This document shows, piece after piece, positions 1 through 64,000 of a stretch of 64,000 nt of DNA; the stretch's first letter is position 1; every line of letters begins with the position of its first letter. The notes beneath the pieces are model-generated. The model saw nothing but the letters and a program-made list of their open reading frames with translations, did not search any database and had not been told where the DNA came from. The position numbers and the translations under genes were made by a program. This DNA is from an uncultured bacterium (GTDB lineage: Bacteria; Verrucomicrobiota; Kiritimatiellia; RFP12; UBA1067): assembly GCA_900547945.1 (NCBI GenBank), contig URIT01000003.1:1406-65405 (forward strand), in the 5' to 3' direction.

Positions 1-2872
1 AGCCCGGCACCGCCGCACGTGCCCGGCGCGCGTCGTCCGCGTCCGAGCGGAAGGTGAAGTCCTTCACCACGTTCTCGGTGTAGTATCCGCCCACGATGCC
101 CCGGAGGCGGACCTGCGCCGTCGCGTTGGTCGCGAGCAGCGCCGCCATGTCGACGTCCGTGAAGACGACGTCCCGCACGTCCGCCCCGTCCCGCTGCGCC
201 ATCGAGACGGCGAGCGTCTTCGCCGTGGCGTCGTAGGCGAGGGAGACCTGCGCCGGGCCGTTCTGCGCGAAGTCGATGGGCGTGCAGTCGGTGACGGACT
301 GCTCCTTGTCGTACACGTTGCGGCGGGTGAGCTTCAGCTGCGTCTTGCGCGTGTTGTACTTGTTCGTCACGCCGCCCTCCACCACCGTGACGTCCTCGTA
401 GTAGCGCCACTGGAGGATGAGCCCGCGGGCGGACGCATCCAGGAACGACAGCTCCACCGCGTCCGCCGGCGCATGGTCGTGCGCGCCGAGGTCGTAGGTG
501 AAGGACGCCTCCCAGTTCCCGCCCACGGGATAGCGGGCGACCGACAGCGCGACACCGCTCATCTTCTTGCCGTCGAGGAGGCGCGAGGTCGCAAGCGAAC
601 CGTCGTCGCGCCAGTACGCGCCGCCCGAAAGCGTCCAGAGCGCCGGATCCGCCGTCGTGAGCGGCGCGGGCACGGCGACGGCCCCGTCGTCCGCCACGTC
701 CACCACCGCGCCGTCCGCGTAGGCGAGGCGGTTCATGAGGAAGCCGGCCAGGTTCGCGTTCGGCCGCAGCCGCGCCGTGAACGTCTCGCCCGCGCCCAGC
801 GTCTTCGTGCCGCCCACGCGCACGAGGTCCACCGCCCCGTCCCGTTCCTCGAAGCGGATGTTGGAGAAGCAGAACGCGGCGTTCGAGCCGCCCGTTCCGC
901 CGCCGAGGGTGAGGTACGCCGCGTCGGCGCCCACGACGGACGCGAGGTCCACCGCGTAGTCCCAGGCGGCCTCCACGCCGTCGGGCGTGCGGATCGAGAA
1001 CGTGACGCGCCCCGCCGCCGCGTCGTAGACGAGACGGCACCGGCGGCGGGCCGCCCACGCGCCGTGTGTCGTCAGGACGCCCCGCGTCGGGAAGGTCTGC
1101 GCGGCAGTGCCGTTCACGCCGAACAGGATCTGCTCGTTGTACACGTCCACAACGACGCCGAACGAATCCGCCACGCCGGAATAGCCCGTGTTGCCGCCGC
1201 CGCAGGCGCCGCTGCCGGCCTTCTGGAAGAAGAGCGACCACCCGTCGGCCGGCCGCCCGCTTGTGAAGTAGAGGAACGTGTCGAACGCGAGCTCGAAGGA
1301 GCGGTCCACGCGCACCGGCGCGTCCAGCACCGCCGTCGAGCCGCTGTCCGCCCGCATGGCCTCGGTCACCGACACGGTGCCGTCGGCGCGCCACCGCGCG
1401 TTGCGGTTGCACACCCAGGAGCGGAGGCGTTCGAGGCCGAACGCCTCGAAGGTCGCCGCGTCCGCCCGCACGTCCATCGCGCCGAGCACGCCGTCGCCGG
1501 ACACCTCCAGCGCCGCTCCGGGCGCGCAGGCGAGCACGCCCGTCAGGCCGCCGGTCCAGCCGCCCGGCGCCACGCTCATGCGCAGGGTCCCCGTCTGCGC
1601 CGTCACGTCCACCGCCGAGGGCGCGAGCGTCAACACGCCCGCGCCCGTCTTCACGATCGACGCGCCGGCGGCAAGATTCGTCGGCGGGATGCCGAGGCAC
1701 GCGTAAAGCGGCGCATCGAGCGTCGCGCCGTCCGCGCCGATGCCGAGCCGCGCCGACGAGAGGCGGAACCAGTCCGTCGGCGCGCGGTTCGCCGTGCAGG
1801 GCGCAAGCGTCGCGCCGTCCAGGACCACGCTGCCGTTGGCGTAGCCGTTCGTCGCCGCGTGCAGCAGCGTGTCGTCCGTCTTCAGCGTGCCGCCGTTCGT
1901 GACGACGAGGCTGTTCCCCGTGCGGACAAAGCCCACCGGGAAGGCGAGCGTGCCGCCGTCCACCACGACCTCGGCCTTCACGGCGCCGCTGCGCCCGATC
2001 TGGAAGCCCTGGGTGTCGGTCGCCGGATTCTGCCGCCCGGCCGTCAGCGTCGCGCCCGGCCCCACGCGGATGCGCGCCTCGCCCACCCCTTCGCCCACGA
2101 ACACATCGTTTTTGACCGTGAGCCGCGCGTTCTCGATGTCGAGGAGGGAACGGCCGTAGTAGCCCGAGACGCCGTTCGCGTTGTTCAGGCAGATCTGCGA
2201 CAGGTTCACGACGGCGCCGCCCGACACGTAGAGGCTCGACGTCACGTCGTTGTCCGTCCGGCCCGCGCCGCGCGAGATGCAGAACCAGTTCCTCTGGTGG
2301 TCGACGGTGCCGCCCACAATGTCGAGCCGCGTCGACTTCTGCGTGCGCGACCCGATCCAGCAGACGCCGTCCAGGGCGTTCGTCTGGCCGGGCGCGCCCA
2401 TCACCACGCGCCCGTCGTTGACCGTGAAGACGGCGTAGCCCTTGTCGCCGACGGTGCCCGTGGCCTCGTCCCACACGAGATCGTAGCTGTCCTGGTCCTC
2501 ATGGGCGCGCGACACGCCGAGGTTGTTGTCGCCCGGCGCGGCCAGGGCGAGCGTGCCCGGACCGTCCTTGATGAAGGCGCCCGCCGTCTGGCGGACCGGC
2601 CCCGCCACCGTGAGCGTCGCCGCCGGATCCTCGATCCGCACGGTCGCCGGCAGGCCGTCCGGCACCGTGAAGGTCAGCCCCTTCTCCAGCGTGGCCGTCG
2701 CCCCCGTGTAGTTCAAGAGCCCGCTCCCCAAGACGAACGGCACCCCGGCCTCCCCGAAGTCCGCCACCGTCGCAGCCGTGAACACGCCGTCGCCCGGCCA
2801 CGCCTCCGTGACCGTCTGCCCCCAGAGGACCGCCGGCACGATGCACCCCACGGCGCACAGGATTCCACCCAT
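1..2872 (-). CDS. Large secreted repeat protein (N-terminal ~957 aa; C-terminus lies beyond the left window edge): PATR-type beta-strand repeats plus lectin/LamG-like modules
   Basis: My own reverse-complement reading gives ATG at 2872 (MGGILCAVGCIVPAVLWGQTVTEAW..., signal/anchor-like) and an open frame to position 2. It is absent from the ORF track because no stop lies in the window. Motifs FIKDGPGTLALAAPG and IVKTGAGVLTLAPS are typical of autotransporter-associated beta-strand repeats. ADGWSLFFQKAGSGACGGGNTGYSG resembles L-type lectin-like domains. The overlapping + strand ORF 473..3001 is R/A/G/P-rich junk. Confidence 0.75.
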   Translation of the reverse strand, partial: MGGILCAVGCIVPAVLWGQTVTEAWPGDGVFTAATVADFGEAGVPFVLGSGLLNYTGATATLEKGLTFTVPDGLPATVRIEDPAATLTVAGPVRQTAGAFIKDGPGTLALAAPGDNNLGVSRAHEDQDSYDLVWDEATGTVGDKGYAVFTVNDGRVVMGAPGQTNALDGVCWIGSRTQKSTRLDIVGGTVDHQRNWFCISRGAGRTDNDVTSSLYVSGGAVVNLSQICLNNANGVSGYYGRSLLDIENARLTVKNDVFVGEGVGEARIRVGPGATLTAGRQNPATDTQGFQIGRSGAVKAEVVVDGGTLAFPVGFVRTGNSLVVTNGGTLKTDDTLLHAATNGYANGSVVLDGATLAPCTANRAPTDWFRLSSARLGIGADGATLDAPLYACLGIPPTNLAAGASIVKTGAGVLTLAPSAVDVTAQTGTLRMSVAPGGWTGGLTGVLACAPGAALEVSGDGVLGAMDVRADAATFEAFGLERLRSWVCNRNARWRADGTVSVTEAMRADSGSTAVLDAPVRVDRSFELAFDTFLYFTSGRPADGWSLFFQKAGSGACGGGNTGYSGVADSFGVVVDVYNEQILFGVNGTAAQTFPTRGVLTTHGAWAARRRCRLVYDAAAGRVTFSIRTPDGVEAAWDYAVDLASVVGADAAYLTLGGGTGGSNAAFCFSNIRFEERDGAVDLVRVGGTKTLGAGETFTARLRPNANLAGFLMNRLAYADGAVVDVADDGAVAVPAPLTTADPALWTLSGGAYWRDDGSLATSRLLDGKKMSGVALSVARYPVGGNWEASFTYDLGAHDHAPADAVELSFLDASARGLILQWRYYEDVTVVEGGVTNKYNTRKTQLKLTRRNVYDKEQSVTDCTPIDFAQNGPAQVSLAYDATAKTLAVSMAQRDGADVRDVVFTDVDMAALLATNATAQVRLRGIVGGYYTENVVKDFTFRSDADDARRARAAVPG

Positions 2873-2958
2873 GCGCGCCCAACCCGCTCCGTCTTGCCGC
2901 TTGTCCATAGACACCTCGTTCTCATGCGTTCACGATACAACCTTCTCCAATGTAAGCA

Positions 2959-2988
2959 AGTATACAATCCGCACCCCCCACCTGTCAA
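2959..2988 (-). promoter_or_regulatory. Sigma70-type promoter TTGACA-N18-TATACT for the large repeat-protein gene
   Basis: The minus strand reads TTGACA (2988..2983), an 18-nt spacer, then TATACT (2964..2959), about 87 nt upstream of the ATG at 2872. Confidence 0.5.
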
Positions 2989-3015
2989 TTGTAAGTTTTA
3001 AGTTTTTTTGGGGAG

Positions 3016-3035
3016 GGTCGCGCTCCTGCGCGACC
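3016..3035 (-). other. GC-rich hairpin GGTCGCGC-TCCT-GCGCGACC downstream of the Nudix gene (possible U-tract-less terminator)
   Basis: Perfect 8-bp stem with a 4-nt loop, 90 nt after the Nudix stop. On the transcribed (minus) strand it is followed by CTCCCCAAAAAAA rather than a T-run, so it is not a canonical intrinsic terminator. Confidence 0.3.
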
Positions 3036-3125
3036 GCCGTCCGCGCCGGGGCGGGGTGGGGTGGTAGGGGCCGACGTCCTCGGCGGCCCGCCCCGTGCGC
3101 GTGGCGTCCCTCCGTTTCCCGTGCG

Positions 3126-3680
3126 TCAGATCTTCGTCCTGGACAGCCTGTAGGCCAGCCAGGCCGACAGGGTCTTCGCGTCGAAGATCGTCCCCGCGCG
3201 GATGCCGTCCTCAACCTCCCCGGCACTCAGCACGACGGGGTACACGTTCTCGTCCGGATCCTGGTCCTGCGCGTGCGGCGCGGCGGCGAGTTCCGCGAAG
3301 TAGAGGTGGATGCGTTCCGCGCAGTAGCCGGGCGTGCAGATGACCGTCGTCAGGAAGGAGATGGACATCACGTCGTAGCCGGTCTCCTCCGCCGTTTCGC
3401 GCGTGGCGGCCACGAGGGGGTCTTCGCCAGGCTCGATCATGCCCGCAATCACCTCGATGAGCGCCTGTTCGGCGGCCTTGCGGTACTGCTTCACGAACAC
3501 GAACTTCCCGTCCGGTCGCCGCGCCAGGATCGCGACGGCGTTCCCGCGCCGCACGATTTCGCGCTTGGCCCTGCGTCCGTCGGGCAGCTCGACGTCGAGC
3601 ACGTCGACGTTGACGATCTTGCCGGTGTACGTGCGCGTCGTCGCAAGCGTCTTCTCGTAGAACTTGTCTTCCGTTTCCAT
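3126..3680 (-). CDS. Nudix hydrolase (ADP-ribose pyrophosphatase-like)
   Basis: 184-aa ORF with the Nudix box GMIEPGEDPLVAATRETAEETGY (GX5EX7REUXEEXGU). Amino-acid composition looks normal. Confidence 0.9.
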   Translation of the reverse strand: METEDKFYEKTLATTRTYTGKIVNVDVLDVELPDGRRAKREIVRRGNAVAILARRPDGKFVFVKQYRKAAEQALIEVIAGMIEPGEDPLVAATRETAEETGYDVMSISFLTTVICTPGYCAERIHLYFAELAAAPHAQDQDPDENVYPVVLSAGEVEDGIRAGTIFDAKTLSAWLAYRLSRTKI

Positions 3681-3717
3681 GTCATCCTCGTGTTTCCGTA
3701 AGATCCGATGTGGGGGG

Positions 3718-5055
3718 CTAGCACCCGAGGCGGTGGGCCAGCGTGTTCAGGTAGTCATCCGTCATGCCCGAGACGAAGTCCAGCACCGCATGCGCCCACC
3801 AGGCGCGGGGGCGGGGGCGGTTGGCCTCGTAGTAGGCGTCGCCCCACGCGAGCTGCACGAGCTGCCGGCCCAGCGTCGGGAGGGACGCGAACGGCGGGGC
3901 GTCCCCCGCCACCGGGACCTGCTCCAGGAAAGCGAGGTAGTGGTCGAGAATGCCGGAGAACTGTCCGTAGGACCCGATCTCGGCAATGACCTTGCGGTGG
4001 TGCGAGAAGAGGACGCCGTAGAGGCGCTTGATCTCGTCGAACGCCTCCCGCTGGCCGCTCTCCAGGTAGTCCTTCAGCTCGCCCTCCAGCGTGCCGGAGA
4101 GGATGGCGTCGTAGTGCCGCTCGAACTGCGCGGTGAACGCCTCCACGAGGTCGCGGATCGCCACGCCGCGAAACCACTGCAGCGGTCTACCCGCGCTCTC
4201 GTCCCGGTGGCGCGGCGTGAGGATTTTCCGGAAGAGCGCCGTGACCTGCTGCTCGGAGAAAATGTCCATCGCCACCGCGTCCTCGAAGTCGAGGATGCGG
4301 TAGCAGATGTCGTCGGCGGCCTCGGTGAGGTACGAAAGCGGGTGGCGCATGAACGTGCCGTCCGCGCGCACGAGGCCGAGGCGGTCCCAGACCTTGCGGA
4401 AGATCGCCTCCTCGGTGGAGAACGCCGCCAGCTTGCGCGCGCCGGGCGCCCCCACCGCGAAGGAGGACGCCAGCCGGGGGTGCTTGACGAGCGCCCCCAG
4501 CGAGGCCAGCGTGAAGCAGTAGTAGACCGAATCCCGCAGGTCGCTCCGGGCCAAGAGGCGGAAGGCCTGCGCGTTGCCGTCGAACACGCGGAAGTCGTTC
4601 CACACGGGGTCATCCCCCAGGCGGGCACCCGTCTTTTCGGCCCAGGACTGGATCGCCTCCTCGCCGGAGTGCCCGTAGGCGGGATTCCCGATGTCGTGCG
4701 CGAGCCCGGCGGCCTGCATGCTCCAGTCGATGGCCTCGATCCGTTCGGGGGCCACGTCGCCCCGCGCCCGCACGATCCGCTGGACCTCCTTGGCGAACGT
4801 GTGGCAGAGGGACGCCACCTCCAGCGAATGCGTCAGGCGGTTGTGGATGTAGTCGACGTCCGCGAACGGATGGACCTGCGTCTTCCGTGCGAGGCGCCGG
4901 AAGGCGGACGAAAATACGACGCGCCCGTAGTCAACCTCGAACGGCGAGCGCGCGTCGCCCCGCGGACGGTAGTCCTCGAACGAGACCGCCTCCCCCTCCA
5001 CCTTGACCCGCAGCGGGGACAGCAGCCGTTCCCATCTCTCCGTCATCTTCTCCAT
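3718..5055 (-). CDS. dgt: dGTPase-like deoxynucleoside triphosphate triphosphohydrolase (HD domain)
   Basis: The real start is MEKMTERW at 5055; the upstream 135 codons of ORF 3718..5460 are R/G-rich. HD-domain motifs HNRLTHSLEV and GLAHDIGNPAYGH are present. Length (445 aa) is typical of the Dgt family. Confidence 0.88.
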   Translation of the reverse strand: MEKMTERWERLLSPLRVKVEGEAVSFEDYRPRGDARSPFEVDYGRVVFSSAFRRLARKTQVHPFADVDYIHNRLTHSLEVASLCHTFAKEVQRIVRARGDVAPERIEAIDWSMQAAGLAHDIGNPAYGHSGEEAIQSWAEKTGARLGDDPVWNDFRVFDGNAQAFRLLARSDLRDSVYYCFTLASLGALVKHPRLASSFAVGAPGARKLAAFSTEEAIFRKVWDRLGLVRADGTFMRHPLSYLTEAADDICYRILDFEDAVAMDIFSEQQVTALFRKILTPRHRDESAGRPLQWFRGVAIRDLVEAFTAQFERHYDAILSGTLEGELKDYLESGQREAFDEIKRLYGVLFSHHRKVIAEIGSYGQFSGILDHYLAFLEQVPVAGDAPPFASLPTLGRQLVQLAWGDAYYEANRPRPRAWWAHAVLDFVSGMTDDYLNTLAHRLGC

Positions 5056-5062
5056 GTGCGGT

Positions 5063-5073
5063 AGTATAGCACA
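5063..5073 (-). promoter_or_regulatory. Extended -10 promoter TGTGCTATACT, 7 nt upstream of the dgt ATG (leaderless candidate)
   Basis: The minus strand reads TGTGCTATACT-ACCGCAC-ATG. No Shine-Dalgarno sequence can fit in 7 nt. Confidence 0.5.
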
Positions 5074-5117
5074 CTTCCGCCCCGGTGCCCTTTGCATTAA
5101 GACAGCCCGCACCCCGC

Positions 5118-6683
5118 TCAGGCGTCCGCCGCGACCTCGACCTGGCGATCGGAGAGGTTGCGCATGTCGGCGTCGAACGCCGCGCCGACGAGCGTGACCT
5201 TCTTCCCGCAGCGCAGCCACTTCTCGGCGTAGCCCCGCGCCTTGATCTGCGCGAGCGCGGCCGCGGCCGTGCCGTCGAGCTTGAACTCGAAGACGTAGAC
5301 GCCGCGCGGCGTCTCCACGACCGCGTCCACGCGCCCCCGGTTCGTCCAGCACTCCGCGTGCGTGCGCGCGCCGATGAGGACGAAGACCGCGTAGAAGAGC
5401 GTCTGGTAGTACTTCTCGCGCTTCACGGTGATGTTCGCCGGGATGTTCGCGAAGAAGCACGAGAGCGCGTCGAGCATGTCGTCCACGTCGTCCGCCCGCA
5501 GGGCCTCCACCATCTGCGTGAGGAGCGAGGCGTGTTCCTCGCCGTCCAGGCGGGAAAAGTCGGCCGAGAGCGACTCGCTGAACGCGGTCGCCACCTCGAA
5601 GTTCGGCGGCACGAGACGGTAGAGCCGGATGCCGCCGTCCTGGCGGGCCGACTTGATCGTGAGGTACCCCGTCTGGTAGAGGAGCGACACGAGGGCCGGC
5701 CTGTCCGGCTCGTAGTTCGAGAACGCCGTCTGCGAAACCTCGATCTCATCCAGCACGACCGGGTTCTTCTCCATGAGCCGCAGGAGGAACGTCGGCGTCC
5801 CCGTCTCGAACCAGTACGGGTCGAACTTCCCCGACGAGAGGCACTTGCCGACCGAGACGGGGTTGAAGACGGGCGCGGCGTTCTCCTCGAAGCGGTAGCC
5901 GTCGTACCACTGGACGAGCCGCGCGAACGTCGCCTCGGCGTCGAGGCCCTGCTTCGCGCCGAGGGCCGCGAGCGAGGCGGGGAAGTTCGCCTTGACCTCC
6001 TCGTGCGTGTAGCCGAAGAGCGTCGCGACGCGCGCGTCCATCGAGAACTCGTTGAGGTTGTTGAGGTCGGAGAAGATCGACACCTTCGAGAACTTGCTGA
6101 CGCCCGTCATGAACGCGAAGCGCTGAAGTCCCTCGCACGTCTTGATGACGGAGTAGAACGCCTTGAGTTCGTCGCGGATGGCCGCGACGCCCGGCTTGCC
6201 GAGATGCCAGAGGAGCGGCTTGTCGTATTCGTCGATGAACACGACGCACTTGCCATCCGGATTCGTCCTGGCCGTCTCCTCGATGAGACAACGGAACGAA
6301 ACGGACGGCAAGGCGCTTTCCGTGAAGACGACGCCCAGGCGTGCGGCCTCAGACTTGAGAATGCTGAAAAGAAACTCGCGGAACTCCGCCACCGTCGCCG
6401 CCTGGCAGCTGCCCATGTCGAGCTTGAGGACGGGCCACGTCTTCGACCAGTCCCAGTCCGGCTCGATGGCGAGGCCCCGGAACAGGTCGCGCCGCCCCTC
6501 GAAGAGGCACTGCAGGGTCGAGACGGCGAGCGACTTCCCGAAGCGGCGCGGGCGCGCGATGAAGAACTGTGTGCCAAGCGACCCGTCGGCGAGCGTCTTC
6601 AGGATCGCCGTCTTGTCCACATAGACGAATCCGCCCTCACGGACGCGCTCGAACGAATAGGTGTCTGTCGCAATCCGCTCCAT
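5118..6683 (-). CDS. AAA-ATPase-like domain protein with C-terminal PD-(D/E)XK nuclease-like domain (PF09820/PF08011-type)
   Basis: 521 aa. The N-terminus MERIATDTYSFERVREGGFVYVDKTAILKTL...FFIARPRRFGKS is the characteristic start of this family. The C-terminus GRVDAVVETPRGVYVFEFKLDG matches the PDDEXK_9 pattern. Confidence 0.8.
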   Translation of the reverse strand: MERIATDTYSFERVREGGFVYVDKTAILKTLADGSLGTQFFIARPRRFGKSLAVSTLQCLFEGRRDLFRGLAIEPDWDWSKTWPVLKLDMGSCQAATVAEFREFLFSILKSEAARLGVVFTESALPSVSFRCLIEETARTNPDGKCVVFIDEYDKPLLWHLGKPGVAAIRDELKAFYSVIKTCEGLQRFAFMTGVSKFSKVSIFSDLNNLNEFSMDARVATLFGYTHEEVKANFPASLAALGAKQGLDAEATFARLVQWYDGYRFEENAAPVFNPVSVGKCLSSGKFDPYWFETGTPTFLLRLMEKNPVVLDEIEVSQTAFSNYEPDRPALVSLLYQTGYLTIKSARQDGGIRLYRLVPPNFEVATAFSESLSADFSRLDGEEHASLLTQMVEALRADDVDDMLDALSCFFANIPANITVKREKYYQTLFYAVFVLIGARTHAECWTNRGRVDAVVETPRGVYVFEFKLDGTAAAALAQIKARGYAEKWLRCGKKVTLVGAAFDADMRNLSDRQVEVAADA

Positions 6684-6695
6684 GGCACGCGCCCC

Positions 6696-9917
<3,222 letters not shown>

Positions 9918-9963
9918 CTGCCGCTTGTCCTCGCTTAATGGGGTGATCAAAAACCGGGTAGAT

Positions 9964-9992
9964 AGTATACCCGATTCGGGGAGGGTAAACAA
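9964..9992 (-). promoter_or_regulatory. Putative carB promoter TTGTTT-N17-TATACT
   Basis: The minus strand reads TTGTTT (9992..9987), a 17-nt spacer, then TATACT (9969..9964), about 46 nt upstream of the carB ATG. Confidence 0.4.
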
Positions 9993-10015
9993 GGGCGCAG
10001 ACAAGAAGACAAGAA

Positions 10016-10049
10016 GAGAATCGGCCGCGCTCCTGCGCGGCCGATTCTC
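10016..10049 (-). terminator. Rho-independent terminator of the ABC-2/DUF4340 operon
   Basis: Perfect 15-bp stem GAGAATCGGCCGCGC / GCGCGGCCGATTCTC with loop TCCT. On the minus strand it is followed by TTCTTGTCTTCTTGTCT. It lies 70 nt after the DUF4340 stop. Confidence 0.75.
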
Positions 10050-10119
10050 TTTCCCGCACATCGGGTGCGGACGCCACGGAGCGCGTCCCTCCCAAGTGGG
10101 AAACCTGTGCGTCTGCCCG

Positions 10120-11250
10120 CTACTTCTTCGCGGGTTCCTTCTTCGGCTCGGCCTTCTTTGGCGCGTCGGCCGTCTTTGGCTCGGCCGTCTTGACGTCGGC
10201 CTTCTTCGCCGCATCGTCCTTCTTCGGCTCCTCCTTGGCCTTCACGAGGTCCTTGCGGGCCTTCGCGAAGTTGTCCGCGCTGTAGGAGCTGACGGAGTAG
10301 GTCCACTTGCCGGCCTTCGCGTTGAAGTCCTTCACGGCCTGTTCGAGCTTCGCGTTCTCCGTGGCGTTCGTGCCGACGGGGGTGAACGCGGCGCTCACCT
10401 TCAGCCAGCGGTCGGAGCCGGTCGCGGTGCCGCCCGTCTTCGCCGTGTAGACCGTGCCGTTCTTGAGCGTGGCCGTGTAGACGGCGCCCGTCGCGAAGCC
10501 GAGTTCGGCCTCGGTGAGCTTGGGGTCGGCGACGCCCGTCAGGTCGAGGTAGCTGAGCGCGGAGTCGAGCGAGTAGGTCTTGGAGGTGTCAAGCTCCTCC
10601 TTCGGCCCGAGGCCCGCGAGGTCCCACTTCCCGTCCTTGCGCGTGAGCTTCACCGTCTCCTTGCCCTTCGCGTAGGTGACGGCGGCGACGTCGGACGCCG
10701 TGACCGCGCAGATGCGCGTGTCGATCCACTTCTTCGGATCGCCGTCGAACGCCTCCAGCGCGTCCTTCACGAGGACGGGCGTCTTGCCGTCGAAGAGGAC
10801 GTAGCGGCCGTCGGGGTAGCCACCGCCGCCGAACTGCGCCATCTGGCCCTTGGGCTTGGCCATGTGCGTGTCGCCGAGCGCGACCGAGGCGAGGGCCGCG
10901 CCCTTCGCGTCCTTGAGCGCGACGACCGTCGGGGACGTGATCGCCTTGCCCGTCGCGAGCTGGCCGACCTTGAGATCCTTCAGCTTGAGCAGGTTCTCGC
11001 GGATCTTCGCCACGTCGGCGGGGTAGCCGTAGAGCGTCTCGACCGTCCAGCCCGCGTCCGTCGCCGCGAGCGCGACCTTCTTCGCGCCGCCGATCTCGAC
11101 GCGCGCGACGTCCGAGACCGCGAACGCGGGGAGGATCTTCTTGCCCACGACGGAGGGCGTCTTCATCTTCTTGCCCGCCGTCGTCCAGTACGCGACGCCG
11201 CCGAGCACGACGGCCACCGCAGAGAGAATTACGAGGTTCTTGCTTGTCAT
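10120..11250 (-). CDS. DUF4340-like membrane-anchored protein with a lysine-rich C-terminal tail
   Basis: 376 aa with the N-terminal anchor MTSKNLVILSAVAVVLGGVAYW. Sitting last after GldG-like, permease and ATPase genes is the usual DUF4340 context. The tail reads KAKEEPKKDDAAKKADVKTAEPKTADAPKKAEPKKEPAKK. Confidence 0.75.
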   Translation of the reverse strand: MTSKNLVILSAVAVVLGGVAYWTTAGKKMKTPSVVGKKILPAFAVSDVARVEIGGAKKVALAATDAGWTVETLYGYPADVAKIRENLLKLKDLKVGQLATGKAITSPTVVALKDAKGAALASVALGDTHMAKPKGQMAQFGGGGYPDGRYVLFDGKTPVLVKDALEAFDGDPKKWIDTRICAVTASDVAAVTYAKGKETVKLTRKDGKWDLAGLGPKEELDTSKTYSLDSALSYLDLTGVADPKLTEAELGFATGAVYTATLKNGTVYTAKTGGTATGSDRWLKVSAAFTPVGTNATENAKLEQAVKDFNAKAGKWTYSVSSYSADNFAKARKDLVKAKEEPKKDDAAKKADVKTAEPKTADAPKKAEPKKEPAKK

Positions 11251-11302
11251 GTGTCTGCCTTCAGGAATGAATTGAACGATGTTGCCCGCTGCCGCGCTTC
11301 AA

Positions 11303-11414
11303 GCACTTAAGCACTTAACCACTTAACTACTTAACTACTTAACTATTTAAGCACTTAACCACTTAACTACTAAAGCACTTAACCACTTAACTACTTAACC
11401 ACTTAACTACTCAA
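11303..11414. repeat. 14 tandem copies of an 8-bp unit (GC/CC/CT)ACTTAA
   Basis: Read directly as gcacttaa gcacttaa ccacttaa ctacttaa ctacttaa ctatttaa gcacttaa ccacttaa ctactaaa gcacttaa ccacttaa ctacttaa ccacttaa ctactcaa. The phase is kept with no indel. It lies in the 184-nt gap between the GldG-like stop and the DUF4340 start. Confidence 0.95.
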
Positions 11415-11434
11415 AACGCGGCGGCTTAATTTCC

Positions 11435-13306
11435 CTAGTGTTTCCGGCGCCGGAGCCCGTGGAGGATGCCGAAGAGGACGACGAGCAGCGGCACGAGGCA
11501 GATGTTGATCACCTTCAGCGTGAGGCCGAGGCGGTCGATGTCGCCCGTCAGCTCCTTGCGCACGTTCTTGAGCTGGCGGCGCGTGTCGGCCTGCGCCTTG
11601 CGCAGCTTGTCGATTTCCTCCTGCTGCTCCTTGGAGAGGATGAGGCGCTCGTTGCCCGTCTTCTGCTTCTGGAGGGCCATGAGGCGCTGCTGGGTCTCCT
11701 GCAGCTCCTGCTCGAACGCCTCCTGCTTCGCCTGCCACTTCGCCATCGCCTTCGCCTCCAGCGCGTCCACCTTCGCGAACGGACGGTTCGACGGACCGCG
11801 CGAGCGCACGCCGATCAGCTCCTCACGTCCGGCGTACTGCTCGATGACGTTCGAGAAGAGAACGAGGTTGTCGTTGACGGGCTGGGCGATCGGCCCGAAG
11901 ATCGTGTTCATCACCTGCACGCAGAAGTCGTCGGCGAGGAAGTCCGAGTCGCCGAAGAGGACGACGCTGCCCTTCCCCTCGGCCGTCACCTTGGGAACGG
12001 CGTTCGTGGAGCCCTCCACGTAGTCGGGGCCCTTCGGGAACGCGGTCTTGAAGGTGCCGGAGAGGCGCGCCGCGAGCGTGTACTGCGCTCCGCTCGGCTT
12101 CAGTTCCTTGCGCATCGCGCCCATGCCGAACTGCGCGCTCTGGCGGTCGACGAGGCAGGCGTCTTCGGCCGAGCTCAGCACGAGCGGCTCGAACGAGAGG
12201 CCGTCCTTCTTCGCGAAGGAGAAGCTGCCCGCGAACGGGAACATCACCTGCGTGAGGCCGGAGACGAGGAGGTCGCCCTTCGCCATGTTCTTCGCGCCGA
12301 GCGAGAGGAACGCCGGGTTCTCCTCGGCGCGGCCGTTGCCCGTGTTGAGCTTCGTGGCGGCGGCGAGGTCGGCGACGATCTTCGAGGTGTCGAAGGTCAC
12401 GCCCCAGGCGTCGAAGAGCTTGCCGAGCGTGGAGGGGCCGTCCTGGCCGCCCATCTGCATCATCATCGGGTTCTGCTGCTGGCGCTGCGCGAGCATGTCC
12501 ATCACGCTGAACGGGTCGACGCACGCGATGAGGCGGCCGCCCCGGATGACGAACTGGTCGATCGCGAAGAGCGTCTTCTCGTTGAGGTCCTTCGCGTGGA
12601 GGAGGACGAGCGCCTTCACGTCGTCGTCGATGGACTCGGCGGTGGGCGGGATCTCGCGCACGTCGTAGTCCTTCTTGAGCTCCGTGAACGCGGCCCAGCC
12701 CTGCGCCTGCTTCCGGCGCTGCATCTGCATCATCGGGTTCGGCGGCTGCCCGAACACGCCCTGGATGGAGGTCATCACGCCGACGACGGGGCGCTCCGGC
12801 CACGCGACGCGCGTGACGAGGCGCGTGATGTCGTATTCGAGCGTCGACTCGGCGCGCGGGCTCAGGCGCGCGAGCGTCTCCTCGCGGTCGCCGCACACGG
12901 CGACGAGGCCGAAGTAGACCGGCTGGCCGAACGGGTTGACGTTCTGCGGCTCCACGCCGTAGCGCTGCGCCCACTCCTCGGCGTCGCTGTCGGGCTTCGG
13001 GTCGTAGGCTTCAAGGGCGAGGTGCCCGTTGCCCGCGCGCTCGTACTCCTTGAGGAGGTTCTGGACCTGCTGCGCGTAGGTCTTGAGCTGCATCGGCATC
13101 TCGGCGGAGGACGCGCTGAAGTAGAACTTCAGCGTGACATCGGCTTCGAGCTTGCCGAGGACGGCCTTCGAGCCCTTCGAGAGCGTGTAGAGCCTTTCGC
13201 CCGTGAGGTCGAGGCGCAGGGGCAGGTTCGAGAGGATCAGGTTCGCGGCGCCGATGATGGCGGCCAGCACGACCAGTCCGATAACACCAGTGAGTTTTTT
13301 GTTCAT
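11435..13306 (-). CDS. GldG-like ABC-type transport system auxiliary protein
   Basis: 623 aa with an N-terminal TM segment and a C-terminal TM segment after a coiled-coil (QQRLMALQKQK...). The start LDLTGERLYTLSKGSKAVL...VTLKFYFS is typical of the GldG/ABC_transp_aux family. Confidence 0.85.
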   Translation of the reverse strand: MNKKLTGVIGLVVLAAIIGAANLILSNLPLRLDLTGERLYTLSKGSKAVLGKLEADVTLKFYFSASSAEMPMQLKTYAQQVQNLLKEYERAGNGHLALEAYDPKPDSDAEEWAQRYGVEPQNVNPFGQPVYFGLVAVCGDREETLARLSPRAESTLEYDITRLVTRVAWPERPVVGVMTSIQGVFGQPPNPMMQMQRRKQAQGWAAFTELKKDYDVREIPPTAESIDDDVKALVLLHAKDLNEKTLFAIDQFVIRGGRLIACVDPFSVMDMLAQRQQQNPMMMQMGGQDGPSTLGKLFDAWGVTFDTSKIVADLAAATKLNTGNGRAEENPAFLSLGAKNMAKGDLLVSGLTQVMFPFAGSFSFAKKDGLSFEPLVLSSAEDACLVDRQSAQFGMGAMRKELKPSGAQYTLAARLSGTFKTAFPKGPDYVEGSTNAVPKVTAEGKGSVVLFGDSDFLADDFCVQVMNTIFGPIAQPVNDNLVLFSNVIEQYAGREELIGVRSRGPSNRPFAKVDALEAKAMAKWQAKQEAFEQELQETQQRLMALQKQKTGNERLILSKEQQEEIDKLRKAQADTRRQLKNVRKELTGDIDRLGLTLKVINICLVPLLVVLFGILHGLRRRKH

Positions 13307-13328
13307 TGAAAATCCCTTCCTAACTGGA

Positions 13329-14102
13329 TCAGCTCGCCTTGCGGCTGTCGGTGACGACCTGGGCGGCCGCGAGCATGAACACCATCACGCCCACGTAGTA
13401 GCCGATGTCGGCGAAGTCGACCATGCCCCGGCGCATCGCGTCGAAGTGGCTCAGGAGCGAGCAGGAGGCGACGGCGTTGACGATGCCGGTCGGCACGCCC
13501 CAGTTCGCGACCGCGTTGACGACGGGGTCGAAGCCGATGATGAGGAGCGTGAACGTGGTCGCGAGCGCGATCACGAAGCTGATCACCTGGCTGCGCGAGA
13601 GAGAACTCGCGAAGACGCCGATCGCCGTCGCGGCGCCGGCGAGCAGGAAGCTGCCGAGGTAGCCGCAGAAGATCGCGCCGAAGTCCGGGCTGCCGAGCCA
13701 CGCGGCCGTGCAGACCACGGGGAACGTGAGCGCGAGGCCGATGCCGATGAAGGCCCAGGCCGCGAGGAACTTGCCCACCAGCGCCTCGCCGAGCGTGATC
13801 GGCAGCGTGAGCAGCAGCTCGATCGTGCCGTTACGGCGCTCTTCCGCCCACGAGCCCATCGTGGCGGCCGGCACGAGGAGGAGGTACATCCACGGGTGCC
13901 AGAAGAAGAACGGCGTGAGGTCGGCCTGGCGGCGCTCGTAGAACATCGCGACGCCGAACGTGAGGAAGCCGGCAAGCACGAGGAACGCGACGAGGAAGAC
14001 GTAGGCGACGGGGGAGTCGAAGTAGGACTTGAACTCGCGCCCGAAGACGGTCCGCACCGAGCGGAGCGGGCAGTGCCCGGACTTGTTGCTGCAGCAGCTC
14101 AT
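13329..14102 (-). CDS. ABC-2 type transporter permease (GldF-like)
   Basis: 257-aa polytopic membrane protein carrying the motif EERRNGTIELLLTLP. Its ATG lies 1 nt after the ATPase stop. Confidence 0.88.
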   Translation of the reverse strand: MSCCSNKSGHCPLRSVRTVFGREFKSYFDSPVAYVFLVAFLVLAGFLTFGVAMFYERRQADLTPFFFWHPWMYLLLVPAATMGSWAEERRNGTIELLLTLPITLGEALVGKFLAAWAFIGIGLALTFPVVCTAAWLGSPDFGAIFCGYLGSFLLAGAATAIGVFASSLSRSQVISFVIALATTFTLLIIGFDPVVNAVANWGVPTGIVNAVASCSLLSHFDAMRRGMVDFADIGYYVGVMVFMLAAAQVVTDSRKAS

Positions 14103-14103
14103 C

Positions 14104-14826
14104 TTACTTCTCCTCCTTCATCGTGAGGTTGCGGAACACGACGTCGAGCTTCCCGCTCGGGTCCAGCGCACGCAGCTTCTCCGGCGTGCCGTCGGCCTTG
14201 ACCTCGCCCCGGGCGATGATGATCGCGCGCGTGCAGACGGCGTCGACCTCTTCGAGGATGTGCGTGGAGATGATGATCGCCTTCTCCTTGGCCATCTCCT
14301 TGATCATTTCGCGCACGACGAACTTCTGGTTCGGGTCGAGGCCGTCCGTCGGCTCGTCCATGATGAGCACCTGCGGATCGTGCAGGATCGCCTGCGCGAA
14401 ACACGTGCGCTGGCGGTAGCCCTTCGAGAGCGTGTCGATCGTCTGCTTCGCGACGTTCGCGAGGCGGGCCTTCTCGATCACCGCCGCCACGCGCTCCTTC
14501 ACGGCCGCGCCGGAGAAGCCGCGCGCCTTCGCGATGAAGGTCAGGAAGTCCTCCACCGTCATCGCCCGGTAGCTCGGCGCCGCCTCGGGCAGGTAGCCGA
14601 GCGCGCTCTTCGCGCCGATCGGGTCCTTGAGGATGTCGTGCCCGCAGATGACTGCGGTTCCGGACGTCGGCGGGATGAATCCCGTGATCATTCGCATCGT
14701 CGTCGACTTGCCTGCGCCGTTCGGCCCCAGGAAGCCCAGCACCTCGCCCTTCGCGACGCTGAAGGAGATTCCCTTCACCGCCTCGAAGGAGCCGAAGCTC
14801 TTCTTCAGGTTCTCGACCTTGAGCAT
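14104..14826 (-). CDS. ABC transporter ATP-binding protein (GldA-like)
   Basis: Walker A GPNGAGKST, signature LSKGYRQR and Walker B LIMDEPTDGLD; 240 aa. Confidence 0.95.
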   Translation of the reverse strand: MLKVENLKKSFGSFEAVKGISFSVAKGEVLGFLGPNGAGKSTTMRMITGFIPPTSGTAVICGHDILKDPIGAKSALGYLPEAAPSYRAMTVEDFLTFIAKARGFSGAAVKERVAAVIEKARLANVAKQTIDTLSKGYRQRTCFAQAILHDPQVLIMDEPTDGLDPNQKFVVREMIKEMAKEKAIIISTHILEEVDAVCTRAIIIARGEVKADGTPEKLRALDPSGKLDVVFRNLTMKEEK

Positions 14827-14871
14827 GTCTTCTTTGCCTCTCTTTGTTTTACAAATCGTGTAATGGCGGGC

Positions 14872-14881
14872 ATTATAGCAC
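14872..14881 (-). promoter_or_regulatory. Extended -10 promoter GTGCTATAAT for the ABC-2 operon
   Basis: The minus strand reads GTGCTATAAT about 45 nt upstream of the ATG at 14826, followed by the SD-like AGAGAGGCAAAGAAGAC. Confidence 0.5.
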
Positions 14882-14908
14882 CCGCCTGTTAGTGGCGTGT
14901 TAGAACGC

Positions 14909-16477
14909 CTACCGCGCCCGCACCTTCACCGTGCCGACGGGGTAGCGGCGCCCGACGCCGCCCGCGAGCGGCAGCGCGAGGCGCGGCGTGCCGTCCCGGT
15001 CGCCGAGCGACACGGCGAGCGTGTAGGCGCCGGGCGTCAGGGTGGGGACGCGCGTGTCGGTCGCGAAGGCGCCGACCTTCTTCGCCTGCGTGTACACCCA
15101 CACGCCGTCGTTCGCCTGCGGGATCTCCCCCGCCCAGCCGAACGTGCAGCGGCTCTTCAGCGCAACGGGCCGTTCGACGCCGTTGAGCGTCGGCTGCGCG
15201 TCCGCGAAGTCGAACCGCTCGTCCGACGAAACCCACGCGACGCGCCCCCTGTCGTCGAGGAGCGTCCAGGCGAGCGTCGCGCCCTTGTAGCGGCGCGCGA
15301 CGCCGACGTTCACCCAGGTGGACGCGATCTCGACCGGCTCGCCGACCGTCACCTCGTCCGGGAACGCCGCCTCGCGCAGCTCGAAGCGGTAGCCGAGGCG
15401 CCGCGCCGCGCGCGCGTAGGCGTCCTTCGAGCCGTCGAAGCAGACCTTCGGCCAGCCGTGGATGGAGAGCCACGAGGCCTGGTACGCCTCCACGCTCTCG
15501 ACGAGCTTCTCGTCGCTCCACGCGCCGCGCTCGTTCGAGAGGTCGTAGTGTTCGTGTTCGACGAAGGTCGGCGCGGCGGGCGCGAAGTACTGCGCCCAGT
15601 CCGCGTGGAACCACCACGGATGCTGCTTCAGGCGCGCGGAGACCATCGACGGCGTGAAGACGAGGATCGAGTCGTCGCGGAAGCCGAAGCCGAGGTCGTG
15701 CGCGTACTTCATGAGCGGCACCTCGGCGGCGGGCTTCGGGTTCGACGAGCCCGCCTGGTCGTCGATGCAGAGGATCGTCGTGTTCGGCAGCAGGCGGCGG
15801 TGCATCTCGTAGTGCTTGAAGAACGCGGCCTCGGGGTCCTTCCCGGCGGCCTTCATCTCCTTCGCGTAGGCGCGCGTGTGCCCCTCGCCCCACATGCCGA
15901 TCGTCCCCACGTCCACGAACGCGACGGACGGCTTGCCGTCGTAGCGCCGCGCGAACGCCTTGAGGAAGTTCTCCAGCTTGGCGAGGAAGACCGGGTCGCC
16001 GTAGTCCGGCTCCCAGATCTCCAGCTCCTCGCCCGGCGGCTCCTTGCCGAAGATCTTGATCATCTTCATCTTGAAGAACCACCCCTTCGCGCCCGCCTTG
16101 CGCACCCACTCCGGCGTCGCGTAGGCCCAGCGCGACTCGCAGCAGGTGAGGCGGAAGCCGATCTGCTTGCCGGCGGCGATCCACGGCGCGGCGTAGCTGT
16201 CGAAGAGGTCCCAGCGGTAGACGCCCTCCTCGGGCTCCAGGAGGCACCACGGGAGGCGGAAGTAGGCGCAGCCCGTACCGGGGAACCAGTCGAGGACGTC
16301 GCCGCGTTCCTGGAGCTGCCCGTACGCCCACTGCCGGTTCGAGTAGTGGTACATGACAAGCCCCATGTCCGGGTTGACCAGGATCTCGTCCGTGTTCGCG
16401 GGGCGGACCGTCGCGGCCTGCGCCCCCGCCAGCGCGCAGAGCGCCAGCGCCAGCATCGTCTCTCTCGTCCTCTTCAT
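14909..16477 (-). CDS. Secreted DUF4832-type glycoside-hydrolase-like protein
   Basis: Real start MKRTRETMLALALCALAGAQA (signal peptide) at 16477, preceded by GGAGAAGG. The upstream 400 codons of ORF 14909..17677 are an out-of-frame read-through of the GH27 gene. Sequence (WDLFDSY..., GMWGEGH) resembles the GH42-like/DUF4832 family. Confidence 0.75.
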   Translation of the reverse strand: MKRTRETMLALALCALAGAQAATVRPANTDEILVNPDMGLVMYHYSNRQWAYGQLQERGDVLDWFPGTGCAYFRLPWCLLEPEEGVYRWDLFDSYAAPWIAAGKQIGFRLTCCESRWAYATPEWVRKAGAKGWFFKMKMIKIFGKEPPGEELEIWEPDYGDPVFLAKLENFLKAFARRYDGKPSVAFVDVGTIGMWGEGHTRAYAKEMKAAGKDPEAAFFKHYEMHRRLLPNTTILCIDDQAGSSNPKPAAEVPLMKYAHDLGFGFRDDSILVFTPSMVSARLKQHPWWFHADWAQYFAPAAPTFVEHEHYDLSNERGAWSDEKLVESVEAYQASWLSIHGWPKVCFDGSKDAYARAARRLGYRFELREAAFPDEVTVGEPVEIASTWVNVGVARRYKGATLAWTLLDDRGRVAWVSSDERFDFADAQPTLNGVERPVALKSRCTFGWAGEIPQANDGVWVYTQAKKVGAFATDTRVPTLTPGAYTLAVSLGDRDGTPRLALPLAGGVGRRYPVGTVKVRAR

Positions 16478-16500
16478 GCCTTCTCCTCGGTTGTTCACGG

Positions 16501-18615
16501 TCAGAATCCCGCCTGCTTCGCCCGGCAGGGCTCGCAGGCCGCCGTTTCGCCGTCCTGCGGCGCAAGCGGCCGCACGGGGCGCGTCGCCTCGATCTGGCGG
16601 CGCCAGGCGTTCTCGCGGATGTCCGTCATGCCCGCGCGGAAGCGTCCGTCGCGCGCGGGCGAGAGGCGCACGAGGTGTGTCGCGTGGCCGGGCACGCGCA
16701 CCGTGTAGACGCCGCGCGCCTCGTCCTCGTCCTTCTGCCGCCAGAGGTCGCGCACGCGCCAGCCGCCCTCCAGCCCGGCGGCGGCGAGGTCGAACGTGAC
16801 GTTCTGCGCGATGAGGTTCGCGTTCAGGAGGCCCACGGCCACCGAGCCGTCCGCGAGCGGGCGCGCCCAGATCTCGCCCATGCCGTCGGCGGCGATCTTC
16901 GCCGCGCCGAGGCCGAGCGCGTCCTGGTCGACGGCGAGCACCTCGTCGTTCGAGAGGAGGTTGAACGTGAAGGCGTCGAGCCGCGTCATGTCGCAGCCGA
17001 TCATGAGCGGCGCGCCCACGAGGCACCAGAGCGAGACGTGCGTGTACTGCTCGTTCGGCGTGAGGCGCGAGCCCTTGAAGCCGTTCCAGTGCATCTTGCC
17101 GACGCAGAGCATGTCGGGGTCGTTCCACGCCCCCGGCTTCGACCACGGCCAGAGCGCGGCCTGCTTCTGGATGCTGCCGTAGACGCTGCCCCAGTTGTCG
17201 AACACGTCGCCCGTCGTGCGCCAGCAGCTGCCCCACACCGTCTCGCCCCAGGCGGAGACGTTGTCCATGCCGTACTGGCAGAGGGAGAAGAGGATGTCGC
17301 GGCCCTGCTCGCGCAGCGCCTTGCCCATCATGAGGTAGGGGAAGCGCGCGCGGTCGAGGCCGCCGCCGAAGGCGACCTTCCCGTAGCTGCACCAGTCGTA
17401 CTTGAGGTAGTCGAAGCCCCAGTCCGCATACGTCTTCGCGTCCTGGAACTCGTGCATCCAGCTGCCCGCGCAGCCGCCGCAGGTCGTCGGGCCCGGGGAG
17501 GAGTAGAGGCCGGCGCGCAGGCCCTTGGCGTGGATGTAGTCGGCAAGGCCCTTCATCGAGGGGAAGCGCGCGTTGGGGTTGATCGTGCCGTCGGCCGCGC
17601 GCGCGGGGCCCATGAGCGTCTTGTCCGCCTGCTCGCCGGGGCGGTTCTGCCAGAAGTCGTCGATGTTCACGTAGCACCAGCCGTGGTCGGCGAGGCCGCT
17701 TGCGACCATCGCGTCCGCCGCCGCCTTCACCTTCTCCTCTGTGACGCCGCCGCCGAAGACGTTCCAGCTGTTCCAGCCCATCGGGGGCGTGAGCGCGAGC
17801 GTGTCGCCCACGACGAGCGTCACCGTGCGCGTCGCGCGCCCGTGCGCGTTCCGGGCCGTGACGACGAGCGGGTATTCGCCGGGCCGCACCACCGCGCCGT
17901 TCACGGAGGCGCGGTCCGCATTGAAGACGGCGCCGGGCGGCAGGCCCGCCACGGCGATCTCCATCGGCCGCTCCCCCGTCACGGGCACGCGGTAGAGAAT
18001 CGGGCTTCCGGGCCGCACGCCCACGCGGCCGGGGCCGTTCACGCGCGGGGCCGCCGGCGTCTTCGGCGTCAGGATCCCCAGCTGCTCCGTGAGCGTGGCC
18101 GGGTCCGGCGGCTTCGTGCCGTCCTTGAAGAGGAAGAAGGCGTCCGCCCAGTCGGCGTGGTCGCTGTCGTTGCCGTCGCCGCCGTCCGTCACCTCAAGGG
18201 CGACGACCTGCACGCCCGCGAGGTCCACCTTCAGCTGCGCGGTGCGCGTCCGGCGCGCGAGGCGTCCCGATGTCGCGGCGAGCCGCCCGTCCGCCCACAC
18301 CTTGAACTCGACGCTCGCCTGGCGGCGGTCCTTCATCTCGTCGTCGAGCCCCACCGTCGCCTCGAAGGCGAGCGCGTTCCCGCCGAGCGGCACGACGAGG
18401 AGGCTCGGCGCATGCGTGCCGAGGCCGTGTTCGTATGTCTTCCCGCCAAGGGAGAGGAGGCCGCCCTCGACGGAGCGCGCGACGAGCGGCGTGCGGTAGC
18501 CGCACGTCATCGCCGAGCGGTCCACGTCCTCCAGCCAGATCTTCTCCGCCGCCAGCGCCGGGACCATCCCGGCCACCAGCATCCACCCCAGAATCATCCG
18601 CTTCTTCATGGTCAT
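16501..18615 (-). CDS. Alpha-galactosidase (GH27) with N-terminal NPCBM-like carbohydrate-binding module
   Basis: The catalytic region reads PPMGWNSWNVFGG...CYVNIDDFWQ...YLKYDWCSY. The N-terminal module reads GLGTHAPS...DGGDGNDSDHADWADA. Signal peptide MKKRMILGWMLVAGMVPALAA. The ATG at 18615 overlaps the rsmI stop as ATGA; an alternative ATG is at 18609. Confidence 0.9.
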   Translation of the reverse strand: MTMKKRMILGWMLVAGMVPALAAEKIWLEDVDRSAMTCGYRTPLVARSVEGGLLSLGGKTYEHGLGTHAPSLLVVPLGGNALAFEATVGLDDEMKDRRQASVEFKVWADGRLAATSGRLARRTRTAQLKVDLAGVQVVALEVTDGGDGNDSDHADWADAFFLFKDGTKPPDPATLTEQLGILTPKTPAAPRVNGPGRVGVRPGSPILYRVPVTGERPMEIAVAGLPPGAVFNADRASVNGAVVRPGEYPLVVTARNAHGRATRTVTLVVGDTLALTPPMGWNSWNVFGGGVTEEKVKAAADAMVASGLADHGWCYVNIDDFWQNRPGEQADKTLMGPARAADGTINPNARFPSMKGLADYIHAKGLRAGLYSSPGPTTCGGCAGSWMHEFQDAKTYADWGFDYLKYDWCSYGKVAFGGGLDRARFPYLMMGKALREQGRDILFSLCQYGMDNVSAWGETVWGSCWRTTGDVFDNWGSVYGSIQKQAALWPWSKPGAWNDPDMLCVGKMHWNGFKGSRLTPNEQYTHVSLWCLVGAPLMIGCDMTRLDAFTFNLLSNDEVLAVDQDALGLGAAKIAADGMGEIWARPLADGSVAVGLLNANLIAQNVTFDLAAAGLEGGWRVRDLWRQKDEDEARGVYTVRVPGHATHLVRLSPARDGRFRAGMTDIRENAWRRQIEATRPVRPLAPQDGETAACEPCRAKQAGF

Positions 18616-19328
18616 TCTCCCCGTGGCTCCTCCGGGTTCGTCCTCGTACGGGCGAACTTCGGGTTGTTTCCGGCAATCACGAGCGCGACCTCGCCCTTCA
18701 CCTTCTTGTCCGCGAATTCCCGCGCCAGATCGGAAAGGTAGCCGCGCGACACGCGCTCGTGCAGTTTCGTCAATTCGATGCACACGGCGGCCTCGCGGTC
18801 GCCCAGCACCTCGTAGGCGGCCGCCAGCGTGGGGCCGATGCGGAACGGGGACTCGTAGCAGACGAGCGTGTGTTCCCTGTCCTTGTCTTCGGCGAACCAG
18901 TTCCGGAGCGCGCCGGGTCCGCGCGGCGGAAAGCCGCGGAACGTGAAGGACGACGTGGAAAGGCCGCTCATCAGGAGCGCCACGTTCACGGCGCTCGCGC
19001 CGGGGATGACGTCGTAGGGGACGCCCTTCCGGGCACAGGTGCGGATCAGGCGGTAGCCCGGGTCGGAGATGCCGGGATAGCCGCCGTCCGAGCAGAGGAC
19101 AACCTCCGCGCCCGCCTCGACGGCCTCGACGATCCGCTCCGTCGTCCGTTCCTCGTTCCCCTGGCGGTAGGAGATCATCTCGGGGCGCGGCACGCCGAAG
19201 TGCGTGAGCAGCTGCCAGGTGCGGCGGGTGTCCTCGCAGGCGATGAGGGTGGCGGACTTGAAGGCCTCCAGCCCGCGCGGGGAAAGGTCGCCGAGGTTTC
19301 CGATCGGCGTCGCGACGACATGCAGCAT
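18612..19328 (-). CDS. rsmI: 16S rRNA (cytidine1402-2'-O)-methyltransferase
   Basis: 238 aa. MLHVVATPIGNLGDLSPRGLEAFKSATLIACEDTR...CSDGGYPGISDPG is the RsmI/tetrapyrrole-methylase signature. Confidence 0.92.
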   Translation of the reverse strand: MLHVVATPIGNLGDLSPRGLEAFKSATLIACEDTRRTWQLLTHFGVPRPEMISYRQGNEERTTERIVEAVEAGAEVVLCSDGGYPGISDPGYRLIRTCARKGVPYDVIPGASAVNVALLMSGLSTSSFTFRGFPPRGPGALRNWFAEDKDREHTLVCYESPFRIGPTLAAAYEVLGDREAAVCIELTKLHERVSRGYLSDLAREFADKKVKGEVALVIAGNNPKFARTRTNPEEPRGE

Positions 19329-19338
19329 CCGGGGCCTC

Positions 19339-19974
19339 CTACCACATCGCCGGCGGGATCTCGTCGTCCTGCCGCCCCTGCGCCTCGGCGTACTGGCGGC
19401 GGGCGAGGTCGATCTCGCGCAGGACGCGGCTCTGCTCGTCGCGCTTCGCCTGCAGTTCCGCCGCGCGCACGCGCCAGGCCGCGTCCGTGAAGGGATCGAC
19501 CTGCACGACGACCTCGTTGAGCTTCACGCCGGCCATGAGGGCGATCCACTGCATCGCGGCGAAGGCCTCCTCAAGCGAATCGAGCTTCAGCGTCACGCTG
19601 CCGGCGGAGAAGGCCGACACGACGTCGTCGGCGGGGTCCGCCTTCGCCATCCAGGGGAGATAGCCGCGCGCGTCCAGTTCGCGGACAAGGTCCGGGCGCG
19701 CCACGACGACCTCGCGCACCACGGCGGCCAGCACCTCCGGCCACGACGAAACCGTCGTCGTGCGGCCGAGCAGGTGGACGCGGAGCGGGCGGCGCGACAG
19801 GAAGTCGGCCGCCGTGCCGACGAGCGTCATCACGCGGTAGCGCGGCGAGGGGTGCATGTGCTGGAACCGGCGCGCCGTGCGGCTGAACGCCTTGAAATAC
19901 CGGTGCGGGTCGGCAAGCCACTCCCGCACGTCGCGGTCACGTGCCGCGAGGTCCGTCCGATCGTCCGTATGCAT
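19339..19974 (-). CDS. Hypothetical protein (211 aa)
   Basis: The start MHTDDRTDL at 19974 overlaps the upstream stop by 1 nt (TGATG). Composition looks normal, whereas the upstream 155 codons of the ORF are R/G-rich. I recognise no family. Confidence 0.6.
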   Translation of the reverse strand: MHTDDRTDLAARDRDVREWLADPHRYFKAFSRTARRFQHMHPSPRYRVMTLVGTAADFLSRRPLRVHLLGRTTTVSSWPEVLAAVVREVVVARPDLVRELDARGYLPWMAKADPADDVVSAFSAGSVTLKLDSLEEAFAAMQWIALMAGVKLNEVVVQVDPFTDAAWRVRAAELQAKRDEQSRVLREIDLARRQYAEAQGRQDDEIPPAMW

Positions 19975-21362
19975 CAGCGGCTCGCCTTCCAGGCCTCGGC
20001 GATCGTGTAGTACTTCACGAGCATGTTGGGCAGGTAGTCGGCGGGCTGCTCGCCCTTCCTCATCCACCCGAGGTACATGTTCATGACCTGGCTGAAGTGG
20101 GCCTCGTGGCCGATCTCGTACTTCTGCGGCACGAGCATCGTCCAGCCCTCGCCCTCGGCCTTGAAGGAGACGCCGGGATAGGACTTGTTGAATTCCGCGA
20201 CGGCGGCGGCGAGCGCCTTTTCGAGCGCGGCCTTGTCCTGCCCAGCGCGCGGCTTCACGTAGACGCGCGGCTTGTAGCCTTCGTCCTTGCCCTGGCGGAT
20301 GACCACCTCCGCCTTCGTGCCGCGCATGAGCGAGTAGTGCGTGTCGCCCGTGCCGGCGGGCGGCATGAAGTGCCATTCCACGGAGACCTTGGCGTGTACG
20401 CCCTTGAGCTGGTAGGTGAACGCGCCGTTCGCCTTGCACTGGAGGACGTTGTCCTTATCCACGGCCTTCTTCAGGAAGTCCGGCCATGCGTCGAGGCCCG
20501 TCGAGGTCTTGTAGTCCTGCGCGGTGATCGGCGTCGGCCACGTGCGCGCCTTGAGCATCTTCACGTCGGAGGTCTTGAGCGTCTGGCCGGGGAAGGCCTC
20601 CCACTGCACGAGGTCGACGAGGTGCGTCGTCACGTCGACGATCGCCTCGCCCTGCTGGTCGGTGTCGTAGTACCAGCCCGGACGCCGGAGCGGCTTGCCG
20701 TTCACGAGCTTGCAGAAGTGGTGGACGGAGATCTTCGTGATCGCGGGGTCGTCCGGCGTCCCCTTCTCCTGCTCGCCGTAGAGATCCTTCGCAGCCACGA
20801 GCGCGCGCTGGAGGATCGTCGTGATCTCGTTGCGCTCGGTCATGATGTCCGCGAAGTAAAGCCCCTTCTCGTCCGCCAGCTTCGCCGCCTCGCAGAGCTT
20901 CGCGTAGGCGTCCGGCGTAATGACCATCGGCTTGTCGGAGAGGACGTTGAACCCGGCGCGGATGGCTTCCAGGTAGTAGTCGCTCTTCTTGTCGTTCTTG
21001 CCCGCGAGGACGACGACGGCCCCCGCCTTGTCCGCCGCAAGCGCCTTCGCGAGGTAGTCGTCGCCCGTGTAGACGATCTCGTTCCAGGCGGTGGGGTCCT
21101 TCGCGCGCGCGTTGAACGCGGCGACGAGCTTCCGGTGCGCCTCGACGTCCGGCCCCTTCGGCGCGAACACGCGCACGTCCTTCGACACGCCCGCGTAGTT
21201 GCGGTTCAGCACGAGCGCGGCGTGGAAGTGGCCGGGGTCGAGCTCGACGAACGAAATGTCCCTCACCGGCTTGCGCGCGGCCGCCTTCGCGCCGCTCTTC
21301 CGGCAATCGCAGCAGCCCGCGACGAGCGCAGCCGCCATGCATCCGATCAAGATCCTCTTCAT
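19974..21362 (-). CDS. Lipoprotein, Gfo/Idh/MocA-like oxidoreductase with a putative oxidoreductase C-terminal domain
   Basis: Start MKRILIGCMAAALVAGC (lipobox) at 21362; 462 aa. Segments FVELDPGHFHAALV and LSDKPM are typical of this lipoprotein oxidoreductase family. Confidence 0.75.
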   Translation of the reverse strand: MKRILIGCMAAALVAGCCDCRKSGAKAAARKPVRDISFVELDPGHFHAALVLNRNYAGVSKDVRVFAPKGPDVEAHRKLVAAFNARAKDPTAWNEIVYTGDDYLAKALAADKAGAVVVLAGKNDKKSDYYLEAIRAGFNVLSDKPMVITPDAYAKLCEAAKLADEKGLYFADIMTERNEITTILQRALVAAKDLYGEQEKGTPDDPAITKISVHHFCKLVNGKPLRRPGWYYDTDQQGEAIVDVTTHLVDLVQWEAFPGQTLKTSDVKMLKARTWPTPITAQDYKTSTGLDAWPDFLKKAVDKDNVLQCKANGAFTYQLKGVHAKVSVEWHFMPPAGTGDTHYSLMRGTKAEVVIRQGKDEGYKPRVYVKPRAGQDKAALEKALAAAVAEFNKSYPGVSFKAEGEGWTMLVPQKYEIGHEAHFSQVMNMYLGWMRKGEQPADYLPNMLVKYYTIAEAWKASR

Positions 21363-21398
21363 GTGTCCCTTTTTGTCCTTTCCCTCTCGTTGGGCGTT

Positions 21399-21409
21399 AG
21401 TATAGCACA
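21399..21409 (-). promoter_or_regulatory. Extended -10 promoter TGTGCTATACT upstream of the oxidoreductase-rsmI-GH27 gene string
   Basis: The minus strand reads TGTGCTATACT 36 nt upstream of the ATG at 21362. The same 11-mer occurs at 5063..5073. Confidence 0.5.
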
Positions 21410-21426
21410 TTTGGTACGGCCCGCCG

Positions 21427-24400
21427 CTACTCCTGGATGAGGACGTTCTCGGCGGCGGAGACGTTGAGCTTGCCGGCGCGGTCGGGGTTGTCCTTCGCGC
21501 GCGGGCCGAGTTCGACCACGTTGTTGCGCCAGACGACGTTGCGGCCGCAGGGGAGGTCCAGCACGTACCCGCCCGGATTCACGAACCGGCACCCTTCGAC
21601 GAGCAGACCGCCGCAGACGAAGCCCTTGTCCACCTCGCCCACGTCCCAGTCCGTCGGCGTCACGCACACGGCCGAGATGCAGGGATCCTTCGGGTTGGAG
21701 ACGCACGTGTCCTCGAAGAGGCAGTTGCGCACGACGAGGTTCGTCGCACCCATGCCCTCGCACCAGAGGTCGCTGCGGTAGTCGGCGATGAAGCGCACGG
21801 GCACGCTGGCGGTCCGGCGGAAGACGCAGCCGTCGAGCGTGAGGTCGGAGGGCGAGAAGATGTTGCGCCAGCCGCCGTCCTCGAACACGCAGTCCTTCAT
21901 CGTCACGCGGTCCGTCCCGTAGGCGCGGTCCCACACGAGGAAGCACGGCCCCTTCTGCGGGGGGATGTCACGGTCGAGGTGGAGGCGGTTCCCGGCGACC
22001 CGGAGGAGCTTCGCGCGGAAGCCCGCCTCGCCGACCGGCGCGAAGTTCGGGAAGCGCAGCTCCAGGGTCGTCCCCGGCGCGGCGCGGAAGTAGTCGGCCC
22101 CGCGCCGGTTCACGATGTCGAGTACGCGGTCCGCCGCCCGCACGGCGATCGTGAAGCGGTCGTGGAAGTTCGACGTGTCGTCGTTGTTGAGCGACCAGCG
22201 GCAGTTGACGTACAGGCAGTCGCCCTTCGAGCGCGCGACGTGGTGGCCGTCCGAGACGGACGAGACGGGACGGCTGAAGAAGCGCGCGCCGGGGTACGCC
22301 GCCCGGAACGCCGCCTCCGTCGGCGGCTCGACGCGGAAGTTCTCCACGCGCCAGTGGTGCTGCGCCCCGTCCACCACCATCCCCATGCCGAAGCAGCTCC
22401 ACACGGCGACGTCCCGTACCGTGAGGTGCGCGTTGGCGTCGAGGTTGAGGCCGTTCTTCCCGTAGTAGCAGTGCTGGAGGCGGTAGAGGCCGTTCGTCTC
22501 GAACTGGCGCACGCGCGCGAGGTTCCCCTTCGCCGAGAAGCGGAAGCCCGTCGCGGGGTTCTGGTTGCGCCCCTCCATCTGGATGCCGGGCCAGAGGCGC
22601 AGGACGTTCGGCTTCACCCATGCGTTCTTCGCGCCGAAGTGCCCCTCGGTCTGGCCGAACGAGAACCCCCTCCCCCTGCGGAAGCGCGTGCGGCTTTCGT
22701 CCATCGCCGTGATCTTCTGGACGGGGACCGGCTCGGGGTACTTGGGGTGGCGTTCGTAGTCCACGAACGCGAGGTCGACGAAGGCGCGTTCGGGCCGCGC
22801 GGCGTCCTCGTGGCGGTCGACGACGCGCACGAAGGCGGCGAGCGGATCCGCCTCCCAGTCCCAGTCCATCGTGAAGTTCCCAACCTCGGTCCTCGTGCAG
22901 CGCTGCACGAGGACGTTCCCCTTGTCGAGGATGAGTTCGCTCTGCGGCTGGCAGCGGTACTCGGCCGGGCGGCGGAAGACGAGCACGGCGCCCTTCCCGT
23001 CGAACGTGAAGTCCGTGAAATCGCGGATCACGATTCCCGGCTCGTCGAAGCAGCGGTAGGTGCCCGGCGCGAGTTCCAGACGGCTCGCCTTCACGCGGCG
23101 GCACGCCGCCAGCGCGCGGGCGATCGCCGCCGCGTTCGTGGTCGAGGCCGTGGACAGGCCGAAGTCCACCGCCTTCAGCGTCCGCCCGCCCGTGGCGCGC
23201 GGCCGCTCCACCACGACCTCCGGGCACCCCGTCGCGACGGGCACGGCGGCGGGGAGGCCGGACGGCAGCAGCGTCTTCCGGTCCGACCGGCCCGGCTCGG
23301 ACACGAGCCGGAACGCCTCGGCCGTCTTCACCCAGCCGAAGTCGACGGGGGCGGACGGCGGGAAGAGCCGTTCCCAGAGGTTCGTGTCGGGGCACGCATA
23401 CGGCGCGTAGGACCCGTCTGCGGCAAAGGTCCCCTGGCGGTAGCGGTTGTAGAACGCCGACGTGCCGAGGAGCCGGAGGCGCGCGTCGGCGTCCGCCGCG
23501 TCCACCCCGGCGGGCGAGACGGCGACGTGCAGGACGCGCGGCCCCTTCACGCCCGGCGGACAGGCGAACGCCGTCTCCAGCGGCGCCGCGAGCGTCGTCT
23601 CGACGCGCTTCACGAGGATGGCCGCCTCCTTCGGACTGTACTCGCGGAAGAGCGGGTCCAGGAGCCAGTAGGTGACCGCGAAGCGGTTCGTCGGCAGCGT
23701 CTGCCCGGCGAGAAGCTTCCACGTCGTCGTCACGCGCCCGTCCCCGTGGTACGCCGTCTCGGGCGCGACGGGCAGGCGGTTGCGGGCCGTGTCGTCGCCG
23801 CGCGGGTTGACGTAGCGCACGACCCTCTTCCCCTCGGGATAGGCAGACTCCTCGACGACGCGCCCGCCCCGGCGGCGGATGGCCGCGTAGCGCCCCGTCC
23901 GCGCGTTGAACGCCACGAAGCCGTACTGCGCGAGCGGCACCGCGCCCAGGGCCGCGTCCCCCGTCTCGCACGCCCAGTCGGCGACGCCCCGGTTCACGAA
24001 GACCTCCATGCCCGTCGACCACGAGACGTGCAGACGGCGCGGATCGCCGCCCGCGAACGAGACGCGCGAGACGGTGGCCGTGCCGAGTTCGCGCGCGATG
24101 TGCTGCGCCAGCCAGTATTTGCGCACGACCTGGCGGAGGCAGCGGTCCACGTCGAGCGGTTCGAGGAGGCCGGCCTCGGCCTTGTAGGCGTCGCGGTTGT
24201 AGCAGTCCGCCATGAGGGCGTGTCCGTTCAGGATCTCGCAGGAGAGGTAGTCGTCCGAATCGATGCCGTGGCAGTCCGCCCCGCGCGCGCCCTCGAAGCG
24301 GGCGCTGTACCCGACGCCGTGGAGGGCCATGCGGTCGTGGTAGACGAGCGGGAACCAGGGCGTCTTCTCCTGGACCGTGCCCGGCACCTTCATCCAGCGG

Positions 24401-25731
24401 TAGGCGCCGGGCTCGTCCGCCAGGCACATCCACTGGCAGTCGCCGCCGTCGAGGTGCCCGAGCATGTAGTCGCAGGGCGCCTCGCTCGAAACGAAGCCGT
24501 CCCGCCCGCAGAGGGCGCGCGCCGCGTCGAACATCCGCGCGTTCGCGCGCATGTTTCCGAGGAGGGAATGGACGCGCCCCGCCCGGTCGCGGCACGTTTC
24601 CGCGAAATTCGCGCCCGAGCCCGTCACGTCGATGAACACCGTTCCGGGACGGAAGCCGTCCGCATGCATCTGCTCCTGCTGGTAGATGATCGACGCCACC
24701 CCCTCCTGCGGCAGCAGCCGGTAGCTCTGCTCCTTGTGGGGCGGGTTGAGCCAGGCCTTGACGGGCTCCAGGGCGCCGGTTCGGGGATTGGGCTGATGGC
24801 AGATCTTGTCCCAGGAGAACCAGGGCGAATCGGGATAGCAGTCGATCACGTTCAGGTGGACGCCGAACGCCCAGCCGCGCGCGCGCGCCACGGCCTCGGC
24901 GGCCTTCAGCTCCGCCGCCGTGCCGAACGTCGGCGCGGGCGGGTAGACCTCGGGCAGATGGCGGTCGAAGCCGTGGCGCTGCCAGCAGTGCGCGTAGAAG
25001 AGGAGATCGTCCTTCAGGCCATAGTCGTCCGCCGCGCGGCGGATCAGCTCGCCGAACTCCCGGAACGTGCCGTTCCAGCTGTCCACGCAGAAGCGCCCCG
25101 CCTTCCGCGCGAAGCCCGCCGGGGCGGGAACCGTGACGTGCCGGCGGTAGCGGAGCGCGCAGTCGAACGCCCCCGCCGTGCCCACGACGAACGTCAGTTT
25201 CGTCGGCTGCGCGACGCGGAAGCCGAAGGCCCCCTTCTCGGGCGCGTGGTAGAGGCTTTCGGGCGGCGCCTCGGTGGCGACGACGAGGGCGAGGCCGTTC
25301 GGGAACTCGAAGCCCGCGAAGCGGCAGGCGTTCTGGTGGCCGTTGAACGGCAGCGCGAACGCGCCGGGATCCTTCACGTAGTAGCCGTAGCCGAAGTAGA
25401 GCGCGGACGGCTTCTCGGAGCAGCGCCCGAACGCGATCCGCCCGAAATCGCGTTCATCCCCGGCGATCTCCGCGACAAACGCATCCCCTTCGGCCCGGAA
25501 CGAGACGGCCGGCACGGCGCCGGACGCGGAAGCCGTCCGCTCGAACGGCGCGAAGGCGAGCGTCTTCCCGCCCGCCGAGAACGCGAAGCCCCCCTTTCCG
25601 TCCAGCGTGACCGTTCCGCCAGTCGCCCCCTCCAGCTGGAAGGACGATGCGGCCCACACGGGCACAACCGCCCACAACGCCGCCGCAACCACGCCAATAA
25701 ACAGACGGACACCTTTCACGTTCATGCGCAT
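21427..25731 (-). CDS. Large secreted multidomain protein (1434 aa), putative glycoside hydrolase region plus right-handed beta-helix region
   Basis: Start MRMNVKGVRLFIGVVAAALWAVVPVWA (signal peptide) at 25731, preceded by GGAGGG. Composition is normal throughout. The C-terminal half has beta-helix-like repeats. The exact family is not recognised. Confidence 0.7.
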   Translation of the reverse strand: MRMNVKGVRLFIGVVAAALWAVVPVWAASSFQLEGATGGTVTLDGKGGFAFSAGGKTLAFAPFERTASASGAVPAVSFRAEGDAFVAEIAGDERDFGRIAFGRCSEKPSALYFGYGYYVKDPGAFALPFNGHQNACRFAGFEFPNGLALVVATEAPPESLYHAPEKGAFGFRVAQPTKLTFVVGTAGAFDCALRYRRHVTVPAPAGFARKAGRFCVDSWNGTFREFGELIRRAADDYGLKDDLLFYAHCWQRHGFDRHLPEVYPPAPTFGTAAELKAAEAVARARGWAFGVHLNVIDCYPDSPWFSWDKICHQPNPRTGALEPVKAWLNPPHKEQSYRLLPQEGVASIIYQQEQMHADGFRPGTVFIDVTGSGANFAETCRDRAGRVHSLLGNMRANARMFDAARALCGRDGFVSSEAPCDYMLGHLDGGDCQWMCLADEPGAYRWMKVPGTVQEKTPWFPLVYHDRMALHGVGYSARFEGARGADCHGIDSDDYLSCEILNGHALMADCYNRDAYKAEAGLLEPLDVDRCLRQVVRKYWLAQHIARELGTATVSRVSFAGGDPRRLHVSWSTGMEVFVNRGVADWACETGDAALGAVPLAQYGFVAFNARTGRYAAIRRRGGRVVEESAYPEGKRVVRYVNPRGDDTARNRLPVAPETAYHGDGRVTTTWKLLAGQTLPTNRFAVTYWLLDPLFREYSPKEAAILVKRVETTLAAPLETAFACPPGVKGPRVLHVAVSPAGVDAADADARLRLLGTSAFYNRYRQGTFAADGSYAPYACPDTNLWERLFPPSAPVDFGWVKTAEAFRLVSEPGRSDRKTLLPSGLPAAVPVATGCPEVVVERPRATGGRTLKAVDFGLSTASTTNAAAIARALAACRRVKASRLELAPGTYRCFDEPGIVIRDFTDFTFDGKGAVLVFRRPAEYRCQPQSELILDKGNVLVQRCTRTEVGNFTMDWDWEADPLAAFVRVVDRHEDAARPERAFVDLAFVDYERHPKYPEPVPVQKITAMDESRTRFRRGRGFSFGQTEGHFGAKNAWVKPNVLRLWPGIQMEGRNQNPATGFRFSAKGNLARVRQFETNGLYRLQHCYYGKNGLNLDANAHLTVRDVAVWSCFGMGMVVDGAQHHWRVENFRVEPPTEAAFRAAYPGARFFSRPVSSVSDGHHVARSKGDCLYVNCRWSLNNDDTSNFHDRFTIAVRAADRVLDIVNRRGADYFRAAPGTTLELRFPNFAPVGEAGFRAKLLRVAGNRLHLDRDIPPQKGPCFLVWDRAYGTDRVTMKDCVFEDGGWRNIFSPSDLTLDGCVFRRTASVPVRFIADYRSDLWCEGMGATNLVVRNCLFEDTCVSNPKDPCISAVCVTPTDWDVGEVDKGFVCGGLLVEGCRFVNPGGYVLDLPCGRNVVWRNNVVELGPRAKDNPDRAGKLNVSAAENVLIQE

Positions 25732-25842
25732 GTTCCCTCCGTTCACCTTCAGCGGCCACAGCTGGTCCGTCTTGTCGATGTACATACACCCGAACTTGAC
25801 GAGTTCGGAGAACGTGTAGATGTCGGTTGCGGGCTTTCCCAT
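25732..25842 (-). pseudogene. 37-codon N-terminal stub of an AAA-ATPase-like (PF09820-type) gene, in frame with the downstream large protein
   Basis: MGKPATDIYTFSELVKFGCMYIDKTDQLWPL aligns with MERIATDTYSFERVREGGFVYVDKTAILKTL of the intact gene at 5118..6683. There is no stop before the MRMNVKG start of the next gene. Confidence 0.6.
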
Positions 25843-25849
25843 GCCGGAA

Positions 25850-25860
25850 ATTATAGCACA
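25850..25860 (-). promoter_or_regulatory. Extended -10 promoter TGTGCTATAAT, 7 nt upstream of the ATG at 25842 (leaderless candidate)
   Basis: The minus strand reads TGTGCTATAAT-TTCCGGC-ATG. Confidence 0.5.
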
Positions 25861-25968
25861 GTCGCCCCGTGCGCGGCAGGAAACGGCCACACGTGAAAAC
25901 GTGTCCCGCCCTCCCGGTCGCGCAGGAGCGGTGTCCCCTCCATCCGAACGTTTACGCACGGACATCCA

Positions 25969-28800
25969 TCATCTGATCGTGGGCTGGCAACCTTCACAGT
26001 CAGACGCATAGGATCCACCGGCGACAACGCTATCGCGCGTGTCGTATCCTGCGCGAATCCATTCCGCCGAAAACTTCACGCGGTAGGCGAGCTTCCCTTT
26101 GCCTTTCCTGTAGTCGTAGAAGTCGGCGAACAGCACGGCATCGTCCCCCGTTCCGCTCACCTGAAGGACGGACGAACCCGTGACCGAACGCCCCTCGATC
26201 TTTCCACTCGACCGAATCGTCCCGTTCCTGTTCACCGTGAACATGAGCGACGGCTTGGAGGGCGGCGGTTTACATCCAGGGCACACAAGGAATCCAGATC
26301 CAGCGTGTACAGACTCCGTGAGCGCACCGAACGTGCCGATCCTCGCCAGCTTCTCCACGACATCCGTCACGCCCGCACGTGCCAATGCCTGTGCCGTCCC
26401 GCCAGAAACGTTCCACTCGGCATCTTTCGTCCCGACCTTGCCCGACAACCGCGCCCTCCCGTCATTTCCAGGAGACATGTCCAATACCAGCTCACACCAA
26501 TTGCCGCGTTGGTCGCGCAGGTCGATCTGGACAAAATCGTCCGTACAGGCACACGAATAGCCCGAGAGCGAAGAGGTCTTCCCCGCCGACACGACCTTGA
26601 CGCCGATCTTGCCGTTCGACGCAATCGACACGGATACCGTGCCACTCACGTCGCCGAGATCATCCGCATCATCCGCGATCAGGTCTTCGCAGGGCGGCAG
26701 GTCTCCGCCGATGAAACCACGATACGTTCCGACGCATGCGGACGGGAAAGGCGCCACCGCAACCGTGAACGTGGCCTTCTCGATCCTGCGTCCGTTCCTG
26801 GCCGTCAGCACCACCGTATAGACGCCCGCCTTCGTCGGCGTCCCCCACAATGCGGCAGAAGAAGATTCCCGGTCCAGGACCAACCTCAAGCCCGCCGGTA
26901 ACCCGCTTGCCGACACCGTCCAGCCTTCTGCGAAGGAGAACTCGAATGGCGGCCGGCAGCAATTTGAATAATCGCCGACAGTAAAGGGATAGGCCCCTTC
27001 ATATTCAAGGCCGTCGAACACCCAGCTCCGCAGATTCGGCACGACAACGCGCATGCTCTTCGTTGCCGTCGCACCGGAAAGGTTCTTCGCCGTCAGCGTG
27101 ACAACACTCGTGCCGGGTTTCAGCTTCGCCATGTCAGGAACGACAAGCGACAACCCCTGCAATTTCACGCCGGGCGGCAATCCCCTTGCCGTCACCTTCG
27201 GCTGGGTCATGCTTTCGACCTCCACCGTCCGTTCGTCATATCGGGCATCCGTGTCAATGCGCCATTCATCGTCCACGCGGATGCCGATCGCCGCATCCTC
27301 GTCCTTCGTAACGAATTTCGCATAGACCGGCTTCGAGGCCGCTGCCGAGAAAACAAAGGACGCATTTGCCGCACGATAGTCGCGGCCCCCCTGGAATGGT
27401 TCCGTGCAGGCCGCGTCCGCATACCACCCGGCAAAATAGCAGCCGCGCGCAGGCCTGGCCGAAAGCCTGACCGCCGTACCCGACTTCTTCACGCCGCCAC
27501 CCAATACCGTACCGCGTCCGAGAGACGCCCCACCGACGGCAACCACCTGATACCGGCTGTCGGCATCACGGACAATCACCGTCTTGACCGTCTTGCGGCG
27601 CGCCGCATCCGTAAAGGTGATCCTGTACTTCCCCGGCTTTGTGGGCGTCCCCGCAAACACCTCGCAGATCCCTTCGGGACAGGGCACCTTCGCCTTCCAC
27701 TTCAATCCCGGAGGAAGCCCGGAAACCGACCTAGCAAGCGAATGCCAATCCTCAACGGCCTCAAACGGCTCGCCGACCCGCAGCGCATCGAGCGCATCCA
27801 GATCAACATGCCGGGAAAGCCCGATGTCGTCATAGTCCCCTTCCGAAGCGTCGCCGACGATCCAGCGCACCGTCGCCGACTGCTGATAGCCGTTCGCGTT
27901 CTTCGCCGAGCACGTCGCATAATAGACGCCCCTCCGCGTCGGGCGCCCCGAGAACTCCCGCGTCTGGGCATTGTACTTGATTCCCGCCGGAAGCCCCGAA
28001 ACGGAAACCGTCACGGGCGATCCCGACGACACGATAAAGCAATCCTCAAGATCGCGTTCGACCTCGACGCCGACATCCGCCGTCAACTTCCCACCCTCGG
28101 AAATGAGAAGCCAGTCGTCCCCGGGCCCCATGCTTTCACGCCAGATGGCACGCATCACAACCGTTCTGTCAATTTCCGTCCCGTCAGGTGAAATCATCAG
28201 CCACTTCGGCACATACCGGCTCAGATCGATCCGGGTTCCAGTTGGGTAGACGTGTTGGCCATCCTCCTCGACGATCCCGCTGCTCACCGACCAGCCTCCG
28301 AACAGGTTCCCTGGCTTCCTGAAGGCGCACAGCGGCAACGTATAATACAGAGAGGTCCCTTCCTTGACCGAAAAAGACTTGCCCGGCATCGTCCCCATAC
28401 CGCCGCCGGCATCAAAGACGATTTTCACCGGGAGTTCAACGGAGATTCCGTACATGGGTTTTAAAGGCTCCCCAATACCAGGTACATCACCAAGGTCCAC
28501 CCCTTCCAACGGATTGTCCGAAGCGGCGCCGGCCGTCGCCGCCAACACCATCATCGCACAGCTCGCGGCAACCTTCAGCGCATGGAATTTCCCGACCGCC
28601 GCACACGTTTCGCCCCCATCGGCGAGTTGCCGGTCAATCCTAGAGGCCCCCTCTTCATCCCCCTGCAGATGGAGGCAGACCCCCAGCAGGACCTTCGCGC
28701 GCGTGCTTCCCGCGTCGGCCTTAAGGTACTCCCGCAGGGCGGCCTCCGCTTCACGCAGATCCCCTGCGCGCATCATTTCCTTAATCGTGTTCAGCTTCAT
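25969..28800 (-). CDS. Membrane-anchored surface protein: N-terminal TPR-like helix pair, TM segment, Listeria-Bacteroides-type repeats and He_PIG/Ig-like repeats
   Basis: 943 aa. The N-terminus MKLNTIKEMMRAGDLREAEAALREYLKADAGSTRAKVLLGVCL is TPR-like; the TM segment is LKVAASCAMMVLAATAGAA. SGLPAGIKY, SGLPPGLKW, RGLPPGVKL and SGLPAGLRL recur, together with GTPTKPGKY and GTPTKAGVY. FGGWSV and YFAGWY motifs are present. Confidence 0.75.
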   Translation of the reverse strand: MKLNTIKEMMRAGDLREAEAALREYLKADAGSTRAKVLLGVCLHLQGDEEGASRIDRQLADGGETCAAVGKFHALKVAASCAMMVLAATAGAASDNPLEGVDLGDVPGIGEPLKPMYGISVELPVKIVFDAGGGMGTMPGKSFSVKEGTSLYYTLPLCAFRKPGNLFGGWSVSSGIVEEDGQHVYPTGTRIDLSRYVPKWLMISPDGTEIDRTVVMRAIWRESMGPGDDWLLISEGGKLTADVGVEVERDLEDCFIVSSGSPVTVSVSGLPAGIKYNAQTREFSGRPTRRGVYYATCSAKNANGYQQSATVRWIVGDASEGDYDDIGLSRHVDLDALDALRVGEPFEAVEDWHSLARSVSGLPPGLKWKAKVPCPEGICEVFAGTPTKPGKYRITFTDAARRKTVKTVIVRDADSRYQVVAVGGASLGRGTVLGGGVKKSGTAVRLSARPARGCYFAGWYADAACTEPFQGGRDYRAANASFVFSAAASKPVYAKFVTKDEDAAIGIRVDDEWRIDTDARYDERTVEVESMTQPKVTARGLPPGVKLQGLSLVVPDMAKLKPGTSVVTLTAKNLSGATATKSMRVVVPNLRSWVFDGLEYEGAYPFTVGDYSNCCRPPFEFSFAEGWTVSASGLPAGLRLVLDRESSSAALWGTPTKAGVYTVVLTARNGRRIEKATFTVAVAPFPSACVGTYRGFIGGDLPPCEDLIADDADDLGDVSGTVSVSIASNGKIGVKVVSAGKTSSLSGYSCACTDDFVQIDLRDQRGNWCELVLDMSPGNDGRARLSGKVGTKDAEWNVSGGTAQALARAGVTDVVEKLARIGTFGALTESVHAGSGFLVCPGCKPPPSKPSLMFTVNRNGTIRSSGKIEGRSVTGSSVLQVSGTGDDAVLFADFYDYRKGKGKLAYRVKFSAEWIRAGYDTRDSVVAGGSYASDCEGCQPTIR

Positions 28801-29881
28801 TTTCCGTTTCCTCCGTACTGGTTGACAACATGTCGTTTAAAATCTTCTCGGTCTCCACACGCCGCACGCAGAACAAGTTCTCGCCCAGCGTTCCCGTCGT
28901 ACTCAGCGCCGCCGCGCTGCACCCCGCCTTGCATTGCCGTCCGAACGGGCATTTCGCACACATGCCGGACAGCGCATGTTCCTTTTGCCGGAACGCATGG
29001 AACGACTCCGGATCTCGCCAAATCGCCTTGAGCGGACGCACGCGAAGATTCGCCTCGATGAAGTCGCTCCCGAGCGAAAGACAGGGCAGGACGTCGCCGT
29101 TCGCCCGTATGCCGATGACGTGCCGACCGGCCGGACATCCCGTCCAGACCTGATGCAGGAAACGGAGTTTCGGCGTCAGGGGGAAATAGCCGAAATCGTC
29201 CATCGTCCCGATCTTCAGCCGCCCGTTCAGGTCGTAAAGGCAATGCGTCACGCGCTCGGCGTACCAGGCGAACTGATCGGGTGACAAGAGAAGCGAGTCG
29301 TCAAACCGTTCGCCTGCGCGATGCGCGACCTGGATCTGCCAGAGGATGGGCGTATCCTTGAAGGTCTCGGCAAAAAGATCGAAGTCACCGAGGTTCCGGG
29401 ACGTGAACGTCGTGATCGCCGTCACCTGTCGGTGTCCGTCCGCCACAAGATCGTCCAACAGCCTGCGGCACGTCGCATAGCCGTCCACGCCGCGCGTACG
29501 GCGATAGCTCTCCGGCGTCGCGCCGTCCAGGCTCACGCCGACGGCACGGGGGGCAAGCGCCTTGAACTGCGCGCGAACCGCCTCCGTCACCAGAAGGCCG
29601 TTCGTGATCAGCTGGAGCTCCATGTCGACCGCCTTGACGGAGGCGGCGACTTCGTACCAGTCGGGACGCAACAGGAATTCACCGCCCAGAAGCGTAACCG
29701 TCCGGCAGCCGAGCGCCGCGAGATCCCGAATCACCTGTCGGAGTTCGCCTAGGGACATTTCATCCGCACGGGCACGGCCCGACGCCGAGGCACAGTGCGG
29801 GCAACGCAGATTACAGCGGTTCGTCACTTCAACGACCGCCTGCCGCAGAGAATGCGCCATTTGTCTTCCATTTTTCTCCAT
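28781..29881 (-). CDS. Radical SAM / SPASM-domain maturase-like enzyme
   Basis: CNLRCPHC (CxxxCxxC) sits near the N-terminus, followed by LLGGEFLLRPD. The C-terminal SPASM-like cysteines read CPAGRH...NGDVLPC...CAKCPFGRQCKAGCSAA. ATG at 29881 (the track start at 29887 is GTG). The 3' end overlaps the next gene by 20 nt. Confidence 0.88.
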   Translation of the reverse strand: MEKNGRQMAHSLRQAVVEVTNRCNLRCPHCASASGRARADEMSLGELRQVIRDLAALGCRTVTLLGGEFLLRPDWYEVAASVKAVDMELQLITNGLLVTEAVRAQFKALAPRAVGVSLDGATPESYRRTRGVDGYATCRRLLDDLVADGHRQVTAITTFTSRNLGDFDLFAETFKDTPILWQIQVAHRAGERFDDSLLLSPDQFAWYAERVTHCLYDLNGRLKIGTMDDFGYFPLTPKLRFLHQVWTGCPAGRHVIGIRANGDVLPCLSLGSDFIEANLRVRPLKAIWRDPESFHAFRQKEHALSGMCAKCPFGRQCKAGCSAAALSTTGTLGENLFCVRRVETEKILNDMLSTSTEETENEAEHD

Positions 29882-29923
29882 GGTCACCTACCGTCACTCC
29901 GTTTGCACGCCAAGAAAGATCCG

Positions 29924-31714
29924 TCAATTCAGGTCGCAGCCAAAACGCTTTGCTACGTCCAGCACAACCGCCCCATACTTCCCCGAACCCGGAACGAGGG
30001 AGAAGCCCACGCCCGCGCCACGCAGACGCTCGACGACCGGCACCAGGACCTGGTGTTCGTACCGCTCGATCGACCAGTCGTTCCGTTTCGCACACGCTGA
30101 AAGCGAGATCTTGAGATACTTCGGCCGCTCGCCGAGGACACGGTCCAATCGGGACAAGATCTGTTCGGGCGATCCCTTCTGCGGCTGGAAGAGGGAAACG
30201 TTCTGCACGAGGGGCTGCGCCAAATGCGGTTTCGGCAAAGACGGCGTCGGGACGCTCTCCACCTTAGTGCCAGTGGTCTCCGTAGGCGCCGTGCCGCGCG
30301 AAACGGCCACGACATGGCGTGGGGCAGGCGCCGTATTGCTCGACGCGGGCGCCACATGAGTCGAATGCGCCACGTTACTTGAACAGGATACAACACTACT
30401 CGGACTGGACCCCACATTTCCCGAAGCGGGAACAGGGCTCGTGGACAGAAGTGTTTCCACCGGGACCTTGCCCTCGGCAGGCCCTACGGCGGCAACCGTT
30501 TTCCACACAACCGGCAGACGAAGGTACGGTTTCAGGAGGATGACCGCCCCCGTTGCCACGATGAGCAGCAACAACCCCGCGCAAGCCACGCGCAACGTGT
30601 GGCGTCGACGTGGATCATCCGGGCATCCAGAGCCGCGTGCCGTTTTGCCCTTGTCCCCCTCAACCGGTGGCACGGCCTTCTCCACAGTCCGCGTCGCCGT
30701 TTCGGGCTGGGAGGACGCAAGGATTTCGTCAATCGCGGCAACGATTTTATCGCCGGAGGACACTCTTTTCTCAAGGCTCTTCTCGCACATCCTCGCCAAC
30801 AGCGAAACGACGCCATCCGGAACGTCCAGCTCTTGTTCCCGTTGTGCCGGGGGAGAACCGCCGCCGACTTCCCCTGGGACGTCCCGTTTCCCCTCGGCGC
30901 AGAACGTCCGGGTCTCCATTGTCGGCAGCGTGACCGCCGTCCGCCCCTCCTCCGCACATGCGCAGACTGGCTTGAACGTGCGGATGTCGGGAAGCGGACG
31001 GGGCGAAAGAAGGAAGGACGTCACTTCGACGATGTTCGTGGCGGGATAGGGGCGGCTGCCGGCCAGCATCTCGAAGAAGACGATGCCGAGGCTCCAGATG
31101 TCGGCCCGGGCATCGACCGACGATGCGTCCCGCACCTGTTCGGGGGACATGTAGGCGGGCGTGCCGAAGACCTGCGCGGGGAGGGTCTTGAGCATGTTTT
31201 CGGCATCGTCCTGGACGGCCTTGGCGATGCCGAAATCCACCAACTTGGCAACGCCATCCGAAGTGAACAGGATGTTCTCCGGCTTGATGTCGCGATGGAC
31301 CGAATGGCGCTTCTCGACCGCCGCCAGCGCCAGGGCGACCTGGCGTACGATTCCCAACGCCTCGCGCCAGGGGATCCGCCCCCGGCACCGCATGCGGTCC
31401 CGCAGCGTCCCGCCGCCAAGATACTCCATGACGATGTAGTAAAACCCCGACGTCCCTTCGCATCCCGCGTCGTAGACCTCGACGAGATGCGGGCTGTGCA
31501 GCCCGCAGACGAGCGCGGCCTCCTGGTTGAAACGGTCGACGAACTCGCGGTTTCGCTCGGCGATCGCCGGATCGAGGACCTTCAACGCGCGTTCGACGCG
31601 CAGCGTGGGATTCCGCACGAGGTAGACCACCCCCATCCCACCCTTGCTGAGGATGCGCGTGATGGTCCAGTTCCCGAACCGGTCCCCTTCCTTCGGCATG
31701 CGTGAAACGTCCAT
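29924..31714 (-). CDS. Membrane Ser/Thr protein kinase (Hanks type) with an extracytoplasmic C-terminal domain of unknown family
   Basis: GGMGVVYLV (P-loop), ALK, HRDIKPENILF, VDFGIA and GTPAYMSPEQ. The TM segment is LRVACAGLLLLIVATGAVILL, followed by about 240 aa with an S/P/T-rich linker. Confidence 0.93.
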   Translation of the reverse strand: MDVSRMPKEGDRFGNWTITRILSKGGMGVVYLVRNPTLRVERALKVLDPAIAERNREFVDRFNQEAALVCGLHSPHLVEVYDAGCEGTSGFYYIVMEYLGGGTLRDRMRCRGRIPWREALGIVRQVALALAAVEKRHSVHRDIKPENILFTSDGVAKLVDFGIAKAVQDDAENMLKTLPAQVFGTPAYMSPEQVRDASSVDARADIWSLGIVFFEMLAGSRPYPATNIVEVTSFLLSPRPLPDIRTFKPVCACAEEGRTAVTLPTMETRTFCAEGKRDVPGEVGGGSPPAQREQELDVPDGVVSLLARMCEKSLEKRVSSGDKIVAAIDEILASSQPETATRTVEKAVPPVEGDKGKTARGSGCPDDPRRRHTLRVACAGLLLLIVATGAVILLKPYLRLPVVWKTVAAVGPAEGKVPVETLLSTSPVPASGNVGSSPSSVVSCSSNVAHSTHVAPASSNTAPAPRHVVAVSRGTAPTETTGTKVESVPTPSLPKPHLAQPLVQNVSLFQPQKGSPEQILSRLDRVLGERPKYLKISLSACAKRNDWSIERYEHQVLVPVVERLRGAGVGFSLVPGSGKYGAVVLDVAKRFGCDLN

Positions 31715-31773
31715 GTGCCCCTTCCCCCCTTCACCACCCGAAAACGCCCTTGACGCGCGCCTTCAGAAGCTCC

Positions 31774-32835
31774 TTACAGTTCAATGCCCGCAATCCGGGC
31801 CTCCTCGACAAAAGACGGCGCCTCGCCCGCCTCAAACCCTCCGCAGACGGTTCCGTCGGGCGCGATGGACGCCGTCTTCCAGCGATGCAGCTCGCGCACG
31901 CGGTATTCCCCCCGTTCCAGGGGAAGGACCTCGGCGATGGACACGACCTTGCGCGAACCGTCCGAGAGACGCGCCGTGTGGACGACCGCGCCGATGGCAC
32001 TCGCCACCTGCGCGCGCAGGGCCGAGAGCGGGATGTCGATGCCGCTCAGCAGGGCGCACGTCTCGATGCGGCTCAGGGCGTCAAGGGGCGAATTCGCGTG
32101 GATCGTGCTCATTGAGCCCGCATGGCCGGTGTTGAGCGCCTGCAGCAGGTCGAGCGCTTCGCCGCCCCGGATTTCGCCGATCACGATGCGATCGGGGCGC
32201 AGGCGCAGGGCCGAGTGGATCAGGTCGCGGATCGTCACCTCGCCCTGCCCGTTCTTGTCCGCCTTGCGCGTCTCGAACGGCACGATGTGCCGCTGCTGGA
32301 GCTGGAGCTCGCTCGCGTCCTCGATCACGAGCACGCGCTCGTTGTCCGGGATGAAGGAGCTGAGCGCGTTCAGGACGGACGTCTTGCCCGAGCTCGTCGC
32401 GCCCGAGACGATCACATTCTTGTGCAGGAGGACGAGCGCGCGGATGAGCCTCCGCGCCCGTTCGTCCACGCTGCCGAACGCCTGCATCCTCTCGATGGTC
32501 AGCGTGTCCTTCTTGAACTTGCGGATGGCGATGACCGTGCCGAGGCGCGACAGGGGCGGAATGACGGCGTGGACGCGGCTGCCGTCCGGGAGGCGCGCGT
32601 CCAGGCGCGGGTGCATCTCGTCCAGGATGCGCCCGACGGACTTCGCGATGTTCGCCGCCGCCGCCTTGAGCGCGGGCTCGCTCACGAACCGCGCCGGCAC
32701 CTCCTCCAGTCGGCCCTTCCGCTCGACATAGACCCGTTCGGGCCCGTTGATCAGGATCTCGCTGACGTCGTCGTCCGCCAGATGCTCCGCCACCGGCTGC
32801 AGGAACAGCGTCAGGAATGAATTGTTGTCTTGCAT
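31774..32835 (-). CDS. CpaF/TadA/VirB11-family secretion ATPase, short form without an FHA domain
   Basis: 353 aa. VSEILINGPERVYVE, Walker A GATSSGKTS, Walker B LVIEDASEL, RLRPDRIVIGEIRGGEA and GHAGSMSTIHANS. Confidence 0.9.
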   Translation of the reverse strand: MQDNNSFLTLFLQPVAEHLADDDVSEILINGPERVYVERKGRLEEVPARFVSEPALKAAAANIAKSVGRILDEMHPRLDARLPDGSRVHAVIPPLSRLGTVIAIRKFKKDTLTIERMQAFGSVDERARRLIRALVLLHKNVIVSGATSSGKTSVLNALSSFIPDNERVLVIEDASELQLQQRHIVPFETRKADKNGQGEVTIRDLIHSALRLRPDRIVIGEIRGGEALDLLQALNTGHAGSMSTIHANSPLDALSRIETCALLSGIDIPLSALRAQVASAIGAVVHTARLSDGSRKVVSIAEVLPLERGEYRVRELHRWKTASIAPDGTVCGGFEAGEAPSFVEEARIAGIEL

Positions 32836-33599
32836 GTTCTATTTCCTCTGTCTTGAATGCGACGTCCAATCATCATCATGCCCCCCACCAGGACAAACAC
32901 CCCGCCGAGGAACTGCCCGGGCGAGACGGGAACCCCCTCCAGAATCGTCCCCCGGCTGTCGCCGCGCAGCAGCTCAAGCGCGATGCGCCCCGCCCCGCAT
33001 GCGACAAGCGAGAAGCCCGCGCGGTAGCCCGCCTTGACTGCGGTCATGGCGAGCGTAAACGCGACGAGCAGCCACCCGGCTTCATAGAGCTGGACCGGGC
33101 AGAGCGGAACGGATCCGTACGCCGCGCAGGGTGGGGAGCCCGCCGGATAGACGACACCCCAGGGCGCCCGGACGGGGATGCCGTAGCAGCATCCCCCCAG
33201 GAAGCAGCCCAAGCGGCCGACGGCCTGAGCGGGCAGGCAGCCTGGCACGAAGAGTTCAAGGAGAAGCAGGACGGGAATGCCCGCCATCCTCCCGAAGGCG
33301 ATCCAGAACAGCATGCATCCCAACAGCCATCCGAAGTAGTTCAGACCCCGGCCAAAGGGATGGGCGAAGACCTGACGGACGCCGTCATGGAACAGCACGT
33401 CCGTCACCGCCCCGGACACGACACCGAAGAGCAGGCAGAGCGGCAGGGCCGGGAGGAGGCGGTCGTTCACGGTGGCGACGGGCAATCCCATGCGCCGCGC
33501 ACGGTAAAGGAACAAGAGCACCAGAATCATCAGCCCGGCGCCGATGCAAAGCGGGAACGAGCCGATTTTTCCAAAGGGCAGGCTGATGAAAGGATGCAT
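32811..33599 (-). CDS. Prolipoprotein diacylglyceryl transferase (Lgt) family membrane protein
   Basis: Start MHPFISLPFGKIGSFP at 33599; a 262-aa polytopic protein with the Lgt-type motif GRLGCFLGGCCYG. Its 3' end overlaps the ATPase start by 25 nt. Confidence 0.7.
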   Translation of the reverse strand: MHPFISLPFGKIGSFPLCIGAGLMILVLLFLYRARRMGLPVATVNDRLLPALPLCLLFGVVSGAVTDVLFHDGVRQVFAHPFGRGLNYFGWLLGCMLFWIAFGRMAGIPVLLLLELFVPGCLPAQAVGRLGCFLGGCCYGIPVRAPWGVVYPAGSPPCAAYGSVPLCPVQLYEAGWLLVAFTLAMTAVKAGYRAGFSLVACGAGRIALELLRGDSRGTILEGVPVSPGQFLGGVFVLVGGMMMIGRRIQDRGNRTCKTTIHS

Positions 33600-33627
33600 G
33601 TTGCCGCATTCCCCGCGATGCCGTGCC

Positions 33628-34011
33628 TTACGCCACGCGCTTCGTGTTGGCAATCGAAAGCGCCCCCGCGATGATGTACAGGATCGCGCTGATCAACGCC
33701 AGCGGGTTGAGGATGATCACGTTGACAATCCCCATGAGAAGCGCGAGCAGAATCACGAGCACACCCGTCAGCGTCGACCACTTCGACTTGCAGAAGAAGC
33801 AGAGCGCAAAGACGACAAGGCCGAGAATGCTCGGCAGGAAGAGCGAAGAGCCGCCCCTCCCATTCGTCATCTCCTGCATGGCGGACGCGCAGATCACATT
33901 GCACAGCAGGCTTGGAATCCACAGCACGAAGGCGATGATGGCCAATATGACCGGCGCGAAGGTCTTGCGGTGCTCGATGATGACAACCTTGTTGTCGTTG
34001 TCGGTATTCAT
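33628..34011 (-). CDS. Small integral membrane protein (127 aa, about 4 TM segments), unknown family
   Basis: Strong SD AAAGGAGAA before the ATG at 34011. Hydrophobic segments include FAPVILAIIAFVLWIPSLLC, LPSILGLVVFALCFFC, LTGVLVILLALLMGIVNVII and ALISAILYIIAGAL. Confidence 0.7.
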   Translation of the reverse strand: MNTDNDNKVVIIEHRKTFAPVILAIIAFVLWIPSLLCNVICASAMQEMTNGRGGSSLFLPSILGLVVFALCFFCKSKWSTLTGVLVILLALLMGIVNVIILNPLALISAILYIIAGALSIANTKRVA

Positions 34012-34104
34012 GTTCTGTTCTCCTTTGGAACCTTGTTTACGACAGGCCCGCTATCGGTTCCGCACTAGCATGCCCGGCTGTAGCGACGCGCTACAAAGCA
34101 AACC

Positions 34105-34560
34105 CTATTTCGATATGCCCCAGGAAAATCCCGTTCTGTTCCGTCCCTGTGCCCAAAGCGACCAAAGGACCTTTTGCCCGTTCCCCTCGTACTGCAGCAG
34201 GACCCGGCCGTTGTCGTCTTCCACGCCCACAACATGCCGACAGCGGAAGCCCCGTCCCGACATGAGCGCAGAAACCTCATCCCGTGCCTCACGGATGTCG
34301 GCAGGGATCATTCCGATTTGAAGCCATCCCCTGTTCCGGGGATCCGACAACACCACCTTCCAGGAGGATGGAAAATCCTCCGCAAGCGCGCGGACGTCGC
34401 CCCCGCCCCGTGTACCGCACCCGTCGGTTCCGGAATCCAGGCAGTCCACCGGGCAGGAGGAGACCGCTGGCAGCAGTGTGACCCCGCCAATCACGATCAG
34501 TGAAAAGGCGATGACCGGTACCAGCAGCGTGTGCTGGACATTCTGCAGGGGGGCGTTCAT
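34105..34560 (-). CDS. Membrane-anchored hypothetical protein (151 aa)
   Basis: The ATG at 34560 overlaps the upstream stop as ATGA. The N-terminal anchor is LLVPVIAFSLIVIGGVTLL, followed by a Cys-containing segment CPVDCLDSGTDGC. Confidence 0.65.
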   Translation of the reverse strand: MNAPLQNVQHTLLVPVIAFSLIVIGGVTLLPAVSSCPVDCLDSGTDGCGTRGGGDVRALAEDFPSSWKVVLSDPRNRGWLQIGMIPADIREARDEVSALMSGRGFRCRHVVGVEDDNGRVLLQYEGNGQKVLWSLWAQGRNRTGFSWGISK

Positions 34561-35294
34561 TCTCCAAAGGCTCCCAGATACCTTCTTTGGGGGATGGGGA
34601 ATGGCTGAATCAAGAACAGCCCCTCCTCGTCGTTCCCCTCGTCAAGGTGGATCCAGTCGTCGTCGAGAACTCTTCCAAGGTATCCGCCCGAAACGACCTC
34701 ACGCTCCGGAATCGCCCGGTCTCGCGAACGGGGATCGCTGGGATCGCTGTCACGATCCAGGCCCGACAGGGCATGCCGGTGAAACACGAAGACGCGCGGG
34801 AAATCGCAGTTCATTTCAATCTCGGACCGATTGAACCAGCCAGAATCAGGGTCGGACGTTCCCGACATCAGTCCACACAACAACATCATACCCCGGACCC
34901 ATCCAGGGACCTGAACGGGCAGCTTGACGATTCCCCCGGAATAGCAGGACATGAAGTCATTCAAATGAAGCGCCTCGTCCGTCGCCGCATTCACCTTGAA
35001 CCCGGCATCGGTCCCACCGATGGATCGCTCAAAAAGCGCAACAAGCAATTCGGCGACCTTGCCCGCATCGCGCCCCCCGTCCTCGCCATGCGGGCAGAAC
35101 CGGCTGGCCCCCACCCATGTCACCAATTCGTCGCCAATCTGCATGCGCATCTTGTTGACCGACAGATCGGCGACGAGAAAGAGCCCCCCCAGCAAGAGGA
35201 AGTACAGGGGCGCGACAAGGACAAATTCCATCAAGACCGAACCGGAACGGGACGATCCAACCGTCCGCCGCATGGTATGCCGTCCCATCTTCAT
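34557..35294 (-). CDS. TadE-like pseudopilin (second copy)
   Basis: The N-terminus SRSGSVLMEFVLVAPLYFLLLGGLFLV matches the TadE-like prepilin motif (G / S-V-L-M-E-F); 245 aa. Confidence 0.75.
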   Translation of the reverse strand: MKMGRHTMRRTVGSSRSGSVLMEFVLVAPLYFLLLGGLFLVADLSVNKMRMQIGDELVTWVGASRFCPHGEDGGRDAGKVAELLVALFERSIGGTDAGFKVNAATDEALHLNDFMSCYSGGIVKLPVQVPGWVRGMMLLCGLMSGTSDPDSGWFNRSEIEMNCDFPRVFVFHRHALSGLDRDSDPSDPRSRDRAIPEREVVSGGYLGRVLDDDWIHLDEGNDEEGLFLIQPFPIPQRRYLGAFGE

Positions 35295-35301
35295 CGCGCG
35301 T

Positions 35302-37092
35302 TCACCGTGTCGAACCCTCTAGAATGAGCCGTTCCTGTGCCGGCTTATTCGGCGTTTTCCGCAACCAGTTGTCGAACTTGTCAATGACCTTCGTGCCGAT
35401 GCCGTCGGCATTCACCTTGATGACGGCCCCCTTCCTCAACTCCTGGATTTTTTGCCGAAGGCAAAGGAGGCATTTCTTGGCGAGGGCGTTGTGCGTGCCG
35501 TCCGCCCATTTCCCCAACGTCTCGCTTGCCCAGTCGATGGCCTTTGGAATGAGCTTGTTGTTGATCCACGACAACGCCCATTCAAATGCCCAGTCGATCA
35601 GCTTCGCCGCAATGTCCTTCAGGAACGTAATCGCCATTTTCCCGAGCTGTGTAAACGCCTTGCCAAGATCGGGGGCATTGAACAGAACCCCCAACACGTT
35701 CTTGACACCGGCGACAATCCCCTTGCCGTCGATTCCAAGACGGTCCAGGACGCTCTTCAACCCGGGATACTTCGCGATCAGCTTGTCGATCTGTCCGCTG
35801 ACGATCTTTTCTACTTTGGCCGACACCTTCTCGATAATGGCCCCCCCGATGACCGGAGCCTGTTCGACGATGGCGTTCCACGGGTCGCCGCCGGGCGTCA
35901 CGATCTCGTTCCAGATATTCCGGAACGCATCGCCTGTCCCCGGTCCAAGGGTCTCGTCAACGACGTCCGCCACATAGTCTCCGACCGTGGCCCCAAGGCC
36001 CGCCCAATTGCCTTCCCCCGCCTGGTCAATGGCCTTCTTGGCCACCTCCTTGACGTCGGGGGGCAGATCGCTCTTGTCGATCAGCGCCTTCGCCCCGTCG
36101 CTCGCCACCGCCGTGACCGTCTTTTTCAGGTCTGCAACCGTGACCGTCCCCGTCGCAACGCCCTTGACGAACCCCTTGAGCTGGTTCGCCGACGTCGCAC
36201 CCGGCGCATATTTGTCGATCAGGGCATTGATCTCGGCCAAGGCCGCCTCCGACAGCCCCTGCGTGCCGTTTTGGGTGTACGCATCGATCAAGGCGTTGAG
36301 CCGGGCTGCCGCCTCGGGATCGAGGTTCTTGGCAATCACGTCGCGGAGCGCGTCCAATCCTACCGCTTGGCCCAGATTCTTGAGCGTGTCGAGCGTATCC
36401 AGGGCCTTGCCGTCCACGATGTCCTGGAGGAGGCCGTTGACGGTCTTGGCCGCGTTCCCGTAGGGGATCTTCTCGCCGATCACCTTCTGCATCTCGGTGA
36501 GCAGCTGCCGCTTGACGTCCTCCGACGTTCCCTCGTTGGCAATCGTGTCCAGCATGGCGTTGACCGAATCCGCCACATCGGCCGGCAATGCGTCCGCCAG
36601 TTGCTTCTTCATTTCGTTGACGGCAAGCGAAACGGCAAGATCCTTGCCATCCGTACCCAACGCGGCAACAAAGCCCTTGCCCCCGTCGGCGTTGACCGTG
36701 CAGAGCTTGTCGGCGAGGTTCAGGATGCGCTGCCGGTCGGTTTCTGCCACCTTGCCGTCCAGCGCCTTGGCCAGTTCCTTCTGAACGACCTCGCGTACGC
36801 CGCCGTTCTGAACCCATGCCTCGCCTTTCTTCACCGCCTCGTCGATCTTCCCCTTGACAAGGCCGTAGACGGATTCGGAGAGGCCCTTGTCGGCAAGCAG
36901 GGACGCCACCTGCTTCTGGAAGGCCGCGTTTGCGAGATCCTGTCCGGATTGGACCTCGGCGGGCAAGGGGGCGAATGCGTCGTTGAGCAGATTTCCCGCC
37001 CGTGCCGTCGAGGTGATGAAACACGAGATCCCAATGGACAGCACCAGGGCGAACAGACGCCGCAGAGGCGTTCTAGAAAGCGCGCGCTTCAT
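35302..37092 (-). CDS. Secreted alpha-helical protein of unknown function (596 aa)
   Basis: The start MKRALSRTPLRRLFALVLSIGISCFITSTARA (signal peptide) at 37092 overlaps the upstream stop by 1 nt. The body is A/K/D/L/V-rich and helical. The C-terminus is amphipathic and Trp-rich: LIDWAFEWALSWINNKLIPKAIDWASETLGKW. Confidence 0.75.
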   Translation of the reverse strand: MKRALSRTPLRRLFALVLSIGISCFITSTARAGNLLNDAFAPLPAEVQSGQDLANAAFQKQVASLLADKGLSESVYGLVKGKIDEAVKKGEAWVQNGGVREVVQKELAKALDGKVAETDRQRILNLADKLCTVNADGGKGFVAALGTDGKDLAVSLAVNEMKKQLADALPADVADSVNAMLDTIANEGTSEDVKRQLLTEMQKVIGEKIPYGNAAKTVNGLLQDIVDGKALDTLDTLKNLGQAVGLDALRDVIAKNLDPEAAARLNALIDAYTQNGTQGLSEAALAEINALIDKYAPGATSANQLKGFVKGVATGTVTVADLKKTVTAVASDGAKALIDKSDLPPDVKEVAKKAIDQAGEGNWAGLGATVGDYVADVVDETLGPGTGDAFRNIWNEIVTPGGDPWNAIVEQAPVIGGAIIEKVSAKVEKIVSGQIDKLIAKYPGLKSVLDRLGIDGKGIVAGVKNVLGVLFNAPDLGKAFTQLGKMAITFLKDIAAKLIDWAFEWALSWINNKLIPKAIDWASETLGKWADGTHNALAKKCLLCLRQKIQELRKGAVIKVNADGIGTKVIDKFDNWLRKTPNKPAQERLILEGSTR

Positions 37093-38159
37093 CACTTCAC
37101 CTCCTTCCGCCCATTCCACGCCGACAACAGGTCATCGGCCTGCAGAAGGTCATACCATTCCATGCTGGACGTCTTCGCCGTGACCTCCTTCATCAGCGAA
37201 ACCGTCACGTACAGGCGCGGGACTTTCGTGTTCACGAGCACGTAGAGCGTGGCGGTCTCCGTCGGGACGTATCCATACGGCGTGAAATCCCTGCGGAACA
37301 TCTCAGGCATCTGCGCAAAGAGCCGCGTGAGGGGACGCGCGTTCGGTTCGCGGAAGTAGGTCATCAACTGGAATTCGCTCCCAGTCCGGGCCAGTCGGGT
37401 GAGATGCGCGGCGATGCCGACATCGCGGGCGTTCTTCAGAAACGCCAACGTCAGTTTCATCCTGACGGCGGATCGCGTCTGGATGCGGTTCAATTCGCCT
37501 TTCATGTCGAGGTTCATGAGCGTCATCGTCATCTTGCCCCACGACTCTTTTCCCTCCAACGGGAAAACTTCGATGAACCTCTTCCGGGTACCCGAGACGA
37601 CCCGCCAGATCTCGACGGAGAGGGGATCTTTCTCCGGCACGACCGTCAGGATACGCGCCTCGGCCGTCGGTGCCGTTTCGTCCTCTCCCCGAAACGTCTC
37701 GCCGCTCAGGAGATAGAAGTCCGATATGCGTACGGCGGGGAGCGTGTTCCCCCTCTGGGCCCTCAGGCGAAGCAGCATGAGCGTGTCCCACCACGGATTG
37801 TAGAGCGCCATCAGCGCGCCCTGGGCGTCCTGCGGGCCGGACAGGACCATCGCCGCCGTGAAGAAGTCCGTCAACTGCTGTTCGATCATGTCCGGGGCGA
37901 TCTGGCTGTTCCATTTGCCCTTTGCCTTCTCTTCAAACGAGGCGGCCACGGCATCGTGGGGCTTTGACAGGGCCACCTCGCGGAAGTCCGCCAGATGTGC
38001 AGAAAAGACTGATTCCTGTCCCTTCTCATCCTTCATCAGTTCTTCAATCATCTTGATCCCCTCCGCAGGGTCATCGGCTTGTGGAACGGCACAGGTGGCC
38101 ATCGCCACCATCGCCACTAGGGGCAGCGCGAGCTGCCTGATCAGGTTTCGTGTCTTCAT
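37092..38159 (-). CDS. Secreted hypothetical protein (355 aa)
   Basis: Signal peptide MKTRNLIRQLALPLVAMVAMATCAVPQA. Composition is normal and I recognise no family. Confidence 0.75.
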   Translation of the reverse strand: MKTRNLIRQLALPLVAMVAMATCAVPQADDPAEGIKMIEELMKDEKGQESVFSAHLADFREVALSKPHDAVAASFEEKAKGKWNSQIAPDMIEQQLTDFFTAAMVLSGPQDAQGALMALYNPWWDTLMLLRLRAQRGNTLPAVRISDFYLLSGETFRGEDETAPTAEARILTVVPEKDPLSVEIWRVVSGTRKRFIEVFPLEGKESWGKMTMTLMNLDMKGELNRIQTRSAVRMKLTLAFLKNARDVGIAAHLTRLARTGSEFQLMTYFREPNARPLTRLFAQMPEMFRRDFTPYGYVPTETATLYVLVNTKVPRLYVTVSLMKEVTAKTSSMEWYDLLQADDLLSAWNGRKEVK

Positions 38160-38170
38160 GTTTTCATCTC

Positions 38171-40693
38171 CTAGAGGATGCGGGTTCGAATAAGCGTCTT
38201 CACGTCAAGGTGCCCGTCGTCGGGCGTGTCATTCGGTGACGAATCGTCCACAGGGGATTCAGCCGACGTTGCGTCCGGAAGAATGTCCTGCATCGACGGC
38301 GATGGAACCACGTCCGTACCGGGACGCGGAGGCGCCGCCAGTGACAGGAACCGCCCGGAAAGGCGATCGCCATCCTCCGTAAAGGGAATCCATTTGGGAT
38401 GCCCCTCGCCATCGTCCAACGCCGCCAGGGCAAATGCATTCCGACCGGTGTCCCCCAGGGCGGCCTCCGTCGCCCACCACACCTCGGACGGGCCGCTCAG
38501 GCTGTCATGCCATTCCGTTGAAAGCCCAAAACCGGAATACTTCAGCGGCAGCAGCGTCGCATCCCAATCCGTCTCGCAGAGATTCCAGCATCGGGCAAAC
38601 CGCCGCTCGTTGTCCACATCCTTGCAGACGCATCCGACGCGGCTTTTCAGAAGGTCCCCATCGTCCTGCCGGATGTTGAAGCGCCCCAACGCGCCCGACG
38701 CATCCAGCGCGTCGTCGCACACGGCATCATACCGTGTTTCGTACTCGCCCGCCGGAGCCTTGGCGACACCGTATTTCTCCCTTTGCTGAAGCGACGGATT
38801 GAAGCGGTGCGCCGCGCGGGCGGCCGAAAACGCGACAAGGTAGCCGTCCGCAACGGGATCGAACGCGGAATAGATCCCCTCCGCCGTTGCCGAAGGCGAT
38901 GCGGCCTCCGGCGAGAATCCATTGAGCAGAACCGACCAGGGGTTGCGCTGCCGACGCGCGAGCCCGACGACGATCGAACCGCCACCCGAATAGTACTTGT
39001 CGTTGAGGATCCACGGCATTGCGACCTCGCCCGTATAATACTCGAACGTGTTCGTATTGCAGATCTCCCAGTCGTCGCCATAGATGCGGGCAAACCCGTT
39101 CGGCTTGGTCGTAACGGAAAGTTGAACCGTTGCACGGGATGTCCACCATTGCGAATCAATTTGGCCCAGATAAATTTTGAGATCGTCAGGGATATCGTCA
39201 GAGATACATGGTGGCCAAAGAAACTGTTCCCTTCCGGAGAAGGGTTCAATCACATACAACTTCTTTTCCTTCGAGCAACAGCTTTTGTACGCCGACCGCG
39301 TGTGTGACTCATATACTGATGGCCCCGAACACCCCTGACAGCCATGTCGGTCACATGTGTGCAGAAACTTGCTGTTAAACCAGTGAAAATGATAATCTTC
39401 ATTTACTGGCCATGGCGAGTAAATACGCACGCAGCGATACGCATACTGTCCCGCACACCATTCATACTCCGCATACGGCGCGACCGTATCGGGGGCCTCC
39501 CGACACTGATCCGGGCAATACGAGCGCGTATTGACGCATGAAGGTCTTGAATCCTCCCTCCCCAACCGCCCGTGGTGTGCGCGATAGGCCGACAGCGGTT
39601 CATCCCCTATACGATTCGCGTTCTTGTAGACCCTGCAGATGCCCAGTGCCCTGTATGACTCCGCCGTGCGTTCGACAAACGCCGCATCGGTTTTTGTTTC
39701 ATCCGCATGGCTGCGGACAAACCACTGGTCCAGCCCCCCGAAGCGCTTGTTCTCGTCACCCGACGGTCCAAAGTAGTCGGCCAGGTTGTCATGGACCTCT
39801 CCATCCGCCATGCTCAGGAAAAGGCGTTCGTCGAGTTCCGTATTGTAGAGGGGCGACATCACATTGCCCGCCACGGCATCCCCCCCCTCCACCTCCACCT
39901 CAATCTCCTCATAGGGGGTAAAGAACGTCGGGCAATGGCAGTAGCCGAAGAAATCATCACGGGCTCGTTCATCCAAATCGCCAGGCGACAGACGCGGAAG
40001 ATTCTGCCGCAACACCGCCATGGCCGTTTGCGGAATCGCCTTGTTCATCTTGCGGGCAACGTCCAGGAGACACCCGTTGTACAGCCTGATGCTTTCCTTG
40101 AACTGGAGGATGAATTGGGGATAGGTCGCCTCGATGTGTTGCATATTCTGGAGCGTCTCCTGAATGACCGAAATCGGAACCGGGGTCTGTGATCCGTTCA
40201 AGCGGACATAATCCGTTCCCGCCCCAGCTACTCCGCAAAACCACCCAATATCCTGAGTTCTCAACGCATCATCGCATTTTCTACAGGCAGGTTTTCCAAA
40301 TCCCCAACTTCCTTTGTCCGTACTCTTAACCCAGTTCTCGCACATGGTCTTATCCTCTGAGAACCGTCCCTCGACGAGCTGAAGCCATTTGTAGGTGAGA
40401 TAGTCGATCTGCATGTTCGTGAGCGTGATATATGTCCACGCCAGCGCGCGGTTGACCATGGCCATCCGGCTCAGGCCGTCGGCCTCCACCAGCGCGGCGG
40501 AATAGGCGGCCGCATCGCATGCGTTCTGGATCTCGATCTTCTGCCGCGCAGTCTCCCCCACCGCGTAGACGCCCGCGCAGAGCACATAGAGAAGCAGCAC
40601 AACCGAGAGCGTGAGCATAAGCGCAACCCCGCTTTCCTCCCGCCGCAGACGGTTCATCTCCGCCTTGAAGATCCTCGCCATTGCGTACATCAT
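38171..40693 (-). CDS. Giant TadG-like pseudopilin (Tad/Flp pilus-assembly TadE/G-like N-terminus), cysteine-rich
   Basis: The N-terminus RREESGVALMLTLSVVLLLYVLCAGVYAVGETARQKIEIQNACDAAAYSAA matches the TadG (PF13400-type) pattern. 840 aa with 27 Cys by my count. The ATG at 40693 (or 40690) overlaps the upstream stop. Confidence 0.8.
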   Translation of the reverse strand: MMYAMARIFKAEMNRLRREESGVALMLTLSVVLLLYVLCAGVYAVGETARQKIEIQNACDAAAYSAALVEADGLSRMAMVNRALAWTYITLTNMQIDYLTYKWLQLVEGRFSEDKTMCENWVKSTDKGSWGFGKPACRKCDDALRTQDIGWFCGVAGAGTDYVRLNGSQTPVPISVIQETLQNMQHIEATYPQFILQFKESIRLYNGCLLDVARKMNKAIPQTAMAVLRQNLPRLSPGDLDERARDDFFGYCHCPTFFTPYEEIEVEVEGGDAVAGNVMSPLYNTELDERLFLSMADGEVHDNLADYFGPSGDENKRFGGLDQWFVRSHADETKTDAAFVERTAESYRALGICRVYKNANRIGDEPLSAYRAHHGRLGREDSRPSCVNTRSYCPDQCREAPDTVAPYAEYEWCAGQYAYRCVRIYSPWPVNEDYHFHWFNSKFLHTCDRHGCQGCSGPSVYESHTRSAYKSCCSKEKKLYVIEPFSGREQFLWPPCISDDIPDDLKIYLGQIDSQWWTSRATVQLSVTTKPNGFARIYGDDWEICNTNTFEYYTGEVAMPWILNDKYYSGGGSIVVGLARRQRNPWSVLLNGFSPEAASPSATAEGIYSAFDPVADGYLVAFSAARAAHRFNPSLQQREKYGVAKAPAGEYETRYDAVCDDALDASGALGRFNIRQDDGDLLKSRVGCVCKDVDNERRFARCWNLCETDWDATLLPLKYSGFGLSTEWHDSLSGPSEVWWATEAALGDTGRNAFALAALDDGEGHPKWIPFTEDGDRLSGRFLSLAAPPRPGTDVVPSPSMQDILPDATSAESPVDDSSPNDTPDDGHLDVKTLIRTRIL

Positions 40694-41439
40694 TGCCCCG
40701 GTCTCCGTGCGTAGCGAACGGTCTTCCACGGCTTGGGCAGCAGGACGACCGACCGCAGGGGAAGGTAGTCAAGCCCCATCGTCCGATGCCGCGCGGCATC
40801 GGCCGCCGCGATCTGGTCCCCATCCGGTTGCCAGCCCGTCGGCTCCCATGTGAAGGTGGTGGACGATGCCGCGCGTGCAACGGCAAGCAACCGCCCGATG
40901 ACGGGGACATGCAGGGGAAAATCAAACTCAACACAGACTTTCACCGCCGGGGCGTCCCATGTTTCCTCGCTCCAGACCTTCTCCCCTTCACGCCCAATGA
41001 TGCGTACCTGGTTCTCGATATGCGAAGAATTCGGGATGGGGGCCATTCCCCCTTCGCCCTTCGGCCACCATCCGGGAACCCCCAAAACCGATCCAGGTGA
41101 ACCGAACGTCCCCTCGTCCCAATCCGGACTTGAACTCACCCAGGCCAATGTGCGGCACGCCGCCTCCCAGCAGGGTCCCTTGGTACGGAAGAAATCGCCC
41201 TCGCCCCGTTCATTCATCTCGCGATACTCGCCCGGATGGTAGACAAGCGCGGCACGTGCGGCGTTGAAGGCCGCATAATGGGTCATGATCTGCGCATACC
41301 AGATCAACGCGAACTGAACGACCGCGAAAATCAACAAGGTCAGAAGCGGAAGGACGAGGACGCACTCCGTCAGAACCGTACCACGACGGGAGATCCGGGC
41401 CAAGCAGGCAACGGCAAGTCTGGGCAACGGTGTTCTCAT
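40690..41439 (-). CDS. TadE-like pseudopilin
   Basis: SRRGTVLTECVLVLPLLTLLIFAVVQFALIW is the TadE-like motif. The ATG at 41439 overlaps the peptidase stop as ATGA. Confidence 0.8.
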   Translation of the reverse strand: MRTPLPRLAVACLARISRRGTVLTECVLVLPLLTLLIFAVVQFALIWYAQIMTHYAAFNAARAALVYHPGEYREMNERGEGDFFRTKGPCWEAACRTLAWVSSSPDWDEGTFGSPGSVLGVPGWWPKGEGGMAPIPNSSHIENQVRIIGREGEKVWSEETWDAPAVKVCVEFDFPLHVPVIGRLLAVARAASSTTFTWEPTGWQPDGDQIAAADAARHRTMGLDYLPLRSVVLLPKPWKTVRYARRPGQ

Positions 41440-41978
41440 GCACGTGTGGCAAAGACTTCAAAGGCCAAAGTGATCCACGTCCCGGCGGCGATGGCGACGC
41501 CGAAGGGGACGCGGCACCGCTCGCTCGACTTCGGCGGCAGGGCAGCCCTCCCCGCCGCGCGGTCGTACCGCCAGTCGAAGACCGAACGCAGGACATGCTT
41601 CAGCCGCCGCGCATCGGCAAGGCCCACGAGAAGCAGGACGAGCATCAGCGCCAGCCCCGCAAGGGAGGTGAAGAGGATCACCTGGGCGGAACGCCCGAGC
41701 CCGACCGCGCAGCCGACCGCAAAGAGCATCTTGACGTCGCCGCCTCCCGCCGCGCGCAGGATGAACGGCAACAGGAGGAAGAGCCCGCAGACGATCCCGC
41801 CCAGCGCCCCGGCGTTGCCGAGAGCCCATCCTCCCGCCCCGTAGCGTGCCGCAAGCGCGACGACCGCCGCGCCGAGGGTCAGCACGTTGGGCAGACGCCG
41901 CCAGCGGCAATCCTGGTAGCAGAGGATTGCCAGCCACGGCGTCAACGCGACGAAGAGGATGAGGGCGGGAGACATCAT
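41436..41978 (-). CDS. cpaA: A24-family prepilin peptidase (CpaA/TadV type)
   Basis: 180-aa polytopic protein. The two catalytic Asp contexts are YQDCRWRRLPN and GGGDVKML. Confidence 0.88.
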   Translation of the reverse strand: MMSPALILFVALTPWLAILCYQDCRWRRLPNVLTLGAAVVALAARYGAGGWALGNAGALGGIVCGLFLLLPFILRAAGGGDVKMLFAVGCAVGLGRSAQVILFTSLAGLALMLVLLLVGLADARRLKHVLRSVFDWRYDRAAGRAALPPKSSERCRVPFGVAIAAGTWITLAFEVFATRA

Positions 41979-41997
41979 GCGTGGACGCTCGGTACGA

Positions 41998-42315
41998 TCA
42001 TTGGCCCATGCCCGTCACGGTTCCTTGGTTGGCCTCTCCTGTACTTACGGCAGCATCACGATTTCCACGCCCCTCCTCGACCGAAGAAGGCGCCTCTCCG
42101 GGATTGAAGATCGCCGTCGACATCGTCTTGAAGGCCGAACCGATCGTGCCGCCGAACGCGACGACGAGGCCGACGACGGCCGCGACGATCAGAACGCCGA
42201 GGACGACATACTCCATCATCACGGCGCCGGCCGTGTCTCCGGCGAGGCGGCAGAGAAAGCGGCCGAACGCCGTCCGCTTCGCGCGCGCAAGGCGCATCTT
42301 CATTTTCGTATCCAT
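41998..42315 (-). CDS. flp: Flp-family type IVb pilin with an unusually long hydrophilic C-terminal tail
   Basis: The ATG at 42315 follows a strong SD AAGGAGAA. The sequence is MDTKMKMRLARAKRTAFGRFLCRLAGDTAG/AVMMEYVVLGVLIVAAVVGLVVAF (G / xxxxEY processing motif), then a polar tail of about 45 aa. Confidence 0.8.
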   Translation of the reverse strand: MDTKMKMRLARAKRTAFGRFLCRLAGDTAGAVMMEYVVLGVLIVAAVVGLVVAFGGTIGSAFKTMSTAIFNPGEAPSSVEEGRGNRDAAVSTGEANQGTVTGMGQ

Positions 42316-42338
42316 GTGTTGTTCTCCTTTTCGTATGA

Positions 42339-42354
42339 TGCGGAACGTTCCGCA
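42339..42354 (-). promoter_or_regulatory. Perfect 16-bp palindrome TGCGGAACGTTCCGCA between the two Flp genes
   Basis: Read directly. It lies 14 nt after the flp-2 stop and 24 nt before the flp-1 ATG, immediately upstream of its SD. Confidence 0.6.
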
Positions 42355-42367
42355 GGTGTGAAATGCG

Positions 42368-42580
42368 TCAGGGGATTGGCAGGGCGATGCCGGACTGCAC
42401 CCGCTGGAACATCGCCTGGATCCCCTTCCCGACCGTCCCGGTCCATTCGTTCTTCGACGGGTCGAAGATCTCCTGCTGCCAGAACAGGACGAGCGGCACG
42501 GCGATGGCCAGGTTGACGACGACATACTCCATCAGCACGGAGCCGCGCGTTCCGCAGAGGCGCCTGATTCCGTCTTTCAT
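42368..42580 (-). CDS. Flp-like minor pilin (70 aa)
   Basis: MKDGIRRLCGTRG/SVLMEYVVVNLAIAVPLVLFW. The ATG at 42580 overlaps the upstream stop as ATGA. Confidence 0.7.
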   Translation of the reverse strand: MKDGIRRLCGTRGSVLMEYVVVNLAIAVPLVLFWQQEIFDPSKNEWTGTVGKGIQAMFQRVQSGIALPIP

Positions 42581-45015
42581 CTGGCACGTTCCTTCCGCTT
42601 CGCTTCCTGGTCCCACCAGGCGTTGACGTTGTACAGTCCCGGGATGCCGATCTTCAGGATCTGGGGGCGTACCTCGGTCACGCAGTCGGGGTTGGCGTCG
42701 ATCTTCGCCTTGAGCGCCGCGAGGACGGCCTTGAGGCCCGCCAGGTCCCGTCTCAGTTCCGCGCCGGCCTCGGCGCCGAGCCGGCCGTTCGTGTCCAAGG
42801 CCCATGCCAGCCCCCGCGCGATGATGCACGAACGCCGGTCGTCCGATTCGCGGTTCCACCAGGCGTCGATCAGAAGCTCGCGCTTCTCCTGCAGGGAGAT
42901 TACCATGTCCGCAACCGCGCGCAGGCGGTTCCCGTCCGGCGCATCGACGGTGAGGAGGTAGGCGATGTCCGCGTTGTCCAGGAAGCGCAGGAACTGGTCC
43001 GCCTGGCGGTAGAACCTCAACGCCTCGACCAGAACGGGTTCCCCCCGCACCTCCCCGTACGCGGCATGGTAGTCCCGGTCGACGTCAAATGACTTGAGGT
43101 AGTCCGCAAACGCCTCGATCCCCAGCACCTCGTCGTATTTCCCCACGCATTCCGTGCGCGACGACTTGGGGCGGCGCCCGCGGAGCGAATCGCAGGCGAA
43201 GACCTTCTCGCATGTCCCGGCATCGAGCAGGGGCGCGACGGCGGCGGGGGTCTTCCCCGATTCCAGGTTCCACTTCCCGAGGCGCGCGAGCTGATCGCGC
43301 ATCGCCTCGCGCACGTCATCGTTGAGCCGGCGGTTCGCGGCCGCCATCAGACGCCGGAGTTCGCCCAGCTGCGGCATGAGCGAACACTGCTGGTCGGAGG
43401 GGAACGGCAGGTCCTCCCGCATCGCGTCGTAGCGGCAGGAGACGAGATACACGAGATTGCTGTTCAGGACGGCCTGCGCCTCGCCGAACCGCGCCAGGAC
43501 GGGGATAAACTCGTCGCACGCCTCCGAGACGATCCGGGGGGCGGCGAAATTGCGTCCCTCCTTCTTTGCGGCCTGCGCGCGCCGGACCTCGCGTTCCTGT
43601 GCCCGTCTGCCGATGTCCTCCAGTTTCCGCACGGTCTGCGGAAACGTTCCGGCTAGTTGGACGGCCGTCTTCAGGTCCGCCTCCTCGGGAACCCTGATCG
43701 CCGCGAGAAGCGCCGCGACTTCCCCCAGGTCGGCGATGAGCGCCTTCAGCTCGGTGCGCTGCTCCTCCATGTCCGCACGGAGCTTCCCGGTCGGCAGGCT
43801 TGCCGTCCACTGGGGATCCGCCAGCGTCCTCTCGACCGCCGCGAGGCGCGCGACCAGCGCCTCCCGTTCGTGGCCGCGTTCGCTTTCGCGGAAGTCGCCG
43901 CGAATCGCGCTTCGAGCCGTCAGGAACACGTCGACGAGGTCCTTCATCAGGCGGGCCTCCCGCTTCATGGTCTGCGCCGTCGTCGTGTTCCAGCCCCACT
44001 TCTCGACGTTGGCGTTCAGGAGCGAACCGAGCTTCGTGCTCGCGTCGATCCAGAAACGGCGGACGAAGTCCTCCTTTGCGGACCGCCAGACCTCCAGGGT
44101 GTTCCGCCAGATCAGCAGTTCGCCGCGCTTCCGCTCGATCTCGTCGCGGTAGTAGTCCGCGCCGCGCGCCGAAAGCGCCTGGTCCAGGGCCGCCGTGGCA
44201 CGCGCGAAGTTCTCGCGGGATTCCCATTCACACGCTTCGGCGAGCTTCGCCTTGGCGGACGGGAAGATCGTCTGCACGGCAAAATAGCCCGTTCCCACAA
44301 CGGCCGCCGTGATGAGCGCCACGCAGAGCTTCAGCAGCAGACGGCTGCGGGTGGGGTCGACGGTCCGGTCCCAGAACCGGAACTGGACATCCGCGACCGA
44401 GATAACGTCCCGATGTCGCAGCATCCGCTTCGCCTTCTTCAGCGGCACGCCGTTGACCGTCGTGCCGTTGCGGCTCCCCAGGTCCTGAATCCAGCACGAG
44501 TCGTCCTGTTCGTGCTGGATTTCGGCATGACGCTTCGAGACAAGGACACTCGAACAGAGAATCCCGTCCGCAACGGCCGAGCCGATGGGCAGGACGGCCG
44601 ATGTGATGTCGCAGAACGTCCCCGCCTTCTCGCCGTTCAACCATTCAAGCCGGTGGTACGGGAGGATCCGCGCCGCATTCCGCTCGTCGATCCGCTCGAC
44701 GGTCAGGCGGCATTGCCCGAGGCTGACGGACATCCCCGCCTCCAGCCGCCGTTCGGACACCTTCCGCCCCAGCACGAACAGGCCGTTGCGGCTGCCCAGG
44801 TCGCGGATCCACGCATGCCCGTGCCGTACCGTGATTTCCGCATGCGTCTTGCTCACCGACGTTTCCTCGGCGGGTACCTGCCAGGCGCACCCCGGCTGGC
44901 GACCGATCACAAGCGGAAGCTGGAGGTCTTCAAGGCGTCCCTCATGCACGACCTGGTCGTTGCGCTCAAGGCGGATCATCAGGGAATGGTCCTTCAGGCG
45001 TGTCGAACGGGTCAT
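42577..45015 (-). CDS. Membrane protein with two N-terminal FHA domains and a large C-terminal region of unknown family (812 aa)
   Basis: FHA1: VIGRQPGCAWQV...SVSKTHAEI...DLGSRNGLFV. FHA2: ...SKRHAEI...DLGSRNGTTVNG. TM segment: LLLKLCVALITAAVVGTGYFAV. Confidence 0.85.
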   Translation of the reverse strand: MTRSTRLKDHSLMIRLERNDQVVHEGRLEDLQLPLVIGRQPGCAWQVPAEETSVSKTHAEITVRHGHAWIRDLGSRNGLFVLGRKVSERRLEAGMSVSLGQCRLTVERIDERNAARILPYHRLEWLNGEKAGTFCDITSAVLPIGSAVADGILCSSVLVSKRHAEIQHEQDDSCWIQDLGSRNGTTVNGVPLKKAKRMLRHRDVISVADVQFRFWDRTVDPTRSRLLLKLCVALITAAVVGTGYFAVQTIFPSAKAKLAEACEWESRENFARATAALDQALSARGADYYRDEIERKRGELLIWRNTLEVWRSAKEDFVRRFWIDASTKLGSLLNANVEKWGWNTTTAQTMKREARLMKDLVDVFLTARSAIRGDFRESERGHEREALVARLAAVERTLADPQWTASLPTGKLRADMEEQRTELKALIADLGEVAALLAAIRVPEEADLKTAVQLAGTFPQTVRKLEDIGRRAQEREVRRAQAAKKEGRNFAAPRIVSEACDEFIPVLARFGEAQAVLNSNLVYLVSCRYDAMREDLPFPSDQQCSLMPQLGELRRLMAAANRRLNDDVREAMRDQLARLGKWNLESGKTPAAVAPLLDAGTCEKVFACDSLRGRRPKSSRTECVGKYDEVLGIEAFADYLKSFDVDRDYHAAYGEVRGEPVLVEALRFYRQADQFLRFLDNADIAYLLTVDAPDGNRLRAVADMVISLQEKRELLIDAWWNRESDDRRSCIIARGLAWALDTNGRLGAEAGAELRRDLAGLKAVLAALKAKIDANPDCVTEVRPQILKIGIPGLYNVNAWWDQEAKRKERAR

Positions 45016-45016
45016 A

Positions 45017-46501
45017 TCACCACGCCCCCTTCTTCAGCAGTCCGTTACGCCGGTCGTCGGGCGACGAGAAGACCTTCAGCGCGCTTTCAAGCACGCGCCG
45101 GCACCCGGCCTTGTCCCGGACGCGGTTCGCCTGGTACCAGGCGACCTTGAACTGGCGGTATTCGTGCTTCTGGTTCGCACGCAGTTCGCGGAGCATGGCC
45201 AACAGGCGTTCCGCCTCCTCGCCGTGTCCGCCGCAGGCAATGAGCGCGCTCTGCAAGAGGAATTCGGTTTCCTGCCAGAGAATCGGCGATTTGCGCGCCA
45301 AAAGGCCGGCCGCCTCGTCCTTCAGGACCTTCACGGATGCGGCACGCGCGTCCGGGCGCCCCTCCCAGTGTCCGTCAATCTCCTTGGCGTTGACGCGCAG
45401 AAGCTTCTCAAGCGCGACAAGGGTGGCGCCCCGCCACTGCTCGACCGCCGGAATCTCGCGCGTGAGCGTCAGCACGCAGTCCCCATGCACGGCAAACAGG
45501 GCATGCCCGAACCACTGCATGGATTCCGCGCCGCGCTTTTCCGTACGGAGGAACTGGACGTCGAAATACGGCAGGCCGCTGTTCCCCCCCAGAAACGCGG
45601 GGGGCGAGACGGACTGGAAATTCCAGCCGTCGCGTTCCTCGCGCGCGCGCCGCCACGCATCGAAAAGCTGATGCCGGTTGCGATGCAGGTTGCCGGCGCT
45701 CTGCATACAGCGGAAGACGATGCGGAAATCGACATCGCGCCTGCGCCCGATCCGCGTCTGGATCTCCGTCGTGCCGTCTTCGCCCGTCCGCACCCTGAAC
45801 TGGGGGCTGCCCGGACAATCCGCCCAGAAGGCATCCGTCCCAAACGGCGTCGGCAAATCGACGGACCGGATGTCGTACTTCCCGGACGCCGTAAGCGGCC
45901 ACGTGAGGGTCTTTTCCGGGCGCTGCCGCACCTGGACCGTGTAGTAGGCCGCCGCCACGCCCAGGAAGAGTCCCACGAACAGCATCACCTTCACAAGGAG
46001 GCGCCGTCCGCGCTTCCGCGCGCCGCCGGCAATCAGCTTGGCTATCTCCTCCGGGCTCACGAGCTGGGTCTGCAGGAACTGCGTCTCGTTCAAGTCGGGG
46101 GCCGGAGAGGGTTCGGTCGTTCCCTCCTCCGGGGCACCGGGGGCGGGGATGCTCGTCTCGCCCGCCGCATCGGGCAGAACGGTCTCGGACGAGGCGGCGG
46201 GGGCATCGACGAGAAGCTGGAACGCCGTCGTGCCGCCGATCTTCACCGGGACGCCGGGAGGAAGCGAGACGCGGTTGTTTTCAGGGATCTCCGTCAACCC
46301 GACGGCGGTGCGGTGCCGGCTCAGGTTCACGAGCGACACGCCCCCGTCGGCGACCTCGAGCGCGACATGCCGCCCCGAGACGTCGGGCGCCGGCACCACG
46401 ATGCCGCACTGGCGCGAACGGCCGACAACCGTCGTCCCGGACGGAAGCGGGAACGCCCGCCCAACCAATGCCCCTTCCGTGAACTGGATCCGCACGGCCA
46501 T
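45017..46501 (-). CDS. Membrane protein with an N-terminal (degenerate) FHA domain (494 aa)
   Basis: The ATG at 46501 overlaps the TadC stop by 1 nt. FHA-like segment: TTVVGRSRQCGIVVPAPDVSGRHVAL. TM segment: LLVKVMLFVGLFLGVAAAYY. Confidence 0.8.
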   Translation of the reverse strand: MAVRIQFTEGALVGRAFPLPSGTTVVGRSRQCGIVVPAPDVSGRHVALEVADGGVSLVNLSRHRTAVGLTEIPENNRVSLPPGVPVKIGGTTAFQLLVDAPAASSETVLPDAAGETSIPAPGAPEEGTTEPSPAPDLNETQFLQTQLVSPEEIAKLIAGGARKRGRRLLVKVMLFVGLFLGVAAAYYTVQVRQRPEKTLTWPLTASGKYDIRSVDLPTPFGTDAFWADCPGSPQFRVRTGEDGTTEIQTRIGRRRDVDFRIVFRCMQSAGNLHRNRHQLFDAWRRAREERDGWNFQSVSPPAFLGGNSGLPYFDVQFLRTEKRGAESMQWFGHALFAVHGDCVLTLTREIPAVEQWRGATLVALEKLLRVNAKEIDGHWEGRPDARAASVKVLKDEAAGLLARKSPILWQETEFLLQSALIACGGHGEEAERLLAMLRELRANQKHEYRQFKVAWYQANRVRDKAGCRRVLESALKVFSSPDDRRNGLLKKGAW

Positions 46502-47397
46502 CAAAGTCCCCCCCTCGACGCCTTGAACTTGAGCCAGACCGGCACGCCGATGATGGTAAACACCGCCGGTAGGATGAAGACCGCGATCGGGAAGATCATG
46601 ATCGACGGCGCGCGCGCCGCCTTGCGCTCGGCAATGTTGAAACGGGCCCGGCGCATGTCCTCGCCCTGGATGCGCAGCGTCTCGACGATGGACGCGCCGA
46701 TCTCCGTGCCGTGCGCAACCGCCCCGACGAACGCCGAGAACTCCTGCGTCTGCACATGCGTCGCCATCTCTCCCAGCGCCTCCATGCGACTCTTGCCGAA
46801 TTCCATCTGCCTGAGCAGCAGGCCGAATTCAACCGCCAGCGCCCCCTTGCCGCCGGCGCCGACATAGTAGCGGACCGCCGCCGAGAAATCGAGCCCCGCC
46901 CGCATGGCCGAGGCGATGAGGTCGATCGCGAACGGCAGCGCGCGGATGATCTCAGTCTGCCGTTCATCCGCCCGCTTTTGCACCAGCATCAGCGGATAGA
47001 CCCATCCGAGGAACGCGCCCACACAGCCAAGGCCGACCGCGAGCGGTGCCTGTGCGCTCGGCAGGAAGAAGCCAAAACAGAAGCACACCGCCCCGGCACA
47101 GGCGCCGAAGACCTGCCCGGCCAGCACGTCCGTCTCCGTGAGGTTCCAGCCCGATTTGAGGACCGTGTTCCGGTAGGACTTCGCCAGCGCGGGGAAATCC
47201 TCCGTAAACGCATCGCCGAGCGCCAACGAGATGGCCTCGATGAAGCGTGCGGAGACACGGTAGAAGAGGGGGAGGGACGACGCGCCCCCGCGTGTGGCCG
47301 CCTTTCGGGGCGTGCCCAGCCAAAGGGAGGCGGCAAGATACGGAATCAGGACCGAGAGAAAGACGAGCGGATAGGTCCAGAAGGAGATTTCGTCCAT
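46501..47397 (-). CDS. tadC: Type II secretion system F-family platform protein (TadC-like)
   Basis: T2SSF-type segment LPFAIDLIASAMRAGLDFSAAV...; 298 aa from the ATG at 47397, which lies 1 nt after the TadB stop (the track start at 47418 is TTG). Confidence 0.85.
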   Translation of the reverse strand: MDEISFWTYPLVFLSVLIPYLAASLWLGTPRKAATRGGASSLPLFYRVSARFIEAISLALGDAFTEDFPALAKSYRNTVLKSGWNLTETDVLAGQVFGACAGAVCFCFGFFLPSAQAPLAVGLGCVGAFLGWVYPLMLVQKRADERQTEIIRALPFAIDLIASAMRAGLDFSAAVRYYVGAGGKGALAVEFGLLLRQMEFGKSRMEALGEMATHVQTQEFSAFVGAVAHGTEIGASIVETLRIQGEDMRRARFNIAERKAARAPSIMIFPIAVFILPAVFTIIGVPVWLKFKASRGGL

Positions 47398-47398
47398 A

Positions 47399-48271
47399 TT
47401 AGACCTCGATCGTGACAATCTTGTTGATGACGAAGAAACCGATCAGAACCCACGCCGTGACGATTCCGATCGTACACCAGCCGACAAGCGTACTCGTGAG
47501 CGGAATCATGAGGTCCGGATCGATCAACCGCAGCAGGACATAGACGAGAACCGGGGCGAGCGACATCGCAATGGCCTCGAACCGCCCCTGTGCCGTCATG
47601 TTCTTCAGGCGTTCCTGGAATTCCACGCGGGCGCGGATCGTCTCCACCATGCGTTCCAGCACTTCCGCAAGGCTGCCGCCGGTCTGCAGGGTCAGCTTGA
47701 TCGACGTCACGAGAAGCCGAAGGTCCTCGCCGGGCATACGGCTGTAGAACCGCTCAAGCGCATCCGTCAGGTCAAACCCCAGCCGCGTTTCGCCCAGCAC
47801 CACCGCCAGTTCCTCCCGCATGGGCGCGTCCAGCCGCTGCGACGCCGCATCCAGCGCCTGGGGCAGGGCCTGACCGGAACGCAGTCCGTTTGACAGGCTC
47901 ATGGTCAACTGCAGAATCTGACCGTTGAACCGTTCCCGGCGCTTCTGGATCTTCATCCTGAAGCACAGCATGGGCAGATTCCAGCCGACGCCTCCAAGCA
48001 GGCATCCGGCCAACAGCAGCGGGACGGGCGAAACGTATCCCGCGCCAACCAGGACTACGACCGCCGCGAGCGCGGGAACTAGGCAGAACGTCAACTTCAA
48101 GGCGGCAAGGCGGACGGGCGTGACAAAGCGGCGCAGCGGCGAGACGGCCTCCGTCTCGCCTTCGGCGGATTCCGCCGCGCGCTCGCGCAGCGTGCGCCAC
48201 ACCGTCGACAGGGCGAGCGCGGTGGCGACCGCGACGCCGAAGAAGACCAGAAGTGCGAGCTGGAGTGTCAT
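47399..48271 (-). CDS. tadB: Type II secretion system F-family platform protein (TadB-like)
   Basis: 290 aa. ILQLTMSLSNGLRSGQALPQAL... is a T2SSF domain, and there are TM segments at both ends. Confidence 0.85.
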   Translation of the reverse strand: MTLQLALLVFFGVAVATALALSTVWRTLRERAAESAEGETEAVSPLRRFVTPVRLAALKLTFCLVPALAAVVVLVGAGYVSPVPLLLAGCLLGGVGWNLPMLCFRMKIQKRRERFNGQILQLTMSLSNGLRSGQALPQALDAASQRLDAPMREELAVVLGETRLGFDLTDALERFYSRMPGEDLRLLVTSIKLTLQTGGSLAEVLERMVETIRARVEFQERLKNMTAQGRFEAIAMSLAPVLVYVLLRLIDPDLMIPLTSTLVGWCTIGIVTAWVLIGFFVINKIVTIEV

Positions 48272-48284
48272 GCGGGCTTTCCTT

Positions 48285-49982
48285 TCATGTCTTCGGCACG
48301 AAGACCGACATGTCGATCTTCAGGTTTCCGCTCTTGCGCAGCTCGTCGACGAAATAGGGGATGTTGCCGGTTGCCGTGTGGTGGCCCACCACCCGGCCCC
48401 GTTCGTCGAACCCCTCCTGCTCGAAGGTGAAGATGTCCTGAAGCAGGATGACGTCCGCCTCACGTCCCGTCACTTCCGAAATCGCCACGATCTTGCGCGA
48501 ACCGTCGGGAAGGCGCGTCTGCTGGACGATGAGGTCGATGGCGGCGGCGATCTGTTCGCGGATGGCCGACGACGGCAGCTCGAATCCCGCCATCATCACC
48601 ATGTTCTCCAGGCGCGCGAGCGCATCGCGCGGATTGTTCGCGTGCGCCGTCGTCAGCGAGCCGTCGTGCCCCGTGTTCATGGCCTGGAGCATGTCGAGCG
48701 CCTCGGCGCCGCGGCATTCGCCCACGATGATGCGGTCGGGGCGCATGCGCAGGCAGTTGATGACGAGGTCGCGGATGGCGACACGCCCCTTCCCCTCGGT
48801 GTTCGACGGGCGCGCCTCCAGGCGCACGATGTTGCGGTGCGAAAGCTTCAGTTCGGCGGAATCCTCCACCGTCACGACCCGTTCCCTCGGCGGGATGAAC
48901 TGCGACAGCACGTTCAGGAGCGTCGTCTTGCCGGACCCCGTGCCGCCCGAGACAAGGATGTTCTTGCGCACGCGCACGGCCTCCTCCAGGAAAAGCGCCA
49001 TCTCCCGGGTCATGGAGCCAAAGCCGATCAGGTCGTCCGTCGTCAATTTCTTGTCGGCGAACTTGCGGATCGTCAGGGACGCCCCGTCAAGGGCCAGCGG
49101 CGGGATGACCGCGTTCACGCGGCTTCCGTCCGGCAGGCGGGCGTCGACCATCGGGCTCGCGTCGTCGACGTGGCGCCCCAGCGGCTCGACGATGCGCTGG
49201 ATGATCTGGATGAGATGCCGTTCGTTGAAGAAGCGGACGCCCGTCTCGCTCATCTTGCCGCCGCATTCGACGAAGATGCGGTCCGGCCCGTTCACCATGA
49301 TTTCCGACACCTGGGGCATGCGCAGAATCGGCGAGAGGGGGCCGTAGCCGACCAGCTCGTCCAGCAGGGCCTGGCGGAAGACCGGAACCGTCACCGAGCT
49401 TGGCAGTTCATGCCGGAACTGGCGCAGGGTCGCATCGAGACAGGTTTCGAGCTTGTCCTTCATCGTCTCGTCCGCAAACTCCTTCAGCGCGTCTTCCGAC
49501 AGGTTCATCTCGGCGAGGATGTGCTCGTGGAGCCTGCGCTTGATCTTCATGCACTCGTCCGTGTAGAGGACGACGGCGTTCTTGAACGCCTCGCCGATGT
49601 CGGGCTGCGGCTGGGGCTGGGGATCCGGGCCGGGCGACGACGGGGGCGGAACGCGGGATGGAGGCGCGGCGCGTTGGGCGACGGGGGTGGGAGCCGCCAC
49701 GAGGCCGATCTGGTAGGGGCCGATCTTCACCCGGTCCCCTTCGGCAAGGCACAGCGCGGATTCGAGACGCTGCCCGTTCGACCAGGTGCCGCCCCGGCTC
49801 CCCGCGTCGGACAGGACGAAGACGCCGCTGCGGCCCGTCAACCGCGCATGGACGCGCGAGACCTCGTTGGCCGGCAGCCGCACGTCGCAGCCCTCCTGCC
49901 GTCCAAGCGTCCACGCGAAGTCCGACGCCGGCAGTTCAACCCGCGCGAACGGCGTTCCGTTCTGTGTCACCTCCAGGACCAT
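48285..49982 (-). CDS. cpaF: CpaF/TadA secretion ATPase with a fused N-terminal FHA domain
   Basis: Start MVLEVTQNG at 49982 with GAGG upstream. FHA: WTLGRQEGCDVRLPANEVSRVHARL...SRGGTWSNG. ATPase: VSEIMVNGPDRIFVE, Walker A GGTGSGKTT, VVTVEDSAEL and GHDGSLTTAHANN. Confidence 0.92.
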   Translation of the reverse strand: MVLEVTQNGTPFARVELPASDFAWTLGRQEGCDVRLPANEVSRVHARLTGRSGVFVLSDAGSRGGTWSNGQRLESALCLAEGDRVKIGPYQIGLVAAPTPVAQRAAPPSRVPPPSSPGPDPQPQPQPDIGEAFKNAVVLYTDECMKIKRRLHEHILAEMNLSEDALKEFADETMKDKLETCLDATLRQFRHELPSSVTVPVFRQALLDELVGYGPLSPILRMPQVSEIMVNGPDRIFVECGGKMSETGVRFFNERHLIQIIQRIVEPLGRHVDDASPMVDARLPDGSRVNAVIPPLALDGASLTIRKFADKKLTTDDLIGFGSMTREMALFLEEAVRVRKNILVSGGTGSGKTTLLNVLSQFIPPRERVVTVEDSAELKLSHRNIVRLEARPSNTEGKGRVAIRDLVINCLRMRPDRIIVGECRGAEALDMLQAMNTGHDGSLTTAHANNPRDALARLENMVMMAGFELPSSAIREQIAAAIDLIVQQTRLPDGSRKIVAISEVTGREADVILLQDIFTFEQEGFDERGRVVGHHTATGNIPYFVDELRKSGNLKIDMSVFVPKT

Positions 49983-49992
49983 GCCAGATGCC

Positions 49993-51588
49993 TCACGGCG
50001 TGAACCAGTTGAGCCAGTACAGCGCGCCGCTCCATTTTTTGCGGGATTCAAGGCGGTCGCGGTTGGGAATCTCGACCTCGGTCGGGAGATCCTTCGTGTC
50101 CTCGTAGGGGAGGCGCGCATTCTGCGCCTCCGGCTCGTCGCCGCGCACGATTTTCACGCTCACGAGCATCATGAGCTTGACGTTCTCAAGGGAATCGCTT
50201 TCCTGGGAGACGAACCAGTTCATGATCGGGATGTGGCGCAGGACGGGGAACCCGGCCGGCGGCATCGTCGACTCGACCATGTTCTTGTAGCCGGCCAGGA
50301 CGACGGTCTTCCCGATCGGGCAGACGACGGAGGGGTTGTACTCGTTCTCCTCGATGTTGTACCCCTCTTCGTACCCGCCCTCCATCGGAATCGGCTTCTT
50401 CTGCATAATCTGAAGATCCACATCGACATGTTCCGCATCCAGGAGGACGGCACGTTTTTTCTCGATGAAGAAGCCGTACTCAATGGGCTCGAAATTCTGA
50501 GTCGGCGTACCCTCTGCCGTCGCACTCTGCATCTTCACCTTCATCGTGCCCCCGATCTTGAGTTTCCGGGTTTCCGGGTCGTTGTTCTTGAAATAGACGT
50601 GCCCGCCCACCGTATGGCGGACCAGTTCATTCTTCTTGAGAAACCCCAGCGTGCTGTTCAGGTCGGCGCCAACCGAAAAGGCGTCACGATGGGTCTTCCC
50701 CTTGTACAGGTCGATGACCCCCTGGAAAATGCCGTTGAACTTCAGGGCGTCGTCGGACGAACCGTACTTGGAGATATCCGTCTCCTTGTAGCCCACGAGC
50801 ACGACGTCCATGCGCATCTGGGCGGAATCGACCGACACGTTCATGCGGCACGTCGTCTTCCAGGATTCGTCGGACGGAACGTTCTTCCCGTCCTCCACGC
50901 GCAGCCAGGCGGCCTGGGCCCCGACGATGCGCTCAAGCTTCTCCTTTTCCTCCGGCGAGTAGACGACGCCGTTGATGAGCAGCATGTTCCCTATGTTCCC
51001 TTCGTACTTGACGTACAGCTTGCCGGCCTTGGCCTCCTCCAGTTTGTCCGTGATCTGGAACTGCGCCTCCTTCAGCTGGGTACGGAAATCCTTCAGGGTG
51101 TCCGCCTGGACGCGGAAGTGCGTCTGGTCCTTGACGAGGCTGCGAAAGTCAGGGTGCGCAAGCGTCTTCTTCAGGAGCCGCCATCCCTCAGGGTCGTTGA
51201 TCTCGCCCTTGACGATCAGCGATTCACCGACCTTCGTGACGTCCACGCCCCCCACGTCCTCCAGTTCCGTCTGGAGGTTCCGCATGGTCTCCAGAAGGTT
51301 CCCGCCGACCGTCACCTCGTATGCCTCCCTAAGCTCCCCCGGGCCAAAAAGCTCCAGGGCCGCCGTCCCTTCTGCGAGCCCCGTCACGCGCGCAGGGCCT
51401 CCCCCCGGCGGAATACTCACTTCAAGGATGCCCTTCTGCGGCTCGACGAGGAACTTCGTCGCCTTGAACCCCGGATCGACGGGCAATGACTTTCCCTTGC
51501 CGACCGTGAGACGCTGCCCGGCCGCCTCCACGTCGGCAACTACGCAGAAACCAAGGCAGAACGCCAACGCCAACTTGAAGATCTTCAT
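49993..51588 (-). CDS. cpaC: Secretin (CpaC/RcpA-like outer-membrane channel)
   Basis: Signal peptide MKIFKLALAFCLGFCVVADVEA. The N-terminal pilus-formation region reads LTVGKGKSLPVDP. The C-terminal secretin-like motif reads GFPVLRHIPIMNWFV. 531 aa. Confidence 0.8.
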   Translation of the reverse strand: MKIFKLALAFCLGFCVVADVEAAGQRLTVGKGKSLPVDPGFKATKFLVEPQKGILEVSIPPGGGPARVTGLAEGTAALELFGPGELREAYEVTVGGNLLETMRNLQTELEDVGGVDVTKVGESLIVKGEINDPEGWRLLKKTLAHPDFRSLVKDQTHFRVQADTLKDFRTQLKEAQFQITDKLEEAKAGKLYVKYEGNIGNMLLINGVVYSPEEKEKLERIVGAQAAWLRVEDGKNVPSDESWKTTCRMNVSVDSAQMRMDVVLVGYKETDISKYGSSDDALKFNGIFQGVIDLYKGKTHRDAFSVGADLNSTLGFLKKNELVRHTVGGHVYFKNNDPETRKLKIGGTMKVKMQSATAEGTPTQNFEPIEYGFFIEKKRAVLLDAEHVDVDLQIMQKKPIPMEGGYEEGYNIEENEYNPSVVCPIGKTVVLAGYKNMVESTMPPAGFPVLRHIPIMNWFVSQESDSLENVKLMMLVSVKIVRGDEPEAQNARLPYEDTKDLPTEVEIPNRDRLESRKKWSGALYWLNWFTP

Positions 51589-51601
51589 GATTTATGTCTC
51601 C

Positions 51602-52366
51602 TTATTTCGCCTTGTTGGAGGGTTGATCGGGAACCTGGACCTTTGGGCATCCCTGAAGCATGTCCACGAACGCCTGGTTGTCGAACTGGCCGTTGTCCCT
51701 GCGGCTGGTCGCCTTGCCGTCGTGCGGACGGCGCAGCACGACAAACAGACGGGCCTGCTTCTGCGCGGCGATCGCGACAAGCGCCTGCTGCGGCGGCAGC
51801 GACAGAAGAACCGATCCGTCCGACGACATGCTCATGATCCGCACCTGCGGAAAGAGGACCGTCGTCACCGTCCGCTTGACCGTTTCAGGCTTCGCGCGGG
51901 CATCGGCGGAGGTCGATTTCACCTCTTCCTGGATCTCAAACATGCCGACAACCGCGATTTCGTCGCCCGGCTTGAGCTGCTTGGCGAACTGCCGCGCATT
52001 CTCGAAGGAAACCGGAACCGCCCACTCGCCCTCGCCGACGGATTCCCCGACGCTGCTCTGGCGGCCGAAATCGTTCCAGAGGATGTAGTCCCCTGCGGCG
52101 ATGTCCCGGACAAGCGTCTGCCCCAGGATGGAGGCGTCCTGATCGCCCAGGATATGCTGCTTGGGAACATAGGCGGACGGGACAACGGCCCTTCGGAAAT
52201 TCTCGGACGACATCACGCTTCCGCGTTTGAGGTTGCCGTTTGCAACCAGCACGGAAACCTCCTTGCCGTATTGCCGTGTGCCGTTCTTCGAAAGCGCCCG
52301 GCTGACGGCGAAGACGGCCGCCAAACCAAGAACGACCGCGACAATCAAGGGTATCATGTTTTTCAT
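51602..52366 (-). CDS. cpaB: CpaB/RcpC-like Flp pilus assembly protein (SAF domain)
   Basis: 254 aa. The N-terminal anchor is MKNMIPLIVAVVLGLAAVFAV, followed by the SAF-like segment VLVANGNLKRGSVMSSENF. It sits immediately upstream of the secretin gene. Confidence 0.8.
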   Translation of the reverse strand: MKNMIPLIVAVVLGLAAVFAVSRALSKNGTRQYGKEVSVLVANGNLKRGSVMSSENFRRAVVPSAYVPKQHILGDQDASILGQTLVRDIAAGDYILWNDFGRQSSVGESVGEGEWAVPVSFENARQFAKQLKPGDEIAVVGMFEIQEEVKSTSADARAKPETVKRTVTTVLFPQVRIMSMSSDGSVLLSLPPQQALVAIAAQKQARLFVVLRRPHDGKATSRRDNGQFDNQAFVDMLQGCPKVQVPDQPSNKAK

Positions 52367-52397
52367 CTTTTCGTTTCCTTCTTCTCAAAAAAGCGAA

Positions 52398-53735
52398 TCA
52401 GTCCCATCCCGCGACTTCCCGGATCAGGGCCGCACAGCGCCGCTGCGTCGCCGCATCGCCCGGGTTGCCGTCCAGTTCCGGCGCCAAAGCGGCAAACAGG
52501 CGGCGGAGCCGTTTCGTGTTGGGGTCGTGCAGGGATTCCTTCGACTCGGAACAGTCCCGCGCATAGTCGACGCCGGACTTGACCGCGAGAAGGACCTCCC
52601 GCGCCAGCGTTTCCGCAGTCCCCGAGGATACGGAGGTCGCCAATCCCCGCGCCGTCGCCTCTAAGCCGTCCGGGACGCCATGCCGGTCCAACCGACGGAC
52701 AACGCGCATGAACCGCCGGACCGTCTCGCCGTCGCACGACGCGGCGAGCTCCCCCGCCGCCGAGAGCACCGCCTTCTTCTCCACCCGTGCCGTGGAATGG
52801 ACAAACCAGGACGCCGTAGCCAGAAGCAGAACCGTCATCCCCGACAGCAGAACAACCGCCCCGGATCGCCGACGCGGGGATCGGACTTCCATACGGCGCG
52901 TCCGGTCTCCATGTTCTTCCCCCGTCTCACACACCTCCAGCGACGTCGGCAACGGATCGTCCTGAAGGGCCCGAAGTGGGGGCGGCAGGTCTCCGACGTC
53001 GATCAGCACGACCGTGATGTTGTCAAGGCCCCCGCCACGCTTCGCCGCCTCGACCATCTCATCGACGGCGTTCTCGGTCGAGTGGACTGACGACAGGATG
53101 TCGGTCAGGGCGGTATCCGGAACCATGCGGGAGAGGCCGTCGCTGCACAGGAAAATGCGATCCCCCGTCTGTACGTCGAACGCATTCCGCTCAAGGTCCA
53201 CGGTCTCCTGCGCGCCAACCGCCCTGACGATGACACCCCGCAGCTTCTTGTCGACTTCGCGTTCGTCCGCAACCCCCATCAACTCCGCAACCGAGTGGTC
53301 GCGCGTCACACGCAGGAGCGTGCCGTTCCGATAACGGTACAGACGGCTGTCTCCGGCATGAAGGGCGATGGCCGTATCGGGGGCCGTCGCGTCGAAGACA
53401 ACCCCGACAAACGTCGACCCGCACGCCTTGAGCCCATGTTCCGCAGTATGGCGGACGATGGATGCCGAAGCGCGGTTGAGCGCGGCGGAGATTCCCATCG
53501 ACAGGACGGCTGCGGAATGCCCGCAACCTGGAGCGGCGTGCAGTTGTCCGCAGAATTCCGACAGGGCGGCAACCGTCTCGGCGGAGGCAAACTCGCCGTC
53601 ATCGCCTCCGCCCATGCCATCGGCCACACAAAACACCCCCGCTTCGGGGAAGCCCCCGAAGGCATCCTCGTTGTTTCCCCTCACAAGGCCAAGATCGCTC
53701 CGGGCCGCATGATGGAGATGTTCAAAGGGATGCAT
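52398..53735 (-). CDS. Membrane-anchored PP2C-family Ser/Thr phosphatase
   Basis: RGNNEDAF, VADGMGGG, LCSDGL and GGLDNITVVLIDV. The TM segment is GAVVLLSGMTVLLLATASWFV, followed by a helical C-terminal domain of about 130 aa. Confidence 0.9.
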   Translation of the reverse strand: MHPFEHLHHAARSDLGLVRGNNEDAFGGFPEAGVFCVADGMGGGDDGEFASAETVAALSEFCGQLHAAPGCGHSAAVLSMGISAALNRASASIVRHTAEHGLKACGSTFVGVVFDATAPDTAIALHAGDSRLYRYRNGTLLRVTRDHSVAELMGVADEREVDKKLRGVIVRAVGAQETVDLERNAFDVQTGDRIFLCSDGLSRMVPDTALTDILSSVHSTENAVDEMVEAAKRGGGLDNITVVLIDVGDLPPPLRALQDDPLPTSLEVCETGEEHGDRTRRMEVRSPRRRSGAVVLLSGMTVLLLATASWFVHSTARVEKKAVLSAAGELAASCDGETVRRFMRVVRRLDRHGVPDGLEATARGLATSVSSGTAETLAREVLLAVKSGVDYARDCSESKESLHDPNTKRLRRLFAALAPELDGNPGDAATQRRCAALIREVAGWD

Positions 53736-53760
53736 GGCGAGACGTCCTCAATCAAATGCG

Positions 53761-55230
53761 TTATTTTTCCAAGACGGCACCGAGCCGACGCGGCAGATCG
53801 GCAAACGCCCGGGCAAGAAGCCGACGCCCGTACTGCGCCGTCAACCAGGACGGCGCGGCGCCCGTTTCGCGACCGAGCTCGATGTCCGAAAGCGCAACCG
53901 CCACGGGTGCGGCCAGAGCCCTCCCCTCCGCATCCGTGACGGCGAGCGCAAATGAAACGGTTCCACGATACACAAAGCCCCCATCGTCGGCAACGGCGCG
54001 CACGGAGAACGATGTGACGGTCGGCACAAGGCGACGTGTGCCTTCCCGTCCCGGCACGCAGGAGATCCCCGCCTCGGGAAGCACCGTTTCAAGACAGGCG
54101 TTGAAATCGTCCGCCAACCCCTTCGGCGGATTGGACAGGCGCAGTTCGACCGGCAGGAGAACGGTCCCCGCCGGCGCGGGCCTCAGAACCTTCGCCATCT
54201 CACCCCGGATGAGCGGCAGGAGCGTCCCCAGGCTCTCCGCCGTCACGCTCCCCGTGCGCGACGCCTCGATCTCCGCCGTCGAAGCGTCAAAGACCTTGAA
54301 CGTCATCACATACGTCCCGCCGATGCGGCCGACGGAGGCGGCAAGCAGCTTCGAGACCGTCGCGAGCTTGCCGACGCGCGCCTTTTCGCGGCAGGTCGGG
54401 TCGGTCAGGTAGGAAGACGTCGTGACGGCGACCTCCTCCATCTGACGCGCCACGTCCGCCCGGGAAATCACCCTGTACGCGCCGCCTTCCACCGCGCTCT
54501 CCAGATACCCCCACAGCATGACGGCCTCGTTCTCGGTCACGCCATCCCGGAAATCCGGGCGGAGAATGGCCAGCGCGGGACGCCCCACACCCACATCGGC
54601 GGAACGGACGGGCCGAATGCTGCCGCCAGTTGAATCGGATGTGGAAACCGAGGCCGTCGCAACCGTCTCCTCATCCCGTGGCTCGAAGGAGTCAACCAAC
54701 GCCTCTGCGGCTTCCTCAACCTCCGAAATCATGAGCGAATGGAAGATGTTGTTGTCGAACTGCGACGCGCTGATCGGACGCTGCTCGTCGCATGAGCCCG
54801 ATACGGACTTCGCCCACGCGATATCGCCCGTTACCCGGTTCCGAAGGGTTAGGATGACATCGAGCGTCCATTTCGTCGTCTTTGTCTCAACACCGTAGGT
54901 CGTGCCCTTGAACGTGTTTTCACGCGACCGCAGAAAGGAGATCACCGGTTCAAGCACATGCGTTGCCGATTTCTCGTCCTCGGTCACCACAAAGGGGTGT
55001 CCGGGCCGGGCAAGCCGGGCAACCAAATAGGACTTGCCCAACGCCACGGAACGGGCATCCGCGTCCTGCTGGCGCTTTTCCGGCAGGACGAAGGAATCGG
55101 CCGTCTTGAAGGCATGAACAGAGATCCGGGGACGGGATTTTCCCCCGTCTTTCGGTTGCGTGTCGCGTGCGCCCGCCACGCCCGCAACAACCAATACGAC
55201 CAAAAGCAATCCGTTGCGTATCCTGTTCAT
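53761..55230 (-). CDS. Secreted protein of unknown function (489 aa); central part resembles LpoB/CsgG/FlgO-type periplasmic modules
   Basis: Signal peptide MNRIRNGLLLVVLVVAGVAGA. The segment PALAILRPDFRDGVTENEAVMLWGYLESAV...KLLAASVGRIGGTYVMTFKVFDASTAEI has the pattern of that fold; the family call is weak. Confidence 0.7.
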   Translation of the reverse strand: MNRIRNGLLLVVLVVAGVAGARDTQPKDGGKSRPRISVHAFKTADSFVLPEKRQQDADARSVALGKSYLVARLARPGHPFVVTEDEKSATHVLEPVISFLRSRENTFKGTTYGVETKTTKWTLDVILTLRNRVTGDIAWAKSVSGSCDEQRPISASQFDNNIFHSLMISEVEEAAEALVDSFEPRDEETVATASVSTSDSTGGSIRPVRSADVGVGRPALAILRPDFRDGVTENEAVMLWGYLESAVEGGAYRVISRADVARQMEEVAVTTSSYLTDPTCREKARVGKLATVSKLLAASVGRIGGTYVMTFKVFDASTAEIEASRTGSVTAESLGTLLPLIRGEMAKVLRPAPAGTVLLPVELRLSNPPKGLADDFNACLETVLPEAGISCVPGREGTRRLVPTVTSFSVRAVADDGGFVYRGTVSFALAVTDAEGRALAAPVAVALSDIELGRETGAAPSWLTAQYGRRLLARAFADLPRRLGAVLEK

Positions 55231-55245
55231 GCCCTCTGCTCCGTC

Positions 55246-55596
55246 CTACCGGTTGTTCGTCTTGATAGGCGTTCCCGTCACGCGCGTCGTCATGATCTGG
55301 ACCCAGAAGAGGTTGAGCATCTGGTAGTCGACGGCCATGCTGATCAGCCCGTCGGCACCCGCCGCCTTGTCAAGCGCGCTCCGAAGGGCACGACGCTGCG
55401 GAGATCCCGGCAATCCGACGCTGTAGCCGAGAACGAACAGCTGCGAGTCGGAACCCTCGACCTCGTCGCCGACAACGGTGTACTTGCCCTGTTCAACGGG
55501 AAGCGACGCATCCGAGAAGTTCTGCGGCACCGTCGAGCATCCGGTCACGACCGCCGCGACGACGGCCAGGGCGGCAAAGCCCATGAGTTTCTTCAT
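55246..55596 (-). CDS. Small lipoprotein (116 aa)
   Basis: Lipobox AVVTGC within MKKLMGFAALAVVAAVVTGCS. Confidence 0.75.
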   Translation of the reverse strand: MKKLMGFAALAVVAAVVTGCSTVPQNFSDASLPVEQGKYTVVGDEVEGSDSQLFVLGYSVGLPGSPQRRALRSALDKAAGADGLISMAVDYQMLNLFWVQIMTTRVTGTPIKTNNR

Positions 55597-55640
55597 TTCA
55601 GTTTCTCCTTAGTTTTTGTTTCGTGTTCGTCAGAGTCAAA

Positions 55641-56798
55641 TCAATACACCACGCGGAACGTGCAGTAGGCCAACGAGTCGCGCTGGTCGGTCTTGAAATC
55701 GTCAAAGCGGACATTGGCCTTCACGGCCTCGCCGCCGCTCTGCTGCACGCCGGCGCGCTTGTCCATTTCCTGCATCACGTATTCCTTGAGCGCGTCGGCG
55801 GCCTTCTCGGCGGGCTTCCCCATCAGACCGAAGTCCACGGCGCACGTCCCCGACTTGGTTGCGGCATCGTAGTTCAGCACCATCTCGGAGCGCGCAAACG
55901 CCGAGAACGACACATGCCACTCTCGTGTCTTCCCATTGTAGGAACTGGAGTCGTAGATGACGCGTACGCGCGTCGCCTCGACGCCCAGCTGGTTTTCCGC
56001 CCTCCGTTCAAGCTGCGCCCGCAGCCAATTCGCGGCCCGTCCTTCGTCCCAGTCGTTGCAGGACAGGACGCAGGTACCCTGGATCACGCCCGCCGCGTTC
56101 TTGGGACGACTGTCAAACTGGCGGAACGCCGGTTTCTTGATGGTTGCCGCATCCGGCGAGATGCCTTCCAGGCGCGCAATCAGCGTGCCGTCCTTCGACA
56201 GGTCCTTAAGAAACGCCGCCGCGACCTCCTGGATGCACGTGTACACGGAATCGGGAATCAGCTCGCCGCCGTCCCACGGCATCTCCGACTTGCCACGATA
56301 GACCTTCTCATGGCAGACCACGTCCTTGGCGACGTCCTTGATCGTGATGCGCATCGTCGCCTCGCTCTTGACCCGTCCGTCCTGCCGCGTCAGGATGATG
56401 CCGAGGATGTCGACGGAAACACGAATGGCCGGTTGTTGGTCGCCGACCAGAGGGTGGAAGTGTTCCGACACGGCCCGCGTGAACTGCCGGCGCACGAGCG
56501 CGGACACGGGAACGGATGCCACCAGTTCCGACGTTCCCCACAGCATGCGCTTGGTGATGAACACGTTCTCGACGTGATCCGAGATCACGAACTGCGCGGG
56601 GACCTCCTCGATGCGGCGCAATTCCGGGAACACGAAGGAGGAAAACTCGCCGGCGCGTTCCGGCTCCTTCAACTGGCGCCTGTTGTCGAACGAAAAGCTC
56701 GTCCCTTCCCAGGTAAAGCCCTCCGGCTTCACGCTTTCACAACCGCAGAACAGCGCCACCACGGACAGGCCCGCGAGGATCGGTGCGTTCATCTTCAT
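55641..56798 (-). CDS. Lipoprotein of unknown function (385 aa)
   Basis: Start MKMNAPILAGLSVVALFCGC (lipobox) at 56798. The 28 upstream codons of the ORF are not needed. Confidence 0.72.
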   Translation of the reverse strand: MKMNAPILAGLSVVALFCGCESVKPEGFTWEGTSFSFDNRRQLKEPERAGEFSSFVFPELRRIEEVPAQFVISDHVENVFITKRMLWGTSELVASVPVSALVRRQFTRAVSEHFHPLVGDQQPAIRVSVDILGIILTRQDGRVKSEATMRITIKDVAKDVVCHEKVYRGKSEMPWDGGELIPDSVYTCIQEVAAAFLKDLSKDGTLIARLEGISPDAATIKKPAFRQFDSRPKNAAGVIQGTCVLSCNDWDEGRAANWLRAQLERRAENQLGVEATRVRVIYDSSSYNGKTREWHVSFSAFARSEMVLNYDAATKSGTCAVDFGLMGKPAEKAADALKEYVMQEMDKRAGVQQSGGEAVKANVRFDDFKTDQRDSLAYCTFRVVY

Positions 56799-56817
56799 TT
56801 TTGGACACTCCTTTTCT

Positions 56818-57435
56818 TCACCGTGCGTCATACTTGGGAACGACAACCGAATCGCTCCAGAAGACTGTTCCCGAGGCGGCATCGAGCATCTCCAGGTTCA
56901 GGAAATGGTGGTAGACCCTGCGGCGCCCATCATCGGTCCGCTCGCGCCGCAGTTCGCCGGTCAGGACAAAATCGGCCGAAGTGTACAATCCGATGCCCTG
57001 AAGGGCCGCAGCGTCCTCTCCGGCATTGGTTCCGGCGATCAGGGCGTCCGTCATCTGCCTGCGACGCATCGGATCGATCATCAGGAATTTCCCGGTCTTG
57101 CGGATGGCTGTGAGGAGGTCGCGGTACAGTTGGCCCGTCGCGGAGGAATCGGACCGTCCGTCCCCCGTATTGTTTTCAATCGGGCTGATTGAAATCGTCG
57201 GCAGCGAACGCCCCGCGTCGAGCGCGCGTTTCCGCGCCCTGTCGTAGTTCTGCGTGAACAGCGGGTCAGTCAGAAGCCGTTCGACGGATGCGACCACCGT
57301 TCGCCGCTTCTGTGCGTACTCCATCCGCGACGCCCTGCCGTAGACATCCTCCTCCGGGTCGAGATATCCTAACCTAGGACCGGTTGCGCATCCAGACAGG
57401 GCGGCAAGTACCGTGGCAAGCAAGACCTTCTTCAT
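56818..57435 (-). CDS. LpoB-like (COG3417-type) lipoprotein
   Basis: Lipobox MKKVLLATVLAALSGC. PTISISPIENNTGD followed by LTAIRKTGKFLMID is the LpoB-type pattern. The ATG overlaps the upstream stop as ATGA. Confidence 0.65.
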   Translation of the reverse strand: MKKVLLATVLAALSGCATGPRLGYLDPEEDVYGRASRMEYAQKRRTVVASVERLLTDPLFTQNYDRARKRALDAGRSLPTISISPIENNTGDGRSDSSATGQLYRDLLTAIRKTGKFLMIDPMRRRQMTDALIAGTNAGEDAAALQGIGLYTSADFVLTGELRRERTDDGRRRVYHHFLNLEMLDAASGTVFWSDSVVVPKYDAR

Positions 57436-58529
57436 TTGGAAACCTCCCTCCAGCTTCCATCAACCCGCTCAGCGGCCTTCCGAAGAATCTTCTCGGTCGA
57501 CACCACCCGTTCGTCACCCTGTTCCGGCCTCAGCCCCAGTTCAGGTGCCTGGCTGCCAGTTCCCCAATTCGATTTCGTGAGGACCTGGGGCATGCCCGCG
57601 ATGCGCGTGTGTGAACTCGCAAGGTACTTGGCATACCCCTTGGCGCGTTCGGTCCGGCAGAAGTCATCCGTCGCCCCGCTCTTCGCCGCACGGTCGAGAA
57701 GTTCGGCGAAATAGGCATCGTCCTTACGGCGGCGACGCCCTTCCTCGGTTGGCTGCAGGGAAATCATATAGGTCGAGTTCGCCATGAAGTTCGCCTGGAC
57801 CTTGTAAGGCAAGGCAAAGGGATAGGAAACGGTCAGATTGTGGATGCCCGGCGAAACAGGAACCTGAAGCGGCGCCTCGCCCACGGTTCCCGCCGTGCCG
57901 TAGGACACGCCGTCGATCGCGACATCGGCGCCGGCATAGTTGCAACCAAACGCCACCATGACCTTTTGCGCAGACGTCTTCCACTCGACCTTTGCGACCT
58001 GCGGCAGGAACTGCTGCGCCGCGCTCCTGCAGATCTGCGACATCAGCTGGGCATAGACGGCCCCTGCGTTCTGCGCGAATTCCGCCGTTGTGTACTTGCG
58101 CGACAACGCCGTCACCTCGATCCCCCCCGTTCCACCACCCGAGGGGACGCGCTTGGCCTGCAGGGTCATGGTGACGCTGAGCTGTTTCACCAGTGCGGGA
58201 GAGCCGATCGTGATTTCCGAAATGTCATCGATGGACGCCGTAATCAAGGCCCCCGCGCCCAGATGTTCGGCCAGGCGCGTGGCGGACGAAAGCGGCATCG
58301 TCTCGCCCTTCACGCCGCGATTGAGGTTTTCCCCCACCACGTCGTTTGGGTCGATGACCTCGAAGGTTTCACCGCTCAACGCGACGGAAAGGCGCGTCGC
58401 AAGGTTCGGCAGTTTGATGAGGCATTCCGCCCCCGTGTGGTTCTGCACGACAAGGAGGGCCTTCACCGGTTCGGCGCCGCCAGTCAGCATCGTAAGGACC
58501 GTCCCCAAGAGAATGAGTCGCTTCTTCAT
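57432..58529 (-). CDS. Secreted protein with an LpoB-like N-terminal module and a PEGA-like domain
   Basis: Signal peptide MKKRLILLGTVLTMLTGGA. KALLVVQNHTG...FEVID is followed by ADVAIDGVSYGTAG...VSPGIHNLTVSY (PEGA-like). Confidence 0.7.
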   Translation of the reverse strand: MKKRLILLGTVLTMLTGGAEPVKALLVVQNHTGAECLIKLPNLATRLSVALSGETFEVIDPNDVVGENLNRGVKGETMPLSSATRLAEHLGAGALITASIDDISEITIGSPALVKQLSVTMTLQAKRVPSGGGTGGIEVTALSRKYTTAEFAQNAGAVYAQLMSQICRSAAQQFLPQVAKVEWKTSAQKVMVAFGCNYAGADVAIDGVSYGTAGTVGEAPLQVPVSPGIHNLTVSYPFALPYKVQANFMANSTYMISLQPTEEGRRRRKDDAYFAELLDRAAKSGATDDFCRTERAKGYAKYLASSHTRIAGMPQVLTKSNWGTGSQAPELGLRPEQGDERVVSTEKILRKAAERVDGSWREVSK

Positions 58530-58544
58530 GTTATGACCTCGTTT

Positions 58545-58937
58545 TTACGGATTCGACCGACGAACGGACAAACGGAAATCCTCAGTATCCTTCAGGGGCG
58601 AAACGGCCTCGAATACCGTTTCATCACGTCCGTGGATGACGACGGGACGCCACGGCATCATCGCATGGGTCTGCACAAGTCCCTGGGCGTTCTTCCATTC
58701 GAATCGGTACTGACAGCGGAAATCAGAGTTGTTCAGATTCCTGATCGTCGCCTGGACATGCAGAAACCCCTCCGGCGTCCTTTCACATGCGTCCCGTACG
58801 ATTTCAAGATTCAGGGCAAAGGAGGGATCATGGATCTCGACCCGGCCCTTTTCCACGGCGACGCCGCTGGTTCGGGACGAAAGACAGCCCCCCAGTAGGC
58901 AACATCCAAAAACACAGGCAAACGGCAGGACTTTCAT
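58545..58937 (-). CDS. YcfL-like (DUF1425) lipoprotein
   Basis: Lipobox CLLGGC. LHVQATIRNLNNSDFRCQYRFEWKNAQG matches the DUF1425 pattern; 130 aa. Confidence 0.65.
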   Translation of the reverse strand: MKVLPFACVFGCCLLGGCLSSRTSGVAVEKGRVEIHDPSFALNLEIVRDACERTPEGFLHVQATIRNLNNSDFRCQYRFEWKNAQGLVQTHAMMPWRPVVIHGRDETVFEAVSPLKDTEDFRLSVRRSNP

Positions 58938-58949
58938 GCGCGGCTTTCC

Positions 58950-59624
58950 TTAGAATGCAAAGTTGAACACAGGTAGGACGGGAACCGCCGAATCGCGGTT
59001 GATGTTGAATGCGCCAATCTGAAGCCCCTCAAGCCGGGTGGACATGTTGACGATCCCCACCTGTACGCCCGTCCCCCGCTCCGCCATGTTGAAACCGCCG
59101 ACCTGTAGGCCGTCAAGGCGGCCAGATCTGTTGACAAGCCCCGTCTGCAGACCGTTGAACAGTCCCTCCGTCCAGTTCCAGACAAACGAAATCTGGCAAC
59201 CGTTCATGTCCCGTCCGGAATGATTGCAGACACCTGCAAGATGGAAAGCCCCCGGCGAGGATCCCGTTCGATTGAAAATTCCGGAAATGCCAAGCCCCGT
59301 CATTTCATCATCCGAAATGCCGCCAATCACGCCCAAGTCAAAAATGGATACACGGCGATGGGCCCCGACAAGGAGATTCAACTGGAACAAGGCGACATCA
59401 AGGGTTCTGTCGGGGGTCTCAGCCGAAGGTATGAGCGAAAGGGCAAGCGGCTGCGCGCCGACAAAGGCAGACGACTCAAGTGGCTGTATTGGACGTACGA
59501 CAACGGGATTCTCCGCCGTCTTGTTCGCCCCCTCCGCAGCATATGTCCTGACCTGGACATTCTGCGCCTGAAGGCGAACGAGCGAAACCGCCACAATCGC
59601 CGCAACAAGTACATTCATTCGCAT
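58950..59624 (-). CDS. Secreted surface/outer-membrane repeat protein (G-x-Q-x-G-x-x-N repeats, C-terminal Phe)
   Basis: Start MRMNVLVAAIVAVSLVRLQA at 59624 after GGAAGGAGAAGG. Repeats: GLQTGLVNRSGRLDGLQVGGFNMAERGTGVQVGIVNMSTRLEGLQIGAFNI. The protein ends ...VFNFAF. Confidence 0.75.
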   Translation of the reverse strand: MRMNVLVAAIVAVSLVRLQAQNVQVRTYAAEGANKTAENPVVVRPIQPLESSAFVGAQPLALSLIPSAETPDRTLDVALFQLNLLVGAHRRVSIFDLGVIGGISDDEMTGLGISGIFNRTGSSPGAFHLAGVCNHSGRDMNGCQISFVWNWTEGLFNGLQTGLVNRSGRLDGLQVGGFNMAERGTGVQVGIVNMSTRLEGLQIGAFNINRDSAVPVLPVFNFAF

Positions 59625-59755
59625 ATCCGTGACCTTCTCCTTCCAATTACCCCTGTACCCAAATCCATGTACCGGCATTCGTGCCCCTCGCACACATGCC
59701 AGTCACATGTTTCCTCGCCCCTCCCGCCCAGGAGTGCCTACACGCGGGGCGAACG

Positions 59756-59778
59756 TTGTTATTGTATCACATTGTTAT
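59756..59778. promoter_or_regulatory. Direct-repeat operator candidate (TTGTTAT ... ATTGTAT ... TTGTTAT) overlapping a minus-strand extended -10 TGATACAAT (59769..59761)
   Basis: Read directly: gTTGTTATTGTATcacaTTGTTATacg. It lies in the divergent 203-nt region between the surface-repeat gene and the RHH gene. Confidence 0.45.
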
Positions 59779-59827
59779 ACGCGATTGCAAGGACGAGTCT
59801 TCAATTCTTGGTGTAAAATCCAAGACC

Positions 59828-60079
59828 ATGTTCGAAAAGAAAGGTTCAGCCACGCCGGTTCGGCTCACCGAGGACGAAAAGAACCAACTGGCCCGCATCG
59901 CAAGCGATACGGGCCTCACGTCGTCTACCCTGATCCGGCTCCTGATCAGCTCTCTTGTGGCGCACTACCGGGAAAATGGAAACACGATCACCCTCCCCCT
60001 CCAGTGGACGCGCCTCATCGCCGAGCAGAAGGTGCCCGCGCCCAAGGCCAAACGCAGTTCCGCCCCGGGACCGCGCTGA
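59828..60079 (+). CDS. Ribbon-helix-helix DNA-binding protein (MobC/CopG-like), the only plus-strand gene
   Basis: MFEKKGSATPVRLTEDEKNQLARIASDTGLTSSTLIRLLISSLV has the beta-strand, helix, helix layout. A -10-like TAAAAT lies 8 nt upstream of the ATG; 83 aa. Confidence 0.7.
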   Translation: MFEKKGSATPVRLTEDEKNQLARIASDTGLTSSTLIRLLISSLVAHYRENGNTITLPLQWTRLIAEQKVPAPKAKRSSAPGPR

Positions 60080-60157
60080 ACGTCTCAGCGTTGTCCCGGA
60101 GCGGAACAATCCGTCCGGCGTTTCGGCGCGCACGCGGCACGCGAAACCCTGATGCGC

Positions 60158-61684
60158 CTACCTGCGCGGCGTCACGACGACCGTCTCGATGCCGAGCGCG
60201 CGGCCGAGCTTCTCGATCTCGGCGGCGTGGTGGCCGATGCCGAGCGCGAAGTGGTGGGTCGGGCCTTCCATCGTCCAGTTGCGCAGGAACGTCCGCACGT
60301 CCGGCAGGAACTTCCCATGCGTGTTCGTGTTCCCCGTCGGCGGAATCGGCCCGGCGAGGGACTCGCCCTCGGCGACGATGAACTTGAACGAGCCGTCGGC
60401 CTTGAGGCCGAGGGACATCATCGTGATCGGCCCCTCCTTGATGTTGAACTCCACGCCCGCGCCCTTCCCGGGCTTGCCGTGGTACTTCTTGAGGGAGCGC
60501 AGGACCGGCTTCTTCGCGGCGATGTTCAGGTGGTGCGGCCCGTCGTGGCCGACAAGCACCGTGTCGCGCTCGAAGTCGATCGGGTGGAACTCGGCGAAGC
60601 TGCCGCCGATGTCGAGGCGGTCGAAGATCATCATCGCCACGCAGTTCTTGAGGTCGAACTCCCCGCACATCGGAAAGCCGGCGGCGGTGAGGAGGGAGTT
60701 GCCGACGATGAAGTTCGTCACGAGTTCGCGCGTCAAGGAGCCTTCCTCGCCCTCGTAGTAGTAGGCGAAGCCGTCGAGCGCGCGCTTGTCGATGAACGCC
60801 TCCAGCGCCACGGCGGCCTTCGCGGCGACGTCGAGGTCGTGGGCGGTCAGCTTCTCCGTCCACGGGTCGGAGACGGGGTCGGGCGTGTCGAAGAAGCCGA
60901 GGATGCGCGCCTTCATCGCCTCGACCGCCGCCGCGTCGGGGTTCCGGTAGAACGGCAGGATCTCGTCCGGCTCGCAGAGCGCAACGTGGCAGCCGAACGT
61001 GCGCGAGACGGCCGTGGGGTCGACCTGCATGTCGTACATCGCCTCCAGCACGTGGCCCATGAGGCCGATGCGCGCGCGGCGGAGGTCGTGGAGGACGTGC
61101 GCGACGGCGCACCACTGGCGGATCTCCTCGTCCGCCTTCGCGTCGCCCGTGCGCAGACCGATCACGACGTCCGCGACCGGGCGCCCGTAGCGGATCGCGA
61201 CGCCCGTGAACTCGGGCACGCTGCAGAGGTCGTCGTTGTAGAGCTGCTTGTAGATCGTCGCGCGTTCGTAGTCGAGGCGCGCGTCGGGCTGGAGGGCTAC
61301 GAGGACGATCGGCACGTTCAGCTCGCGCACGAACGGCGCGAAGGTGGAACTTGTCGCGTAGGTCACCATGTCCACGAAGAGGAGGTCGAGGTCGGCCGCC
61401 TTCATCGCCGGGATGAGCGCGTGCGCCTTCTGCGGGTTGTCGCTCATGCCGAAGCGCGTCACCTTCACCTGGTGGGCCGCGAGCTTCTCCGCGAAGACGC
61501 CCTCCTTCTTCACCATGTCCTCCAGCAGGCCGGGGCACTGCTTCCAGTACGTGTCGAGCCCCACGCTCACCACGCCCACGTTCGCCGTGAGCGGCTTGCG
61601 CCGCGCCACGCGCGGTCCCTCGGCGAACGCCGCAAACGCCACGGCGCACAGCGCCGCCCACACCACCATCCGTCTTGTCATCAT
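60158..61684 (-). CDS. L-arabinose isomerase family protein with an N-terminal signal-like extension
   Basis: 508 aa. The architecture parallels AraA: an N-terminal Rossmann-like part VGVVSVGLDTYW, then GFPMCGEFDLKNCVAMMIF, SFAEFHPIDF...VLVGHDGPH and GPTHHFALGIGHH. Confidence 0.8.
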   Translation of the reverse strand: MMTRRMVVWAALCAVAFAAFAEGPRVARRKPLTANVGVVSVGLDTYWKQCPGLLEDMVKKEGVFAEKLAAHQVKVTRFGMSDNPQKAHALIPAMKAADLDLLFVDMVTYATSSTFAPFVRELNVPIVLVALQPDARLDYERATIYKQLYNDDLCSVPEFTGVAIRYGRPVADVVIGLRTGDAKADEEIRQWCAVAHVLHDLRRARIGLMGHVLEAMYDMQVDPTAVSRTFGCHVALCEPDEILPFYRNPDAAAVEAMKARILGFFDTPDPVSDPWTEKLTAHDLDVAAKAAVALEAFIDKRALDGFAYYYEGEEGSLTRELVTNFIVGNSLLTAAGFPMCGEFDLKNCVAMMIFDRLDIGGSFAEFHPIDFERDTVLVGHDGPHHLNIAAKKPVLRSLKKYHGKPGKGAGVEFNIKEGPITMMSLGLKADGSFKFIVAEGESLAGPIPPTGNTNTHGKFLPDVRTFLRNWTMEGPTHHFALGIGHHAAEIEKLGRALGIETVVVTPRR

Positions 61685-61729
61685 CGTGTTTCCTCTTTTC
61701 CGGATTGAACTTGAAATGCGCGTTTTCGC

Positions 61730-64000
61730 CTACCGCAGCACGCGGACGGGGCCGAGGAGGCCGGACGGCTGGAGCGGGTCGTTCGGGCAATACCCCGAGT
61801 AGGGCGTCGGGTCGAGCTTCCAGGGGTTCTTCGGATCCCCCTGGCGCGGACGCGCCCAGCAGCGCACGTTGCTCCGCGTCAGGCGCGCCGCCTCGGGGCG
61901 GCCGCACTCGCCGATCAGGAGGTTGTGCCAGTTGTTCACGTAGCGGACCGCGATCTCGTTCTTCCCCGCACGGAACGCCTCCCGCACGGCGACCGTCCAG
62001 GGCGCGCACCACACGACGCCGCAGTCCACGCCGTTCACCGTGACGGCGGCCAGGCCGCTCGGCAGGGCGCCCAGGTCGAGCGCGGTGGCCTGTTCGGCCT
62101 CCTCCGCCGTCAGCTCCACCTGCGTGCGGTAGGTGGCGGACCCGGCGAAATGGCGCAGATCGGCGCGCGTCGTCCAGTCGGCCAGCGTCTCGAACGTCGC
62201 CGGGGCGGGCGGCGGCGCGGCGAGCCGGTGGTAGGCGAAGGAGACGTGCCAGGGCGCCGTGAGCGTCCTGAGCGGCACGGCGGGCGCCGCCTCGGGGCGC
62301 GTACCGGCGGAGGAGACGGGACGGAAGAGGACGAAGCGGGAGCCGCCCTTCGGAAGATCGAGCGCCACGTCCGTGCGGCCGTCGGCGCGCACCGTCGCCC
62401 GCGCCGCCGTGCGCGTGCCGTCCACGGCGTTCCACTCCTCCACCACGCGCCCGGCGACCGGCGCACGGAACGTCATCGTCCCCGCGCCCTCGCCGGTGAC
62501 GAAGTAGATGTCCGTCGCGCCCGCGCGGCGGTGGACCGTCTCGAACGGACCCGCGTAGTCCGGCGGCACGCGCGCCGCGACCTGCGCGGCCTCGGCGGCC
62601 GAATAGACGGGGAGGCCCGCCTTCCGCCAGCCCTCCACCTTCTTCACCACGGCGGGGTTCAGCGGCTCGTCCGGGAACTCGGGATCCCACACGAGCGCGC
62701 CGTAGGAGATGCCGGAGGGCAGCACGAGCTTCCCGTCCCGCAGGGCAAGGCGCTCCAGCACCGCCGCGTCGTTCACGAGGTCGTAGGTGTAGCCGGCGGG
62801 CAGCTTCGCCTTCGAGGCGTCATAGGGCTTCTCGCGGTAGAGGCCCCAGTGCTGGTAGGGGCGGTCGCCCGCGTAGACGGCGAAGTCCTCCACGGGCTGC
62901 CCCTGCTGGAGCAGCCACTGGCAGCGGCCGAGGTAGCCGACGAACGCCTCGGCCTCGCGGTGCCACGTCACGTTGCGGTTGATGTGCGAGCCGGCGAAGT
63001 ATTCCGCGCCGGGCACGCCGAAGGCGTCGGGCGAGCAGGTGAACGTGTGCCAGACGAGGTGGTTGACGCCCGCCGCGAAGGCGCGGTCGCCCGCGTACTT
63101 GAGGTGGGCGGGATCGACGGACCAGTGGCGGATCATGTGGGTGAACGCCTCGGCGGACGCGCGTGGGCGGCCGTAGAGGTGGGCGGCGGCGACGGCGGCG
63201 CGCACGTGGTAGCGCGCACGGTAGCCCTCGCCCTTCCCGTCGGGCCAGAACTCGCCCTGGGGGATGTCGTTCACGCCGAGGAAGGCGAGCTGGTCGGCCT
63301 CGCGGAAGACGGCGGGCGTGCGCTGCCAGGGTCCGCCCGACTCGGAGACGAGGCCCATGCCGTGGGCGTGGGCGAGGCGCGCGAGCGTGCCGTAGAAGTT
63401 CTCGCGGAACATGTCGTTGCGCGCGCGGCGGTAGGCGCGCAGGAAGGTCTCGTGCGCGGCGGCGTCCGCCTTGCGGAACCCGGCGAGGAGGGGCAGCTCG
63501 GGGCGCACGTCGAAGCCGGTGAAGCGGCGGAACTGGTTTTCGAAGTCGCCCGTCCAGGTGGGCATCGTGCCCTCCCAGCTGACGGAGTAGAGGTGCGTGA
63601 GCGTGCGGTCGGCACCCACGAGCCCGGGCAGCTGCGCGATGAGCGTGCCGTGGAAGCGGCCGAAGTGGCCCTCGATCGCGCGCGCGTCGAGAACGTCCAC
63701 GTCGTATTCGTGGTCCGGCAGCACGGCCCAGCCGAAGCGCACGAGGAGGCGCTTCGCGCCCGGCGTACCCGGCGCGGCAAGCGTGCGGGGCTCTGCCGCC
63801 GCCGCGCCGTCGAGGCGCTTGCCGCTCGTCGCCTCCATCGTGTAGACGCCGTCGCCGCCGTTGCGCCACACGCCGTCCGCGGGCAGGTCGTCGCCCGTGT
63901 AGAAGACCTCCTGCGCGTCGATGTCGTGGTAGAAGGCGAGGTCGGGCTTCTCGAACGCCGTCTGCGGCGTCCCGGCGGGATAGTAGCGGTAGACGAGGCG
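61730..64000 (-). CDS. Glycoside hydrolase (GH106-like / alpha-L-rhamnosidase-like), C-terminal ~756 aa; N-terminus lies beyond the right window edge
   Basis: The frame is open from the window edge (the codon at 64000 is in frame with the track start at 63871, which is GTG). Sequence FAGSHINRNVTWH...AVTVNGVDCGVVWCAPW...GLLGPVRVL is typical of this hydrolase family. Confidence 0.8.
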   Translation of the reverse strand, partial: RLVYRYYPAGTPQTAFEKPDLAFYHDIDAQEVFYTGDDLPADGVWRNGGDGVYTMEATSGKRLDGAAAAEPRTLAAPGTPGAKRLLVRFGWAVLPDHEYDVDVLDARAIEGHFGRFHGTLIAQLPGLVGADRTLTHLYSVSWEGTMPTWTGDFENQFRRFTGFDVRPELPLLAGFRKADAAAHETFLRAYRRARNDMFRENFYGTLARLAHAHGMGLVSESGGPWQRTPAVFREADQLAFLGVNDIPQGEFWPDGKGEGYRARYHVRAAVAAAHLYGRPRASAEAFTHMIRHWSVDPAHLKYAGDRAFAAGVNHLVWHTFTCSPDAFGVPGAEYFAGSHINRNVTWHREAEAFVGYLGRCQWLLQQGQPVEDFAVYAGDRPYQHWGLYREKPYDASKAKLPAGYTYDLVNDAAVLERLALRDGKLVLPSGISYGALVWDPEFPDEPLNPAVVKKVEGWRKAGLPVYSAAEAAQVAARVPPDYAGPFETVHRRAGATDIYFVTGEGAGTMTFRAPVAGRVVEEWNAVDGTRTAARATVRADGRTDVALDLPKGGSRFVLFRPVSSAGTRPEAAPAVPLRTLTAPWHVSFAYHRLAAPPPAPATFETLADWTTRADLRHFAGSATYRTQVELTAEEAEQATALDLGALPSGLAAVTVNGVDCGVVWCAPWTVAVREAFRAGKNEIAVRYVNNWHNLLIGECGRPEAARLTRSNVRCWARPRQGDPKNPWKLDPTPYSGYCPNDPLQPSGLLGPVRVLR

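What the first reader, a model, noticed from the sequence alone, without database searches (positions are those of the whole stretch)
42577..49982. Four FHA domains in three proteins wrapped around the Tad inner-membrane platform, including an FHA-CpaF fusion
Seen in the sequence:
- The motor ATPase (48285..49982) carries an N-terminal FHA domain (GR...SRVHA...SNG).
- Directly after tadB/tadC come a single-FHA membrane protein (45017..46501) and a double-FHA membrane protein (42577..45015; two copies of DLGSRNG).
- Each of these two has one TM segment and a large non-cytoplasmic region of no family I recognise.

Established: FHA domains bind phosphothreonine. In the P. aeruginosa H1-T6SS the PpkA/PppA/Fha1 pathway gates assembly post-translationally.

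Inference: assembly or firing of this pilus-like machine is gated by Thr phosphorylation at the platform, an arrangement not described for classical Tad pili.
Basis: partly seen in the sequence, partly recalled or inferred. Interest (0 to 1): 0.75.

Follow-up and report, generated by a model that had tools for sequence, protein, structure and literature searches.

The report
FHA-rich Tad pilus machine with kinase
This is a complete Tad-type pilus gene cluster from a Kiritimatiellia-like (PVC) bacterium whose motor and two membrane partners carry FHA domains, and which also encodes its own membrane kinase and phosphatase. The layout is real and common in this group, but it resembles the published Myxococcus "Kil" system, so it is a new variant and not a new kind of machine.

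Summary
Window 42577-49982 (minus strand) encodes FHA-CpaF, TadB, TadC, a one-FHA membrane protein of 494 aa and a two-FHA membrane protein of 812 aa. All four FHA domains score above Pfam cut-offs.

These genes sit inside a complete Tad-like operon.

The same gene order recurs in Kiritimatiellia, Lentisphaeria and Victivallales MAGs. The two-FHA partner family has 378 representatives at E<=1e-30.

The claim that the arrangement is undescribed does not hold in general. FHA-CpaF fusions and FHA proteins next to TadC are published for the Myxococcus Kil Tad-like system (Seef 2021), along with the same T6SS-style phospho-gating idea. "Class III" CpaF is also published (2025).

Only one of the four FHA domains keeps every canonical phosphothreonine-binding residue.

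New here:
- the PVC lineage;
- the kinase and phosphatase inside the cluster;
- the second ATPase;
- an invariant Thr-x4-Thr motif in the one-FHA protein, a candidate phosphosite.

Verdict: a real feature and a new variant of a known kind. Phospho-gated motor recruitment is plausible but unproven. Interest is moderate.

The parts
57432..58529 (-). PEGA-domain lipoprotein or secreted protein, the first clearly conserved gene of the block
   Evidence: Pfam PEGA. A PEGA gene sits at the same position in L004.
56818..57435 (-). LpoB-like lipoprotein
   Evidence: Pfam LpoB 55 bits. Conserved upstream in L003 and L004. Lipobox in the N-terminus.
55641..56882 (-). Lipoprotein of unknown family (u413)
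   Evidence: No Pfam hit. Lipobox. 78% identical to the L001 protein, 69% to L086.
55246..55596 (-). Small lipoprotein (u116)
   Evidence: Lipobox. Conserved in L001 and L086.
53761..55230 (-). Secreted protein of unknown family (u489)
   Evidence: Signal-peptide-like N-terminus. 64% identical to the L001 protein.
52398..53735 (-). PP2C Ser/Thr phosphatase: cytoplasmic catalytic domain, one TM (294-312), about 130 aa beyond it
   Evidence: Pfam PP2C_2 and NCBIfam Stp1-type 162 bits. TM. ADGMGG / SDG / DN motifs present. PP2C genes occur in the related clusters.
51602..52366 (-). CpaB/RcpC
   Evidence: TIGR03177 72.1 bits against a cut-off of 71. Pfam SAF and RcpC.
49993..51588 (-). Secretin (RcpA/CpaC-like, divergent)
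   Evidence: Pfam Secretin 37 bits, residues 339-482. No N-terminal secretin-associated domain was detected.
48285..49982 (-). FHA-CpaF motor ATPase: FHA 24-88, Pro-rich linker, CpaF core
   Evidence: Aligns to the solved CpaF 9e24 from residue 96, E 8e-126.
47399..48271 (-). TadB platform protein
   Evidence: Pfam T2SSF 56 bits.
46501..47418 (-). TadC platform protein
   Evidence: Pfam T2SSF 57.5 bits.
45017..46501 (-). FHA-TM protein: FHA 1-100, disordered linker with invariant T140/T145, TM 168-186, periplasmic alpha/beta domain plus helical bundle
42577..45015 (-). 2xFHA-TM protein: FHA1 canonical, FHA2 lacks the Arg, TM 226-244, all-alpha periplasmic domain of about 560 aa
42365..42580 (-). 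Small Flp-like prepilin 1 (71 aa, GSVLMEY); its start overlaps the stop of the 2xFHA gene
   Evidence: Homologous to the 67-aa gene in L001.
41998..42315 (-). Flp prepilin 2 (105 aa, G/AVMMEY)
   Evidence: Flp_Fap (weak) on the gene at this position in L003 and L004.
41436..41978 (-). Prepilin peptidase (TadV/CpaA type)
   Evidence: Pfam Peptidase_A24 55 bits.
40690..41439 (-). TadE-like pseudopilin
   Evidence: Pfam TadE.
38171..40729 (-). TadG-like large pseudopilin or tip protein
   Evidence: Pfam Tad PF13400 N-terminus.
37092..38159 (-). Conserved unknown protein (u355)
   Evidence: Syntenic in L001 and L085.
35302..37119 (-). Conserved unknown protein (u605)
   Evidence: Syntenic in L001 and L085.
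34105..34560 (-). Small membrane protein (u151); last gene of the strain-variable cassette
31774..32835 (-). Second CpaF-like ATPase (353 aa, no FHA and no three-helix bundle)
   Evidence: T2SSE 182 bits. TadA-type best hit, not PilT. Walker A/B intact. 91% identical to the L001 protein and 59-76% to the copies in L008, L009, L020, L088 and L094.
29924..31714 (-). Receptor-type Hanks Ser/Thr kinase: kinase 1-320, TM 376-394, about 200 aa outside
   Evidence: Pkinase 146 bits. HRD, DFG and SPE motifs. TM. Linked to the Tad cluster in L008, L009, L020, L088 and L094.

Best explanation
What it is (shown). The region is the core of a complete Tad-like (type IVc) filament machine of a type shared by Kiritimatiellia, Lentisphaeria and Victivallales. 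The FHA-CpaF motor, TadB/TadC and two FHA-headed single-pass membrane proteins form one conserved unit. A membrane Hanks kinase, a membrane PP2C phosphatase and a second FHA-less CpaF paralogue belong to the same cluster. No TadZ/CpaE gene is present in the window.

How it most likely works (inferred):
1. The kinase responds to an envelope or surface cue through its variable outer domain.
2. It phosphorylates Thr residues on platform-associated proteins. The best candidate site is the invariant E-T-x4-T-[R/Q]..EE motif (T140/T145) in the otherwise unconserved cytoplasmic linker of the one-FHA protein.
3. FHA domains dock on the phosphothreonine. The fully canonical FHA1 of the two-FHA protein is the best candidate; the CpaF FHA, which keeps its phosphate-binding Arg/Ser, may also take part.
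4. Docking recruits or activates the motor at TadB/TadC. This would take over the role that TadZ plays in classical Tad systems.
5. The PP2C resets the switch.

The FHA-less second ATPase may drive the opposite step (retraction). That last point is speculative.
For: - Domain calls.
- One co-directional block with overlapping or abutting genes.
- The order CpaB-secretin-FHA-CpaF-TadB-TadC-FHA-TM-2xFHA-TM is fully seen in 12 of the 14 related loci examined (L001, L003, L004, L085-L090, L092-L094). L002 and L091 are truncated or were not reported.
- PP2C, ATPase2 and/or the kinase lie in the same clusters in L001/L002, L008, L009, L020, L085, L088, L089, L093 and L094.
- The kinase and phosphatase have intact catalytic motifs and one TM each.
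- FHA1 of the two-FHA protein has G-R, S-x-x-H and S-x-N-G invariant in 30 of 30 sequences.
- T140 and T145 are invariant in 17 + 13 orthologues that are only 22-42% identical overall and sit in a region modelled as disordered. T140+3 is mostly hydrophobic; FHA domains commonly favour a hydrophobic +3 residue (own knowledge, not tested here).
- No ParA/TadZ-like gene was found among the window genes scanned.
- Precedents: the PpkA/PppA/Fha T6SS logic and the same proposal for Kil (PMC8460266); FHA-ATPase plus kinase plus PPM phosphatase in T7SSc/d (PMC11217815).
Against: - There is no experimental or phosphoproteomic evidence.
- Three of the four FHA domains carry a family-wide deviation at a canonical position. 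The CpaF FHA has the N107-equivalent as Ala or Gly in 21 of 24 sequences and never as Asn. The one-FHA protein has no N-G. FHA2 has no Arg in 0 of 30 sequences.
- PP2C-kinase pairs are common in bacterial genomes. Most of the 80 kinase-seeded loci had no Tad genes.
- In the window the kinase lies about 11 kb from the FHA genes. The PP2C sits at a different place than in relatives.
- The kinase substrate is a guess.
Confidence: 0.55

Rival explanations
1. The FHA domains are phospho-independent structural modules, like the FHA-like cytoplasmic domain of the T3SS inner-ring protein SctD (YscD/PrgH). On this reading the two FHA-TM proteins are simply an inner-membrane alignment or ring subcomplex that links the motor to CpaB and the secretin. 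The nearby kinase and phosphatase would regulate something else, or only fine-tune.
For: - Pfam Yop-YscD_cpl hits on all three proteins.
- A weak NCBIfam SctD hit over FHA+TM of the 494-aa protein: 28 bits against a cut-off of 86.
- Three of the four FHA domains lack one canonical residue across their families.
- The topology (FHA, one TM, large periplasmic domain) equals that of SctD.
- YscD and PscD structures appear among the fold matches.
Against: - FHA1 of the 812-aa protein is fully canonical in 30 of 30 sequences. The other three keep the phosphate-contacting Ser and His; the CpaF FHA and the one-FHA protein also keep the Arg.
- The best structural matches are true phosphothreonine-binding FHAs: GarA, OdhI and DgcB.
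- The periplasmic domains are not ring-building motifs. One is PsbP-like alpha/beta plus helices; the other is all-alpha.
- The kinase and PP2C are linked to the cluster in several lineages.
Confidence: 0.25
2. The machine is not an adhesive pilus. It would be a Kil-type contact-dependent device (killing or effector delivery), and the FHA/kinase module would be its contact sensor, as proposed for Myxococcus.
For: - It shares hallmarks with Kil: an FHA-fused ATPase, FHA proteins next to TadC, no TadZ, and lipoprotein genes in the cluster.
- The same TadC / FHA+TM / 2xFHA+TM layout occurs in a Bdellovibrionales MAG, L134.
- The minor-pilin/tip cassette is swapped between strains that are 98.7% identical, as expected for a surface part under diversifying selection.
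- In a rough NJ tree the ATPase falls in the 96% clade that also holds KilF.
Against: - The PVC ATPases form their own 100% clade and are not sister to KilF; they are 42% identical to M. xanthus KilF over the aligned block.
- The partner proteins align with the Bdellovibrionales ones only over the FHA domains.
- A second ATPase is present, whereas Kil has one.
- The related MAGs come from rumen and gut samples by their record titles, and these lineages are not known predators (own knowledge).
- No toxin or effector gene was recognised.
Confidence: 0.2
3. The kinase and phosphatase are there by coincidence, or they control expression or other cell functions. The FHA domains would then read phosphorylation from unrelated housekeeping kinases.
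For: - PP2C-kinase pairs are frequent and usually unlinked to Tad genes.
- The kinase's outer domain and its position vary between lineages. It is upstream in L088/L094 and downstream in the window, L008 and L020.
Against: - Linkage persists despite rearrangement across Kiritimatiellia-, Lentisphaerae- and Victivallales-type clusters whose partner proteins are only 25-31% identical.
- Wherever both genes fall inside the sequence held, the second ATPase lies close to the PP2C: directly after it in L001, L002 and L020, and about 0.9-1.2 kb away in L008, L009, L088 and L094.
Confidence: 0.1

Closest known systems
Myxococcus xanthus Kil Tad-like system (Seef et al. 2021, eLife, PMC8460266), with its Bdellovibrionales and Bradymonadales relatives
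   Same: - The ATPase is fused to an N-terminal FHA (KilF).
- Two FHA proteins lie directly beside the TadC/TadB homologues: MXAN_4648 and MXAN_4649 next to KilH/KilG.
- FHA proteins are over-represented, lipoprotein genes are present, and no TadZ is listed.
- The same T6SS-style phospho-signalling hypothesis is already published.
- The L134 Bdellovibrionales MAG shows TadC followed by FHA+TM and 2xFHA+TM proteins.
   Different: - One contiguous cluster here, against two clusters in Myxococcus.
- PVC lineage, whereas the paper reports Kil as restricted to delta-proteobacterial predators.
- The ATPases form a separate clade.
- The partner proteins share no detectable similarity outside the FHA domains.
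- A second CpaF paralogue, a Hanks kinase and a PP2C are encoded in the cluster. The Kil paper's main text mentions no kinase or phosphatase.
- No evidence for predation.
Class III CpaF (N-terminal FHA, disordered region, three-helix bundle, ATPase), Nat Commun 2025, PMC12019362
   Same: Same domain order. The core aligns to solved C. crescentus CpaF from residue 96.
   Different: - The paper finds class III mostly in Betaproteobacteria; here it is the norm in a PVC clade.
- FHA-bearing partner proteins are not mentioned in the passages read.
- The FHA here lacks the N107-equivalent Asn.
T6SS threonine-phosphorylation pathway (PpkA / PppA / Fha1; TssL-Fha in Agrobacterium)
   Same: A TM Hanks kinase, a PP2C phosphatase and FHA protein(s) are encoded with a membrane nanomachine. 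The proposed logic is that phosphothreonine on a membrane component recruits an FHA protein and switches assembly on.
   Different: - There are no T6SS genes.
- The FHA domains are fused to the motor and to membrane proteins instead of sitting on a soluble Fha1.
- This is an analogy only, with no homology beyond the generic domains.
T3SS inner-ring protein SctD (YscD/PrgH)
   Same: An N-terminal FHA-type cytoplasmic domain, a single TM and a large periplasmic domain. Yop-YscD_cpl hits.
   Different: - The periplasmic parts are not ring-building motifs.
- The NCBIfam score is far below cut-off.
- Most phosphate-binding residues are kept here.
T7SSc/d variants (EssC-type ATPase with FHA domains plus membrane Ser/Thr kinase and PPM phosphatase), PMC11217815
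   Same: An FHA-bearing motor ATPase together with a TM kinase and a PPM phosphatase in one secretion-system locus. Threonine-phosphorylation control has been proposed there too.
   Different: An unrelated machine, with an FtsK-type ATPase and a monoderm envelope.

Membership tests
Tad / type IVc (Flp) pilus system | CpaF/TadA-type secretion ATPase | tested here: met
   T2SSE 221.9 bits. Best NCBIfam hit is the TadA family. E 8e-126 to solved CpaF.
Tad / type IVc (Flp) pilus system | Two GspF-like platform proteins, TadB and TadC | tested here: met
   Two adjacent T2SSF proteins of 290 and 305 aa.
Tad / type IVc (Flp) pilus system | Short Flp prepilin with a G/XXXXEY motif and a dedicated A24 prepilin peptidase | tested here: met
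   GSVLMEY and G/AVMMEY small genes. Peptidase_A24 55 bits.
Tad / type IVc (Flp) pilus system | TadE/TadF/TadG-type pseudopilins | tested here: met
   PF07811 TadE and PF13400 Tad.
Tad / type IVc (Flp) pilus system | CpaB/RcpC and secretin RcpA/CpaC | tested here: met
   TIGR03177 at 72.1 bits against a cut-off of 71. Secretin 37 bits.
Tad / type IVc (Flp) pilus system | TadZ/CpaE (ParA-like localisation ATPase) | tested here: not met
   No ParA/MinD-type domain in any of the 39 window proteins scanned. A copy elsewhere in the genome cannot be excluded.
Kil system (Seef et al. 2021) | ATPase fused to an N-terminal FHA domain | tested here: met
   KilF description.
Kil system (Seef et al. 2021) | FHA-domain proteins encoded directly beside the TadC/TadB homologues | tested here: met
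   The window order TadB-TadC-FHA-2xFHA matches KilG-KilH-MXAN_4649-MXAN_4648.
Kil system (Seef et al. 2021) | Core proteins branch with the Myxococcales/Bdellovibrionales/Bradymonadales Kil clade | tested here: not met
   NJ tree on 240 columns of the paper's own supermatrix. The PVC ATPases form a separate 100% clade at the base of a 96% clade that also holds beta/gamma types, and are not sister to KilF. Only the ATPase was tested, with a rough method.
Kil system (Seef et al. 2021) | A single ATPase | tested here: not met
   A second CpaF paralogue at 31774-32835, also found in related clusters L001, L002, L008, L009, L020, L088 and L094.
Kil system (Seef et al. 2021) | Partner FHA proteins homologous beyond the FHA domain | tested here: inconclusive
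   hhalign against a Bdellovibrionales locus aligns only the FHA parts.
Kil system (Seef et al. 2021) | Contact-dependent prey killing | not testable with these tools
   A phenotype; it needs culture work.
Class III CpaF (PMC12019362) | N-terminal FHA, then a disordered linker, then the CpaF core | tested here: met
   FHA at residues 24-88 of the 565-aa protein, a Pro-rich stretch at about 95-130, and the CpaF core from residue 96 or 203 onward.
Canonical phosphothreonine-binding FHA domain | Conserved G-R, S-x-x-H and S-x-N-G residues (Rad53 R70, S85, H88, N107 equivalents) | tested here: inconclusive
   All are present only in FHA1 of the 812-aa protein (30 of 30). The CpaF FHA never has Asn at the N107-equivalent position (Ala or Gly in 21 of 24). 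The 494-aa protein has no N-G. FHA2 never has the Arg (0 of 30).
T6SS threonine-phosphorylation pathway (PpkA/PppA/Fha1) | TM Hanks kinase, PP2C phosphatase and FHA protein encoded with the machine | tested here: met
T6SS threonine-phosphorylation pathway (PpkA/PppA/Fha1) | T6SS core genes (TssB/C, Hcp, VgrG, TssM and others) | tested here: not met
   None appear among the Pfam results for the window. The relationship is analogy only.
T3SS SctD (YscD/PrgH) | Periplasmic ring-building motifs, and a family score above cut-off | tested here: not met
   TIGR02500 at 28 bits against a cut-off of 86. The modelled periplasmic domain is PsbP-like alpha/beta plus a helical bundle.

The most novel reading that the evidence does not exclude
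The PVC clusters would be a distinct, widespread class of type IVc machine with three defining properties.
- A dedicated receptor kinase / PP2C pair writes and erases a phosphothreonine mark on a conserved E-T-x4-T motif of an FHA-headed membrane adaptor.
- FHA docking replaces TadZ as the way the motor is recruited.
- Two CpaF paralogues split the work: the FHA-tagged one is phospho-recruited and the FHA-less one is constitutive, for example extension versus retraction.

That would make it the first Tad-family system with a hard-wired post-translational on/off switch and a dedicated second motor, found in gut and rumen glycan degraders and not in predators.
Probability: 0.3. Interest if true: 0.65.

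Novelty: new variant of a known kind. Interest (0 to 1): 0.45.

Why it matters
- **The open question.** How FHA domains control Tad/Kil machines is unresolved. A 2025 review still calls the Kil FHA proteins "promising candidates" (PMC12428579).
- **What this cluster offers.** This PVC version places the missing parts side by side: a receptor kinase, a phosphatase, one fully canonical FHA and a conserved candidate phosphosite. The hypothesis therefore becomes directly testable with peptides, purified domains and structure prediction.
- **Wider implication.** FHA-rich Tad-like systems are not confined to delta-proteobacterial predators. That weakens the link drawn between this architecture and predation.
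- **Annotation gap.** The two-FHA partner family has 378 representatives at E<=1e-30 but is labelled only "FHA domain-containing protein". Annotation pipelines and type IV filament classifiers currently miss it.

Tried and rejected
1. **Partner proteins versus a Bdellovibrionales Kil-like locus (L134).** hhalign aligned only the FHA regions. The L134 FHA-TM protein has a different downstream architecture and no E-T-x4-T motif. Orthology of the partners is not claimed.
2. **Fold searches of both AlphaFold models against the PDB.**
   - The 812-aa model matched FHA domains only.
   - The 494-aa periplasmic domain gave weak PsbP/Mog1/DUF1795-like matches (TM 0.55-0.63).
   - Neither showed a ring-building motif or a known type IV pilus alignment-protein fold.
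3. **SctD membership.** Rejected; the score is below cut-off and the periplasmic fold is wrong.
4. **PilT identity for the second ATPase.** Rejected; it is TadA/CpaF-like.
5. **Kinase-seeded metagenome scan.** Most of the 80 loci are unrelated kinases. Only L005-L009 and L020 (with L011 partial) carry Tad genes, so the linkage evidence rests on those plus the genome loci.
6. **tRNA or integration signals for the low-GC3 block.** None found.
7. **Taxon names for distant two-FHA family members.** Mostly unnamed metagenome proteins.
8. **First bootstrap script.** It timed out and was redone with a lighter NJ method.
9. **M. xanthus Kil partner sequences.** They could not be fetched, so MXAN_4648/4649 were compared only through the published domain table.
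Full report
**1.

All likely genes in the window lie on the minus strand. Pfam gives the following, against an FHA cut-off of 20.7 bits:
- 48285-49982 (565 aa from the internal ATG): N-terminal FHA at 56.3 bits fused to a T2SSE ATPase at 221.9 bits.
- 47399-48271 and 46501-47418: two T2SSF proteins, TadB and TadC.
- 45017-46501 (494 aa): one FHA at 38.0 bits.
- 42577-45015 (812 aa): two FHA stretches, 99.3 bits in total.

Each partner protein has one true hydrophobic segment, at 168-186 and 226-244. Neither C-terminal part matches any Pfam or NCBIfam family. AlphaFold2 models built on family alignments are confident, with pLDDT 82.8 and 87.1. Their N-terminal domains superpose on solved FHA domains such as GarA, OdhI and DgcB.

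**2.

Upstream lie PEGA, LpoB-like and other lipoprotein genes, then a PP2C phosphatase (52398-53735), CpaB/RcpC and a secretin. Downstream lie:
- two Flp-type prepilins (42365-42580 with GSVLMEY; 41998-42315 with G/AVMMEY);
- an A24 prepilin peptidase, TadE, a TadG-like protein and several unknown proteins;
- Lgt;
- a second CpaF-like ATPase of 353 aa (31774-32835);
- a Hanks Ser/Thr kinase (29924-31714).

The kinase has HRD, DFG and SPE motifs, a TM at 376-394 and about 200 residues outside the membrane. The PP2C has its metal-binding motifs and a TM at 294-312. The second ATPase has intact Walker motifs and is TadA/CpaF-like, not PilT-like. No TadZ/CpaE-type protein was found among 39 window proteins scanned.

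**3. The arrangement is conserved and common in PVC bacteria.**

- Named close relatives are Kiritimatiellia or Kiritimatiellae MAGs.
- Of the 120 best homologues of the motor (at least 64% identity), 117 carry FHA. Named ones include Kiritimatiellae, Lentisphaeria and Victivallales, and NCBI calls them plain TadA.
- The order CpaB-secretin-FHA-CpaF-TadB-TadC-FHA-TM-2xFHA-TM-Flp-peptidase-TadE-TadG recurs in L001-L004. It also recurs in 9 of the 10 full-length genome loci, which come from goat, yak, rumen and human-gut MAGs. The tenth, L091, is a short contig that did not appear in the tblastn output.
- A profile of the two-FHA protein finds 378 representatives (50% clusters) at E<=1e-30. Most of the best 150 are 745-900 aa long.

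**4. The kinase, phosphatase and second ATPase belong to the system.**

- In L008, L009 and L020 the cluster ends with PP2C, ATPase2 and the kinase.
- In L088 and L094 the kinase lies about 2 kb upstream of CpaB, and PP2C with ATPase2 follows the two-FHA gene directly.
- L001/L002 (cut within ATPase2) and L085, L089 and L093 (PP2C near the locus end) show PP2C just before the sequence runs out.
- These clusters are divergent; their partner proteins are only 25-31% identical to the window's.
- The second ATPase is better conserved than the FHA-CpaF between the window and L001 (91% against 77%). It is about 45% identical to the FHA-CpaF in every lineage tested, so the duplication is old.
- Caveat: PP2C-kinase pairs are common in bacteria, and most kinase-seeded loci had no Tad genes.

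**5. FHA competence is uneven.**

| FHA domain | G-R | S-x-x-H | Asn of S-x-N-G |
|---|---|---|---|
| FHA1 of the 812-aa protein | 30/30 | 30/30 | 30/30 |
| FHA2 of the 812-aa protein | Arg never present (0/30; Ser 20, Cys 6) | 30/30 | 30/30 |
| CpaF FHA | 24/24 | 24/24 (as S-R-x-H) | never Asn (Ala 15, Gly 6, other 3) |
| FHA of the 494-aa protein | 17/17 | 17/17 | no N-G |

So one domain is a textbook phosphothreonine reader. The other three may bind differently or not at all.

**6. A candidate phosphosite.**

The cytoplasmic linker of the 494-aa protein is modelled as disordered (pLDDT below 50 for 101-148) and is not conserved. The exception lies just before the TM helix. There, T140 and T145 are invariant in 17 family members. 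They are also invariant in 13 orthologues drawn from Kiritimatiellia, Lentisphaerae and Victivallales loci, within the motif E-T-x4-T-[R/Q]-x-A-x-x-E-E-[L/I/M]. Position T140+3 is mostly Met, Leu or Phe. FHA domains commonly favour a hydrophobic +3 residue (own knowledge, not tested here). That these threonines are the substrate is an inference, not a demonstration.

**7. Periplasmic parts.**

The 494-aa protein has an alpha/beta domain at 205-365 with weak PsbP/Mog1/DUF1795-like matches (TM 0.55-0.63), followed by a helical bundle. The 812-aa protein has an all-alpha domain of about 560 residues with no PDB match in the top list. Neither resembles the ring-building motifs of T3SS SctD. The NCBIfam SctD hit is far below cut-off, at 28 bits against 86.

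**8. Comparison with the literature.**

- Seef et al. 2021 (PMC8460266) describe the M. xanthus Kil Tad-like system. KilF is an FHA-ATPase fusion. MXAN_4649 (FHA) and MXAN_4648 (FHA+TPR) sit beside KilH/KilG. [quoted passage not shown]
- The same paper reports Kil-like systems as restricted to delta-proteobacterial predators.
- A 2025 Nat Commun paper on CpaF (PMC12019362) defines class III CpaF with an N-terminal FHA, mostly in Betaproteobacteria.
- A 2025 review still treats the Kil FHA proteins as candidates.
- A 2026 Bdellovibrio preprint notes FHA/TPR genes near tad genes.
- Full-text searches found no paper linking Tad, FHA and Kiritimatiellota, and none describing this system in Lentisphaerae.

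**9. Relationship to Kil.**

A Bdellovibrionales MAG (L134) has TadC followed by FHA+TM (535 aa), FHA+TPR (319 aa) and 2xFHA+TM+TPR (659 aa) proteins. That is the same architecture. However, profile comparison aligns only the FHA parts, and the 535-aa protein differs downstream.

I added the window and PVC ATPases to 240 columns of the paper's own supermatrix and built an NJ tree with 200 bootstraps.
- The PVC FHA-CpaFs form their own 100% clade.
- That clade lies inside a 96% clade with Myxococcales KilF, Bdellovibrionales, Bradymonadales and beta/gamma-proteobacterial types.
- Alphaproteobacterial and Desulfovibrio-type CpaFs are excluded from it.
- The PVC clade is not sister to KilF, and identity to M. 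xanthus KilF over the block is 42%.
- The tree is a rough, single-protein result.

**10. Verdict.**

The feature is real and its domain calls are right. The phospho-gating inference gains support from the in-cluster kinase and phosphatase and from the invariant Thr motif. The central novelty claim fails, because FHA-CpaF fusions with FHA partners at the platform, and the same hypothesis, are already published for Kil.

What remains new:
- the PVC lineage;
- the in-cluster receptor kinase and PP2C;
- the second CpaF paralogue;
- the unrelated periplasmic domains of the partner proteins;
- the candidate phosphosite.

I rate it a new variant of a known kind, with moderate interest (0.45).

Noticed in passing
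window 34128-41470, compared with L005:361-6584: A near-identical strain (L005) is 98.7% identical in DNA on both sides but has no DNA match across this 7.3-kb stretch. The stretch holds TadE, the TadG-like gene, u355, u605 and u151. L005 carries a 6.2-kb replacement whose proteins are only 33-45% identical. The minor-pilin/tip module looks like a swappable cassette.
   Followed up: partly
window 31774-32835: A second CpaF paralogue of 353 aa lacks the FHA, the linker and the three-helix bundle. It is more conserved between the window and L001 than the FHA-CpaF (91% against 77%). It lies next to or near the PP2C and/or the kinase in related clusters. It may be a dedicated second motor, which classical Tad systems are not thought to need.
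   Followed up: partly
window 32811-33653 and 52398-53735: Lgt (prolipoprotein diacylglyceryl transferase) sits directly before the second ATPase, the position a PP2C gene holds in L001, L002 and L020. The window's own PP2C is longer (445 aa, with a TM) and lies between u489 and CpaB instead.
   Followed up: partly
L006:5486-8411, inserted at about window 31770: Another close strain has 2.9 kb inserted between the second ATPase and the kinase. The insert encodes an unknown protein of about 300 aa, a 479-aa TPR protein and a 208-aa LpoB-like lipoprotein. It is not an IS element.
   Followed up: partly
window 25969-58529 versus its flanks: Third-position GC is 0.72-0.91 (mostly 0.72-0.87) for genes of this block but 0.94-0.97 for the flanking sugar-metabolism and large-protein genes. 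No tRNA gene occurs in the window. This may mark a horizontally acquired or differently expressed island.
   Followed up: partly
window 45017-46501, residues 138-155: The motif E-T-x4-T-[R/Q]-x-A-x-x-E-E-[L/I/M] has two invariant threonines. It lies in an otherwise unconserved, disordered cytoplasmic linker just before the TM helix and is conserved across Kiritimatiellia, Lentisphaerae and Victivallales orthologues.
   Followed up: yes
window 56818-58937: A lipoprotein set lies upstream of the pilus genes: DUF1425-like (58545-58937), PEGA and LpoB-like. It also lies upstream in L004, and partly in L003, where a faint CsgG hit appears. Its role is unknown.
   Followed up: no
window 21427-29887: Directly after the kinase come a radical-SAM/SPASM enzyme (28781-29887), a 943-aa He_PIG/TPR/InlB-repeat protein (25969-28800) and a 1512-aa protein with no Pfam match (21427-25965). 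tblastn found no rSAM homologue in the more distant clusters that extend past the kinase (L008, L020), so it is probably not core.
   Followed up: partly
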